NCBI GenBank assembly: GCA_964343105.1
Contig: CAYFHV010000002.1
Span: forward strand, 1 to 40,418
Direction of reading: 5' to 3'
Length of the DNA stretch: 40,418 nt
Source of the DNA: an uncultured Planctomycetia bacterium
GTDB taxonomy: Bacteria > Omnitrophota > Gorgyraeia > 1-14-0-20-64-10
Every line of letters begins with the position of its first letter. The stretch's first letter is position 1. The translations under genes and the position numbers were made by a program. Below, in pieces: positions 1 to 40,418 of this stretch. The notes beneath the pieces were generated by a model. It saw only the letters and a list, made by a program, of their open reading frames with translations. It was not told the origin of the DNA and searched no databases.

Positions 1-38
1 TGTCAAATGAATGTGAGGGATTTGGAGGGATGATCGGT

Positions 39-560
39 ATGGGAACTCTCAGTGGCAAGAGAGTCCTGATGGTGATCGCGTCCCAGCAGTTTCGGGATGA
101 GGAATACCTGAAGCCGCGGGCGATTCTGGAGGGGGTGGGGGCGAAGGTGACGGTGGCCTCCTCGAGTCTGAAGGAGGCGGTCGGCATGCTGGGATTGAAG
201 GTCAGGCCGGATCTCCTGGTCAAGGATGCGCGCGTCGAGGAATACGACGCGGTAGTCTTTGTCGGAGGAGCGGGGGCCACCGAATACTGGGACAACCCCG
301 CAGCGCACGAGCTGGCCCGCTCGGCCTTTTCCGCGGGGAAGCCCACCACCGCGATCTGCCTGGCCCCGATGACGCTGGCCAACGCCGGGCTCCTCAAGGG
401 CCGGAAGGCGACCATCTGGAAGGACGCAGTCGGGGATTTCAAGTCGAAGGGAGTCGTCTACACAGGCCGGGCGGTGGAGCGGGACGGCAAGCTGATCACC
501 GGCTCCGGCCCGGAGGCCGCCGAGGAATTCGGCCAGGCCCTCGTCGAAGCCCTGCAGTGA
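39..560 (+). CDS. DJ-1/PfpI family protein
   Basis: ORF 30..560. The translation has the DJ-1/PfpI layout ([15 protein letters not shown] nucleophile-elbow region, ITGSGPEAA). GGAGG at 24-28 lies 10 nt upstream of ATG 39, so 39 is preferred over ATG 30. Confidence 0.8.
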
Positions 561-2032
561 TCCTGGCGATCGACCAGGGGACGACGGGGACCCGTGCCAT
601 CCTCTACAACCGGCATGGCCGGCCCACCGCAGAGGCCTATCAGGAGCTGACCCAGCACTTTCCCAGGCCGGGCTGGGTGGAGCACGATCCGGAGGAGATC
701 TGGAGCTCCACCCTGCGCGTCGTCCGCCAGGCGCTCGGCCGTGCGGGCCTGCGAGCTTCGCAGATCGCCGCCATCGGGATCACCAACCAGCGGGAGACCA
801 CGATCCTCTGGGACCGCAAGACCGGCCGGCCGGTCCACCGGGCCATCGTCTGGCAGGATCGGCGCACGGCGGAGATCTGCCGGGCGCTAAAGCGTCACGA
901 GCCGGAGGTGAGGCGCACCACCGGCCTGGTTCTCGATCCGTATTTCTCCGGGACGAAGCTCACCTGGCTGCTGAGGCACAGCCCGGGCATCCGGCGTGCG
1001 GCCCGCGCGGGCCGGCTCGCCTTCGGAACGCCGGATGCCTGGCTCCTCTGGAGGCTGACCGGCGGACGGGTCCATGCAACCGATTCCACCAACGCCTCCC
1101 GTACGCTCCTCATGAATCTCCGATCGTTCTCCTGGTCTCGCCCGATGCTCGATCTGCTCAGTATCCCTGCCTCCGTGCTGCCGGAGATCCATCCCTCCAG
1201 CCATCGGTTCGGGGTCACATCGCGGGTGGGGCCCCTCCCCGCGGGGATTCCGATCGCCGGCATCGCGGGGGATCAGCAGGCGGCGCTGTTCGGCCAGGGC
1301 TGCACGCGGCCGGGGCAGGCCAAGAACACCTACGGCACCGGCTGCTTTCTCCTCATGCAGACGGGCCGGCGCCTCATCCCGTCCCGGCACGGCCTCATCA
1401 CCACGGCGGCGTGCGATGCGAAAGGCCAGCCGTCGTACGCACTGGAGGGCTCGGTCTTCATTGCGGGAGCCGCTATTCAGTGGCTGCGGGATGGGCTCGG
1501 GATCCTGCGCTCCGCCTCGGAGTCGGAGGCGCTGGCCCGCTCGGTTCCGGACACGGGGGGTGTCCACCTGGTTCCTGCCTTTGTAGGGCTGGGGGCTCCC
1601 TACTGGAGGGCCGATGCGCGGGGCTTGATCTGCGGCTTGACGCGGGGGACACGGCGGGCGCACCTGGTGCGGGCTGCGCTGGAGGCGATCGCCTATCAGT
1701 CGCAGGAGCTGGTCCGCGCGATGGAACAGGACAGCCGCATCCGCTTGAGATCCCTTCGGGTGGACGGCGGGGCGGTGAGGAACAACTTCCTCATGCAGTT
1801 CCAGGCGGACCTCTCCGGCGTCGCGGTGATCCGGCCGAGGATCGTTGAGACAACGGCCTTGGGTGCGGCCCAGCTCGCCGGCCTTGCGGTGGGCTTCTGG
1901 GGAGCGAAGGATCTTGAACGGATGCGGGGAACGGATCGGATCTTCAGGCCCGCTTGGAGTCGCCGCCAGCGTGAGACAGCCATGCAAGGCTGGCATGGAG
2001 CCGTTCGCCGCGTCCTGCACGAGGCTCAGTGA
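557..2032 (+). CDS. glpK: glycerol kinase
   Basis: 491 aa. N-terminus [16 protein letters not shown], plus [22 protein letters not shown] and [18 protein letters not shown] are FGGY-kinase/GlpK signatures. GTG start overlaps the upstream stop (GTGA). Confidence 0.93.
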
Positions 2033-2048
2033 CCCGCGACGAGGCTGA

Positions 2049-3248
2049 GTGAACCGCGGTCCTTCTCAGCTGTCGGATAGGACCTTTGATCTGCTGATCA
2101 TCGGCGGCGGGATCGTCGGCGCCGGGATCGCCTGGGATGCTTCCTTGAGAGGGCTCTCCTGCGCGCTGGTTGAGCAGGGAGAATTCGCCAGCGGGACCTC
2201 CTCCAAAACAACGAAGCTGATTCACGGCGGGATCCGCTACCTGGAGCAGCTCGACTTCCGGCTGGTCCGGGAAGCGCTTCGAGAGCGCGGCATCCTCCTT
2301 TCCATTGCTCCGCAGCTTGTCAAGCCGCTTCCGTTCCTGATTCCGGTGCGCAGCGCCCGGCCGCGGCCGTGGCCGCTGGTCTGCCTGGGGGTCCTCCTCT
2401 ACGATCTCTTTGCCGGAAGGAAACGGATCGGCCGGTACCGTTTCCTCGGCGAGGAGGAGCTGCGGCAGCAGGAGCCGCGGCTGGTGGAGGCCGGCTACCG
2501 GAGGGCGGTGCTTTACACCGACGCCCAGATGGACGATGCCGGTCTGGTTCTGGCGGTCCTGAAGGCGGCGGAAGCCGCCGGGGCGGTGCTGTGTTCTCAG
2601 GCGAGGGTCACAGGGTTGCGCAGAGAGGGGGGTGTCGCTGCGGCGGAGGTGGAAGACCGTTTCACCCGCGGCCGAACCTGGGTTCGGGCCCGGCGGATCG
2701 TCAACGCCACCGGCCCCTGGGCCGATTCGGTCCGCCGCCTGTCCGATCCGGCTGCCCGCCCGCTGGTTCGGATGTCCAAGGGAATCCATCTGCTCTATCC
2801 CGATGTCGGCTTCAAGGAAGCGCTGGTGGTTTCTTCCGAGCGCGACGGCCGGATCCTTTTCCTGATTCCGTGGAAGGGGAGGACACTCATCGGGACGACC
2901 GACACCGATTATTCCGGTGATCCGGGGCAGGCGAAGGCGGAGCCGGAGGAGATCGCCTATCTGTTGGAGGCGGTGAACCGGGCCCTGCCCAGCCTTCGGT
3001 TCGAGGAGGGGAAGATCCTTTCCACGTTTGCCGGCGTGCGGCCGCTCATCGCCCAGGAGAAGAAGGACCCGTGGGCGGTTACCCGCTCACACCGGATCCA
3101 TGAGGACCCCGGGGGCCTGCTGACGGTCCTGGGCGGGAAATTCACCACCTTTCGCAAGATCGCCGAGGATGTGGTGGCCCGGGTGGCACCCGATTTCCCG
3201 GGCCGCCGGCTCGCCCCCTGCCGCACCGCTACGACACGGCTCAGTTAG
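2049..3248 (+). CDS. glpD: FAD-dependent glycerol-3-phosphate dehydrogenase/oxidase (short form, 399 aa)
   Basis: DLLIIGGGIVGAGIAWDASLRGL dinucleotide-binding motif, then GTSSKTTKLIHGGIRYLE typical of GlpD/GlpO. Sits directly after glpK. Confidence 0.8.
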   Translation: MNRGPSQLSDRTFDLLIIGGGIVGAGIAWDASLRGLSCALVEQGEFASGTSSKTTKLIHGGIRYLEQLDFRLVREALRERGILLSIAPQLVKPLPFLIPVRSARPRPWPLVCLGVLLYDLFAGRKRIGRYRFLGEEELRQQEPRLVEAGYRRAVLYTDAQMDDAGLVLAVLKAAEAAGAVLCSQARVTGLRREGGVAAAEVEDRFTRGRTWVRARRIVNATGPWADSVRRLSDPAARPLVRMSKGIHLLYPDVGFKEALVVSSERDGRILFLIPWKGRTLIGTTDTDYSGDPGQAKAEPEEIAYLLEAVNRALPSLRFEEGKILSTFAGVRPLIAQEKKDPWAVTRSHRIHEDPGGLLTVLGGKFTTFRKIAEDVVARVAPDFPGRRLAPCRTATTRLS

Positions 3249-4152
3249 GGGCGTTGAGCAAATCTCGCAGAGCGGGTTCCAGCTCGGGGTGCTTGAAGCG
3301 GAATCCGCTGAGCTTGAGACGCTTCGGCTCCACCCGCGTGGAGGCGAGGAGCGCCTCGTCCGCCAGCTCGCCGAAGGCGAGCCGGGCCGCGAAGGCCGGA
3401 ACGGGGAAGGCGGCAGGGCGATGAAGGACGCGGCCCAGGATGCGGGTGAACTCGCTGTTGGTCACCGGATTCGGGGAGACCACGTTGATTGGGCCCTGGA
3501 GGGCGGGCGTGTTCAGCGCGTGCTCCACGGCCTGGACGACATCCGCCAGAGAAACCCAGCTCATCCACTGCGTGCCGGGGCCGAGCCGGCCGCCCAGTCC
3601 CAATCGGAAAGGAGGGAGCATCATCTTGAGAGCCCCTCCCCTGGGGCTCAACACAACGCCGAACCGGAGGTTCACCACCCGGCATCCCTTCAGTAGCGCC
3701 GGCTCGCACGCCCGCTCCCACTCCTGAGCGACCTCCGCCAGGAATCCGGTTCCCGGTGGGCTTTCCTCCGTGAGGAGGGTGTCTCCCCGGTTCCCGTAGA
3801 TCCCGATGGCGGAGGCGCAGACCAGAAGCTGCGGAGGATGGTCCGTCCGGACGAGTGACTCGCAGAGAAAGCGGGTTCCCTTGACCCGGCTGTCCCGGAT
3901 GGAGGCCTTCTTTTCCGGCGTCCAGCGCCCGGCGGCGATCGGGTCGCCGGCCAGGTGAACCACGGCATCGAGCCCTTCCAGCGCCTTGAAATCCAGGATC
4001 CGGGCAACCGGGTTCCAGAGGAGTTCCGGCTCCGAGGAGAAATGCCGCGCCCGGACCAGCCGGCTGACGGCGGCCCCCTTGGCACGCAGATGGGAAACGA
4101 CCGCTGTCCCGATGAGCCCGCTGGATCCGCTGACCAGAAGATTCACGCCCAC
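3241..4152 (-). CDS. YfcH/TIGR01777-like NAD-dependent epimerase family protein (with DUF1731-like C-terminus)
   Basis: 303 aa. N-terminal LVSGSSGLIGTAV Rossmann motif and C-terminal FRFKHPELEPALRDLL, typical of the YfcH family. The stop overlaps the glpD stop region by 8 bp (convergent). Confidence 0.75.
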   Translation of the reverse strand: MGVNLLVSGSSGLIGTAVVSHLRAKGAAVSRLVRARHFSSEPELLWNPVARILDFKALEGLDAVVHLAGDPIAAGRWTPEKKASIRDSRVKGTRFLCESLVRTDHPPQLLVCASAIGIYGNRGDTLLTEESPPGTGFLAEVAQEWERACEPALLKGCRVVNLRFGVVLSPRGGALKMMLPPFRLGLGGRLGPGTQWMSWVSLADVVQAVEHALNTPALQGPINVVSPNPVTNSEFTRILGRVLHRPAAFPVPAFAARLAFGELADEALLASTRVEPKRLKLSGFRFKHPELEPALRDLLNAPN

Positions 4153-4171
4153 GATTCTAACAGAGGCGGAT

Positions 4172-4177
4172 TATAAT
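4172..4177 (+). promoter_or_regulatory. candidate -10 box (TATAAT) placed for a leaderless MFS transcript
   Basis: Perfect TATAAT at 4172-4177 with 6 nt before ATG 4184. No SD and no convincing -35. Confidence 0.3.
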
Positions 4178-4183
4178 GCCAAC

Positions 4184-5437
4184 ATGGGGACGCTTCATTT
4201 GGGGACAGTTCATCCCGAGAACCGTCCCTGGATGAAGCATTCGCGTCCTGCGACCCTTTCCTGGTGCCTCTACGATCTGGCCAACACGATCTTCGCGATC
4301 CACATGACCAGCTACCATTTTCCGGTTTGGCTCACCGCCGAGCGTGGGATGGCGGAGTTTCCCTTCGCGCTGGCCTTCGGCGGCTCCACCCTGGCGGCCG
4401 CCCTGCTGATGCCGGGGCTCGGGCGCCGGGCGGATCGGCGCGGAGGCGGGCGGGTGGCGGGGCTGGTCCTCTGGACGCTCGCCTGTGTCGCCTGGACCGG
4501 GTCGCTCAGCTTCGTGGACTCGGCGGTTGTCGCGCTGGGGATCTTCTGCCTGGCGAATTTCTCCTATCAGCTCGCCGGGATCTTCTACAACGCCCTTCTT
4601 CCGGCGGTGGCGCCGGCACAGGTCATGGGGCGGGTCTCCGGCTGGGGTGTGGCCCTCGGCTACGTCGGGACGCTCATCGGGATCACCGCGGTGGCCCCGG
4701 TGGTTGCGCGGTGGGGCAGGCAATCTGCCTTTCTGGCAACGGCGATCCTCTTCTTCGTCCTGGCGCTGCCCAGCTTCTTCATCCGGGAGGGGAGCCGGCC
4801 GAACGGGCCGGGGCCGCAGCCGGGCCGGCCGGGGCCGCAGCCGGACCGGCTGGCGCATCGAGAACAAGCAGAGGGCTCCGAGCGCTTGGTGCACCGTTTC
4901 CTGCGTGCCTCCTTCTGGGGTCTCTGCGCGGTGAGCGCGGTTCTGCTCTTCATGTCGGTCTACGCAAAGAAGGCGGTCGGGATGTCGGATGAGGAGCTTC
5001 ACTGGTTTCTCATCGTTTCCACTCTGTTTGCCATCGGAGGATCGCTGGGATGGGGCTGGCTCACGGAGCGCTGGGGCGGCTACGCCAGCTTGGGCTGGGT
5101 CTGGACGCTCTGGGCGGTCACGCTGACGCTGGCGCTGGTGAGTTTCCACCGCGCGGTTTTCTGGGTCGTGGGGGCCCTGGCGGGAACTGCGCTTGGGGGC
5201 ACCTGGGTGACCTCCCGGGTTCTGCTGGTGGAGTGGATGGGGCAGGCGAGGGCGGGGGAGGCCTTCGGCCGATTTGGATTGGTGAGCCGCCTGGCCGGCC
5301 TGGTGGGTCCGGCCGTTTGGGGGGCGGCGCTCTGGGCGGCTGCCCCTCTGGGGATGTGGCGGTATCGGCTGGCCGTCGGCGCGCTCCTGGTGTTTGTCCT
5401 GGTCGGTTGCGTCCTGTATCATAGGGTGAGAAGGTGA
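4184..5437 (+). CDS. MFS transporter (UMF1-like)
   Basis: The ORF track gives 3986..5437, but the first 66 codons are antisense to the epimerase gene. The SWCLYDLANTIF N-terminal motif and about 12 hydrophobic segments support an MFS. Start is ATG 4184, alternatively ATG 4232 (MKHSRPATLSW). Confidence 0.7.
   Translation: MGTLHLGTVHPENRPWMKHSRPATLSWCLYDLANTIFAIHMTSYHFPVWLTAERGMAEFPFALAFGGSTLAAALLMPGLGRRADRRGGGRVAGLVLWTLACVAWTGSLSFVDSAVVALGIFCLANFSYQLAGIFYNALLPAVAPAQVMGRVSGWGVALGYVGTLIGITAVAPVVARWGRQSAFLATAILFFVLALPSFFIREGSRPNGPGPQPGRPGPQPDRLAHREQAEGSERLVHRFLRASFWGLCAVSAVLLFMSVYAKKAVGMSDEELHWFLIVSTLFAIGGSLGWGWLTERWGGYASLGWVWTLWAVTLTLALVSFHRAVFWVVGALAGTALGGTWVTSRVLLVEWMGQARAGEAFGRFGLVSRLAGLVGPAVWGAALWAAAPLGMWRYRLAVGALLVFVLVGCVLYHRVRR
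4808..4844 (+). repeat. 21-nt-period tandem duplication inside the MFS central loop
   Basis: The 16-mer ccggggccgcagccgg occurs at 4808-4823 and again at 4829-4844, encoding GPGPQP-G-RPGPQP. Confidence 0.8.
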
Positions 5438-5449
5438 GGTGACAGAGAG

Positions 5450-6487
5450 ATGAAAGCGGTCTTCTTCCAGCAGCACGGCGGCGCGGAGGTGCTCCAGTAC
5501 GGAGAGCTCCCCACCCCCAACATGAGCGGCGGGGAGGCGATGATCCGGGTGGAGGCCTGCGCCCTGAATCACCTCGACCTCTGGGTGCGCCAGGGGCTGC
5601 CGGGGGTCCAGATCCCGATGCCGCACGTCAGCGGGTCAGAGATCGTCGGCCTGGTGGTCGGCAAAGGGCCGGGCGTCCGGGGGATCCGGGTGGGCCAGCG
5701 CGTTCTGGTAGCCCCCGGGATGAGCTGCGGGCGCTGCACGAGGTGCCGGATCGGCCGGGAATCCCTCTGCCCGGAGTTCAGGATCATCGGCCTTCAGACC
5801 AACGGCGGCTACGCCGAATACGCCAGCGTGCCGGGCAAGAACTGCATCCCCGTCTCCGACCGTTGGAAGCCGGAGGAGTGGGCCGCCGTCCCGCTCGTTT
5901 TCCTCACCGCCTGGCACATGCTCGTCACCCGCGCGGAGCTGAGGCCCAGGGAAAGGGTCCTGATCCACGGAGCGGGCTCCGGCGTTGGATCGGCGGCGAT
6001 CCAGGTCGCGAAGCTGAAGGGAGCCACGGTCTTTGCCACCGCCGGCTCCGACGAGAAGCTCAAGAAGGCCCGGGCCCTCGGCGCGGACCAGGTGTGGAAT
6101 TACAGCAGGGTCGACTTCGCCCAGGAGGTATTGAAGGCGACGAAGGGCAAGGGGGTGCATCTCGTCTTTGAGCACATCGGCCCCGACACCTGGGCAGGTT
6201 CCATCCGCTGTCTGCAGAAGGGAGGCCGGCTGGTCACGTGCGGGGCGACCTCGGGGCCGAAGGTGGAGCTGGATCTTCGCTTCTTCTTCACCAAGGAGCT
6301 CAGCGTCCTGGGATCCTACATGGGAAGCCGCCGAGAGCTGGACGAGGTGCTCCGTTGGGTGAACCGCGGTCGGCTCAAGCCAGTGGTGAGTGCCACCTTT
6401 CCGCTCAAAGAGGCGGCGAAGGCGCAGCAGGTCATGGAAAGCCGGAACTTTTTCGGCAAGCTCGTCCTGAAGATGGAGGGATCGTGA
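5450..6487 (+). CDS. zinc-type alcohol dehydrogenase / quinone oxidoreductase family (MDR) protein
   Basis: 345 aa. Has the GSEIVG motif region, a structural-Zn cysteine cluster (CGRCTRCRIGRESLC) and the GAGSGVGSAAIQVAK NAD(P)-binding motif. Confidence 0.8.
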   Translation: MKAVFFQQHGGAEVLQYGELPTPNMSGGEAMIRVEACALNHLDLWVRQGLPGVQIPMPHVSGSEIVGLVVGKGPGVRGIRVGQRVLVAPGMSCGRCTRCRIGRESLCPEFRIIGLQTNGGYAEYASVPGKNCIPVSDRWKPEEWAAVPLVFLTAWHMLVTRAELRPRERVLIHGAGSGVGSAAIQVAKLKGATVFATAGSDEKLKKARALGADQVWNYSRVDFAQEVLKATKGKGVHLVFEHIGPDTWAGSIRCLQKGGRLVTCGATSGPKVELDLRFFFTKELSVLGSYMGSRRELDEVLRWVNRGRLKPVVSATFPLKEAAKAQQVMESRNFFGKLVLKMEGS

Positions 6488-7287
6488 CCGCTGCCATCCG
6501 GAACATCATCGCCGTGGCGAGCGGCAAGGGCGGGGTCGGCAAGACCACCGTCGCCGTGAACTTGGCCGTGGCGCTGGCGAGGGAGGGGGCCAAGGTCGGC
6601 CTCATGGACGCCGACATCACCGGCCCCAATGTGCCGATCATGATCGGCGCGAGGACCCTTCCTCCCCTCAGCGAGGGCCGGCTGGTCCCGGCGGAGGCGT
6701 TCGGTGTGAAGGTGATCTCCATGGCCTTCCTGGTCAAGGAGGGGGACGCGGTGATCTGGCGCGGCCCGATGCTCCACCACGCCATCAACAAGTTCCTGAA
6801 GGAGGTGGAGTGGGGGGAGCTGGATTATCTCATCGTGGATTTGCCCCCCGGGACTTCCGACGCGCAGATCTCCCTTTCCCAGGCGGTGGCGCTCACCGGA
6901 GCGCTGGTGGTTACGACCCCGCAGGAGGTTTCCCTGCTGGACGTCCGCAAGGCGATCGCCATGTTTGAGAAGGTCAAGGTGCCGATCCTCGGCATCGTGG
7001 AGAACATGGCCGCCTTCGTCTGCCCGCACTGCGGTAAGGAGACCGAGATCTTCTCGCGGGGAGGCGGAGCGCGGGCGGCCTCGGAGCTGAAGATCCCCTT
7101 CCTGGGCGAGATTCCTCTCCTTCCCGAGGTCCGGGCCGGGTCGGACTCGGGCAAGCCGATTGTCATCTCCCATCCGGAGTCTCCGGCGGCTAGGGCCCTT
7201 TCGGAAATCGCCCGCAAGCTGACGGCGGAGATCCAGACCAGGGCAGCTCAGGCGCCTGCACAGGGAAAGAGCGCTTGGAGCGTTTAA
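6484..7287 (+). CDS. apbC: Mrp/NBP35 (ApbC) family Fe-S cluster carrier ATPase
   Basis: IAVASGKGGVGKTTVAVNLA deviant Walker A, DLPPGTSD, and the CPHCGKETEIF CxxC motif. GTG 6484 overlaps the upstream stop (GTGA). The longer ORF from 6238 is an out-of-frame overlap with the ADH gene. Confidence 0.88.
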   Translation: MTAAIRNIIAVASGKGGVGKTTVAVNLAVALAREGAKVGLMDADITGPNVPIMIGARTLPPLSEGRLVPAEAFGVKVISMAFLVKEGDAVIWRGPMLHHAINKFLKEVEWGELDYLIVDLPPGTSDAQISLSQAVALTGALVVTTPQEVSLLDVRKAIAMFEKVKVPILGIVENMAAFVCPHCGKETEIFSRGGGARAASELKIPFLGEIPLLPEVRAGSDSGKPIVISHPESPAARALSEIARKLTAEIQTRAAQAPAQGKSAWSV

Positions 7288-7535
7288 CCCTCAGGCCGGA
7301 TCATCTCCTCGACTGCTACGGCCTCCTCTGCCCGGTGCCGGTGCGCAAGACCGCGCAGGCGCTGAGTGTCCTGCAGGCCGGCCAGATCCTGGAGGTGATC
7401 GCCACCGACGAGTGGTTCGGTCCCGATCTGGAGGCCTGGCTGCGGTTTGAGCCCCACGCGCTGCTGGGCGTCGAGCAGCATGGCGAGGAGATCCATGCCT
7501 ATGTCAGAAAGGAAGATGTCCACACCGGCGATTGA
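7275..7535 (+). CDS. TusA/SirA-like sulfur-carrier family protein
   Basis: 86 aa. LDCYGLLCPVPVRKTAQAL matches the CPxP motif of the TusA family. Overlaps the Mrp gene end by 13 nt. Confidence 0.65.
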   Translation: MERLTLRPDHLLDCYGLLCPVPVRKTAQALSVLQAGQILEVIATDEWFGPDLEAWLRFEPHALLGVEQHGEEIHAYVRKEDVHTGD

Positions 7536-8361
7536 GGTATCGCATCTGGTCAAGCGGTTCGACGCGCCAGGAGGGGTAAGTGGTGCGGCCTCCGATAGCC
7601 GCAGCCACGGGCTGACCGCGGTTTCCGACCTGTCGTTCCAGGTCCAGCCCGGCGAGCTGTTCGGCTTCCTCGGCCCCAACGGCGCAGGCAAGACCACCAC
7701 CATCCACATCCTCTGCACCTTGCTTTCGCCCACCTCCGGTGAAGCGCGGGTAGCCGGCTGGGACTGCCAGCGCCAGGCCGTCCGGGTCCGGGAGCAGATC
7801 GGCATCATCTTCCAGGAGCCGAGTCTGGACGAGCGGCTGACCGCCTGCGAGAACCTGGAGTTTCACGGCATGATCTACCACATGCCGAGACCGCTCCGGC
7901 AGCAGCGGATTCGGGAGGTGCTGGAGTTTGTGGAGCTGTGGGACCGGCGCGATTCCATCGTCCGGACCTTTTCGGGCGGGATGAAGCGCCGGCTGGAGGT
8001 GGCGCGGGGTCTCATGCACCGGCCGAAGGTCCTGTTCCTGGATGAGCCGACATTGGGGCTGGATCCTCAGACGCGCCATCGGATCTGGCAGATGCTGGCC
8101 CATCTGCGGTCGAGGGACCGGATGACCCTCTTCCTCACCACCCACTCCATGGAGGTGGCGCAGGCGTGCGACCGGGTGGCGATCCTCGATCAGGGCCGGC
8201 TGATCGAGCTGGGGCGACCGCAGGAGCTGATCGCCCAGCGGCGCGCGCGCAATCTCGAGGAGGTCTTTCTTTCGCTGACCGGCCATGGCCTGCGGGATAA
8301 CGGTGCATCGGAGATCGAGGTGGGCCGCAGCAAGATCCGGAAGATGCGCAGCTGGGCCTGA
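7501..8361 (+). CDS. ABC transporter ATP-binding protein (ABC-2/DrrA-like)
   Basis: Walker A GPNGAGKTT, signature FSGGMKRRLEVA, Walker B VLFLDEPTLGLD. GAGGAG at 7485-7490 lies 10 nt upstream of ATG 7501. ATG 7495 and ATG 7516 are alternative starts. Confidence 0.85.
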   Translation: MSERKMSTPAIEVSHLVKRFDAPGGVSGAASDSRSHGLTAVSDLSFQVQPGELFGFLGPNGAGKTTTIHILCTLLSPTSGEARVAGWDCQRQAVRVREQIGIIFQEPSLDERLTACENLEFHGMIYHMPRPLRQQRIREVLEFVELWDRRDSIVRTFSGGMKRRLEVARGLMHRPKVLFLDEPTLGLDPQTRHRIWQMLAHLRSRDRMTLFLTTHSMEVAQACDRVAILDQGRLIELGRPQELIAQRRARNLEEVFLSLTGHGLRDNGASEIEVGRSKIRKMRSWA

Positions 8362-8367
8362 AGAGAG

Positions 8368-9156
8368 GTGACTGCGAGGAGGCTCAAAGCCGACGTGGCA
8401 ATCTCCTTCTTTGATTTTCAGGCGGTCGCGATGATCTGGAAGCGAGAGCTCCTGCGGCTCAGCCGTGACCGCACCCAGATCGGCGGATCCATCGCCCGCC
8501 CGATTCTATGGCTTTTTGTGCTGGGGCTCGGCATGGGTTCCGCCTTTCCCGGATTCGGCGGGGTCCGCTACGTCGAGTACCTCCTGCCGGGGATCGTGGC
8601 GATGAACCTCATCTTCTCGGCGTTCCTGTCGGCTATCTCCATCATCTGGGACAGGGAATTCGGCTTCCTCAAGGAGATGCTGGTGGCCCCGATTCCCCGC
8701 ACCTCGATCGCCCTGGGCAAATCGGCGAGTGGCGCCACCGTCTCCTGCCTCCAGGGTTGCATCGTGCTGGCGCTCGCACCGCTCCTGCCGGTCTCCTTCG
8801 AGCCCTGGCGGTTGCTCCTGATTGTTCCGGTCATGCTGCTCATCGCTTTTCCGCTGACGGCGCTGGGGCTCCTGATCGCCTCCCGGATGACCTCCTTTGA
8901 GGGGTTCGGGACCCTGGCCAACTTCGTCATCATGCCGATGTTCTTCCTAAGCGGGGCGGTCTTTCCCGTCGATTCCACTCCGCCTTTCTTCCGCCTCCTG
9001 GCGCAGATCAACCCCCTGACCTACGGGGTGGATCTCCTGCGGGCCGGCTTTTATGGCGTCTCCGACCATGCCCCGGCAGTCAGCTTGAGCATCCTGGCGG
9101 CCTTCTCCGGACTGGCGCTGGCGGGAGCGGTCCGCGCCTTCCGCCGCCTGGCCTAG
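8368..9156 (+). CDS. ABC-2 type transporter permease
   Basis: 262 aa with about 6 hydrophobic helices. Follows the ATPase by 6 nt. GTG start, with ATG 8431 as an alternative. Confidence 0.8.
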   Translation: MTARRLKADVAISFFDFQAVAMIWKRELLRLSRDRTQIGGSIARPILWLFVLGLGMGSAFPGFGGVRYVEYLLPGIVAMNLIFSAFLSAISIIWDREFGFLKEMLVAPIPRTSIALGKSASGATVSCLQGCIVLALAPLLPVSFEPWRLLLIVPVMLLIAFPLTALGLLIASRMTSFEGFGTLANFVIMPMFFLSGAVFPVDSTPPFFRLLAQINPLTYGVDLLRAGFYGVSDHAPAVSLSILAAFSGLALAGAVRAFRRLA

Positions 9157-9245
9157 GGTCATGAGTAGGCGCTGATCTCCTCGTGGCAGCACTGCTCTAG
9201 GCGTTTTCCTTTCACGCGCGGTGCGAATCCAGTAGAATAAGACTG

Positions 9246-10028
9246 GTGCGCCGCGTTTTTATTGACGTAGGGGGTCTCACCTGCCCAAAGAGGGGATCCA
9301 AGGAATTCATGGAAGCCCTGACCCGCTCCATTCGCAGAGCAGGGCTGGAAGGGCAGGTGGAGGTGATCGCCCGGGGCTGCTTCGGGCTGTGCAACATCGC
9401 CCCGAACCTGTACGTGGAGCCCGATGGTATCTGGTACTCCCGCTTCACGCTGAAGGACGTGCCGGTGATCGTCCGGCAGCATCTTCGCAACAACCGTCCC
9501 GTCTTGCGGCTGATTCACTATCCGGACCGGAGGCGGGTCAACAAGAGAGGAGAAACGCAGGTGGCTGAGACGCTGGTGGCTCGTGAGGTCGAGGTGGGGG
9601 ATGTGGCCCCCGATTTTACGCTGAAGGATGAGAACGGTAACCCGGTGGCGCTCTCCAGCTTCCGGGGCAAGAAGAGCGTGGTCCTGGCCTTCTACCCGTT
9701 TGACTGGAGCCCGGTCTGCACGAACGAGAACTGCGCCTTGACGCAGGATCTGGCCGAGTTTGAGGGGAAGGAGACGGTGGTCTTCGGCGTGAGCTGTGAT
9801 TCCTTCTTCTGCCACAAGGCGTGGAGGGAGAAGCTGGGGCTGAAGCAATCGCTCCTGTCGGATCAGCAGCGGGAGGTCTCCAAGAAGTACGGGCTGTTCC
9901 TGGAGGAGCTCAACTGCTCCAAGCGGGCTACGGTGGTGATCGACAGGCAGGGCAAGGTCACCTTCAAGAAGGTGCAGGAGATCAAGGTCGCCCGCAGCAA
10001 CCAGGAGATCCTGGCCGCCCTTCGGTGA
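9246..10028 (+). CDS. fusion protein: thioredoxin-like [2Fe-2S] ferredoxin (NuoE-like) domain + PrxQ/BCP-type peroxiredoxin
   Basis: The N-terminal ~95 aa ([14 protein letters not shown]...[21 protein letters not shown]) has the thioredoxin-like ferredoxin layout with 3 Cys. The C-terminal part ([29 protein letters not shown]) is AhpC/TSA with a Cys-X4-Cys pair. GTG start. Confidence 0.75.
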
Positions 10029-12454
10029 AACAAACAGCTCCAGCGTCCGAGGAGCAGGTCCTCGAGCAGGAGGTGCGCCGGCACATCCTGGTGACCACCT
10101 GGGACAAGCTGCTGGAGTTGGTGAATCCGATCTACAACTGGGGGCGGCGCAATTCGATCTGGCCACTCCAGTTTGGGCTGGCCTGCTGCGCCATTGAGAT
10201 GATCTGCACGGCGGCCAGCCGCTTCGACATCGCCCGCTTCGGTGCGGAGCTCTTCCGCGCCTCCCCCCGGCAGGCGGACCTCATGATCGTCTCCGGCACG
10301 GTCACGAAGAAGATGGTTCCGATGATCGTGCGGCTCTACAACCAGATGGCGGAGCCAAAGTACGTCATCTCCATGGGAGCCTGCGCCACCGCCGGCGGGC
10401 CGTTCAAGGAGGGGTACAACGTCGTCTCCGGCATTGATAAGTTCCTGCCGGTGGATGTCTACATACCGGGATGCCCGCCCACGCCTCAGGCGCTCCTCCA
10501 CGCGCTGATCACGCTGCAGAAGCAGATCGACAGCCAGGACGCCCGCAAGGTCCGCTGGTACCGGAAGGAGGAGGGCGCGGAGATCCCGGTCCCGGAGCTG
10601 GGGCCGGATCTCTTTGACGTTCGCCGGGCGGAGGAAATCAAGAAAATTTGCTCGGGGCCGGCGCCGACCGGACCGGCGGTTCTTCCGAAGTTCGTGCCGG
10701 CCTTTAAGGCCACGCCGACGGAGGTGGAAGGGGCAGATCCGAAGGCAACGGAGCTGGCCAGCCGCCTCAACCGCCTGACCAGTGAGGGCGCGGTGACTCC
10801 CTGCGGCAAGGCGCTCCTCGTGGATCCGCTGATTCTTCCCGACGTCGCCAGGGCCCTGAAGGACCAGCCGGATCTTTCCTTCGACTACCTGACGAATCTC
10901 ACCTGCGTGGATTTCGAGGACTGCTACGAGGTCGTGTATCACTTGGCCTCCACGCGGCGGCCGGGTGATCCACTGCTCGCGCTGAAGGTGCGCTCCGGCA
11001 AGGGGGCCCCCGAGGTGCCGACCGTGACGCCGATCTGGCCCGGGGCCGATTTCCAGGAGAGGGAGGTCTGGGATCTGTACGGCGTCCGCTTCAGAGGGCA
11101 CCCGAACCTCAAACGGATCCTCATGTGGGAGGGGTTCGAGGGGCATCCGATGCGGAAGGATTACCTGGAGGCGTACTACGAAGGACCGGGCAAGATTTTC
11201 CCGAGCCGGTGGAGGGAGGGGCATCACCAGCTGGCAGAGGAGCGGGTTCCCTTTGCTGACAACGTGACCTATCCAGCCGGCTTCGATCCCGCGGCCTGGA
11301 AGCCGGTCCCCGAACCGTGGCGCCCGATCACCTCCGAGGCGCTCAAGAGTCTGAAGACCGACACGCTCACCGTGAACCTGGGCCCGCAGCACCCCTCCAC
11401 GCACGGCGTCTTCCGGATGCGCGTTGTGGTGGAGGGGGAGCGGATCGTTGCCCTGGAGCCGGTGGTCGGCTACATGCACCGCAACCACGAGAAGATCGGG
11501 GAGCGGAACACTTACCTCATGAACTTCCCCTACACCGACCGGCTGGACTACATCTGCTCGATGGGGAACAACCTGGGCTACGCCGTCGCGGTCGAGAAGA
11601 TGATGGGGATCCGCCCGCCGGAGCGGGCGGAGTACATCCGGGTCATCATGGCGGAGCTCACCCGGATCGTGAACCATTTCTGGGCGATCGGGTTCCTCCT
11701 GAACGACCTGGGGGCCTTCTTCACGCCGGCCCTCTACGCCATCGAGGAGCGGGAGCTCATCCTGGATCTCTTCGAGATGGCCTCCGGCTCCCGGATGATG
11801 TGCAACTACATGCGCTTCGGTGGGGTGATGGCTGACCTGCCGGAGGAGTTCATGCCGGCTACCCGGGAGCTGGTGAGCAACCGGCTGGGGAGGGCGATCG
11901 AGCAGATCGACAGATACCTCACCCGCAACGAGATCCTCTTGAGCCGCTGCCGCGGGGTCGGCGTCCTGCCGCGGGACGCGGCGATCGCCTTCTCCGCGGC
12001 CGGGCCGGTCCTGCGCGGCTCGGGGGTGAAGTACGATGTTCGGCGGGCCGAGCCGTACTCGATCTACGACCGGTTTGACTTCGAGATCCCGACCTTCCCG
12101 GAGGGGGACGTCTACGCCCGATATCGGATGCGGATTGCTGAGATGTGGCAGAGTCTGAAGATCCTGAAGCAGGCGATCCAGGAGATCCCGGCAGGAGAGG
12201 TCCAGGCCGGCAAGAAGGCGTGGAACATCCGGGTGCCGGCGGGGGAGGGGTACGGCCGGGTGGAAAACCCGAAAGGAGAGCTGGGGTTCTACATTGTCTC
12301 GGACGGGACCGACCACCCGTACCGGTACCACATCCGGGCCCCTTCCTTTATCAACCTCACGGCGCTGGGGCTCATGTGCCAGGGGCATCTGGTAGCCGAC
12401 GTGGTGGCGATCCTCGGCTCGATCGACATCGTGCTGGGCGAAACCGACCGATGA
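10025..12454 (+). CDS. nuoBCD: NADH-quinone oxidoreductase subunits B, C and D fused in one polypeptide
   Basis: NuoB part: [26 protein letters not shown] (N2 cluster Cys). NuoC part: [26 protein letters not shown]. NuoD part: [13 protein letters not shown]...[12 protein letters not shown]...[17 protein letters not shown] 10025 overlaps the upstream stop (GTGA). The ORF-track start at 9821 lies inside the previous gene. Confidence 0.9.
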
Positions 12455-12473
12455 CCGCGACAGAGGTGGTGGG

Positions 12474-13109
12474 GTGAAGATCTACGGCCTCGAGCTGCTC
12501 CGGGGATTGGGCATCACGGTGGGGCATTTTTTAGCCAGCTACGCGGTGGGGCTTCGCCGGACATTCCGGAATCGGTTGCGCGGGGAGGTTCGGCAGCGAC
12601 CGGGAGAAGGGGGGATCTTCACGGTTCAGTATCCTGAGGAGCGCCTGAAGCTGCCGGAGCGTTTCCGGGTCCTGCCGGTCCTCATCTTCGAGGGCAAAGA
12701 GGGCGAGAAATGGAAGGAGGAGACAGAGCTCTGCACCGCCTGCGGGATCTGCGCCAAGGTCTGCCCGCCCCAGTGCATCTGGATCGTTCAGGCCAAGGAC
12801 GCCTCGGGCAAGCCGAAACCGAAGGCCTCGGACTTTTACATTGATGTGGATGTCTGCATGAACTGCGGACTGTGCGCCGAGTTCTGCCCCTTTGACGCGA
12901 TCAAGATGGACCACACCTTTGAGCTTGGATCGGAGGAGCGCCACACCTCCCACATCTTCGATATCGACCGCCTGCACGTCTCCACCGAATATTACGCGCG
13001 GACGCACCCGAAGGCCTGGGCGGAGGAGGAGGCGCGCCGGGCGGCGAAGGCCAAGAAGCCGGAGACGGCCGGAGCAGGTCAGGGTAAGCCGGAGGCAGGC
13101 AATGTATGA
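12474..13109 (+). CDS. nuoI: NADH-quinone oxidoreductase subunit I (2x[4Fe-4S])
   Basis: CTACGICAKVCP and CMNCGLCAEFCP ferredoxin motifs, with a YPEERLKLPERFR N-terminal region. GAGGTG lies 5 nt upstream of GTG 12474. Has a Lys/Ala-rich C-terminal tail. Confidence 0.88.
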   Translation: MKIYGLELLRGLGITVGHFLASYAVGLRRTFRNRLRGEVRQRPGEGGIFTVQYPEERLKLPERFRVLPVLIFEGKEGEKWKEETELCTACGICAKVCPPQCIWIVQAKDASGKPKPKASDFYIDVDVCMNCGLCAEFCPFDAIKMDHTFELGSEERHTSHIFDIDRLHVSTEYYARTHPKAWAEEEARRAAKAKKPETAGAGQGKPEAGNV

Positions 13110-13461
13110 GCTGAACTACCTGTTCCTCGGCATCTTTTTTCTCGCGGCGCTGGTGGTCCCGCTCCTGCCGATCGTGCTGGCCTGGTTCATCGCTCCGAAG
13201 AAGCCGGGCAGGGTCAAGGGGGAGCCGTACGAGTGCGGGACCGAGGGGGAAGGGGATTCCTGGGTCCAGTTCCGGATCCAGTACTACATCTTCGCGATCC
13301 TCTTCGTGATCTTTGACGTGGAGGCGCTCTTCCTCTTTCCCTGGGCCGTCATCTTCAAGGAGGCGGGCGTGGCTGGCCTGGCGGCCATCGGGGCATTTGT
13401 GGGGATTATCGCGCTTGGGCTCGTCTACGCGTGGCAGGTGGGAGGGTTGGAGTGGGACTAG
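13102..13461 (+). CDS. nuoA: NADH-quinone oxidoreductase subunit A
   Basis: 119 aa. EPYECG and ILFVIFDVEALFLFPWA motifs. GGAGG lies 6 nt upstream of ATG 13102. Overlaps the nuoI stop. Confidence 0.85.
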   Translation: MYELNYLFLGIFFLAALVVPLLPIVLAWFIAPKKPGRVKGEPYECGTEGEGDSWVQFRIQYYIFAILFVIFDVEALFLFPWAVIFKEAGVAGLAAIGAFVGIIALGLVYAWQVGGLEWD

Positions 13462-14555
13462 ATCTTCTGCGGCTCTTTCTGCCGGGGCTGGTGATCCTGG
13501 TGCTGGCACCGGTGGGGATGATGTACCTCACCTGGCTGGAGCGGAAGGTGGTGGCCCGGATCCAGGACCGGTTCGGGCCGAATCGGGTGGGGCCCTACGG
13601 GCTTCTCCAGCCGATCGCCGACGGGATCAAGATGCTCACCAAGGAGGACATCGTTCCCACCGGGGCGGACTGGGTCTGCCATTTCCTGGCCCCGGTCGTC
13701 ATCGTGGTGCCGTCCCTTTTCTTGTTTACCGTCCTGCCGGTGGGACCGGGCTGGGTGGCTGCGCCCCTGACCACCGGGCTTCTCTTCTTCATGGCGGTGG
13801 GATCCGCCACCACCCTGGCCATCTTCATGGCCGGCTGGGGCTCGCGGAACAAATTCTCTCTGCTGGGGGCGATCCGCAACGCCGCGCAGCTCATCGCCTA
13901 CGAGGTCCCTCTGGTCCTGGCGCTGGTCGTGGTTCCCATGGTGGTGGGGTCGTTGAGTCTGTTGGAGATCGTGGAGGCGCAGTCCGGCCGCTGGTTCATC
14001 CTGACGCCCTGGGGACTGGTGGGCTTCTTCCTTGTGATGACGGCCGGGTTGGCGGAGGTGAACCGGACTCCGTTCGACCTGCCGGAGGCGGAATCGGAGA
14101 TCGTGGCCGGCTTCCACACCGAATACAGCGGGATGAAGTTCGCCCTCTTCTACATGGCGGAGTTCCTGAGCACTCTGGCCACGGCCGGGCTCCTGGCGGC
14201 CCTGTTCCTTGCGGGCTGGAAAGGGCCGTCGGTTCCGCTCCTCCCGGCGGGGGTGGAGCCGATCTTCTGGATGGGGCTGAAGACCTTCCTCATGGTTTTC
14301 GTCATGATCTGGATCCGGGGCACGTTCCCGAGATTTCGGATCGATCAGCTCATGGGCCTTGCCTGGAAGGTGCTCATCCCGGTGGCGCTGGCCAACGTGG
14401 CGGGCGCGGCCTGCGAGCAGATGATCCCCGGTCTTTGGGGCGAGCTGATGGGCCTGGCGCTGCCGGTGGGCACGTTCCTCTGGACCAGCCAGCTGTGGCT
14501 GCGGCCCCAACCCCACTTGACTACGCGCTGGGTCTATGAAAAAGTAGAGGGGTAA
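13452..14555 (+). CDS. nuoH: NADH-quinone oxidoreductase subunit H
   Basis: LTWLERKVVARIQDRFGPNRVGPYGLLQPIADGIKM and NRTPFDLPEAESEIVAGFHTEYSGMKFALFYMAEF are NuoH/ND1 signatures. GGAGG at 13441-13445 lies 6 nt upstream of GTG 13452, with GTG 13431 as an alternative. Confidence 0.9.
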   Translation: MGLDLLRLFLPGLVILVLAPVGMMYLTWLERKVVARIQDRFGPNRVGPYGLLQPIADGIKMLTKEDIVPTGADWVCHFLAPVVIVVPSLFLFTVLPVGPGWVAAPLTTGLLFFMAVGSATTLAIFMAGWGSRNKFSLLGAIRNAAQLIAYEVPLVLALVVVPMVVGSLSLLEIVEAQSGRWFILTPWGLVGFFLVMTAGLAEVNRTPFDLPEAESEIVAGFHTEYSGMKFALFYMAEFLSTLATAGLLAALFLAGWKGPSVPLLPAGVEPIFWMGLKTFLMVFVMIWIRGTFPRFRIDQLMGLAWKVLIPVALANVAGAACEQMIPGLWGELMGLALPVGTFLWTSQLWLRPQPHLTTRWVYEKVEG

Positions 14556-14592
14556 GCGCAGGAGTGACTCCGAACAAGAACGGGAGGATCCC

Positions 14593-14901
14593 TTGGGAAA
14601 ATTCGTTAGCGTAGCGACCGTCTCGGAGATTGCGCCGGGCGGGGCGAAGCAGGTGGAGGTGGAAGGGCACACGCTCGCCATCTACAACGTGGGCGGCACC
14701 TTCTACGCGATTGACAACACCTGCACTCACGTCGGCGGACCTCTGGCCGAGGGGACGGTGGAGGGGGAGGAGGTGGAGTGTCCCTGGCATGGGGCCCGGT
14801 TCGACGTCAAAACCGGCAAGGTCGTCAGCCCACCCGCGGGATCGGACGTCCAGTCGTACCCCGTTCGGGTGAACGGATCCAACGTCGAAGTAGAGATCTG
14901 A
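14593..14901 (+). CDS. Rieske [2Fe-2S] ferredoxin (small soluble type)
   Basis: 102 aa. CTHVGGPL and CPWHGARF give the complete CxH...CxxH Rieske ligand set. TTG start lies 5 nt after GGGAGG. Confidence 0.8.
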   Translation: MGKFVSVATVSEIAPGGAKQVEVEGHTLAIYNVGGTFYAIDNTCTHVGGPLAEGTVEGEEVECPWHGARFDVKTGKVVSPPAGSDVQSYPVRVNGSNVEVEI

Positions 14902-14934
14902 CTCGGAGCCAAGCTCAAGGAGGAGACCGATTCG

Positions 14935-15246
14935 ATGTCCTATGTCATCACGGCGAAGTGCCTAGGCGAGCAGTACGCCCAGTGCGTCGAGGTTTGTCCC
15001 GTGGACTGCATCTATCCCGGCGATCACAAGGGGGAGAAGTTCATGGTGATCGACCCGGAGATCTGCATCACCTGCGGGGCCTGCCTGCCGGTCTGTCCCG
15101 TCGGGGCGATCGTGGAGTCCGAGGACTTCGACCAGGAGTACGCCAAGGTCAACAAGGATCTCTCTCCTGCCTACAAGGGCAACGCGAAGGTTACGCCCCG
15201 AGCCAGCAACGACCCTCCGAAGAAGCCCGGCAACAAGCTGGTGTAA
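14935..15246 (+). CDS. 7Fe-type ([3Fe-4S][4Fe-4S]) ferredoxin
   Basis: YVITAKC...QCVEVCPVDCIY and CITCGACLPVCPVGAI match the Azotobacter FdxA-type cysteine spacing. AAGGAGGA SD upstream. Confidence 0.85.
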   Translation: MSYVITAKCLGEQYAQCVEVCPVDCIYPGDHKGEKFMVIDPEICITCGACLPVCPVGAIVESEDFDQEYAKVNKDLSPAYKGNAKVTPRASNDPPKKPGNKLV

Positions 15247-15300
15247 GGCCGGCTGCGCAGCCGGCACTGACCGCCCTGCGGGGCGGTGGAATCGCCCACG

Positions 15301-16899
15301 ATGACCCTTTCCGCTGAAGCGGCCAAGGACCGGATCGGCAATCCCTTCCTGATCCGCGAGAAGATCGAGGCCGCGGCCAGGGAAGGGTTCACCTCGCTCA
15401 CCGAAGACGACCAGTTCCTCGCCAAGTGGTACGGCCTCTACACCCACCGGCATGAGCCCGGATACTTCATGCTGCGGCTCAAGATCCCGGGAGGCCACCT
15501 GACAGCCGCGCAGCTGCGCACGGTCGCCCAGATCACGAGCGAGCGCAACCGGGACTTCGCAGACATCACCACCCGGCAGGACTTCCAGCTCCACTGGGTT
15601 AAGACTGAGGAGGCCCCGGAGACCCTGCAGATCCTCCAGTCGGCCGGGATCTCGACCCTGGGAGCGTGCGGGGATGTGATGCGCAACGTGGTGGGCTGCG
15701 CCGTGGCGGGCGTGGATGCGCAGGAGCTGTTCGACGCCACCCCGATCTTGAGACAGGTGAGCGACCACTTCCTCGGCAACCTGGAGTTTGCGAACCTTCC
15801 CCGGAAATACAAGATCTCGATCGCCGCCTGCCGGGAGCAGTGCCAGCAGCCGGAGGTTCAATGCGTGAGCTTCGTCGGCGTGCTGCGGCAGTCCGGAGGC
15901 GAGCCGCAGCCCGGGTTCGACCTGCGCGTCGGAGGGGGGCTCTCCACGAAATGGTACTTCGGCCAGCGGCTCAACGCCTTTGTCACCCCGGAGCAGGTGC
16001 TGCCCGCGATCCGGGCGATCACCGAGATCTACCGGGACAGCCCGGAGTACCGGAAGGCTCGGTCGCGGGCGCGGCTGAAGTACCTGATTGCGGACTGGGG
16101 GGTGGAGCGGTTCCGGCAGGCGCTGCAGGCGAAGCTGGATTTTCCACTCGAGGAGGCCGGGACGGTCGAGGATCCTCCCGACGCATACCGGGACCATGTG
16201 GGCGTCCATGAGCAGAAGCAGCCAGGCCTCTTCTACGTCGGGGTGCCGGTCCTCGTGGGGCGGATCTCCGGCGCGCAGATGCGCAAGGTCGCCGACCTGG
16301 CCGAGCGGCACGGGGATGGGACGATCCGGCTGACGGTGCGGCAGAACCTGCTCCTCCTCAACGTGTCGAAGGAGAAGGTGGTTTCCGTGCTGGAGGGTCT
16401 GGAGGCGGTGGGGCTGAGGGTGAGCGCTTCGCCGATTCATCGGGGAGTGGTGACCTGCACCGGTATCGAGTTCTGCAAGCTGGCGGTCACGGAGACCAAG
16501 GTCCGCGCGCGGGAGATCGTGGAGTATCTGGAGAGGAGGGTCACGCTGGAGGAGCCGCTGCGGATCCACATCACCGGTTGCCCCAACACCTGCGCCCAGT
16601 CGCCGATCGCCCACATCGGCCTGCAGGGATCGAAGGTCAAGGTGGGCGATCAGATGCTGGAGAGCTACGATGTCGCGGTCGGCGGACAGCTGGGCCGGGA
16701 CCGGGCGTTCAACCACTTCGTGCTCCGGAAGATCCCCGCGACGCAGGTGAAGTTCCGGCTGGAGCGGCTGCTGCTGGAGTATCGGCAGAAGAGAGCCGGC
16801 GGGGAATCGTTCAACGCATTCTGCAGCCGGATCGGGGACGCGGGGGTCGCTCAGTTGCTGGGTGAGGAAAAGCGCGAGGGTGACGGAGCGAGCGGCTAG
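15301..16899 (+). CDS. ferredoxin-dependent sulfite/nitrite reductase (siroheme-[4Fe-4S] hemoprotein)
   Basis: Two NIR_SIR-type repeats. Cluster/siroheme cysteines are TCTGIEFC ... GCPNTCAQ (C-X5-C...C-X3-C). ATG 15301 is preferred over GTG 15286. Confidence 0.85.
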   Translation: MTLSAEAAKDRIGNPFLIREKIEAAAREGFTSLTEDDQFLAKWYGLYTHRHEPGYFMLRLKIPGGHLTAAQLRTVAQITSERNRDFADITTRQDFQLHWVKTEEAPETLQILQSAGISTLGACGDVMRNVVGCAVAGVDAQELFDATPILRQVSDHFLGNLEFANLPRKYKISIAACREQCQQPEVQCVSFVGVLRQSGGEPQPGFDLRVGGGLSTKWYFGQRLNAFVTPEQVLPAIRAITEIYRDSPEYRKARSRARLKYLIADWGVERFRQALQAKLDFPLEEAGTVEDPPDAYRDHVGVHEQKQPGLFYVGVPVLVGRISGAQMRKVADLAERHGDGTIRLTVRQNLLLLNVSKEKVVSVLEGLEAVGLRVSASPIHRGVVTCTGIEFCKLAVTETKVRAREIVEYLERRVTLEEPLRIHITGCPNTCAQSPIAHIGLQGSKVKVGDQMLESYDVAVGGQLGRDRAFNHFVLRKIPATQVKFRLERLLLEYRQKRAGGESFNAFCSRIGDAGVAQLLGEEKREGDGASG

Positions 16900-16902
16900 G
16901 CG

Positions 16903-18027
16903 ATGCCGGACGTCGTGGTGATCGGGGCGGGGGTCGTGGGCCTGGCGGTTGGCGAGGAGCTGGCGCGGAGGGGCCTGGAGGTGGAGCTGTTCGAGCGCCA
17001 GCCGCAGGTGGCCCAAGAGGCCTCCGGGGCGGCGGCAGGGATTCTCGATCCTCAGGGTGCGGACGGTCCGGGCCCCATGCTGGAGCTGCTTCGGACCGGC
17101 TTTCCGCTGGTGGCGGAGATGATTCGCCGGCTGGAGTCCGCCAGCGGGCTGGATCTCGGTTATCGCGCGTGCGGGATGATGGGGATCGTCTTCACCGACG
17201 AGGACGCAGCCGATCTGGATCGTGAGCGCCGCTGGCAGGAGGAGGCGGGGCTGGTGGTGGAGCGGCTGGACCGGCGCCAGGTCACGGAGGCGGAGCCGGC
17301 GGTGAGCTCGAGGGTACGGGGCGGCGTCTGGTGGCCTCGTGTGTCCCAGGTGGATGTGACGCGAATGGGGGCGGCGTACCAGCGCCTGTTCGAACAGTCA
17401 GGCGGCGTTCTGAAGCTCGGGCTGGCAGTGGAGAGGTTCCTGGTGGAGCGGGATCAGGTGGTCGGGGTCGAGACGCGGCAGGGGCGGGTGCACGCCGGAT
17501 GGGTCGTCGACTGCGCGGGCCCGTGGGCTGCGCTCGATTCAACGCTGCCTTGGGAGATCCCCTCGATCCCGTGCCGCGGGCAGATCATCCAATTTTCCGT
17601 CCAGCAGCCGCTCCTGCGCAGCGTGGTCCGCTCCGCCCGGGCCTACCTGGTCCAGCGATTCCCGAGGCAGCTTCTGGCCGGGACCACGGTCGAATACGTC
17701 GGATTCGATCGGTCGGTCACCGAGGAGGGCCAGCGGGCGATCCGGGAGGGGGCGTGCGAGATCTGCCCGGGCCTTTCCTCCATCCCGGTGACGTCCGCCT
17801 GGGCTGGCCTGAGGCCGGACAGTCCGGACCACCTTCCCATACTGGGGCCCACCCCTCTCGACCGGTTGCTCGTTGCCTCGGGTCACTTCCGCAACGGCAT
17901 CCTGCTGGCACCGTTGACCGGCCGGCTCATTGCGGAGCTCATCACCCGCGGGGATTGCTCCATCGACCTGTCGCCATTCAAGTTAGCTCGGTTCGTGGCG
18001 AAGGCCGCGAGGGATGTTGTAAAATAG
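16903..18027 (+). CDS. thiO: FAD-dependent oxidoreductase, glycine oxidase (ThiO)-like
   Basis: VVVIGAGVVGLAVGEELARRG FAD motif and C-terminal SGHFRNGILLAPLTG, typical of ThiO/DAO. Starts 3 nt after the reductase stop. Confidence 0.6.
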   Translation: MPDVVVIGAGVVGLAVGEELARRGLEVELFERQPQVAQEASGAAAGILDPQGADGPGPMLELLRTGFPLVAEMIRRLESASGLDLGYRACGMMGIVFTDEDAADLDRERRWQEEAGLVVERLDRRQVTEAEPAVSSRVRGGVWWPRVSQVDVTRMGAAYQRLFEQSGGVLKLGLAVERFLVERDQVVGVETRQGRVHAGWVVDCAGPWAALDSTLPWEIPSIPCRGQIIQFSVQQPLLRSVVRSARAYLVQRFPRQLLAGTTVEYVGFDRSVTEEGQRAIREGACEICPGLSSIPVTSAWAGLRPDSPDHLPILGPTPLDRLLVASGHFRNGILLAPLTGRLIAELITRGDCSIDLSPFKLARFVAKAARDVVK

Positions 18028-18668
18028 GTCGATCGGCGGGCCTCCCAGGCGCGTCGGAGGGCTTCCTTAACTGCGGGGGCCTCCAGAGGCAGGTTGATCA
18101 GAAACTCCCGGTGGGATCGGTGCTTGCGGTAGGGCGGCTGCCGCGCGGGCACCGGGAGAAGCTTCTCGACGAGCGACAGGTCGAGGCCCAGGAGGAAGGT
18201 GCCGTGGAAGAGGAGGCACGACTTCCTGCGTCGCTGGGCGTTTCCGGAGAACTTCAGATTCCCGAGGGTCAGATCGGTTGCGCCTTGATGGAGGAGCGGC
18301 CCGGGAAGGAGAGGCTGGAGCGCCCTCCGGTGCTGTTCCAGCACGTAGGCGTTGGTGCCGGGGATGGTGCGCAGTGCAGGGTTCCGGTCGATCCGCAGGA
18401 CGAGTGAGAAATTCAGGCAGCCCGGTCCCTGGAGGACGGTGCCGCCGCCGCTCACCCGGCGCAGGACCGGGATCGAAAGCTTGCGGCAGCGGGCCAGGTT
18501 GACCTCCTCGCCGGCGTCAGTGGCGTAGCCGAGCACCACGAAGTGCTGTCGGGGCGCCCAGAAGCGGAGCACCTCGGGCGCGGGCTCCTTCTCGCAGAGG
18601 TCGAGGAGGAACTCGTCGAAGCGGAGATTCTCTTCCGGTTCGGGGAAGGTCAAGTCAAGGAGCTGCAT
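17883..18668 (-). CDS. lipoate-protein ligase / octanoyltransferase family protein (BPL_LplA_LipB domain)
   Basis: RRVSGGGTVLQGPGCLNFSLV and LKFSGNAQRR (catalytic Lys region). Start taken at ATG 18668 (MQLLDLTF), with ATG 18677 and the ORF-track start 18722 as alternatives. The last ~48 codons are antisense to the thiO-like 3' end. Confidence 0.72.
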   Translation of the reverse strand: MQLLDLTFPEPEENLRFDEFLLDLCEKEPAPEVLRFWAPRQHFVVLGYATDAGEEVNLARCRKLSIPVLRRVSGGGTVLQGPGCLNFSLVLRIDRNPALRTIPGTNAYVLEQHRRALQPLLPGPLLHQGATDLTLGNLKFSGNAQRRRKSCLLFHGTFLLGLDLSLVEKLLPVPARQPPYRKHRSHREFLINLPLEAPAVKEALRRAWEARRSTYFTTSLAAFATNRANLNGDRSMEQSPRVMSSAMSRPVNGASRMPLRK

Positions 18669-21291
18669 GGGATCCATTATAGAGGCAACAACGCTTAAGC
18701 TGAACACGCCGTATGTGAACACGATCCCCGCGGCCCAGGAGCCGCCCTATCCGGGCGACCGGGAGTTGGAGCGGCGGATCAAGAGCTACGTCCGCTGGAA
18801 CGCGATGGCCATGGTGGTCAAGGCCAACCGGATCCACGAGGGGCTCGGCGGCCACATCTCCACCTTCGCCTCATGCGCCACCCTCTACGAGGTCGGACTC
18901 AACCACTTCTTCCGGGGGCCGGCGGCTGCCGCTAGCGGAAGCCCCGCTTCGCGGGACATCTCTGGACAAAAGCTTCGAGGAAGCGGCACCACGCGCCTCG
19001 GCGCAGACGGCTCCCGCCCGGCCGACCTCGTCTACTTCCAGGGCCACGCCTCTCCCGGCAATTACGCCCGCGCCTATGTCGAGCGCCGCATCGATGCCAA
19101 GCAGCTCCACCATTTCCGGCAGGAGGTGGTGGAACCGGGGGAGGGGCTCTCCTCCTATCCGCATCCCTATCTCCTGCCGGATTTTTGGCAGTTCCCGACG
19201 GTCTGCATGGGGCTGGCGCCGATCCTCTCGATCTACCAGGCGCGGTTCATGCGGTACCTCAAGGCGCGGGGTCTGCTCAAGACCGAGGAGCCGAAGGTCT
19301 GGTGTTTTGTGGGCGACGGGGAGATGGACGAGCCGGAATCGATGGGGGCGCTGACCCTTCCCGTGCGCGAGGAGCTGGACAACCTCATCTGGGTGGTCAA
19401 CTGCAATCTCCAGCGGCTGGACGGCCCGGTGCGGGGCAACGGCAAGATCATCCAGGAGCTGGAGGCCCTTTTCCGGGGGGCCGGTTGGAACGTGATCAAG
19501 GTGATCTGGGGATCGAATTGGGATCCCCTTCTGGCGGCGGACCACGAGGGCCTCCTGGTGAAGAGGATGGAGGAGGCGGTGGACGGGGATTACCAGAAGT
19601 ACTCCGTCGAGCCGGGCAGCTATGCGCGCAAGCATTTCTTCGCGCGCCACCCCAAGCTGCTGGAGATGGTGAACCACCTCACCGACGAGCAGATCCACAA
19701 GCTGCTCCGCGGCGGGCACGACCCGCAGAAGGTGTACGCGGCGTACCGTGCGGCGGTGGAGCATCGCGGCTCCCCCACCGTGATCCTGGCGAAGACGGTG
19801 AAAGGCTACGGCCTGGGGGAGGCGGGTGAAGGGCGGAACATCACGCACCAGCAGAAGAAGCTGAATGAGAAGGAGCTCAGGGAGTTCCGGGCCCGCTTCA
19901 ACATCCCGATCAGCGACGAGGAGGTGGTGGAGACGCCGTTCTACCGCCCTCCGGTGGGCAGCACGGAGATGCAGTACCTGCAGGAGCGGCGCAAGGCGCT
20001 GGGCGGTTTCCTGCCGCAGCGCCAGGTGCGCGCGGCGCCTGCCGCGGTCCCGGAGGCGGGGGAGTACGCCGAGTTCCTGCAGGGATCCGGTCAGATGGAA
20101 ATCTCCTCCACCATGGCGTTCGTGCGGATCCTGAGCAAGCTGCTCCGGCACAAGGGAATCGGCCGGCAGATCGTCCCGATCATTCCGGACGAGGCGAGGA
20201 CCTTCGGGATGGATGCCCTTTTCCGGCAGATCGGCATCTACTCCCCGAAGGGACAGCTCTACGAGCCGGTGGATCGGGAGACCCTTCTCTTTTACCAGGA
20301 GGCGAAGGACGGCCAGCTTCTGGAGGAGGGGATTACCGAGGCCGGCGCGATGAGCTCCTTCATTGCGGCCGGCACCTCCTACGCCAATTACGGCATCCCG
20401 ATGCTTCCCTTCTTTATCTACTACGCCATGTTCGGATTCCAGAGGATCGGCGATCTCATGTGGGCGGCGGGGGACAGCCGCGCGAAGGGCTTCCTGCTCG
20501 GTGCGACGGCAGGGCGGACGACCTTGAACGGCGAAGGGCTCCAGCATCAGGACGGCCACAGCCATCTCCTGGCCAGCGCGATCCCGACGCTGCTCTCCTA
20601 CGATCCGGCCTTCGGGTACGAGATCGCGGTGATCATCCGGGACGGCATCGAGCGGATGCTGGTCAAGGGGGAGGAGCTTCTGTACTACCTCACCCTCTAC
20701 AACGAGAACATCTCCATGCCGGCCATGCCGGCCGGCGCGGAGGAAGGGATCCTCCGGGGCCTCTACCGGCTCCGGAAGGGGCCTGCCGGCAAGAAGCACC
20801 GGGCCCACCTCCTGGGCAGCGGGCCCCTGCTGTGCGAGGTGCTGCGGGCTCAGGAGATCCTGGCGGAGCGTTTCGGAGTCTCTGCCGATATCTGGAGCGC
20901 CACCAGCTACAAACTGCTCCGGACGGATGCACTGAACGCCCGGCGCTGGAACATGCTGCATCCGACGGCGCCGCCCCGGAAATCCTATCTGGAGAGGGCG
21001 CTCGAGGGACAACGGGGGGTCTTCGTGGCGGTCTCGGATTACATGAAGGTGGTGCCGGACCAGATCGCCCCGTGGGTGCCCGGGGGCCTCACCACGCTGG
21101 GTACCGATGGCTTTGGCCGCAGCGACACACGCCAGGTGCTGCGCCGCTTCTTCGAGGTGGATGCGGAGATGATCGCGCTGGCTGCCCTGTATGCCCTCTG
21201 CCAGAAGGGCTTTCTTGAACCGGCCGCAGTGGAGAAGGGAATCCGCGAGCTGGGGATCAATCCTGAAAAACCGTTCCCGGTGATCCTGTGA
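18667..21291 (+). CDS. aceE: pyruvate dehydrogenase E1 component, homodimeric (AceE) type
   Basis: 874 aa. YVNTIP..EPPYPGDRELERRIKSYVRWNA, LVYFQGHASPGNYARAY and GDGEMDEPES are AceE signatures. AAGGAG at 18657-18662 precedes ATG 18667. Confidence 0.93.
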   Translation: MGSIIEATTLKLNTPYVNTIPAAQEPPYPGDRELERRIKSYVRWNAMAMVVKANRIHEGLGGHISTFASCATLYEVGLNHFFRGPAAAASGSPASRDISGQKLRGSGTTRLGADGSRPADLVYFQGHASPGNYARAYVERRIDAKQLHHFRQEVVEPGEGLSSYPHPYLLPDFWQFPTVCMGLAPILSIYQARFMRYLKARGLLKTEEPKVWCFVGDGEMDEPESMGALTLPVREELDNLIWVVNCNLQRLDGPVRGNGKIIQELEALFRGAGWNVIKVIWGSNWDPLLAADHEGLLVKRMEEAVDGDYQKYSVEPGSYARKHFFARHPKLLEMVNHLTDEQIHKLLRGGHDPQKVYAAYRAAVEHRGSPTVILAKTVKGYGLGEAGEGRNITHQQKKLNEKELREFRARFNIPISDEEVVETPFYRPPVGSTEMQYLQERRKALGGFLPQRQVRAAPAAVPEAGEYAEFLQGSGQMEISSTMAFVRILSKLLRHKGIGRQIVPIIPDEARTFGMDALFRQIGIYSPKGQLYEPVDRETLLFYQEAKDGQLLEEGITEAGAMSSFIAAGTSYANYGIPMLPFFIYYAMFGFQRIGDLMWAAGDSRAKGFLLGATAGRTTLNGEGLQHQDGHSHLLASAIPTLLSYDPAFGYEIAVIIRDGIERMLVKGEELLYYLTLYNENISMPAMPAGAEEGILRGLYRLRKGPAGKKHRAHLLGSGPLLCEVLRAQEILAERFGVSADIWSATSYKLLRTDALNARRWNMLHPTAPPRKSYLERALEGQRGVFVAVSDYMKVVPDQIAPWVPGGLTTLGTDGFGRSDTRQVLRRFFEVDAEMIALAALYALCQKGFLEPAAVEKGIRELGINPEKPFPVIL
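18676..18681 (-). promoter_or_regulatory. candidate -10 box (TATAAT on - strand) positioned for a leaderless ligase transcript
   Basis: The + strand reads attata at 18676-18681. On the - strand that is TATAAT followed by 7 nt and then ATG 18668. Confidence 0.3.
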
Positions 21292-22532
21292 CGGTGGAGC
21301 TGCGGCTGCCGGCACTGGCCGAGGGAGCCGACTCCGGAACCGTGGTCAGCGTTCAGGTGACTCCGGGCAGCCGGATCGAGAAGGGGCAGACGATCCTCGA
21401 GCTGGAGAATCAGAAGGCGATCGCCCCCGTCCCCTCCACAGCGTCTGGCCAGGTGGTGAAGGTTCACGTCAAGCAGGGGGACCTGATCACAGTCGGCCAG
21501 GTACTGGTGACCGTGGAGGCGGAGGAGGGCGCGGGCGGGGTTGCGCCTCCCGCACACGGACCTGCGGCCCGCCTACCGTCCGCCGGCGCGCTAGGGGCCA
21601 GGCCGGCCGACCGCCCATACCGTTCGCCCGCCGGTGCTCCGCCCCCCATTTCACCGAGCTTGAGAAAGATGGCGCGTGAGCTGGGGATCGACCTGGCGAA
21701 GGTGCCGGGATCGGAGCGGGGCGGGCGAATCACGGCGGAGGACCTACGGGGGCACGTCGCGCGCCTGCAGCAGGCCGGCGAGCGCAAGAGCCCCTCCGGC
21801 CCGCCGGTGGATTTCTCCCGATGGGGGCCGATCCGCAGGGAGAAGTTCTCGTCGTTGAGGCAGTCGGTCGCCCGGGCCATGCAAGAGTCCTGGGAGTCCA
21901 TCCCCCACGTGACCCAGCTTGACGAAGCGGACGCGACCCCCATTTGGGGGATGATGCAGAAGCACGCCCCGGCGTTTCAAAAAGGGGGGGTGAAGCTGAC
22001 GCTGACGGTCTTCCTCCTGAGGGCCCTCGCGCAGGTGCTCAAGAAGCACCCCATCTTCAACTGCAGTCTCGACGAGAGCGCGGGGGAGCTCGTCCACAAG
22101 GAGTACGTGCACATCGGGATCGCGGTGGACACCGAGGCGGGCCTGATCGTGCCGGTCCTGCGGGACGTGGACAAGAAAGGGATGCGGCAGCTGGCGAAGG
22201 AGCTGGAGGAGCTCGCGGAGCGAACGCGGCAGCGGAAGGTGACGCTGGAGGAGCTGCACGGGGCCAGCTTCACCCTTTCCAACCAGGGCGGCATCGGAGG
22301 GACGCACTTTACCCCGATCATTCATAAACCCGAGGTGGCGGTCCTTGGGGTGGGACGCGCGGTCATCCGGCCGGTCTACGTTAAGGAAGGAAGCCCTCCC
22401 GAGCCTCGCCGGATCCTGCCGCTAGCGGTTTCCTACGACCACCGGGTGATTGACGGCGCGCAGGCCGCTCGCTTCATCCGGGACCTGGTTCAGGCGCTGG
22501 AGACCTTTCCCGAGCCGGAGCTCGAGCGGTGA
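21288..22532 (+). CDS. aceF: dihydrolipoamide acetyltransferase (E2) with a single lipoyl domain
   Basis: Lipoyl domain (ILELENQKAIAPVPS), E3-binding domain (SPSLRKMARELGIDL) and catalytic domain (SYDHRVIDGAQAARF). GTG overlaps the aceE stop (GTGA). Confidence 0.92.
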   Translation: MTVELRLPALAEGADSGTVVSVQVTPGSRIEKGQTILELENQKAIAPVPSTASGQVVKVHVKQGDLITVGQVLVTVEAEEGAGGVAPPAHGPAARLPSAGALGARPADRPYRSPAGAPPPISPSLRKMARELGIDLAKVPGSERGGRITAEDLRGHVARLQQAGERKSPSGPPVDFSRWGPIRREKFSSLRQSVARAMQESWESIPHVTQLDEADATPIWGMMQKHAPAFQKGGVKLTLTVFLLRALAQVLKKHPIFNCSLDESAGELVHKEYVHIGIAVDTEAGLIVPVLRDVDKKGMRQLAKELEELAERTRQRKVTLEELHGASFTLSNQGGIGGTHFTPIIHKPEVAVLGVGRAVIRPVYVKEGSPPEPRRILPLAVSYDHRVIDGAQAARFIRDLVQALETFPEPELER

Positions 22533-23956
22533 GTCCCGTCGAGCTGACCCAGGCGGAGCTGGTTGTGCTTGGAGCCGGGCCCGGCGGCTACACCGCCGCC
22601 TTTTACGCGGCGGACCGGGGAAAGAGAGTGATCCTGGTGGATCAGGAGAAGCGACTCGGAGGGATCTGCCTCAACGTCGGCTGTATTCCTTCCAAGGCGC
22701 TGCTGCATGCGACCGGCTTCGTGCGGCAGGCGGAGGATTCGAAGAATCGGGGCATCGCTTTTGGAACCGCCAAGGTAAGTTTGGGACAGCTGCGCGCCTG
22801 GAAGGACTCCGTGCTGGACCGACTGGGGAAAGGGATCCAGACCCTTGCGGAGAAGCGGGGCGTCGAGCTCCTGCGCGGCCGCGGCCATTTCGAGGATTCG
22901 CATACCCTGCGGGTGGAGACCGCCGGTGGCCAGAAGTTCATCCGGTACGAGACCGCCATCATCGCAGTGGGATCCCAGCCGGCCATGCCGGCGGCCTTTG
23001 ATCTGGGCAACAAGCGGGTGATGACATCGAACGAGGCGCTGGAGCTGGAGGAGATCCCGGAGAAACTGCTGGTGGTGGGAGGCGGCTACATCGGCATGGA
23101 GCTCGGCACGGTCTACGCCACCCTGGGAAGCAAGGTGGTTCTCGTGGAGGCGTTGGGGACGATCCTTGCCGGTGCCGACCCCGATCTCGTCCGGCCGGTG
23201 ATGGAATACGCCCGGCGGGCCTTTCAGGAGGTCCGGCTGAACGCCAAGGTTCAGAAGATGGCCACGAGCGGCAAGCAGATCAAGGTGACAATGGAGGCGG
23301 CGGGGAAGAAGCTGGAAGAGCTGTACGACCGGGTGCTCGTCTCGGTCGGGCGGATCCCCAGCTGCGACGACCTGGGTCTGGAGAATACGCGGGTCGGCCG
23401 GGACGACAAGGGCTTCATTCAGGTGAATGCCCAGCAACAGACGGCCGATCCGGCGATCTACGCCATCGGCGATGTGGTGGGCGGCGCCATGCTGGCCCAC
23501 AAGGCGTCGCGGGAGGCGCGCGTCGCGGTGGAGGCGATGACCGGCGAGCACAGCGCCTTCAAGGACGTGATCATCCCGGCCGTCGTCTTCACCGATCCGG
23601 AGGTGGCCTGGTGCGGCCTGACGGAGTCGGATGCGCGTGCGGGGAACATCCCCATTGAGATCGCCCGATTCCCGTGGGCGGCCTCCGGCCGTGCGCTTAC
23701 CATCGACCGGCCGGATGGTTTAACCAAGCTCATCCTGGAGCCCGAGACCGAGCGGATCCTCGGCGTCGGCATCGTGGGCCACGGGGCAGGGGACCTGATC
23801 AGCGAGGGAGTTCTCGCAGTGGAGATGGGTGCCACGGCCCGCGACCTTGCGGAGACCGTTCATCCACACCCCACCCTCTCCGAGACGCTCATGGAGTGCG
23901 CCGAATCGTTCTACGGCACTTCCGCCAGCGTCCTGGCCCGGAAAAGGACGAGCTAA
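22529..23956 (+). CDS. lpdA: dihydrolipoyl dehydrogenase (E3)
   Basis: GAGPGGYTAAF, redox-active GGICLNVGCIPSKALL, and the C-terminal HPHPTLSE interface motif. GTG overlaps the E2 stop. Confidence 0.93.
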   Translation: MSPVELTQAELVVLGAGPGGYTAAFYAADRGKRVILVDQEKRLGGICLNVGCIPSKALLHATGFVRQAEDSKNRGIAFGTAKVSLGQLRAWKDSVLDRLGKGIQTLAEKRGVELLRGRGHFEDSHTLRVETAGGQKFIRYETAIIAVGSQPAMPAAFDLGNKRVMTSNEALELEEIPEKLLVVGGGYIGMELGTVYATLGSKVVLVEALGTILAGADPDLVRPVMEYARRAFQEVRLNAKVQKMATSGKQIKVTMEAAGKKLEELYDRVLVSVGRIPSCDDLGLENTRVGRDDKGFIQVNAQQQTADPAIYAIGDVVGGAMLAHKASREARVAVEAMTGEHSAFKDVIIPAVVFTDPEVAWCGLTESDARAGNIPIEIARFPWAASGRALTIDRPDGLTKLILEPETERILGVGIVGHGAGDLISEGVLAVEMGATARDLAETVHPHPTLSETLMECAESFYGTSASVLARKRTS

Positions 23957-23965
23957 CCTTCCTCC

Positions 23966-24931
23966 ATGCGGCACGGCAAGATCGTTCTCGTGACCGGAGG
24001 GGCCGGTTTCATCGGCTCGCATCTCGTGGATGCTTTGGTCCGGCGGGGGGACCGGGTGCGCGTGCTCGACAATCTGCTCACCGGAAAACTGGAGAACCTC
24101 CGCGGTCTGCTCGACCGGATCGAGCTCATCCGCGCGGACATCCGGAATGAGGCGGCCCTGCGCAGGGCACTGCGCGGGGTACGGGTGGTCTACCACCAGG
24201 CGGCCCTGCGCTCGGTTCCCCAGTCCGTCAAGGATCCGGCCGGCTACCACGAGGTCAATGCCACGGGCACGCTCACCTTGCTCCGGCTGGCCGGGGAGGC
24301 CGGGGTCCGCCGTGTGGTGTACGCCTCCTCGAGTTCAGTGTACGGGGATTCAAACCAGCTTCCCCAAAGGGAGAATCAGCTTCCACGCCCGCAGTCTCCT
24401 TACGCCGCCTCCAAGCTGGCCGGTGAGATCTATGCAGGCATGTTCACCCAGCTGTACCGGCTGGAGACGGTGGGGCTGAGGTATTTCAACGTCTTCGGCC
24501 CCCGGCAATCCCTGCAGAACAGGTATGCGGTGGTGATCCCCCAATTCATCACCTGCCTGCTCCGGGGGACCCCCACTCCCATCGACGGAGATGGACGGCA
24601 GACGAGGGACTTCACGTACATTGACGACGTCGTCCGGGCAAATCTCCTGGCAGGCACGGCCCGGGGCGCGGCCGGGCAGGTCTTCAACGTGGCCGGCGGG
24701 GCAGGGCACTCGGTGCGGGAGCTTGCCCAGCGGCTGAATCGTGTGATGGGCTTGCGGATTGCGCCGACCTTCCGGTCCGCCAGATCGGGCGATATCCGAC
24801 ACAGCCACGCGGATCTCTCCCTGGTGCGGCGGATCCTCGGCTACCGCCCGCAAGTTTCCTTCGAGGCTGGCCTGCGCCAGACGATCGCCTGGTTCGACCA
24901 AAACCGCCAGCAGTGGGAGCAAAGCCGATGA
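23966..24931 (+). CDS. extended-SDR NAD-dependent sugar-nucleotide epimerase/dehydratase (UDP-hexose 4-epimerase-like)
   Basis: VTGGAGFIGSHL, SSSSVYG and the YAASK catalytic motif. 321 aa. Confidence 0.8.
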   Translation: MRHGKIVLVTGGAGFIGSHLVDALVRRGDRVRVLDNLLTGKLENLRGLLDRIELIRADIRNEAALRRALRGVRVVYHQAALRSVPQSVKDPAGYHEVNATGTLTLLRLAGEAGVRRVVYASSSSVYGDSNQLPQRENQLPRPQSPYAASKLAGEIYAGMFTQLYRLETVGLRYFNVFGPRQSLQNRYAVVIPQFITCLLRGTPTPIDGDGRQTRDFTYIDDVVRANLLAGTARGAAGQVFNVAGGAGHSVRELAQRLNRVMGLRIAPTFRSARSGDIRHSHADLSLVRRILGYRPQVSFEAGLRQTIAWFDQNRQQWEQSR

Positions 24932-24962
24932 AAAGGAGAGGGATCGGGCAATTTGATCCGCC

Positions 24963-25847
24963 ATGTCAACGCATCCGCATGACCTGCTAAGCGATCGGGC
25001 CGTTCGACCGCTGCTGATAGCGCTTTTTATCACCGTGGGGATCACGGTGCTGGAGATCGTGGTGGGTATTCTGTCGCACAGCTTGGCCCTCCTGGCGGAT
25101 GCGGGCCATATGGTTACAGATGCCGCCGCGCTGGTGATGTGTCTGGCTGCCTCCTGGATTGCCCGCCAGCCAGCGACCCACACCAAAACGTATGGTTTCT
25201 ACCGCACGGAGATTTTGGCGGCTTTCTTGAATGGCTTGACGCTCTGGTTGGTTGTCGTGTGGATCGTCACCGAAGCCGTCCATCGGTTGATTCGTCCTCC
25301 GGTTGTTCAAGCACCGATGATGTTGATGACGGCGATCATTGGTCTCGTCGCCAATCTTGGGTGCTCCTGGGTGTTGCAACGGTCGCAGAGCCAGAATCTT
25401 AATCTTCGAGGTGCCTATCTTCATGTCTTGGCCGATGCCTTAGGTTCAGTCGGTGTCATTGCCGCTGCAACAATTATCTGGACGACTGGCTGGCATCTGG
25501 CCGATCCCTTGGCCAGCCTCTTCGTTTGCCTCATCATTCTCTGGAGTTCGTGGAACCTGATCAGCCAATCGGTCAACATCTTGCTGGAAGGGGTGCCTGC
25601 CCATATCGATGTCACTGAAGTTGTGCGAGCCATACAGGGCATGACAGGGGTGCGATCGGTTCACGATGTACACATCTGGACGATTACCTCAGGGATGGAA
25701 GCGATGAGTGCGCATGTAGGAATCGAGAACCTAACCGATAGCCAAGATGTACTGGGCCGTCTCAACGCCCTTCTGTGCGAGCGGTTCCAGATCCACCACG
25801 CGACCATTCAGCTTGAAGGAGCTTCCCCAGATAGGTCCTTTAAATAA
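24963..25847 (+). CDS. czcD: cation diffusion facilitator family transporter (CzcD/ZitB-like)
   Basis: SHSLALLADAGHMVTDA and AYLHVLADALGSVGV metal-site motifs, six TM segments and a C-terminal cytoplasmic domain (VHDVHIWTITSG). Composition is already lower in G+C than the flanks. Confidence 0.88.
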   Translation: MSTHPHDLLSDRAVRPLLIALFITVGITVLEIVVGILSHSLALLADAGHMVTDAAALVMCLAASWIARQPATHTKTYGFYRTEILAAFLNGLTLWLVVVWIVTEAVHRLIRPPVVQAPMMLMTAIIGLVANLGCSWVLQRSQSQNLNLRGAYLHVLADALGSVGVIAAATIIWTTGWHLADPLASLFVCLIILWSSWNLISQSVNILLEGVPAHIDVTEVVRAIQGMTGVRSVHDVHIWTITSGMEAMSAHVGIENLTDSQDVLGRLNALLCERFQIHHATIQLEGASPDRSFK

Positions 25848-25852
25848 AGGTG

Positions 25853-25941
25853 ATGAAAAAACTCTTCGTTCGGACGTATGGGTGGCCGATGGGAGCACTA
25901 TTACACTACCTTGGCGGGGTTCCTCCGCCATCTGAATCGGG
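25853..25941 (+). repeat. R1 repeat, copy A (full length)
   Basis: Starts 6 nt after the CDF stop. The 5' module 25853-25887 matches copy B at 31/35 positions. The core 25880-25941 matches copy C at 58/62 positions (hand alignment). Contains the hairpin GGCGG-ggttcct-CCGCC. Confidence 0.85.
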
Positions 25942-26114
25942 GCGGGGGCCTGCCTTTTGTGCTTGGGCCTCTTTGTGGGACTCAAGCAGCGCCAGCCTGG
26001 CTGCGAACAGGTTGTGCTGATCAAGTGAGGGTATCGCCTATGAAGTGGCAGGCCAAATCCTGAGAGCCTCAACCACATTCTGGGGCAAATTTCTGGGGCT
26101 AGGTCGGAAAGTCA

Positions 26115-26786
26115 ATGTCATCTCATCCTGAGAAAGAAGGGATTGGAACCGCGCTCCATGCAATTGCGCATGGCCTTGTTCAGACGTGGAAAAAAGGACT
26201 TAGAGAAAAACAACTTGTTTCTTCCGAAATTACGGATATACAACTCGAATTCAACCTTATCTTCGCTGCACTTTGGATAGCGAGCGTCGCATATGAGATG
26301 ACCACTGAAGATAAAGCAACCTTTGAGCGAAACGCCAAGGCAATGTATGACGAATTTCTTAAGGCATTAAGACAAGCTGAATCAGAACAAATGGGGCGAA
26401 GCGGACCATCAACGTTTCCGAGCCTCGGCGATGTCTTACAAAACGAAGAAGAGATTTCCAGAATTTGTAAGGAAATTCAGGCGGACGTAGAACGCGGGAC
26501 GGGGAACCGCAAGAGCATCGATCAGACGCTCCAGACGGGTTTCTCTACGATATTAGAATATTTGTTTCCGATCAGAGGACCGCGCTATCAGAAAGCTTGG
26601 AAGGATGGTGCTGCCAAGCTTTACGGTCCGACGTTTGACGTGTCACTAGAGCTCTATCGGGACTTGACTGGGAATGATCCAAAGACTGTCGAAGCGCTCC
26701 CGGCAGTCCTCGGGCTGAACATAATGTTGGCAGCTTCTTTTCCAGCGATACAAAAGACCTTAGCCGAATTTGGATATCATCCATAG
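26115..26786 (+). CDS. hypothetical protein (223 aa, predicted all-helical, no recognisable motif)
   Basis: Longest ORF in an A/T-richer stretch, with no competing ORF. Flanked by R1 copies A and B. Weak SD. Confidence 0.5.
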   Translation: MSSHPEKEGIGTALHAIAHGLVQTWKKGLREKQLVSSEITDIQLEFNLIFAALWIASVAYEMTTEDKATFERNAKAMYDEFLKALRQAESEQMGRSGPSTFPSLGDVLQNEEEISRICKEIQADVERGTGNRKSIDQTLQTGFSTILEYLFPIRGPRYQKAWKDGAAKLYGPTFDVSLELYRDLTGNDPKTVEALPAVLGLNIMLAASFPAIQKTLAEFGYHP

Positions 26787-26788
26787 AT

Positions 26789-26823
26789 ATGAAAAAACTC
26801 TTCGTTCGAACGATGGGGTGGCC
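26789..26823 (+). repeat. R1 repeat, copy B (5' module only)
   Basis: atgaaaaaactcttcgttcgaacgatggggtggcc starts 3 nt after the preceding stop. Similarity to copy A ends right after ggtggcc. Confidence 0.8.
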
Positions 26824-27084
26824 GTACACGCCAGTTCTACAGGACTGCCCTACGGGAAGATTATTCGCCATTCGTGGAGTTTGCGCGCTGGCTGGCCCGA
26901 ACGGAACGTCTTACGAGAGAGATGGTTGAATCCAGAAAGTCACGGATTTACCCGGGCTGATGGGTGAGAACCGCCTCCTTGTCAGGTTGGGTATCTTTAG
27001 AGGTGCACCTAACAAAATTTGGCAAGGGCGAACGCCCCAGCCCTGCACATTCATTGGTTCGCGGGGGCATCCCTGAATGGTTTT

Positions 27085-27117
27085 ATGTTAGACATTATGT
27101 CTAACATATGTTATACT
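27085..27117 (+). promoter_or_regulatory. TA operon promoter with perfect palindromic operator
   Basis: ATGTTAGACAT-T-ATGTCTAACAT (27085-27107) is a perfect 11-bp inverted repeat. TTAGAC (27088-27093) is -35-like and TGtTATACT (27109-27117) is an extended -10. GGAGGTGG SD, then ATG 27137. Confidence 0.6.
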
Positions 27118-27136
27118 TTTCTGTGGAGGTGGAAAA

Positions 27137-27370
27137 ATGAAAGCAGTCAATATTCGTGAATTGACTCACCACTTCTCAAGTTATCTTAGAGTGGTGAAGC
27201 GGGGGGAGCGTATTGTAGTCATGGAAAGGAGTTCGCCGGTGGCGGACTTGGTTCCTCATAACGAGAATTTGACTTCACCCGGCTGGAAACGGCTAATTCA
27301 GAAAATCCGAGTAAAAGGAGATGAGGCACTTTCTGAAACAACAACCCGTTTGCGAGCCGAGGAGCAATGA
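27137..27370 (+). CDS. type II antitoxin, Phd/YefM (prevent-host-death) family
   Basis: 77 aa. MKAVNIRELTHHFSSYLRVVKRGERIVVMERSSPVADLVP is the canonical Phd/YefM N-terminal fold pattern. ATGA overlap with the toxin gene. Confidence 0.8.
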   Translation: MKAVNIRELTHHFSSYLRVVKRGERIVVMERSSPVADLVPHNENLTSPGWKRLIQKIRVKGDEALSETTTRLRAEEQ

Positions 27371-27780
27371 GGGCGTTCGTTGACACGTCCTCGCTCTTCA
27401 AAAAATACGTCGAGGAGGATGGCTCGAAGGAATTGGATTCGCTGCTTCGGGAAGTTTCAGAAATCGCCGTTTCACCTGTAACGTGGCTCGAGATGAGTGC
27501 GGTAATCGCCAGGAGGCTGCGCGAAAAAACTTTGACTTCGCAACAGGCTGCCTGGCTCAAATCAGAGGCGCATAAAGATTTTCAGAGTTTTCATCGAGTG
27601 ATTTGGAACGAAGCTCTAGAAAAAACAGCAGCAGATCTCGTTTATGAGCATCCGCTTTCGACGCTTGATGCGATTCAGTTGGCTTCAGGGCTTCTCTCGA
27701 AGGCCGATCTCTTTGTGACATCGGATCAGGGGCTATTTGAGGAAGCGAAGAAGAGCGTTCGCAAGGCCGTGTGCATATGA
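27367..27780 (+). CDS. vapC: type II toxin, PIN-domain ribonuclease VapC
   Basis: 137 aa. Acidic PIN residues lie in FVDTSSL, WLEMSAV, LDAIQLA and VTSDQ. Confidence 0.85.
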   Translation: MRAFVDTSSLFKKYVEEDGSKELDSLLREVSEIAVSPVTWLEMSAVIARRLREKTLTSQQAAWLKSEAHKDFQSFHRVIWNEALEKTAADLVYEHPLSTLDAIQLASGLLSKADLFVTSDQGLFEEAKKSVRKAVCI

Positions 27781-27971
27781 AAGAGGTCGATAGCTTGAGG
27801 GGTTTTGATAAGCATCTACACAAATTGCTGGGAGCGCATCCGGAAGCAGCTCTGGAACATGCCAAGCTGTTCGCGGAGCTTCCAATTTCGAGTCAACTCG
27901 CCATCATGCGCCGGCGACGGGAATTGTGTCAGCGCCAAAGCTCTTCGCAGCCATGTTCTCCTCGTTCCTGA
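27771..27971 (+). pseudogene. R2 repeat copy 1: truncated 5' portion of an HTH(XRE)-type antitoxin-like gene
   Basis: 27796-27913 aligns with 29520-29637 (97/118 identical, hand count). Encodes RGFDKHLHKLLGAHPEAALEHAKLFAELPISSQLAIMRR, then loses the frame before any HTH. Confidence 0.5.
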
Positions 27972-28071
27972 TGAGGAACTCAACCGCCTCACCACGGCGT
28001 AAGATGTGTCCCTAAATGAAGCGTCCCTACTATCCTCATGGGACCATTTAGCGTAGCGTTAAGAGGTCGAC

Positions 28072-28695
28072 ATGAAGAAGATTCTCGTTGAATGTATCGG
28101 CACGTTCTTCCTCGTTCTGGTCGTCGGGCTGACAGCCATTGCCCCCGGTGCCGGGGCGATGGCTCCGTTAGCGATTGGGGCCATCCTGATGGTCATGGTG
28201 TATGCCGGCGGCCACATCTCTGGAGGTCATTACAATCCGGCGGTGACGCTTGCCGTGTGGCTCCGGGGCAAGTGCGACGCGAAGGACGTCCCATTGTACA
28301 TGGGAGCGCAAGTGGTTGGAGCGGTTATCGCAGCGCTCCTGGTAGGGTTCTGTAAGCGCGGGAGCATTGTCACGGCCCTGCAGCCCGCCGCGTTGCCGGC
28401 GCTCCTGATTGAGTTTGTGTTTACGTTTGCCCTGGCGTACGTTGTCCTGAATGTGGCGACTGCTAAGGAGACGGCCGGCAACTCCTACTTCGGCTTGGCG
28501 ATTGGATTGACGGTCATGGCCGCCGCTTATGCAGGAGGGAACATTTCTGGCGGGGCGTTTAATCCGGCTGTTGCCATCGGCATTACCCTAATGGGACTCA
28601 GTACGGCTGGCAATCTTTGGGTCTTCCTGGTGGGCAACTTGGGCGGCGGGGCGCTCGCTGCGTTCATCTTCCGTCTGACGAATCCGAACGACTAG
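28072..28695 (+). CDS. aqpZ: aquaporin / MIP-family channel (short, 207 aa)
   Basis: Two NPA boxes (HISGGHYNPAVTLA and NISGGAFNPAVAIG) and six hydrophobic helices. Confidence 0.88.
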   Translation: MKKILVECIGTFFLVLVVGLTAIAPGAGAMAPLAIGAILMVMVYAGGHISGGHYNPAVTLAVWLRGKCDAKDVPLYMGAQVVGAVIAALLVGFCKRGSIVTALQPAALPALLIEFVFTFALAYVVLNVATAKETAGNSYFGLAIGLTVMAAAYAGGNISGGAFNPAVAIGITLMGLSTAGNLWVFLVGNLGGGALAAFIFRLTNPND

Positions 28696-28700
28696 CGGAC

Positions 28701-28724
28701 TTATCCTCATCTATGTGAGGATAA
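28701..28724 (+). terminator. perfect 9-bp stem hairpin after the aquaporin gene (no U-tract)
   Basis: TTATCCTCA-tctatg-TGAGGATAA begins 6 nt after the stop. It is followed by aaagc, not a T run. Confidence 0.3.
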
Positions 28725-28742
28725 AAGCAGTCATCATGTCCC

Positions 28743-28834
28743 ATGAGTAAAACCATTTTCGTCCACGCATACGGGTGGCCGATGGGAGCACTATAACACT
28801 ACTTTGGCGGGGTTCCTCCGCTACCTGAATCGGG
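28743..28834 (+). repeat. R1 repeat, copy C
   Basis: The core 28773-28834 is 58/62 identical to copy A. The 5' part is diverged at the nucleotide level but reads MSKTIFVHAYGWPMGAL-stop versus MKKLFVRTYGWPMGALL in copy A. Confidence 0.8.
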
Positions 28835-28894
28835 CTGGAACCACCGTGCGGTGATCCTCTGCGGTTTCGGGTGGGCCACGCGTTGGCCGCCAGA

Positions 28895-28903
28895 TGGTAT
28901 AAT
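28895..28903 (+). promoter_or_regulatory. extended -10 promoter element for the DUF433/DUF5615 pair
   Basis: TGgTATAAT at 28895-28903, about 25 nt upstream of ATG 28928, with AGGAAGGAGA SD in between. Confidence 0.4.
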
Positions 28904-28927
28904 TGGGACCAGGAAGGAGATAGGAAC

Positions 28928-29137
28928 ATGACCGATCGGATTGTTTCTGACGTGAATATCTGTGGGGGTGAGCCGTGCGTGAAGGGGACCCGAATCCCCG
29001 TCAAGGTGGTCTTGAGCCACCTGGCAGCCGGCGATACCATTGAGGATTTGCGCAAGGATTTTCCAAACCTCACCGAAACAGACATTCGCGCTTGCCTTGA
29101 GTACGCCTCCTACCTGGCAGCCGAACACGTGGCCTGA
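28928..29137 (+). CDS. DUF433-family putative antitoxin
   Basis: 69 aa. CGGEPCVKGTRIPVKVVLSHLAAGDTIEDLRKDFPNLTETDIRACLEYA is the DUF433 pattern. Strong SD. The ORF-track start 28871 lacks an SD. Confidence 0.8.
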   Translation: MTDRIVSDVNICGGEPCVKGTRIPVKVVLSHLAAGDTIEDLRKDFPNLTETDIRACLEYASYLAAEHVA

Positions 29138-29484
29138 TGCCGCGTGCCATCCTGGATGAGAACGTCAGCCTCCAGGTAGCAGCCCGCCTCGAAGCATTAG
29201 GGTACGAAGTCACCGCCATCTCCAAGCACCCTGAGCGCGGGATGCAGGACGAAACTGTCTTTGCCCTTGCCAAAGGGTGCCTCCTCGTGACCCGTGATGC
29301 CCACTTCACCAACCCCCTCCGATTTCCATCTGCTGAAACAGGCGGCATTTTGTTCATCACCCATGGGAATCTTCGTGGACGCGATGAAGCCGAACTTGTC
29401 GAAAGATTCTTAAGGGATCATCGGTCCGAGGATTTTGCTGGCCACCTTGCGTTTCTCTCCCCTGCCGGATTCAGGATTCGATGA
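29137..29484 (+). CDS. DUF5615 (Mut7-C/PIN-like) putative toxin
   Basis: 115 aa. MPRAILDENVSLQVAARLEALGYEV...LLVTRDAHF matches the DUF5615 partner of DUF433 proteins. Its ATG shares 1 nt with the upstream TGA. Confidence 0.75.
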   Translation: MPRAILDENVSLQVAARLEALGYEVTAISKHPERGMQDETVFALAKGCLLVTRDAHFTNPLRFPSAETGGILFITHGNLRGRDEAELVERFLRDHRSEDFAGHLAFLSPAGFRIR

Positions 29485-29518
29485 GAAAGGAATCGGGTGA
29501 TCGGAGATCAACCGCTTC

Positions 29519-29758
29519 ATGAGAGGATTTGATAAGCACCTGCATGAATTGCTCGTGAAGCATCCAGAAGCAGCTCTTGAACACGCTAAGCTGTTTGCGG
29601 AACTTCCAATCTCCACCCAACTCGCCATCATGCGCCGCCATCGGCCGGCTTTTGGGCCTGACGGTCGAAGCCGGGAAGAAGCAACCCTTCATGGGGGCTG
29701 GGGCATTGAGCAACCTGGCCTACTTCCATCGGGTGAAGCTCAGTTTCATGCTCGATGA
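29519..29758 (+). pseudogene. R2 repeat copy 2: truncated HTH-antitoxin-like 5' fragment
   Basis: Encodes MRGFDKHLHELLVKHPEAALEHAKLFAELPISTQLAIMRR, then unrelated sequence. Paralogous to 27796-27913. Confidence 0.5.
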
Positions 29759-29924
29759 CACGACCTTCCGGTTCACCACCTATATCGGATTCTCAACCGC
29801 GATGGACATCCCCAAGATCGGCCTACTGGGCCGGATCGGCTTCTTCGACCGTTTCCGCCAGGTCTCCTTCCACCCCAAAGAGCAGTTTGTGGAGTTGATT
29901 ACACTGAGTTCCAAGGAGAGGTAG
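29691..29924 (+). CDS. possible small ORF or C-terminal gene remnant (unknown family)
   Basis: Frame 3 ORF (track 29577..29924). From ATG 29691 it reads MGAGALSNLAYFHRVKLSF...IGLLGRIGFFDRFRQVSFHPKEQFVELI. Looks protein-like, but it has no SD and abuts the R2 fragment in another frame. Confidence 0.3.
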   Translation: MGAGALSNLAYFHRVKLSFMLDDTTFRFTTYIGFSTAMDIPKIGLLGRIGFFDRFRQVSFHPKEQFVELITLSSKER

Positions 29925-29938
29925 TCCTCTAGAGTTAG

Positions 29939-30595
29939 GTGTCAGACGTGTGTGATGAAGGAAGTATAGCCACTAAACCAGTTGCCACAGAACAACCGGC
30001 TCCAGTAAGTACCCAGACCAAAGCAGCACCAGACCCGACCCTTCCCCCCACGGCTGGCCGGAGACCGAGCGGTGTCTTCGAAAAGTTTGGGGGTCCCCTA
30101 TTGGCTGCCGCAATTACTTCTATAACAGTGGTTGTCGCACATAGCTGGATCGTCCCGACTGTGGCTCGCCATCAAAGACGAATTGACCGAATGTATCAGG
30201 CCATGTTCGATGCGGAGCAGTCCGTGCGCCTCTTGTATGGGTATGCATGGAACGTGTGGAACGAGAGACGCAGGGGGGCGGGCGCAACCAATGCCCCGCT
30301 AGAAGATTTTCAGGAAGCCGAAGCAAAGGCGGCGAGTTTGACACTCCAACTCGCTCTTATTTTCGGCGATGATATAGCTGCTGACTGGGAGAGAGTTGTT
30401 CGAGGTTATCACGACGTTGCGTATCCGATTACGCATCCTGGTGAATTTCCGGTCGAACCCACAAAGCCGGAGATGAACGAAAGGTTAAATCCGCTTTCAC
30501 AGCGAGCTGGCGACGTGACTAGAAGGATTCAAGCCGTGATACGGGAGACCGAGGGCAGGCCGTGGTGGAGAGTTTTGCTTTCTCACGAGCGATGA
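29939..30595 (+). CDS. hypothetical membrane-anchored protein (218 aa)
   Basis: Pro/Thr-rich N-terminus, a single TM (LLAAAITSITVVVAHSWIV), then a helical ~130-aa domain. GTG start uncertain. Confidence 0.5.
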   Translation: MSDVCDEGSIATKPVATEQPAPVSTQTKAAPDPTLPPTAGRRPSGVFEKFGGPLLAAAITSITVVVAHSWIVPTVARHQRRIDRMYQAMFDAEQSVRLLYGYAWNVWNERRRGAGATNAPLEDFQEAEAKAASLTLQLALIFGDDIAADWERVVRGYHDVAYPITHPGEFPVEPTKPEMNERLNPLSQRAGDVTRRIQAVIRETEGRPWWRVLLSHER

Positions 30596-30697
30596 AATTC
30601 CTCTACGTAACGACTTTTGGATGACCGTATGTGCCACTTACTCGGGATAGTGTTGAAGCTGCTAAAGAAACTGAACGGGTTGGAGGATAATTAAGCC

Positions 30698-31117
30698 GTG
30701 CTTCTCGGGCGTCCTATGGGCCTGGGTGAAAAGATATTCTATGGAGCGACGCTCGCTCTTGGAATGCTAGCATTGGGTTTTACTATCCGTGGAGGGTATT
30801 TTGCGTGGACCGCGTTCCTGCTTGGATCACCCATCATTGCCACGATCGTTGGTGCATACTTTTGGATCCGCTTGGATGTGTGGCGGTCTGAGAAAACGAT
30901 CGAGACGCTTTCCAGTGAGGACGAAGCTATTAAGAGAGACTTATTTTCTCGACGAGCTGATTGCCGAATGGCGTTCGCTTTGCTAGCACTGGCTGCAGCG
31001 GCTCAGATATATTTATTAGGCTCGATATCGGAGCGACTTCACGCCATGGTTTTGCTGTTGCTCCCCCCTTCAGTCATCAACTGCGTAGCTCGATCAATGG
31101 AAGAGATTCCGAAATAA
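30698..31117 (+). CDS. hypothetical integral membrane protein (139 aa)
   Basis: GGAGG at 30682-30686 lies 11 nt before GTG 30698. Three to four hydrophobic helices. Confidence 0.5.
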   Translation: MLLGRPMGLGEKIFYGATLALGMLALGFTIRGGYFAWTAFLLGSPIIATIVGAYFWIRLDVWRSEKTIETLSSEDEAIKRDLFSRRADCRMAFALLALAAAAQIYLLGSISERLHAMVLLLLPPSVINCVARSMEEIPK

Positions 31118-31148
31118 GAAGATGTACAGTGAGAGAGGGAGGGAAAGA

Positions 31149-31343
31149 ATGAAACTGAAGAAACGAGACAAGTTTATTATGGGGGGAATATTGCTCGTTG
31201 CGATTACGAAGTTACCAACCTTACAACAGCAAACATTTGATGTTTCAGGTTTGATTGGTTTGATAATCATGGGTGCGATCGTTGGTTTAATTGGCTATGT
31301 AATGTTCGGAAGAGAGAGGAAGAAGCGAGAGGACAAGAAATGA
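31149..31343 (+). CDS. hypothetical small membrane protein (64 aa)
   Basis: GAGGGAGGGAAAGA SD directly upstream of ATG 31149. Two hydrophobic helices and a Lys/Arg/Glu-rich C-terminal tail. Confidence 0.45.
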   Translation: MKLKKRDKFIMGGILLVAITKLPTLQQQTFDVSGLIGLIIMGAIVGLIGYVMFGRERKKREDKK

Positions 31344-31392
31344 TCTTACGCAGCAGGGCATCAGGAACCGACAGCCAGACATTTCTAGGGTA

Positions 31393-32703
31393 ATGAAGCG
31401 TCTCTACTTGGTTACCTACGGATGCCAGATGAATGTGCGGGATTCCGAGGAGGTGACCGGGCTTCTGCTGGAGCGGGGCTACAGGCTGACCGAGGCGGAG
31501 GGGGAGGCGGATGTGATCCTGTACAACACCTGCTCGGTGCGTAGCCACGCGGAGGACAAGGTCTGGTCGGAGCTGGGCCGGGTGCGGGCGATGAAGACGG
31601 CCCGGCCGGAGCTCATCATCGGGGTGATGGGCTGTATGGCCAAGGCCCAGCGGGGAGAGATCTTCCGCCGGATGCCGCACGTGGATTTCATCGCAGGGCC
31701 GGCGCAGCTCTACGAGGTGCCCGAACTCATCGAGTCGATCTACGAGGAGCGGCGGCCGATGATGGCGATTCAGGAGAAGGGGCGACGTGAGTTCCAGACC
31801 ATCTCCTTTCACACGGGCAAGGTGAGCGCCCTGGTCACCATCATGGAGGGGTGTGACAAGCTCTGCACCTACTGTGTCGTTCCGTACACGCGCGGGCCGG
31901 AGATCAGCCGGCCGCCGGAGCAGATCCTCGCGGAGGTGCGCGGGCTGGCGGCCGGGGGATACCGGGAGGTGATGCTGCTCGGGCAGAACGTGAACTCCTA
32001 CGGCAGGCGGCTTCCCGGCGAGCGGGGGAAGGCAACCCGCGCGGTCGGTTTTGCGGATCTTCTGGCTCAGGTGAACCAGGTGGAAGGGATCGAGCGGATC
32101 CGGTTCATCACCTCGCACCCGTGGGACGCGGCGGAGGAGCTATTCCGGGCGATGGGGGAGCTGGAGCATGTCTGCGAGCATCTGCATCTGCCGGTGCAGT
32201 CCGGTTCGGATGCGGTGCTCGAGAGGATGCGGCGGGGATACACCGCGGAGGAGTATCTGGAGAAGCTCAGGCTGCTGCGACGGACCGTGCCGGGAGTGGC
32301 GGTGACTACGGATCTCATCGTCGGATTCCCGGGGGAGACCGAGACCGATTTCGAGGCCACGGTCCGCCTGGCGCAAGAGGCGCAGTTCGATTCGGCTTTC
32401 GTCTTCTCCTATTCGCCCCGGCCGTTTGCCGCAGCTTCCCGGTGGCAGGACGATGTGCCTGCGGAGGTGAAGAGCCGGCGGCACCAGAGATTGCTGGCTC
32501 TGCAGGAGGAGATCTCGCGGCGGCGGGCGGAGGCCCTGATCGGGCAGGAGGTGGAGGTGCTGGTGGAATCGGAGGGGAGCGGGCGGAGCCGGACGAATCG
32601 GAAGGTCTACTTCTCGGCAGACTCTGCCGGTCCCGGCGATCTGGTGGAGGTGCGGGTGGGCGGGGTGCGTGGCCAGAGCCTTCTAGGAAATGTGGAATCC
32701 TAA
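31393..32703 (+). CDS. miaB: tRNA-2-methylthio-N6-dimethylallyladenosine synthase (radical SAM methylthiotransferase)
   Basis: LVTYGCQMNVRDSE (UPF0004 domain), radical-SAM GCDKLCTYCVVPYTRG, and a C-terminal TRAM domain. miaA is nearby. Confidence 0.9.
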   Translation: MKRLYLVTYGCQMNVRDSEEVTGLLLERGYRLTEAEGEADVILYNTCSVRSHAEDKVWSELGRVRAMKTARPELIIGVMGCMAKAQRGEIFRRMPHVDFIAGPAQLYEVPELIESIYEERRPMMAIQEKGRREFQTISFHTGKVSALVTIMEGCDKLCTYCVVPYTRGPEISRPPEQILAEVRGLAAGGYREVMLLGQNVNSYGRRLPGERGKATRAVGFADLLAQVNQVEGIERIRFITSHPWDAAEELFRAMGELEHVCEHLHLPVQSGSDAVLERMRRGYTAEEYLEKLRLLRRTVPGVAVTTDLIVGFPGETETDFEATVRLAQEAQFDSAFVFSYSPRPFAAASRWQDDVPAEVKSRRHQRLLALQEEISRRRAEALIGQEVEVLVESEGSGRSRTNRKVYFSADSAGPGDLVEVRVGGVRGQSLLGNVES

Positions 32704-33499
32704 GCGGTACGACGTACCTCAAGGGCCTCAGGTACGTCGTACCGAATTGGGTATCGTTGTTTTGGTTTTCATGGTCATGGCGTTGAGGGGCTCTCCGTCA
32801 TTTGCCGGTGAGGACCCGGGTTCTCTGCAGGCGGCCTTCTTGCGAGGGGAATACGAGACGGTGTTAACGGGCACGGCGCGCCAGCTTGGGGCGGGAGCGG
32901 AGCGGACGGATGAGATGCTGTACCTGCATGGCGTGTCGGCGCTGAAGCTCAGGGATTGGGAAACGGCCCGGGCCAGCTTGGGCCGATTGGTGCGGGAGTA
33001 TCCGGAGAGCTCCCTGGCCCCCCACGCCTGGCTGGCGATCGGGGACTCCTGGGCGGGATCCGGTGATCCGGAAAAGGCGGCGGAGGCCTATGCGCGCCTC
33101 GCCTCCGGGGACCGGGACACACCCCTGCTGCCGCAGGCCGTTTTCCGTCTGGGCAAGGCGCAGAGCGACCTGGGACAGTGGAGCCAGGCCCAGCGGTCGT
33201 TCGAGCGGGTGCTTAAGGAAGCGCCCGGCTCTGCGGAGGCCGCCTGGGCGCGGGAGATCCTCGATCGAGGGGATTTCTTCTTCACGGTGCAGGTCGGCGC
33301 CTTTGTGAGTCGTGCCAACGCCGTCAAGCTGGAGTCGGAGCTGCGGCGGCGGGGATACGAGCCGGAATTGAGCCAGACCTCCACGCAGGGCAAGGTTTTT
33401 CATCGGGTGCGGGTGGGTCGATTCGAGCGCCGGGAAGAGGCCCAGGCGCAGGCCGAGCAGCTCCGGAAGGAAGGTTTTCCTGCCAAGCTCTTCCCCTAG
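32690..33499 (+). CDS. secreted TPR/YbgF-like protein with C-terminal SPOR domain
   Basis: Signal-like N-terminus (GIVVLVFMVMALRGSPSFA), TPR-like repeats, and C-terminal FFTVQVGAFVSRANA...FHRVRVGRFERREEAQAQAEQLRKEGF, which is the SPOR pattern. TTG 32747 is an alternative start downstream of the hairpin. Confidence 0.75.
   Translation: MWNPKRYDVPQGPQVRRTELGIVVLVFMVMALRGSPSFAGEDPGSLQAAFLRGEYETVLTGTARQLGAGAERTDEMLYLHGVSALKLRDWETARASLGRLVREYPESSLAPHAWLAIGDSWAGSGDPEKAAEAYARLASGDRDTPLLPQAVFRLGKAQSDLGQWSQAQRSFERVLKEAPGSAEAAWAREILDRGDFFFTVQVGAFVSRANAVKLESELRRRGYEPELSQTSTQGKVFHRVRVGRFERREEAQAQAEQLRKEGFPAKLFP
32705..32744 (+). promoter_or_regulatory. perfect 15-bp inverted repeat (hairpin, 10-nt loop) immediately after the miaB stop
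   Basis: CGGTACGACGTACCT (32705-32719) and AGGTACGTCGTACCG (32730-32744) are exact reverse complements. A T-rich stretch (gttgttttggtttt) follows within about 15 nt. Confidence 0.5.
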
Positions 33500-33521
33500 C
33501 ACCACAGAGCTGCTGGCGATT

Positions 33522-34442
33522 GTGGGGCCCACCGGCGTCGGCAAGAGCGATGTTGCCGTGGCGATCGCGCGGCAGATTCCCTCCTCCGCCGGAGGCGGAT
33601 TCGCCTCTGGTGCGGAGATCGTCGTAGTTGATTCCATGCAGGTTTACCGCGGGATGGACGTCGGGACCAGCAAACCCCCGGCCTCGATTCGGCAGGAGAT
33701 CCCGCACCATGGGCTGGACCTGGCCGATCCGGAGGAGGAATTCGATGTGGCCCGCTACGTCCGGTCCGTTCGGCCCCATCTGGAGGAGATCCGCGGACGG
33801 GGCCGGCTGCCGCTCCTGGTGGGTGGTTCCGGCCTCTACCTGCGCGCCCTGCTGGATGGGCTCTGCGAGGCGCCGGGAGGGAATGCGCTGCTGCGGGAGG
33901 AGCTTCTGGTGGAGGGAGCCCGTGCGGGATCGGAGAAGCTGCATGCCCGGCTGCAAGCGGTGGATCCGGAGGCGGGTACGAGGATCCACCCCAACGATCT
34001 CCGGAGGATCGTGCGCGCCCTGGAGGTGTTTCTTGCGACGAGCAAGCCGATGACCGTTTGGCAGAAGGAGACCCCTCGGCCTTTCGATCCGGGCAGCGCG
34101 ATCCGGATGATAGGGCTGACGGCCGACCGGGACTGGCTTTACCGCAGGGTGGAGGAGCGGGTGGATCGGTGGCTGGAGGGGGGATGGCTGGAGGAGGCGC
34201 GGCGCCTGTCGGCCAGCCCCCTGAGCCGGACCGCCCGGGCAGCGCTCGGCTACGGAGAGCTGTTCGATTTCCTGGAGGGGATGCTCGACTGGGCCGAGAC
34301 GCGCCGCCGGATCCATCAGCGGAGCCGGCGGTACGCCAAGCGCCAATGGGCCTGGTTCCGGCAGGATCAGAGGATCGTCTGGGTGCAGGCGGGGCAGCGC
34401 CCTGCGGAGGAGGTCGCGGAGAGGATCCTCTCCTCGGCGTAA
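33522..34442 (+). CDS. miaA: tRNA dimethylallyltransferase
   Basis: P-loop GPTGVGKS, DSMQVYRGMDVGTSKP and LVGGSGLYLRALLDG. The true start is probably upstream of GTG 33522 (in-frame ...TELLAIV precedes it). Confidence 0.88.
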   Translation: MGPTGVGKSDVAVAIARQIPSSAGGGFASGAEIVVVDSMQVYRGMDVGTSKPPASIRQEIPHHGLDLADPEEEFDVARYVRSVRPHLEEIRGRGRLPLLVGGSGLYLRALLDGLCEAPGGNALLREELLVEGARAGSEKLHARLQAVDPEAGTRIHPNDLRRIVRALEVFLATSKPMTVWQKETPRPFDPGSAIRMIGLTADRDWLYRRVEERVDRWLEGGWLEEARRLSASPLSRTARAALGYGELFDFLEGMLDWAETRRRIHQRSRRYAKRQWAWFRQDQRIVWVQAGQRPAEEVAERILSSA

Positions 34443-34443
34443 G

Positions 34444-35703
34444 ATGGAAAAGGCCTTCCTGGTGAATGTGGAGATCCGGGAGAGGAGGCAGCGCAGCGGC
34501 TGGCCGCAGGCGGAGACCGCCGCGGAGCTGCGTGAGTTGGCCCGCTCAAGCCGCCTGGAAGTCCTGGAGGAGGTCACGGTGCGGCGCAATCGCGCGACCG
34601 CGGCGCTCCTGATCGGGAAGGGCAAGGGCGAGGAGATCCATTCCCGGTGCCATGCGTCCGGAGCGGAGGCGGTTGTGTTCGGGAAGGATCTGAGCTCCGC
34701 GCAGCAGAGGAACCTGGAGGACCTTCTGGGAGTCAAGGTGATCGACCGAACGCAGCTGATCCTGGACATCTTTGCCCGCCGGGCGAATTCGCAGGAGGGA
34801 CGGGTGCAGGTGGAGCTGGCCCAGCTGGAGTATCTGCTCCCGCGGCTGGCAGGCAAGGGGATCCTGCTGTCGCGGCTGGGAGGCGGAATCGGGACACGGG
34901 GCCCGGGAGAGCAGAAGCTGGAGGTGGACCGCCGCCGGATCCGCGTGAGGATCGGACGGCTGCGCCAGGAGCTGCAGGAGATCCGGGAGCGCAGAGAGAT
35001 TGCCCGGCGCAAGAGGGAGAAGGAGGCGATTCCTTCCATCGCGATCATCGGGTACACCAACGCCGGCAAGAGCAGTCTGCTCAACGCCCTCACGCAGGCG
35101 GGGGCGCAAGCGAGGGACGAGCTCTTCACGACCCTGGACCCTCTGACACGACGGTTACGGTTGCCGAGCCATCAGCAGATCCTGCTGACCGACACGGTCG
35201 GCTTCTTGAGGGAGCTGCCGCATCACCTGGTGGATGCGTTCCGTGCGACGCTGGAGGAGGTGACCCAGAGCGATCTCCTCCTGCACGTGCTGGACGCATC
35301 CGGTTCACTCCCTGAGGAGAGGGCCTCTGCGGTGCGGGAGGTCCTCGAGCTTCTGGGGGCTGAGGGGAAGCCCATTGTGCTGGCCCTGAACAAGGTGGAC
35401 CTGCTGGGCCCGGAGGAGAGACGGGGGGCGAGTCGGCGCTTCCCGGAAGGGGTTGCGGTTTCGGCGGCGACCGGGGAAGGATTGGATCATCTGGTGGGGC
35501 GGATCGACAGCCTGCTCGCCAGCCGGCTGGAGGAGGCGCTCATCCGGCTTCCTCCGGCTCAGGGCGCATGGCTCACGCGAATCTACAAGGAAGGCCAGGT
35601 CCTCCATCGGCGTGACGGCGAGGAAGCTGTGGAGCTCAGGGCACGACTGCCGCACCGTCTGTTGGGTCAGCTGGCTAAGGCCGGACTCCTGTCGGGGAAC
35701 TGA
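34444..35703 (+). CDS. hflX: GTPase HflX
   Basis: HflX N-terminal domain, G-domain IAIIGYTNAGKSSLLNALT, DTVGF and NKVD. Confidence 0.92.
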   Translation: MEKAFLVNVEIRERRQRSGWPQAETAAELRELARSSRLEVLEEVTVRRNRATAALLIGKGKGEEIHSRCHASGAEAVVFGKDLSSAQQRNLEDLLGVKVIDRTQLILDIFARRANSQEGRVQVELAQLEYLLPRLAGKGILLSRLGGGIGTRGPGEQKLEVDRRRIRVRIGRLRQELQEIRERREIARRKREKEAIPSIAIIGYTNAGKSSLLNALTQAGAQARDELFTTLDPLTRRLRLPSHQQILLTDTVGFLRELPHHLVDAFRATLEEVTQSDLLLHVLDASGSLPEERASAVREVLELLGAEGKPIVLALNKVDLLGPEERRGASRRFPEGVAVSAATGEGLDHLVGRIDSLLASRLEEALIRLPPAQGAWLTRIYKEGQVLHRRDGEEAVELRARLPHRLLGQLAKAGLLSGN

Positions 35704-35721
35704 AGCAGCCGAATGAAGTCA

Positions 35722-35749
35722 TTGACAGAGCAAATGATCGTGGTAGACT
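35722..35749 (+). promoter_or_regulatory. sigma-70-type promoter of the hrcA operon
   Basis: TTGACA (35722-35727), a 16-nt spacer, then TAGACT (35744-35749). Confidence 0.6.
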
Positions 35750-35757
35750 TAAGGCAG

Positions 35758-35784
35758 TTAGCACTCCAGCATCAAGAGTGCTAA
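35758..35784 (+). promoter_or_regulatory. CIRCE operator (HrcA binding site)
   Basis: TTAGCACTC-cagcatcaa-GAGTGCTAA is a perfect match to the CIRCE consensus TTAGCACTC-N9-GAGTGCTAA. It lies 9 nt upstream of the hrcA ATG. Confidence 0.92.
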
Positions 35785-35793
35785 TAGTCTAAA

Positions 35794-36825
35794 ATGAACA
35801 GTCGCGAAAGAAACCATAAGATCCTTCAGGCTATCATCCTTACCTACGCGGAGTTCGGAGCCCCGGTAGGTTCGGAGTTCCTCCTGGAGAGGTATCCGCT
35901 TGGAGTGAGCTCTGCGACGATCAGGAACGTGATGGCGGAGCTCGAAGAACAGGGGCTCCTCACGCATCCGCACACCTCGGCAGGGAGGGTCCCGACTGAC
36001 CAGGGATACCGGTACTACGTGGATCTGCTGATGGAGAGAGACCGGGTCGGGGGGGAGGACGAGGAACGGATCGGGCGGCTTCAGGAATCGAGGGAGCGGG
36101 AGCCGGCGGATTTGCTGGAGGAGGCCTCGGCAATCCTTTCGGAGATGACGCAGAAGGCGGGAGTCGCTCTTGTGCCTCAGCTCCTGCACGGCTCTTTCCG
36201 GAGGATGGAGCTGATTCCGCTGGGACCGAGGGAGATGGTGGCGGTTCTGGTCTCGGGGGAGGGAATGGTGAGGCACGCCGTTTGGGAGCTGGAGGAAGCT
36301 GCTGGCGCGGAGGAGCTGGAAGCGCTGGTCGGCTTCCTTCAGAGAGAGCTGGAGGGGATGCCGCTCGCGCAGGCGGCGGAGGGCCTCCGGGCGGGAATTC
36401 AGGAGGCCGCTCAGCCGCACCTCGATCGGTGGAAGGATTCAACCGAGGTGGGACGCCTGGTGACTGCGCTGTTCCAGGAGGAGCCCTCGGTGGTTCTCGA
36501 GGGGACGAGCTGGATCCTGGAGGCGCCGGAATTCAGGGATGTGGCGCGGACGCGCAGGCTCCTGAAGGGGCTGGAGAGCAAATCGGAGCTCATCGGAATC
36601 CTCCAGCGGGACCTGTGGGCGGACGACGTGAAGCTCCACATCGGTTCGGAGAACCGGGGCACCTCGCTGGTCGATTGCAGCATCGTCGCCGCGCCGTACC
36701 GATTGAGGGGCGGGATGGTGGGGACGATCGGTGTGCTGGGGCCGACCCGGATGGATTATCCCCGGGTGACCGGCCTTGTCCAGAGGATGGGACAGTGTCT
36801 GACTCAGCTTCTTCAGGACCGCTGA
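35794..36825 (+). CDS. hrcA: heat-inducible transcription repressor HrcA
   Basis: N-terminal winged-helix GAPVGSEFLLERYPLGVSSATIRNVMAELEEQGLLTHPHTSAGRVPTDQGYRYYVD. Confidence 0.93.
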   Translation: MNSRERNHKILQAIILTYAEFGAPVGSEFLLERYPLGVSSATIRNVMAELEEQGLLTHPHTSAGRVPTDQGYRYYVDLLMERDRVGGEDEERIGRLQESREREPADLLEEASAILSEMTQKAGVALVPQLLHGSFRRMELIPLGPREMVAVLVSGEGMVRHAVWELEEAAGAEELEALVGFLQRELEGMPLAQAAEGLRAGIQEAAQPHLDRWKDSTEVGRLVTALFQEEPSVVLEGTSWILEAPEFRDVARTRRLLKGLESKSELIGILQRDLWADDVKLHIGSENRGTSLVDCSIVAAPYRLRGGMVGTIGVLGPTRMDYPRVTGLVQRMGQCLTQLLQDR

Positions 36826-37337
36826 AGGCGGAGAAGAAGAGCCCGGAGCATAAGGCGGACCCGCAGGAGGAGATCCGGCGGATGCGGGACCAGATGCTCC
36901 GGCTTCAGGCGGACTTCGAGAACGCGAGGAAGCGGTGGGTCAAGGAGCACGCCGAGATTCAGGAAACCGCAAACGCCGATCTGGTCCGGCAGCTCCTGGA
37001 GGTCTTGGACGATCTGGGCCGCGCACTCTCCTCCGGGGGGGAGGCCTCGACGGAGGCAGGGGGCTTCCGCAAGGGGGTGGAGATGATCCACCGGCGGCTC
37101 GAGGAGCTGCTGGAGTCGTACGGGCTGACCGCCATAGAAGCGGTGGGGCAGCCGTTCGATCCCACCCGGCACGAGGCGGTGGCCCATGAGGTCAGCGATT
37201 CGGTTCCGGAGTCCACGGTGATCGCGGAGCTCAGGCGGGGTTACGTCATGAACGGGAGGGTGCTTCGCCCTTCGGTGGTCAAGGTATCTGTGCGTGAGAA
37301 AGGAGGTTCGTCGGATGGCAAGGGCAATCGGGATTGA
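36795..37337 (+). CDS. grpE: nucleotide exchange factor GrpE
   Basis: [21 protein letters not shown] and [19 protein letters not shown] 36795 is chosen as the start. The ORF-track start 36282 lies inside hrcA in another frame. Overlaps the dnaK start by 23 nt. Confidence 0.82.
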
Positions 37338-39210
37338 TCTGGGGACATCCAACTCAGCGGCGGCAGTGGTGGAGGGCGGGCGGCCGGTGATCATCCCCTC
37401 CGCGGAGGGGATGACGGTGGGGGGCAAGGCGTTCCCCTCGTACGTGGCCTTCACCAAGGACGGCCAGCGGCTGGTGGGGGAGCCGGCCCGGCGGCAGGCG
37501 GCGGTGAACCCGGAGGGGACGGTTCTGGCCGCCAAGAGGAAGATGGGGACGGACCACCTGTTCCGCATTCATGGCAAGGATTACACCCCGCAGCAGATCT
37601 CGGCCTTCATCCTGCAGAAGATCCGGCAGGATTCGGAGGCGTTCCTCAACAGCCCGATCACGGAGGCGGTCGTCACGGTGCCCGCGTACTTCAACGACAA
37701 CCAGAGGCAGGCGACGAAGGACGCCGGGGAGATCGCGGGACTGAAGGTGCTGCGCATCATCAACGAGCCGACGGCGGCCTGCCTGGCGTACGGCCTCGAC
37801 AAGGCGGAGCAGGAGCAGAAGATCCTGGTGTTCGACCTGGGAGGGGGCACCCTCGACGTGACGATCATGGAGATGTACTACGTTAAGGAAGAGAAGACCT
37901 CCGGTTTCGAGGTGCTGTCCACCAGCGGCGACACGCAGCTGGGCGGCACCGATATGGACAACGCCCTCATTGACCACGTCGCGGCGGAGTTCAAGCGGGA
38001 GACCGGGATCGATCTCCGGAACGACCGGATGGCGCACCAGAGGGTCCGGGAGGCGGCGGAGAAGGCGAAGATCGAGCTCTCGAACGTGCTCCAGACCGAT
38101 CTGAACCTGCCCTTCATCACGGCGGATGCGAGCGGCCCGAAGCACCTGACGATGGCGATCACGCGGGCGAAGCTGGAGGAGCTGATCCAGCCGATCATCG
38201 AACGGTGCCGCCACCCGCTGGAGCAGGCGCTGGCGGATGCGAAGCTCACCGCCGGCGGGATCGGCAAGGTGATCCTGGTCGGCGGGCCCACGCGGATGCC
38301 GATGGTCCAGAAATTCGTCGAGGAGCTGGTGGGTTCGAAGAAGGTGGTTCGTGGGATCGACCCGATGGAGTGTGTCGCGATGGGGGCGGCCATCCAGGCG
38401 GCGGCGCTCAAGGGGGAGATCAAGGACATCCAGCTCTTGGACGTGACCCCGCTTTCGCTGGGGATCGAGACCCTGGGAGGGGTGTTGACCCAGCTCATTG
38501 AGCGCAACACCACGATCCCGACGCGGAAATCGCAGGTTTTCTCCACGGCGGAGGACAGCCAGCCGGCGGTCACGGTCCGGGTGCTGCAGGGGGAACGCCC
38601 GATGGCCAGCGACAACGTGGAGCTGGGGCGGTTCGACCTGGTCGGGATCCCGCCGGCCCCGCGCGGTATCCCGCAGATCGAGGTCACCTTCGACATCGAC
38701 GCAAACGGGATCGTGCACGTCTCCGCCAAGGACAGGGGGACCGGCAAGGAGCAATCGATGCGGATCACCGCTCCCCGGAAGCTGGACAAGTCCGAGATCG
38801 ACCGGATGGTCCAGGAGGCCCAGAGGTTTGCCCAGGAGGATCAGCGCCGGAAGGAAGCCGTGGAGCTGAAGAACCAGGCCGACACGCTGGCCTACACCAC
38901 GGAGCGGGCGCTGAAGGAGTTCGGCGACAAGGTGCCGGCGGGTGACCGCGCTCAGGTGGAGGAGAAGCTCAAGCAGCTGAGGGAGGCGCTGAAGGGCTCG
39001 GACTCTGCGGCGGTCCAGCGGGCGATGGAGGAGCTCACGCGGGCCTCCCACAAGCTGGGGGAGGAGGTGTACAAGGCCGCCGCGGCCAAGGGGCAGGCAG
39101 GGGCCCAGCCGGGCGCGAACGGGCCGACCGGCGGTTCCGAGAAGAAGTCCGAGCAGGGCAAGGAGGATGTCATCGACGCCGAATTCAAGGCCGACGACGA
39201 AAAGAAATAG
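37315..39210 (+). CDS. dnaK: molecular chaperone DnaK (Hsp70)
   Basis: [30 protein letters not shown] and the C-terminal lid. GAAAGGAGG SD lies before ATG 37315. Confidence 0.95.
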
Positions 39211-39213
39211 CGC

Positions 39214-40332
39214 ATGCCGGTAGCGAAGCGGGATTACTACGAGGTGCTGGGTGTCTCGCGGGGGGCTTCCGCCGACGAGGTCAAGCAGGCGTTCCGCCGC
39301 TTGGCGCTCAAGTACCATCCCGACCGCAACTCGTCGAACAAGCAAGAGGCCGAGGAGCGCTTCAAGGAGATCTCGGAGGCGTACGAGGTGCTGGGGGATG
39401 CGCAGAAGCGGACAACCTACGACCAGTACGGCCACGAAGGGCTCTCGGGAGCGTTCCGGCACGGCAACTTCAGCTGGGAGGACTTTTCCCATTTTGAGGA
39501 TCTCAGCGACCTGTTCGGGGGGAGTCTGGAGGATCTGTTCAGCTCTTTCGGGCTGGGAGGCCTCTTTGGGCTGCGCGGACGGGGAGGGGGCCGGGGAACC
39601 GGCCGCGACGGGGCGGATCTGGAGTACGTCCTGGATTTGGAGCTCAAGGACGTGCTTCAGGGGAGCGAGCACGGCATCCAGTTCCGCAGGAGGGAGCTTT
39701 GCCGCGACTGCGGAGGAAGGGGGACGAGGAGGGCGGATGGACGTCAGCCCTGCCCGGACTGCCAGGGGACCGGCCAGAGGAGATTCACGCAGGGCTTTTT
39801 CACGATGGCCACCCCGTGCTCCCGCTGTCAGGGGGAGGGAGAGATCCTGAAGGACGCCTGCCCTTCCTGCCGGGGCGAGGGCCTGGCCTCCGCGGAGCGG
39901 AAGCTGACGGTCAAGGTGCCGGCGGGGGTGGACTCGGGGATGCGATTGAAGCTCTCGGGAGAGGGAGAGGCGGGGTTGAGAGGTAGTGCGCGGGGAGACC
40001 TCTACGTCCTCATCCGGGTCAAGCGCCACGAGTTCCTCCGCCGCGATGGGAATGATCTCACCTGTGAGATGCCGATCCGGATGACCCAGGCGGCGCTGGG
40101 CTGCGAGGTGGAGGTTCCGACGCTGACCGGCCCGGTCTCCATGAAGATACCGGCCGGAACGCAGCCGGGCCAGCTCTTCCGATTGAGGGGAAGGGGGGTG
40201 CCGTCCCTTCGGGGCGGCGGGCGAGGGGATCTGCTCGTCCGCTTGCAGGTGGAGATCCCGGCGCGGCTCTCCCCGGCGGAGAGGAAACGGCTTGAAGAAT
40301 TCGATCATCTAGGCGATAAGGGAGGCGATTGA
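39214..40332 (+). CDS. dnaJ: molecular chaperone DnaJ
   Basis: J domain with HPD (KYHPDRN), a G/F-rich linker and four CxxCxGxG zinc-finger repeats. Confidence 0.95.
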
Positions 40333-40375
40333 GCGATGCCGACCGATTCGAGCGCAGCGAGAATCGAGGGGTGTT

Positions 40376-40403
40376 GGCGAGGGGGGCCGCCCCTCGCCTC
40401 TTT
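40376..40403 (+). terminator. rho-independent terminator candidate after dnaJ
   Basis: GGCGAGGGG-ggccg-CCCCTCGCC is a 9-bp G+C stem (40376-40398) followed by tcttta. An AAGGAGG SD for the next gene follows. Confidence 0.55.
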
Positions 40404-40418
40404 AAGGAGGGTGGAACC

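What the first reader, a model, noticed from the sequence alone, without database searches (positions are those of the whole stretch)
10025..14555. Complex I reduced to a six-subunit core (NuoBCD fusion, NuoI, NuoA, NuoH), with no N-module or antiporter-like subunits nearby
What the sequence shows:
- The only complex I genes in 40 kb are a B-C-D fusion, I, A and H, in that non-canonical order. They are tightly packed (start/stop overlaps, SDs inside the preceding genes).
- nuoH is followed directly by a Rieske ferredoxin gene.
- The cluster is preceded by a peroxiredoxin fusion.
- No nuoE/F/G (NADH input) and no nuoJ/K/L/M/N (membrane arm and pumping modules) are present.

What the motifs imply:
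- The NuoD part carries the quinone-type [10 protein letters not shown] motif rather than NiFe-hydrogenase CxxC motifs.
- The NuoB part keeps the N2 cysteines.
- Together these point to a quinone-reactive Q-module with its NuoH/NuoA membrane foot.

Inference:
- Either the genome splits a canonical complex I over several loci, or this is a stand-alone, non-pumping or reverse-running ferredoxin/quinone module.
- In the second case it would be related to, but simpler than, Ech/Mbh/Fpo-type relatives, which always retain at least one antiporter-like subunit.
Basis: partly seen in the sequence, partly recalled or inferred. Interest (0 to 1): 0.75.

Follow-up and report, generated by a model that had tools for sequence, protein, structure and literature searches.

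The report
Split-off quinone module of complex I
The four tightly packed genes really do encode only the quinone-reducing head and membrane "heel" of respiratory complex I, but comparison with relatives suggests this is one piece of an enzyme whose proton-pumping genes lie elsewhere in the genome, not a new miniature enzyme.

Summary
Window 10025-14555 holds four translationally coupled genes: a NuoB-C-D fusion, NuoI, NuoA and NuoH. All cofactor and quinone-site motifs are intact. No NuoE/F/G/J/K/L/M/N homologue occurs in the 40 kb.

The same BCD-I-A-H unit recurs, with unrelated flanks, in at least four deep lineages (Omnitrophota-labelled MAGs, two unnamed lineages, Sericytochromatia). Related fused-BCD clusters end at other points:
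- Chloroflexota carry only B(C)D-I, usually followed by an Mrp/NUBPL gene.
- Planctomycetes carry BCD-I-x-A-H-J-K-N-y, with a single antiporter-like gene.

[quoted passage not shown] Published gene counts for Sericytochromatia MAGs show single nuoA/H/I together with nuoJ/K/L/M/N. The window's NuoH and NuoA keep 88 of 89 and 27 of 28 columns that are conserved in enzymes with a full membrane arm.

My reading is that this is the Q-module/NuoH/NuoA part of an EFG-less, probably ferredoxin-fed complex I, with J-N encoded elsewhere (about 0.65). A stand-alone pump-less enzyme is not excluded (about 0.18). I could not inspect any whole genome that carries the unit, so the decisive test remains undone.

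The parts
10025..12454 (+). nuoBCD: a single 809-aa fusion of NuoB (N2 cluster), NuoC and NuoD (quinone site)
   Evidence: Pfam Oxidored_q6 6e-28, Complex1_30kDa 5e-39, Complex1_49kDa 4e-91. The N2 cysteines and the QHPSTHG/DRLDY motifs are invariant in 14 homologues. The best PDB matches are complex I NuoCD/Nqo4/NDUFS2 at about 1e-100. The GTG start overlaps the upstream stop.
12474..13109 (+). nuoI: 211-aa 2x[4Fe-4S] subunit (N6a/N6b)
   Evidence: Pfam Fer4 families. NCBIfam TIGR01971 NuoI 9e-26. Two CxxCxxCxxxCP motifs in the translation. A GAGGTGG sequence precedes the GTG start.
13102..13461 (+). nuoA: 119 aa, three predicted transmembrane helices, YECG and FDVE motifs
   Evidence: Pfam Oxidored_q4 4e-34. 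The best PDB match is chloroplast NdhC, 1e-27. The gene is called with these bounds on identical contigs. It keeps 27 of 28 conserved columns.
13452..14555 (+). nuoH: 367 aa (an alternative GTG start lies at 13431)
   Evidence: Pfam NADHdh 1.5e-113. PDB matches are plant Nad1, cyanobacterial NdhA and E. coli NuoH at about 1e-71. All signature motifs are present. It keeps 88 of 89 conserved columns.
14593..14901 (+). Rieske-type [2Fe-2S] ferredoxin (neighbour; a link to the nuo genes is not shown)
   Evidence: Pfam Rieske 5e-23. NCBIfam HcaC/NirD-like. Absent from the syntenic relative L006.
14935..15246 (+). FdxA-type (7Fe) ferredoxin, 103 aa; a candidate electron donor (inferred)
   Evidence: NCBIfam FdxA 5e-24. 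It is 93% identical, and in the same position after nuoH, in L006/L007. A different 2x[4Fe-4S] ferredoxin follows nuoH in L099.
9246..10028 (+). [2Fe-2S]-ferredoxin-like N-domain fused to an AhpC/TSA peroxiredoxin; its stop overlaps the nuoBCD start
   Evidence: Pfam AhpC-TSA 6e-38. NCBIfam 2Fe-2S ferredoxin 3e-12 on residues 13-90. GTGA overlap. Present next to BCD only in close relatives.
6238..7287 (+). Mrp/ApbC (NUBPL-type) Fe-S cluster carrier; a probable assembly factor (the start codon is uncertain because the ORF overlaps the upstream ADH gene)
   Evidence: Pfam ParA/NUBPL 1.5e-102. NCBIfam ApbC 5e-90. The homologous gene lies immediately downstream of BCD-I in about 40 Chloroflexota loci and 1.1 kb upstream in L006.

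Best explanation
The locus encodes the electron-transfer and quinone-reduction part of an NuoEFG-less complex I. This part comprises NuoI (clusters N6a/N6b), the NuoB part (N2), the NuoC and NuoD parts, and the membrane 'heel' NuoH and NuoA.

The remaining membrane-arm genes (nuoJ, K, N and most likely L and one or two M) are encoded at another locus of the same genome.

Proposed mechanism:
- A low-potential donor, most likely a ferredoxin, delivers electrons to NuoI.
- Electrons pass N6a -> N6b -> N2 and reduce quinone at the His/Tyr site in the cavity formed by NuoD, NuoB and NuoH.
- The charge change is relayed through the conserved acidic residues of NuoH and NuoA (the E-channel) to NuoJ/K and the antiporter-like subunits, which pump protons. 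The enzyme could also run in reverse, from quinol to ferredoxin, driven by the proton-motive force.

What is shown: gene identities, intact cofactor and quinone motifs, tight operon structure, recurrence of the unit, and its kinship with split and longer clusters.

What is inferred: the existence of J-N elsewhere, ferredoxin as the donor, and the direction of operation.
For: 1. All four proteins are canonical complex I subunits with every signature motif.

2. Related fused-BCD clusters form a series with different break points along the physical order of the enzyme:
- B(C)D-I(-Mrp) in about 55 Chloroflexota loci.
- BCD-I-A-H in the window and nine further loci.
- BCD-I-x-A-H-J-K-N-y in four planctomycete-type lineages.

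3. [quoted passage not shown] 2018).

4. Sericytochromatia carry the BCD-I-A-H unit. Published counts for six Sericytochromatia MAGs give nuoA 0-1 and nuoH/I 1-2 (single-copy in the five GEM MAGs), nuoD 0 and nuoB/C mostly 0 (as expected if a fusion is not counted). All six have nuoJ and nuoK, and all but one have nuoL, M and N.

5. The window's NuoH keeps 88 of 89 columns, and its NuoA 27 of 28 columns, that are >=85% conserved in enzymes whose operon includes J-N. These include the FDVE motif of NuoA and the acidic motifs of NuoH.

6. Split nuo clusters are common across bacteria (PMC12361115).

7. For ferredoxin as donor:
- No N-module in the window.
- The best structural relatives of NuoA are photosynthetic NDH-1 subunits, and cyanobacterial NdhA is among the top NuoH matches. 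By established knowledge, NDH-1 is ferredoxin-dependent.
- Small ferredoxin genes directly follow nuoH in the window, in L006 and, as a different type, in L099.
Against: - No J/K/L/M/N gene was seen within 10 kb of any of the ten loci that carry the unit. These include one on a 3.03-Mb contig and others on contigs of 614, 342, 245, 189 and 179 kb.
- I could not inspect the rest of any of these genomes.
- Three attempts to find an antiporter-like gene on the same contigs, by matching contig lengths, found nothing, though they were saturated by unrelated lineages.
- The unit sits in unrelated neighbourhoods in distant lineages. That is what one expects of a self-sufficient, transferable module.
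- The planctomycete operon ends after a single NuoN-type gene in three deeply divergent lineages, which hints that real reduction of the membrane arm may occur in this group.
- The grouping of these cluster types has only 49% NJ bootstrap support.
- The Sericytochromatia MAGs in the published table were not shown to carry this exact arrangement.
Confidence: 0.65

Rival explanations
1. Stand-alone, pump-less enzyme. NuoBCD, NuoI, NuoA and NuoH alone form a membrane-anchored ferredoxin (or other low-potential donor):quinone oxidoreductase with no antiporter-like subunit. It feeds electrons into the quinone pool without conserving energy, or with at most the NuoH/NuoA part of the E-channel.
For: - The four-gene unit is conserved as such, with start/stop overlaps, in at least four deep lineages and in unrelated flanks. 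No J-N gene lies within 10 kb in any of ten loci.
- Ferredoxin genes directly follow nuoH in two or three lineages.
- Planctomycete relatives keep exactly one antiporter-like gene in a conserved nine-gene operon, so shortening of the arm may be a trend in this group.
- All proteins are under strong purifying selection: 66% mean column identity across phyla.
Against: - To my knowledge, no member of the complex I / group-4 hydrogenase superfamily is known without an antiporter-like subunit.
- NuoH and NuoA show no loss of the residues that serve coupling.
- The related B(C)D-I-only clusters cannot be stand-alone quinone reductases and are documented as split.
- Sericytochromatia MAG counts include J, K, L, M and N with single-copy A/H/I.
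- Without J/K, two of NuoA's three helices would lose their usual protein partners (inference from solved structures).
Confidence: 0.18
2. Alternative head for a shared arm. The genome also has a complete canonical complex I. BCD-I-A-H is a second, paralogous Q-module/heel that assembles onto the same J-K-L-M-N arm, giving a ferredoxin-fed isoform alongside the NADH-fed enzyme.
For: - In some Chloroflexota-type loci, the fused BCD-I pair lies directly upstream of a complete canonical nuoA-B-C-D-E-F-G... operon (L098; L015 and L032). So genomes with an extra Q-module beside a full set do exist.
- Paralogous complex I sets are common.
Against: - Sericytochromatia MAG counts show single copies of A, H and I.
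- Swapping NuoH/NuoA between arms would need co-adapted interfaces.
- No second set was seen near any locus that carries BCD-I-A-H.
- No biochemical precedent is known to me.
Confidence: 0.12
3. Decaying remnant of a lost complex I, with no function.
For: Only the absence of partner genes in the window.
Against: - The reading frames are intact and the genes are translationally coupled.
- All cofactor ligands are kept.
- Identity to relatives in other phyla is 56-81%.
Confidence: 0.02

Closest known systems
Chloroflexi-type '2M' complex I with separated nuoB-CD-I genes (Chadwick et al. 2018, as described in PMC7117926)
   Same: - No NuoEFG in the cluster.
- C-D (or B-C-D) fusion.
- nuoI directly follows the fusion.
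- The Q-module genes lie at a locus separate from the membrane-arm genes.
- The BCD sequences fall in the same loosely supported group.
- An Mrp/NUBPL gene is linked to the cluster.
   Different: - Here nuoA and nuoH travel with the Q-module, so the break point is after H rather than after I.
- B is always fused.
- Whether the missing arm has two NuoM subunits is unknown.
Cyanobacterial/chloroplast NDH-1 (ferredoxin:plastoquinone oxidoreductase)
   Same: - Eleven-subunit-type enzyme without an N-module.
- Genes scattered over several loci.
- Chloroplast and cyanobacterial NdhC are the best solved-structure relatives of the window's NuoA, and cyanobacterial NdhA is among the top matches of its NuoH.
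- The ferredoxin donor is inferred here and established there.
   Different: - NdhK/J/H are separate proteins there.
- The oxygenic-specific subunits (NdhL-S, V) have no counterpart here.
- The gene grouping differs (ndhCKJ and ndhAIGE there).
Planctomycete nine-gene operon BCD-I-x-A-H-J-K-N-y
   Same: - The same fused BCD (55-59% identity) and the same order BCD-I-...-A-H.
- The HEPN-like accessory protein is shared with some BCD-I-A-H lineages.
   Different: It carries nuoJ, nuoK, one NuoN-type antiporter-like gene and a second small accessory gene. The window has none of these.
Ech-type energy-converting [NiFe] hydrogenase (six subunits)
   Same: - A small number of subunits.
- Homologues of NuoB, D, I and H.
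- A ferredoxin partner.
   Different: - Ech has NiFe-binding cysteines and makes H2. The window's D domain has the quinone-type His/Tyr motifs and no CxxC pairs.
- Ech keeps an antiporter-like subunit (EchA) and lacks NuoA and NuoC.
- Sequence similarity to Mbh/MBS is far lower than to complex I.
Complex I with fused NuoBCD in Thermodesulfobacteriota (PMC12361115) / NCBIfam NF009808 'subunit B/C/D'
   Same: The B-C-D fusion architecture.
   Different: - Those are complete 14-subunit-type sets in one cluster.
- The window protein scores 678 bits against a cut-off of 1156, so it is not that equivalog.

Membership tests
Respiratory complex I (Nuo/NDH-1), Q-module and heel subunits | NuoB with the four N2-cluster cysteines (tandem CC, GAC, GCPP) | tested here: met
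   C54, C55, C120 and C150 are invariant in the 14-sequence alignment. Pfam Oxidored_q6.
Respiratory complex I (Nuo/NDH-1), Q-module and heel subunits | NuoD with quinone-site His (QHPxxHG) and Tyr (DRLDY), and without NiFe CxxC pairs | tested here: met
   GPQHPSTHG and TDRLDY are invariant. The C-terminus is DIVLGETDR, without cysteines. Mapping onto Nqo4 H38/Y87 is from my knowledge of the motifs, not from a structure.
Respiratory complex I (Nuo/NDH-1), Q-module and heel subunits | NuoI with two 4Fe-4S motifs; NuoH and NuoA of the canonical type | tested here: met
Respiratory complex I (Nuo/NDH-1), whole enzyme | NuoJ, NuoK and at least one (normally three) antiporter-like subunits L/M/N in the same genome | not testable with these tools
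   - Absent from the 40-kb window and from +/-10 kb of nine related loci.
- No whole genome could be read.
- Contig-length matching failed.
Respiratory complex I (Nuo/NDH-1), 14-subunit NADH-dependent form | N-module NuoE/F/G | tested here: not met
   - No homologue in the window at tblastn E<=0.01, nor next to any BCD-I-A-H locus.
- Presence elsewhere in the genome is untested.
EFG-less complex I with Q-module genes separated from the arm genes (Chloroflexi-type 2M, Chadwick 2018) | nuoB/CD/I at a locus apart from nuoL-M1-M2-N; C-D fusion | tested here: met
   The fusion is present, I is adjacent, and no arm genes are nearby. The description of the family is taken from PMC7117926.
EFG-less complex I with Q-module genes separated from the arm genes (Chloroflexi-type 2M, Chadwick 2018) | Second NuoM and lengthened NuoL | not testable with these tools
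   The arm genes of this genome were not found.
EFG-less complex I with Q-module genes separated from the arm genes (Chloroflexi-type 2M, Chadwick 2018) | Phylogenetic grouping of the D domain with the Chloroflexota B(C)D-I sequences | tested here: inconclusive
   The NJ trees group them, but bootstrap support is only 49/100.
[quoted passage not shown] | NiFe-ligating CxxC motifs in the large subunit, or closest sequence similarity to these families | tested here: not met
   No CxxC motifs. Mbh/MBS chains match at about 1e-57, against about 1e-100 for complex I NuoD.
NCBIfam NF009808 (NADH-quinone oxidoreductase subunit B/C/D, equivalog) | Score at or above the curated cut-off of 1156 bits | tested here: not met
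   678 bits.

The most novel reading that the evidence does not exclude
The BCD-I-A-H unit is the whole enzyme: a four-polypeptide, six-module complex I relative with no antiporter-like subunit. It would be the end point of a reduction series that runs from full-arm enzymes through the planctomycete single-NuoN operon. It would act as a ferredoxin:quinone oxidoreductase that either does not pump, or moves charge only through NuoH/NuoA.
Probability: 0.15. Interest if true: 0.9.

Novelty: new member of a known kind. Interest (0 to 1): 0.4.

Why it matters
If the favoured reading is right, this is routine bookkeeping. Genome annotators should not score such organisms as having a "partial" or "reduced" complex I. 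Note also that annotation pipelines can miss a fused BCD gene when they count nuoB, C and D separately.

There is still some value in the pattern:
- The gene clusters of this lineage break at the same seams as the assembly modules of the enzyme: Q-module, then H/A, then J/K/N, then L/M.
- An NUBPL-type Fe-S carrier is genetically linked to the Q-module in bacteria.

If the minority reading were right, a natural complex I head-and-heel without any antiporter-like subunit would be a unique tool. It would let one test whether quinone chemistry and the E-channel alone can move charge, which is a long-running question in the coupling mechanism.

Tried and rejected
1. Looking for J-N on the same contigs as the unit, by matching the 'longest contig' lengths listed by the protein searches.
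- Queries: the Isosphaeraceae NuoN, its 50%-identity representatives plus cluster look-ups, and an Omnitrophota NuoN.
- All top lists were filled by close relatives of the query and no length matched. These are uninformative negatives, not evidence of absence.

2. A metagenome scan with a Sericytochromatia-specific peptide, meant to link the unit to the MAGs in the published table. It confirmed only two loci.

3. Literature searches found no paper describing BCD-I-A-H or the planctomycete nine-gene operon. Terms used were a fused nuoBCD, K13380, partial clusters and Omnitrophota. The primary paper, Chadwick 2018, is not held, so I rely on how two other papers describe it.

4. I first labelled the Verrucomicrobiota/Omnitrophota full operons as fused BCD. 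ORF inspection showed separate A, B, C and D genes, and I corrected this.

5. An 'A-H fusion' on the 3-Mb contig is most likely a frameshift. The sister contig has separate genes.

6. Functional coupling of the nuo genes to the NirA/ThiO/Rieske genes, or to the peroxiredoxin: rejected as unsupported, because the synteny holds only among close relatives.

7. Kinship with Ech/Mbh/Fpo: rejected.

Full report
**1. What is in the window**

The window has about 66% G+C and housekeeping content. Pfam and NCBIfam scans of the plus-strand ORFs between 9.2 and 18 kb give the following:

| Coordinates | Product |
|---|---|
| 9246-10028 | [2Fe-2S]-ferredoxin-like domain fused to an AhpC/TSA peroxiredoxin |
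| 10025-12454 | 809-aa NuoB-NuoC-NuoD fusion |
| 12474-13109 | NuoI |
| 13102-13461 | NuoA |
| 13452-14555 | NuoH |
| 14593-14901 | Rieske ferredoxin |
| 14935-15246 | FdxA-type ferredoxin |
| 15286-16899 | NirA-family sirohaem reductase |
| 16903-18027 | ThiO-type glycine oxidase |

The nuoA and nuoH bounds are those called on three public contigs that carry the identical sequence.

The junctions are tight:
- The peroxiredoxin stop and the BCD start overlap (GTGA).
- nuoI and nuoA overlap (ATGTATGA).
- nuoA and nuoH overlap by 10 nt.
- A 19-nt spacer with GAGGTGG precedes nuoI.

The rest of the window encodes the following:
- DJ-1, glycerol kinase, a GlpD-like oxidase, an MFS transporter, an alcohol dehydrogenase, an Mrp/ApbC Fe-S carrier and an ABC-2 exporter.
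- LplA, pyruvate dehydrogenase E1/E2/E3, an epimerase and a CDF transporter.
- A low-GC island, then MiaB, MiaA, HflX, HrcA, GrpE, DnaK and DnaJ.

tblastn with NuoE, F, G, J, K and N queries taken from related loci finds nothing in the window at E<=0.01.

**2. The proteins are canonical complex I subunits**

- In an alignment of 14 homologues from several phyla, the tandem CC, the GAC and the GCPP cysteines of NuoB are invariant. So are the GPQHPSTHG and DRLDY motifs of NuoD. Mean column identity is 66%.
- The D domain matches solved NuoCD/Nqo4/NDUFS2 chains at about 1e-100. It matches the Mbh and MBS large subunits only at about 1e-57.
- NuoH matches plant Nad1, cyanobacterial NdhA and E. coli NuoH at about 1e-71.
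- The best matches of NuoA are chloroplast and cyanobacterial NdhC, at 1e-27.

This is complex I proper, not an Ech/Mbh/Fpo-like relative. A B/C/D fusion as such is already known. NCBIfam has an equivalog for it, which this protein does not reach (678 versus 1156 bits). A 2025 survey reports fused-BCD complete complexes in Thermodesulfobacteriota.

**3. The unit recurs**

A protein search returned more than 100 full-length BCD fusions at 56-81% identity. I read the gene neighbourhood (+/-10 kb) of a sample of them. BCD-I-A-H followed by unrelated genes occurs in:
- A 78%-identical relative (L006/L007). Here the whole neighbourhood is syntenic, including the ferredoxin, a shortened NirA, ThiO and PDH.
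- A 69% lineage on a 3.03-Mb contig and on a 342-kb contig (L004, L012). A small HEPN-like gene sits between I and A.
- A 67% lineage (L099). It has the same accessory gene and a 2x[4Fe-4S] ferredoxin 13 nt after nuoH.
- Four loci of a 60% lineage that cluster names assign to Sericytochromatia/Blackallbacteria (L010, L011, L093, L101).

Flanking genes differ completely between lineages. None of the ten loci has a J, K, L, M or N homologue within 10 kb.

**4. Related clusters break at other points**

A scan of one genome per species gave 80 further loci.

| Cluster type | Where found |
|---|---|
| B(C)D-I only; in about 40 of these loci an Mrp/ApbC (NUBPL-type) gene follows immediately | about 55 Chloroflexota loci |
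| BCD-I directly in front of a complete canonical nuoA-B-C-D-E-F-G... operon | three loci (L015, L032, L098) |
| Nine-gene operon BCD-I-x-A-H-J-K-N-y, with exactly one antiporter-like gene of NuoN type and two small accessory genes | Isosphaeraceae and three other planctomycete-type lineages, whose N proteins are only 43-46% identical to the Isosphaeraceae one |
| Eleven-subunit-type operons with unfused genes, A-B-C-D-I-H-J-K-L-M-(M)-N | Verrucomicrobiota, Acidobacteriota and typical Omnitrophota |

In neighbour-joining trees of the D domain, the fused types group together beside the unfused operons. Support is weak: 49/100 for the group. The BCD-I-A-H lineages do not form a clade of their own (5/100).

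**5. Evidence on the central question: are J-N elsewhere, or absent?**

*For 'elsewhere':*

(a) The Chloroflexota arrangement is described in the literature as a split enzyme. [quoted passage not shown] 2018).

(b) Grettenberger et al. 2021 counted nuo genes in six Sericytochromatia MAGs.
- nuoA was 0-1, and nuoH and nuoI were 1-2 (one each in the five GEM MAGs).
- nuoD was 0 and nuoB/C mostly 0. That is the expected result if a fusion is filtered out.
- All six have nuoJ and nuoK, and all but one have nuoL, M and N.
- All four Sericytochromatia loci I read carry the BCD-I-A-H unit, so in that lineage the arm genes most likely sit elsewhere.

(c) Of the columns that are >=85% conserved in enzymes whose operons include J-N, the window's NuoH keeps 88 of 89 and its NuoA 27 of 28. 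These include the FDVE motif and the acidic motifs of the TM5-6 region.

(d) Split nuo clusters are common in bacteria.

(e) The break points (after I, after H, after N) follow the physical order of the enzyme and the seams of its assembly modules. The assembly-module seams are from my own knowledge of the assembly literature. This pattern looks like fragmentation of one gene set.

*For 'absent':*
- The unit is conserved as a unit in unrelated contexts.
- A ferredoxin gene follows nuoH in two or three lineages.
- The planctomycete operon stops after one antiporter-like gene in three deep lineages.

*The direct test failed.* I could not read beyond 10 kb of any contig. The metagenome scan gave two loci only.

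**6. Most likely mechanism**

The locus supplies the chain N6a/N6b (NuoI) -> N2 (NuoB part) -> quinone, at the NuoD/NuoB/NuoH cavity. It also supplies the first segment of the E-channel (NuoH, NuoA).

There is no N-module in the cluster. The best solved-structure relatives of NuoA, and some of the top matches of NuoH, are subunits of ferredoxin-dependent photosynthetic NDH-1. The donor is therefore probably a ferredoxin, and the FdxA-type gene at 14935-15246 is a candidate. This step is inferred.

Proton pumping would need NuoJ/K and antiporter-like subunits from another locus. The Mrp/ApbC gene, linked to BCD-I in about 40 Chloroflexota loci and nearby here, is a plausible Fe-S insertion factor for the Q-module, by analogy with NUBPL/Ind1. 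This too is inferred.

**7. Rivals and verdict**

| Reading | Probability |
|---|---|
| Part of a split enzyme | about 0.65 |
| Stand-alone pump-less ferredoxin:quinone oxidoreductase | about 0.18 |
| Alternative head/heel sharing the arm of a second, complete complex I | about 0.12 |
| Remnant | about 0.02 |

The finding is real and well described. Its exciting reading is the less likely one. The gene arrangement is a further example of a known kind: an EFG-less complex I whose Q-module genes are detached from the arm genes. It differs by a different break point and a full B-C-D fusion. I found no paper that describes the BCD-I-A-H unit or the planctomycete nine-gene operon. The key primary paper was not available to me.

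Noticed in passing
L009 10001-18937; L095 3325-12149; L100 2540-12185; L014: Planctomycete-type lineages share a nine-gene operon, BCD-I-x(86-92 aa)-A-H-J-K-N-y(135-165 aa). It has exactly one antiporter-like gene, of NuoN type with a hydrophilic C-terminal tail. The operon is conserved although the N proteins are only 43-46% identical to the Isosphaeraceae one. Whether nuoL and nuoM exist elsewhere is unknown. If they do not, this would be a single-pump complex I.
   Followed up: partly
about 40 Chloroflexota loci among L016-L077 (e.g. L039 13122-14207); window 6238-7287; L006 7865-8947: An Mrp/ApbC (NUBPL/Ind1-type) Fe-S cluster carrier gene lies immediately downstream of B(C)D-I in Chloroflexota, and 1-2.7 kb upstream of BCD in the window and L006. 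This is a bacterial genetic link between the complex I Q-module and its eukaryotic-type assembly factor.
   Followed up: partly
L012 13230-13622; L099 13017-13418; L004 13350-13865; L009 18521-18937: A small HEPN-like protein (Pfam HEPN 1e-4 for one member; mutual E-values from 1e-12 to 2e-25) accompanies the fused-BCD clusters. Its position differs: between I and A in some lineages, after N in Planctomycetes. It is absent from the window and from Sericytochromatia loci.
   Followed up: partly
window 26000-31200: G+C falls from about 0.66 to 0.50-0.56. The stretch holds a PIN toxin gene, a DUF5615/PIN-like gene, an aquaporin (MIP) and three ORFs with no Pfam match. It is probably a foreign island. 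No tRNA gene is found in the window.
   Followed up: no
window 9246-10028: A peroxiredoxin (AhpC/TSA) carries an N-terminal thioredoxin-like [2Fe-2S]-ferredoxin-like domain with only three cysteines. Its stop codon overlaps the nuoBCD start. In the relative L006 the two domains are separate genes.
   Followed up: partly
L004 13056-13299; L010 and L011 nuoI 3' halves: NuoI carries long low-complexity Ala/Lys/Glu-rich C-terminal tails in several lineages. In L004 the tail is 4.3 copies of a 57-nt tandem repeat. The window's NuoI has only a short tail.
   Followed up: partly
L098 13430-22472: A canonical nuoA-G operon directly downstream of a fused BCD-I pair has ParE/RelB-type toxin-antitoxin genes and a DUF2442 gene inserted between nuoD, nuoE and nuoF.
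   Followed up: no
L100 6041-6574: A cytidine/deoxycytidylate deaminase gene is inserted between nuoI and the small accessory gene of the planctomycete-type operon.
   Followed up: no
window 14593-18027 versus L006 14848-17181: The NirA-family reductase is 537 aa in the window but only 296 aa in the 78%-identical relative, where only the ferredoxin-like half-domain is detected. The Rieske gene is also missing there, while the FdxA-type ferredoxin is 93% identical.
   Followed up: no
L004 13813-15294: An apparent NuoA-NuoH fusion and a lengthened accessory ORF on the 3.03-Mb contig are probably assembly frameshifts. The sister contig L012 has separate genes of normal length.
   Followed up: partly

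Follow-up and report, generated by a model that had tools for sequence, protein, structure and literature searches.

The low-GC stretch on the 5' side of miaB in the 40,418-nt stretch of DNA that we analysed (the window) is likely to be a tandem array of four small cassettes of 0.8-2 kb each, which arose through successive site-specific insertions at the start of miaB, with the R1 repeats as the seams between them. The integrating enzyme was probably a large serine recombinase (LSR). The insertion process is a known one, but it takes an unusually small form here, with no recombinase in the cassettes. The first-pass annotation had described two unrelated toxin-antitoxin (TA) pairs within one repeat-defined frame (R1, TA pair, R2); the frame is an att-site scar together with an orphaned antitoxin gene, and is not a dedicated device for swapping TA modules. 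All four cassettes are co-directional with miaB, and the features of the locus are as follows.

24963..25847, + strand: cation-diffusion-facilitator gene (context), low in GC, between the epimerase gene and R1-A, with no R1 to its left
25853..25941, + strand: R1-A; left arm MKKLFVRTYG, central TG at 25883-25884, right arm of type a (GCCGATGGGAGCACTAT...)
26115..26786, + strand: 223-aa ORF, cargo of cassette 1
26789..26850, + strand: R1-B; left arm MKKLFVRTMG, TG at 26819-26820, right arm of type c (GCCGTACACGCCAGTTCTACAGGAC)
26851..27054, + strand: cassette leader, 88% conserved with the relative L120, where it precedes higB
27084..27105, no strand: perfect palindrome TGTTAGACATTATGTCTAACA, upstream of phd
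27137..27780, + strand: TA1; Phd-like antitoxin (27137-27370) and PIN/VapC toxin (27367-27780)
27796..28002, + strand: R2-1, higA-like antitoxin pseudogene; its ATG at 27776 overlaps the vapC stop
28072..28695, + strand: gene for a major intrinsic protein (aquaporin-like), the final one in cassette 2
28743..28834, + strand: R1-C; left arm MSKTIFVHAYG, TG at 28776-28777, right arm of type a, in-frame TAA
28928..29484, + strand: TA2; DUF433 (28928-29137) and DUF5615, a PIN-like protein (29137-29484)
29519..29644, + strand: R2-2, truncated higA-like gene
29645..29924, + strand: probable 3' fragment of some gene; another frame reads as a 115-aa ORF (29577-29924)
29939..30595, + strand: 218-aa ORF, the final gene in cassette 3, with a stop that overlaps the ATG of R1-D (ATGA)
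30592..30680, + strand: R1-D; left arm MKFLYVTTFG, TG at 30622-30623 (reads as a TGA stop), right arm of type g
30698..31343, + strand: 139-aa and 73-aa membrane-like ORFs, cargo of cassette 4; lowest-GC stretch (0.44-0.50)
31393..32703, + strand: functional miaB (UPF0004, Radical_SAM, and TRAM domains), with the Cys11-codon TG at 31423-31424

The stretch containing the cation-diffusion-facilitator gene has a GC content of 0.54-0.58, against 0.65-0.68 in the flanks, and this gene may be foreign. At the other end, miaB codons 1-10 (31393-31422) lie at the edge of the low-GC island and were probably supplied by the last cassette. Family searches gave no match over the cut-off for the 223-aa ORF, and none for the fragment at 29645..29924 or its 115-aa ORF.

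R1 occurs four times in the window, at 25853, 26789, 28746 (ATG at 28743), and 30592, and the true start of miaB, at 31393, is a further member of this family; the first-pass annotation had counted three copies and missed copy D (30592-30627). It had otherwise placed the R1 and R2 repeats and the spacers correctly (313 and 15 nt around TA1, 93 and 35 nt around TA2), and had rightly taken R1 for the 5' end of an ORF (M-K-x-x-F-V-x-T-Y-G-W-P), which proves to be miaB-like. Each R1 is composed of about ten miaB-like first codons (M-K-x-L-F-V-x-T-Y-G), an invariant TG, and a cassette-specific right arm. The four sites and miaB share M-[KS]-x-x-[FY]-[VL]-x-T-[YFM]-G followed by TG, and differ at synonymous and conservative positions. 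Within the window, the translated motif matched nowhere but at these five positions. There were about 30 matches, none on the minus strand, in 400 kb of loci fetched via R2, and in about 70 more distant miaB loci it matched once, at the true miaB start, in about 30 and missed the rest. R1 is a miaB start that has been moved away from its gene and fused to the end of a cassette; it is not a frame dedicated to TA pairs.

The two TA pairs were confirmed by profile matches. In TA1, the PIN match is strong (E 4.9e-12) and the Phd match weak (E 5.8e-5 in Pfam and 6e-4 for TIGR01552, both below the cut-off), and the small antitoxin ORF overlaps the PIN toxin ORF by 4 nt, in the manner of type II VapBC/Phd-PIN systems. 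In TA2, the adjacent DUF433 (E 1.9e-24) and DUF5615 (E 3.7e-15) genes abut at 29137, where the stop codon of one meets the start codon of the other; TA activity of this pair is assumed from its family annotation. As had been claimed, the two cargos belong to unrelated domain families.

A repeat, a TA pair, and a second repeat follow one another twice within 3 kb, which could have come about by segmental duplication of an ordinary gene neighbourhood followed by divergence, but the cargos are unrelated, and the left flanks agree only in part. R1-B and R1-C match only over the 36-nt miaB-like part (67%) and their right arms differ; thus TA1 and TA2 share no single left flank. The longer R1-A/R1-C pair (25851-25941 and 28744-28834) is 82% identical, with 95% identity over 40 nt of the right arms, both of type a. 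The earlier idea of cassettes bounded by repeats holds; R1 bounds all of them, including those carrying no TA pair (the 223-aa ORF and the 139/73-aa ORFs), and in other genomes the type-c right arm and leader lie behind unrelated left arms. These cross-genome junctions already contradict duplication, which we regard as extremely improbable.

The junctions are sharp. Among the four contexts of type c (R1-B, L006, L120, and L143), the 30 nt preceding TG are 52% identical and the 40 nt following it 93%; the corresponding values are 60% and 95% for type a, and 53% and 95% for type h. A jump of this kind at TG is expected of a site-specific crossover. An inner dyad, TAYGGN-TG-NCCRTA, surrounds the dinucleotide; symmetry of the distal half-sites between left and right arms is weak, none being clear. 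An invariant central dinucleotide, imperfect inverted half-sites, and the lack of long identity are traits of LSR att sites. SCC-like arrays made by LSRs also have direct repeats that contain target-gene sequence and separate tandem elements, beside a reconstituted target gene, a pattern found, with an intact miaB, at the four R1 of the window and in L008, L014, L105, L111, L118, and L120.

R1 might instead have been copied for a function of its own, as a small leader ORF or a module for translational coupling to the downstream gene. Its ATGs do lie 2-5 nt past the stop of the preceding ORF or overlap it (26786/26789; ATGA at 30592 and in L006). Such coupling to the preceding gene is, however, predicted by integration as well, since every left arm must at one time have served to express miaB. 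R1-C and R1-D contain in-frame stops (TAA and TGA), the ORFs diverge wholly past about 12 codons, and protein and RNA family searches gave no match, all of which makes this explanation highly improbable.

Related groundwater genomes have similar arrays 5' of miaB with different cargo: rhodanese and then a Zeta toxin in L008, MazE-Doc in L014, HigBA in L118, L120, and L107, nucleotidyltransferase-like ORFs (named by eye) in L111 and L105, and an ABC transporter (precomputed Pfam) in L156. Every R1-type site found in them is on the miaB strand. The right arm of R1-D is 81% identical to L014 5400-5458, just after the Doc toxin gene. The near-identical contigs L001-L003 showed no cassette polymorphism, and they give no sign of mobility at present.

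No recombinase gene was found in the 40-kb window, either by reading the ORFs in full from 24 to 37.4 kb or by a recombinase phmmer search of all ORFs of at least 100 aa. A candidate family for the dedicated recombinase is seen in relatives. In L009, which has the closest miaB (73% identity) and is syntenic downstream, a 571-aa protein with Resolvase, Recombinase, and Zn_ribbon_recom domains has its stop codon within miaB codons 12-14. Homologues with 45-56% identity end likewise in L149, L150, L151, L154/155, L156, L158-163, and L164; an LSR gene ends inside the miaB start in L009 and in nine of ten further homologue loci. The junctions seen adjacent to these genes are all of TG-YCAR types. 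No complete LSR element with both ends was recovered among the loci collected, and so none yielded a P' arm to set beside the GCCGTA-type right arms of the window.

Small, promoterless-looking, co-oriented, TA-rich cassettes also resemble chromosomal integron arrays, and dusA islands likewise replace the 5' end of a gene, so R1 might be the site of a tyrosine recombinase (IntI with attC, a dusA-type integrase, or XerCD with dif mimics). A Phage_integrase gene does lie 10 kb from the site in L150. Against such a system, the gene consistently adjoining the replaced miaB 5' end in relatives encodes a serine recombinase and not a tyrosine integrase of the DAI family. A phmmer search with a single XerD query had no match among 1,983 ORFs (stop to stop, at least 100 aa) of the array loci included in it, and no IntI was found next to the array (ORFs of 24-37.4 kb read, and the same query run on window and array-locus ORFs of at least 100 aa). 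On neither strand was R1 DNA more prone to fold than its shuffled versions (z -1.6 to +1.7), with no sign of an attC hairpin. The earlier statement that no integron is present thus holds, and a tyrosine system seems to us very unlikely.

A further explanation dispenses with a dedicated recombinase: homologous or illegitimate recombination using miaB-start homology, or decay of larger elements after gene loss. It would fit a window without a recombinase gene. The left arms of R1-A and R1-B are 89% identical, which a simple integration model does not predict. Displaced miaB fragments vary in length, with long ones of 14-40 codons in L014, L111, L112, L149, and L151 and of about 70 codons in L097, implying other crossover points or other processes; and the replacement of higB (see below) clearly used variable breakpoints. 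On the other hand, identity breaks at one dinucleotide in every right-arm family tested, the dyad encloses this TG, and a single cassette start follows four different left arms, each time with the join at this very position. We therefore consider this explanation unlikely, while giving it some weight.

Under site-specific integration, a circular cassette would bear an attP-like site made of a P arm (a start codon and about ten miaB-like codons), a central TG, and a P' arm. Crossover with the resident miaB start at the Cys11-codon TG would fuse the P arm to the miaB body, so that miaB is kept intact, and would strand the former start upstream, joined to the P' arm, as R1. The Trp or stop codon in 'YGWP' or 'YG*P' would then come from the G or A after TG, contributed by the P' arm. 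The most likely enzyme is an LSR of the family abutting miaB in relatives, acting in trans; the window cassettes encode none.

R2 has a different origin. As had been suggested, it represents the 5' end of a gene for an HTH antitoxin: the two copies (27796-27920 and 29520-29644, 81% identical) correspond to the first 41 or so codons of a 100-aa HigA-like (HTH_3/HTH_31) gene, whose usual partner is a Gp49/HigB-like toxin. Both are degenerate. R2-1 retains the first 41 codons and the 3' end (27934-28002) and is frameshifted because of an internal deletion of about 95 nt relative to L120; R2-2 is truncated after about codon 41 and continues into unrelated sequence. The parent family is narrow, with 32 representatives after clustering at 50%. 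Elsewhere, about 50 full-length copies of 99-100 aa come after a 113-aa toxin of the Gp49 family, the two genes overlapping at ATGA, and the intact pair is present at about 40 other loci; the window has only the higA remnants and no Gp49 toxin gene. Other partners 5' of R2 are phd-vapC, hicBA behind a 15-codon higB stub, RelE with an HTH protein, and an orphan HigA.

The exchange is visible in L120 (epimerase - R1c - leader - higB - higA - about 0.95 kb - miaB), which reads as a one-cassette version of the window locus. L120 and L143 have higB, between a window-like left flank (88% identical) and R2 (84%), in place of the phd-vapC of the window and L006. Homology between the window and L120 ends at 27054, and homology with the phd-vapC unit of L135 starts at 27087, within the palindrome, a likely operator. 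TA exchange between conserved flanks, as first proposed, thus stands for TA1 and fails as a general TA frame. The breakpoints of higB replacement differ between loci, which points to illegitimate, not site-specific, recombination. R2 is a higA in decay, its cognate toxin gene having been replaced, and not a recombination site. Both TA-bearing cassettes would derive from cassettes with a Gp49/HigB-like toxin and the 100-aa antitoxin; the toxin gene would have been swapped for a different complete pair (phd-vapC or DUF433-DUF5615), and the orphaned higA would then decay, in a layer separate from R1 integration.

Composite islands of the SCC/ECC type (SCCmec, Enterococcus cassette chromosome) form at the 3' end of rlmH via the LSRs CcrAB/CcrC. 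Like the window, they show tandem accretion at one end of an intact target gene, direct repeats with its terminal codons between elements, and recombinase-less 'pseudo' elements, presumably mobilised in trans. The window cassettes are far smaller, TA-dominated, and known here from sequence alone, and they enter at the 5' end, so that each has to bring along a start codon and the codons for the N terminus. In the HigB(Gp49/DUF891)-HigA(XRE HTH) type II family, the R2 parent shows the classic toxin-first higBA order, just 3' of the toxin gene with a 4-nt overlap, whereas both window copies are non-functional remnants without one. Chromosomal integrons share co-oriented, TA-rich cassettes of 0.5-2 kb, each bounded by a recombination site, and a recombinase acting in trans (for the window, as proposed); the window array has no IntI, attC hairpin, or attI, half of its site is target-gene coding sequence, and it lies 5' of, and reads into, a housekeeping gene.

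Burkholderia phage JC1 integrates by a serine recombinase into the 5' end of rimO, where a phage-borne ATG keeps RimO in frame with 6 of its first 10 residues changed; in related prophages the gene for the LSR of about 550 aa overlaps the target gene (PMC9144972). In the miaB system, too, the target lies within about ten codons of the start of a gene for a radical-SAM methylthiotransferase, an ATG and N-terminal codons brought by the element would keep the frame, and, in relatives, the recombinase gene overlaps its target and encodes an enzyme of similar size. It differs in the gene (miaB, not rimO), in scale (recombinase-less cassettes of 0.8-2 kb, four deep, against a 61-kb phage), and in its uncultivated groundwater hosts. 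The L009 recombinase is only about 30% identical to the best-matching phage integrases in the phage collection with which it was compared. Islands with dusA-specific integrases also enter the 5' end of a tRNA-modification gene and supply a replacement 5' end (PMC4482086); theirs are single large islands with tyrosine integrases encoded beside the site, in contrast to an array of mini-cassettes.

We tentatively raise a broader reading, possible though in our view somewhat doubtful: an integron-like gene-capture platform, in which a clade of LSRs docks at the miaB-start TG (Cys11 codon) and shuffles recombinase-less cassettes of about 0.7-2 kb in trans, each with a mimic of the miaB start. The array would be a community-wide pool of TA/defence genes in Omnitrophota-like groundwater bacteria, and new TA pairs could land safely in resident toxin genes, with orphan antitoxins left behind. 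If true, such a platform would be previously undescribed, with miaB always rebuilt and translationally coupled to the newest cassette.

Our finding gives the repeat pattern a mechanistic account, as likely seams of site-specific insertions in the opening codons of an important gene for tRNA modification. It also provides a clear natural case of toxin genes overwritten by other TA pairs with the antitoxin surviving, which bears on the turnover of TA repertoires. If the cassettes are truly mobilised in trans, the system would amount to an integron equivalent run by serine recombinases, in groundwater phyla about which little is known, and its naturally compact att sites and recombinase family with a defined, conserved target would be of interest to genome engineers.

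Upstream of miaB (31393-32703), the GC fraction of the window drops to 0.44-0.60 between about 24950 and 31390, versus 0.65-0.68 in the flanks, and all plausible genes of this segment are oriented towards miaB. The first-pass annotation had described two repeats there, R1 and R2. Both were borne out by a repeat finder and by alignments, and the ORFs and spacers agreed with our ORF reading; the three named copies of R1 stand, and the tally was one short, as a fourth copy, R1-D, had been overlooked. The features are as follows.

24963-25847, cation-efflux (CDF) gene, Pfam-supported
25853, start of R1-A (with R1-C, a longer match of 91 nt, 82% identity)
26789, start of R1-B
27137-27780, phd-vapC pair, TA1 (Phd, Pfam E 5.8e-5, weak and below the cut-off; PIN domain of VapC, 4.9e-12)
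27796-27920, R2-1 (81% identical to R2-2)
28746, R1-C as placed by the repeat finder
28928-29484, DUF433-DUF5615 pair, TA2 (Pfam E 1.9e-24 and 3.7e-15)
29520-29644, R2-2
30592, start of R1-D
31393-32703, miaB, Pfam-supported, as is a MIP channel gene in the region

The CDF gene has a cassette-like low GC content, yet has no R1 on its left.

R1 is a displaced start of miaB. The four translated copies read MKKLFVRTYGWP, MKKLFVRTMGWP, MSKTIFVHAYGWP and MKFLYVTTFG*P, and the genuine MiaB N-terminus reads MKRLYLVTYGCQ. The translated start motif has five matches in the window, the four R1 copies and the miaB start, and none elsewhere. Of about 70 miaB loci from further afield, it matched about 30, only at the true start, and missed the others. 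Lineage-related loci (L-numbers denote public or metagenomic loci compared with the window) have additional copies upstream of miaB: L008 has two YGWP sites (2895 and 3935) before miaB at about 4829; L014 has a 24-codon duplicate of the miaB start at 4595, before miaB at 9632, and a degenerate site over the Doc stop, near 5373, with a right arm 81% identical to that of R1-D; and L006 has a single site overlapping the ParE stop codon. The motif has about 30 matches in 400 kb of metagenomic loci retrieved via R2 and not via miaB; none is on the minus strand, and many lie shortly upstream of a genuine miaB. In L004/L087 (13669-14087, 406-kb contig), a 14-codon miaB-start fragment lies just 5' of a lone DUF433 gene; since no miaB was found in the 20 kb retrieved, it seems that such cassette remnants can also be present away from miaB.

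Rfam (24.8-31.6 kb, E-value mode) returned a chance IRES match and nothing else, and ARAGORN detected neither tRNA nor tmRNA, which rules out R1 as an RNA gene or as an att site derived from a tRNA. A hairpin of attC or IS200 type was also rejected, as single-stranded folds of both strands were no better than those of shuffled sequences.

When all sites were aligned, anchored on the Cys/Trp/stop codon, each consisted of a left arm that codes for the start of MiaB, an invariant TG, and a right arm. The left arms vary chiefly at synonymous or conservative positions, and the right arms sort into families; the real miaB continues after TG with YCARATGAAY. Whether R1 has a W or a stop codon is decided simply by the base with which the right arm opens.

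Right-arm families, with identity over 30 nt to the left and 40 nt to the right of TG for the groups compared
Type a: begins GCCGATGGGAGCACTAT; R1-A, R1-C; left 60%, right 95%
Type c: begins GCCGTACACGCCAGTTCTACAGGAC; R1-B, L006, L120, L143; left 52%, right 93%
Type d: begins GCCGTTGTTCC
Type e: begins ACCATAGTGGTGCAATACCTGGAC
Type f: begins GCCATAGGTGCTACT
Type g: begins ACCGTATGTGCC
Type h: begins YCAGATGGAYACG; two L156 sites; left 53%, right 95%

Identity thus breaks sharply at TG, around which lies the dyad TAYGGN-TG-NCCRTA; this is the mark of conservative site-specific recombination in which the crossover is very short. R1-A (25853-25882) and R1-B (26789-26818) have left arms that are 89% identical, other left arms being about 50% alike; this likeness is not expected from a simple insertion model and could stem from gene conversion or from reshuffling within the array.

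R2 is the 5' part of a HigA-like antitoxin gene. A first protein search with R2 returned only ORFs of 48-72 aa. The idea that R2 derives from a long gene was rejected when a metagenome scan revealed an intact 100-aa gene; about 50 intact genes of 99-100 aa start with MRGFDKHLHELLEAHPEAALEHAKLFAELPLPTQLAIMRRRRKLSQRALAKKL, end with VLLVPDEELxRIA, and carry HTH_3/HTH_31 domains. The gene upstream of the intact copies is nearly always a Gp49/DUF891 toxin gene (113 aa) that they overlap by ATGA, and the two form a module of the higBA type. The family is narrow (32 representatives at the 50% clustering level). R2-1 is a higA-like gene frameshifted by a net deletion of about 95 nt, and R2-2, which breaks off after about codon 41, is fused there to part of another gene. 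In L142 (2198-2480; also protein P0005), the 5' part of R2 is joined in frame to a MazE/AbrB-like antitoxin 3' end; as the latter resembles the Doc partner in L014 (4683-4958), this fusion is a putative further chimeric antitoxin.

The claim that unrelated toxin-antitoxin pairs are swapped between fixed flanks holds for TA1. The relative L120, with the same chromosomal context, has the order epimerase, R1 type c, leader, higB, higA, about 0.95 kb, miaB. Window 26816-27054 is 88% identical to L120 704-942, and R2-1 is 84-87% identical to the L120 higA. Between these shared flanks, L120 and L143 have the higBA promoter and higB where the window and L006 have a putative palindromic operator, phd and vapC. 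The R1 site of L120 directly follows the epimerase gene, unlike in the window with its cation-efflux gene. The perfect 21-nt palindrome upstream of phd (27084-27105; TGTTAGACATTATGTCTAACA) probably serves as the operator for Phd. L135/L136 have the phd-vapC-higA trio too, located between proB and proA, with higA intact and no R1; homology of its phd-vapC unit with the window starts at 27087, within the palindrome. Elsewhere, higA is preceded by hicBA behind a 15-codon higB stub (L110) by RelE and an HTH protein (L114, L140, L144), or by an orphan 92-aa HigA (L004/L087, L142). Because the length of the higB remnant 5' of higA varies from locus to locus, the replacements look like illegitimate events, tolerated since the toxin was removed, rather than the work of a site-specific system. 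The single frame proposed for both pairs does not hold, as the right arms of R1-B and R1-C differ, and no 'ancestral' counterpart of TA2 was found. Nor did strain comparison reveal cargo polymorphism: exact-protein look-ups with VapC gave three near-identical contigs of identical arrangement, and those with MiaB gave no matches.

A dedicated recombinase, also raised in the first-pass annotation, was found abutting miaB in relatives and not in the window, where neither the ORFs read (24-37.4 kb) nor phmmer revealed one. The phmmer screen of array-locus ORFs, with XerD and Hin queries, turned up a single serine recombinase, in L009, and no tyrosine recombinase. By its miaB, L009 is the closest public relative (73% identity), and it is syntenic downstream. 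The recombinase, of 571 aa, combines Resolvase, Recombinase and Zn_ribbon_recom domains, and its ORF crosses the miaB start, stopping at the TGA inside CAG-ATG-A. Over 600 proteins belong to its family at E <= 1e-20, and many of them bear the label Omnitrophota. The same ending at a miaB start or displaced miaB fragment was seen in 9 of 10 further loci or locus groups (including L149, L150, L151, L154/155, L156, L158-163 and L164), the sole exception being L153 (Velamenicoccus). In L009 (1860-1980), L150, L154 and L158-L164, the ORFs traverse the miaB-start mimic in a different frame and stop at a TGA within miaB codons 12-14; the conserved C-terminus (...CILxPTxxR*) is therefore specified by att-site sequence, and excision would alter it. 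The order recombinase, miaB, miaA, hflX, hrcA, grpE, dnaK, dnaJ in L154 matches the downstream synteny of the window (SPOR/TPR protein, miaA, hflX, hrcA, grpE, dnaK). The order from miaB through the SPOR/TPR protein to dnaJ is conserved (window 31393-40300; L007-L009, L154), and synteny breaks exactly at the miaB start.

No left end (attL) of a recombinase-bearing element was found in the fetched flanks of L150, L151, L154, L158 and L164, and a viral-contig scan for a free attP with the recombinase alignment gave one contig, cut off ahead of the 3' end. Because the far end of these elements was not recovered, that the family acts with GCCGTA-type right arms is only inferred. In L156 (6544-11190), a 4.6-kb ABC-transporter cassette (binding protein, permease, ATPase) directly follows the serine recombinase gene, bounded by two miaB-start sites with right arms 95% identical. 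In another array (L105 178-921), an IS200/RAYT-like (HUH Y1 transposase-like) ORF lies immediately 5' of a displaced miaB fragment.

The favoured reading of the array is one integration after another at the miaB start, with attL-type and hybrid junctions left behind. The cassettes are, in order, the 223-aa ORF; the leader, phd-vapC, higA pseudogene and MIP gene; DUF433-DUF5615, the higA stub, a gene fragment and a 218-aa ORF; and the 139-aa and 73-aa ORFs. A cassette would supply the start of the live miaB, and each left arm would move together with the cassette upstream of it; the left arms after higA-bearing cassettes in L107 and L141 are identical at 26 of 30 positions. Each R1 start abuts or overlaps the preceding stop codon, which fits the need for continued miaB translation. 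The model leaves unexplained the R1-A/R1-B likeness, the longer displaced miaB fragments of some loci (14-40 codons; about 70 in L097), the CDF gene lacking a left R1, and the zero polymorphism among near-identical contigs.

Tandem recombinase-less elements at one gene end, as in the window array, are known from SCC/ECC composite islands. In the literature searched, neither miaB as a serine-recombinase target nor arrays of toxin-antitoxin mini-cassettes at miaB were described. The nearest documented case is phage JC1, whose ATG keeps RimO in frame with 6 of the first 10 residues changed; in related prophages the integrase gene overlaps rimO (PMC9144972). The dusA islands also replace the 5' end of a tRNA-modification gene, but use tyrosine integrases (PMC4482086). 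The feature is real and mechanistically interpretable.
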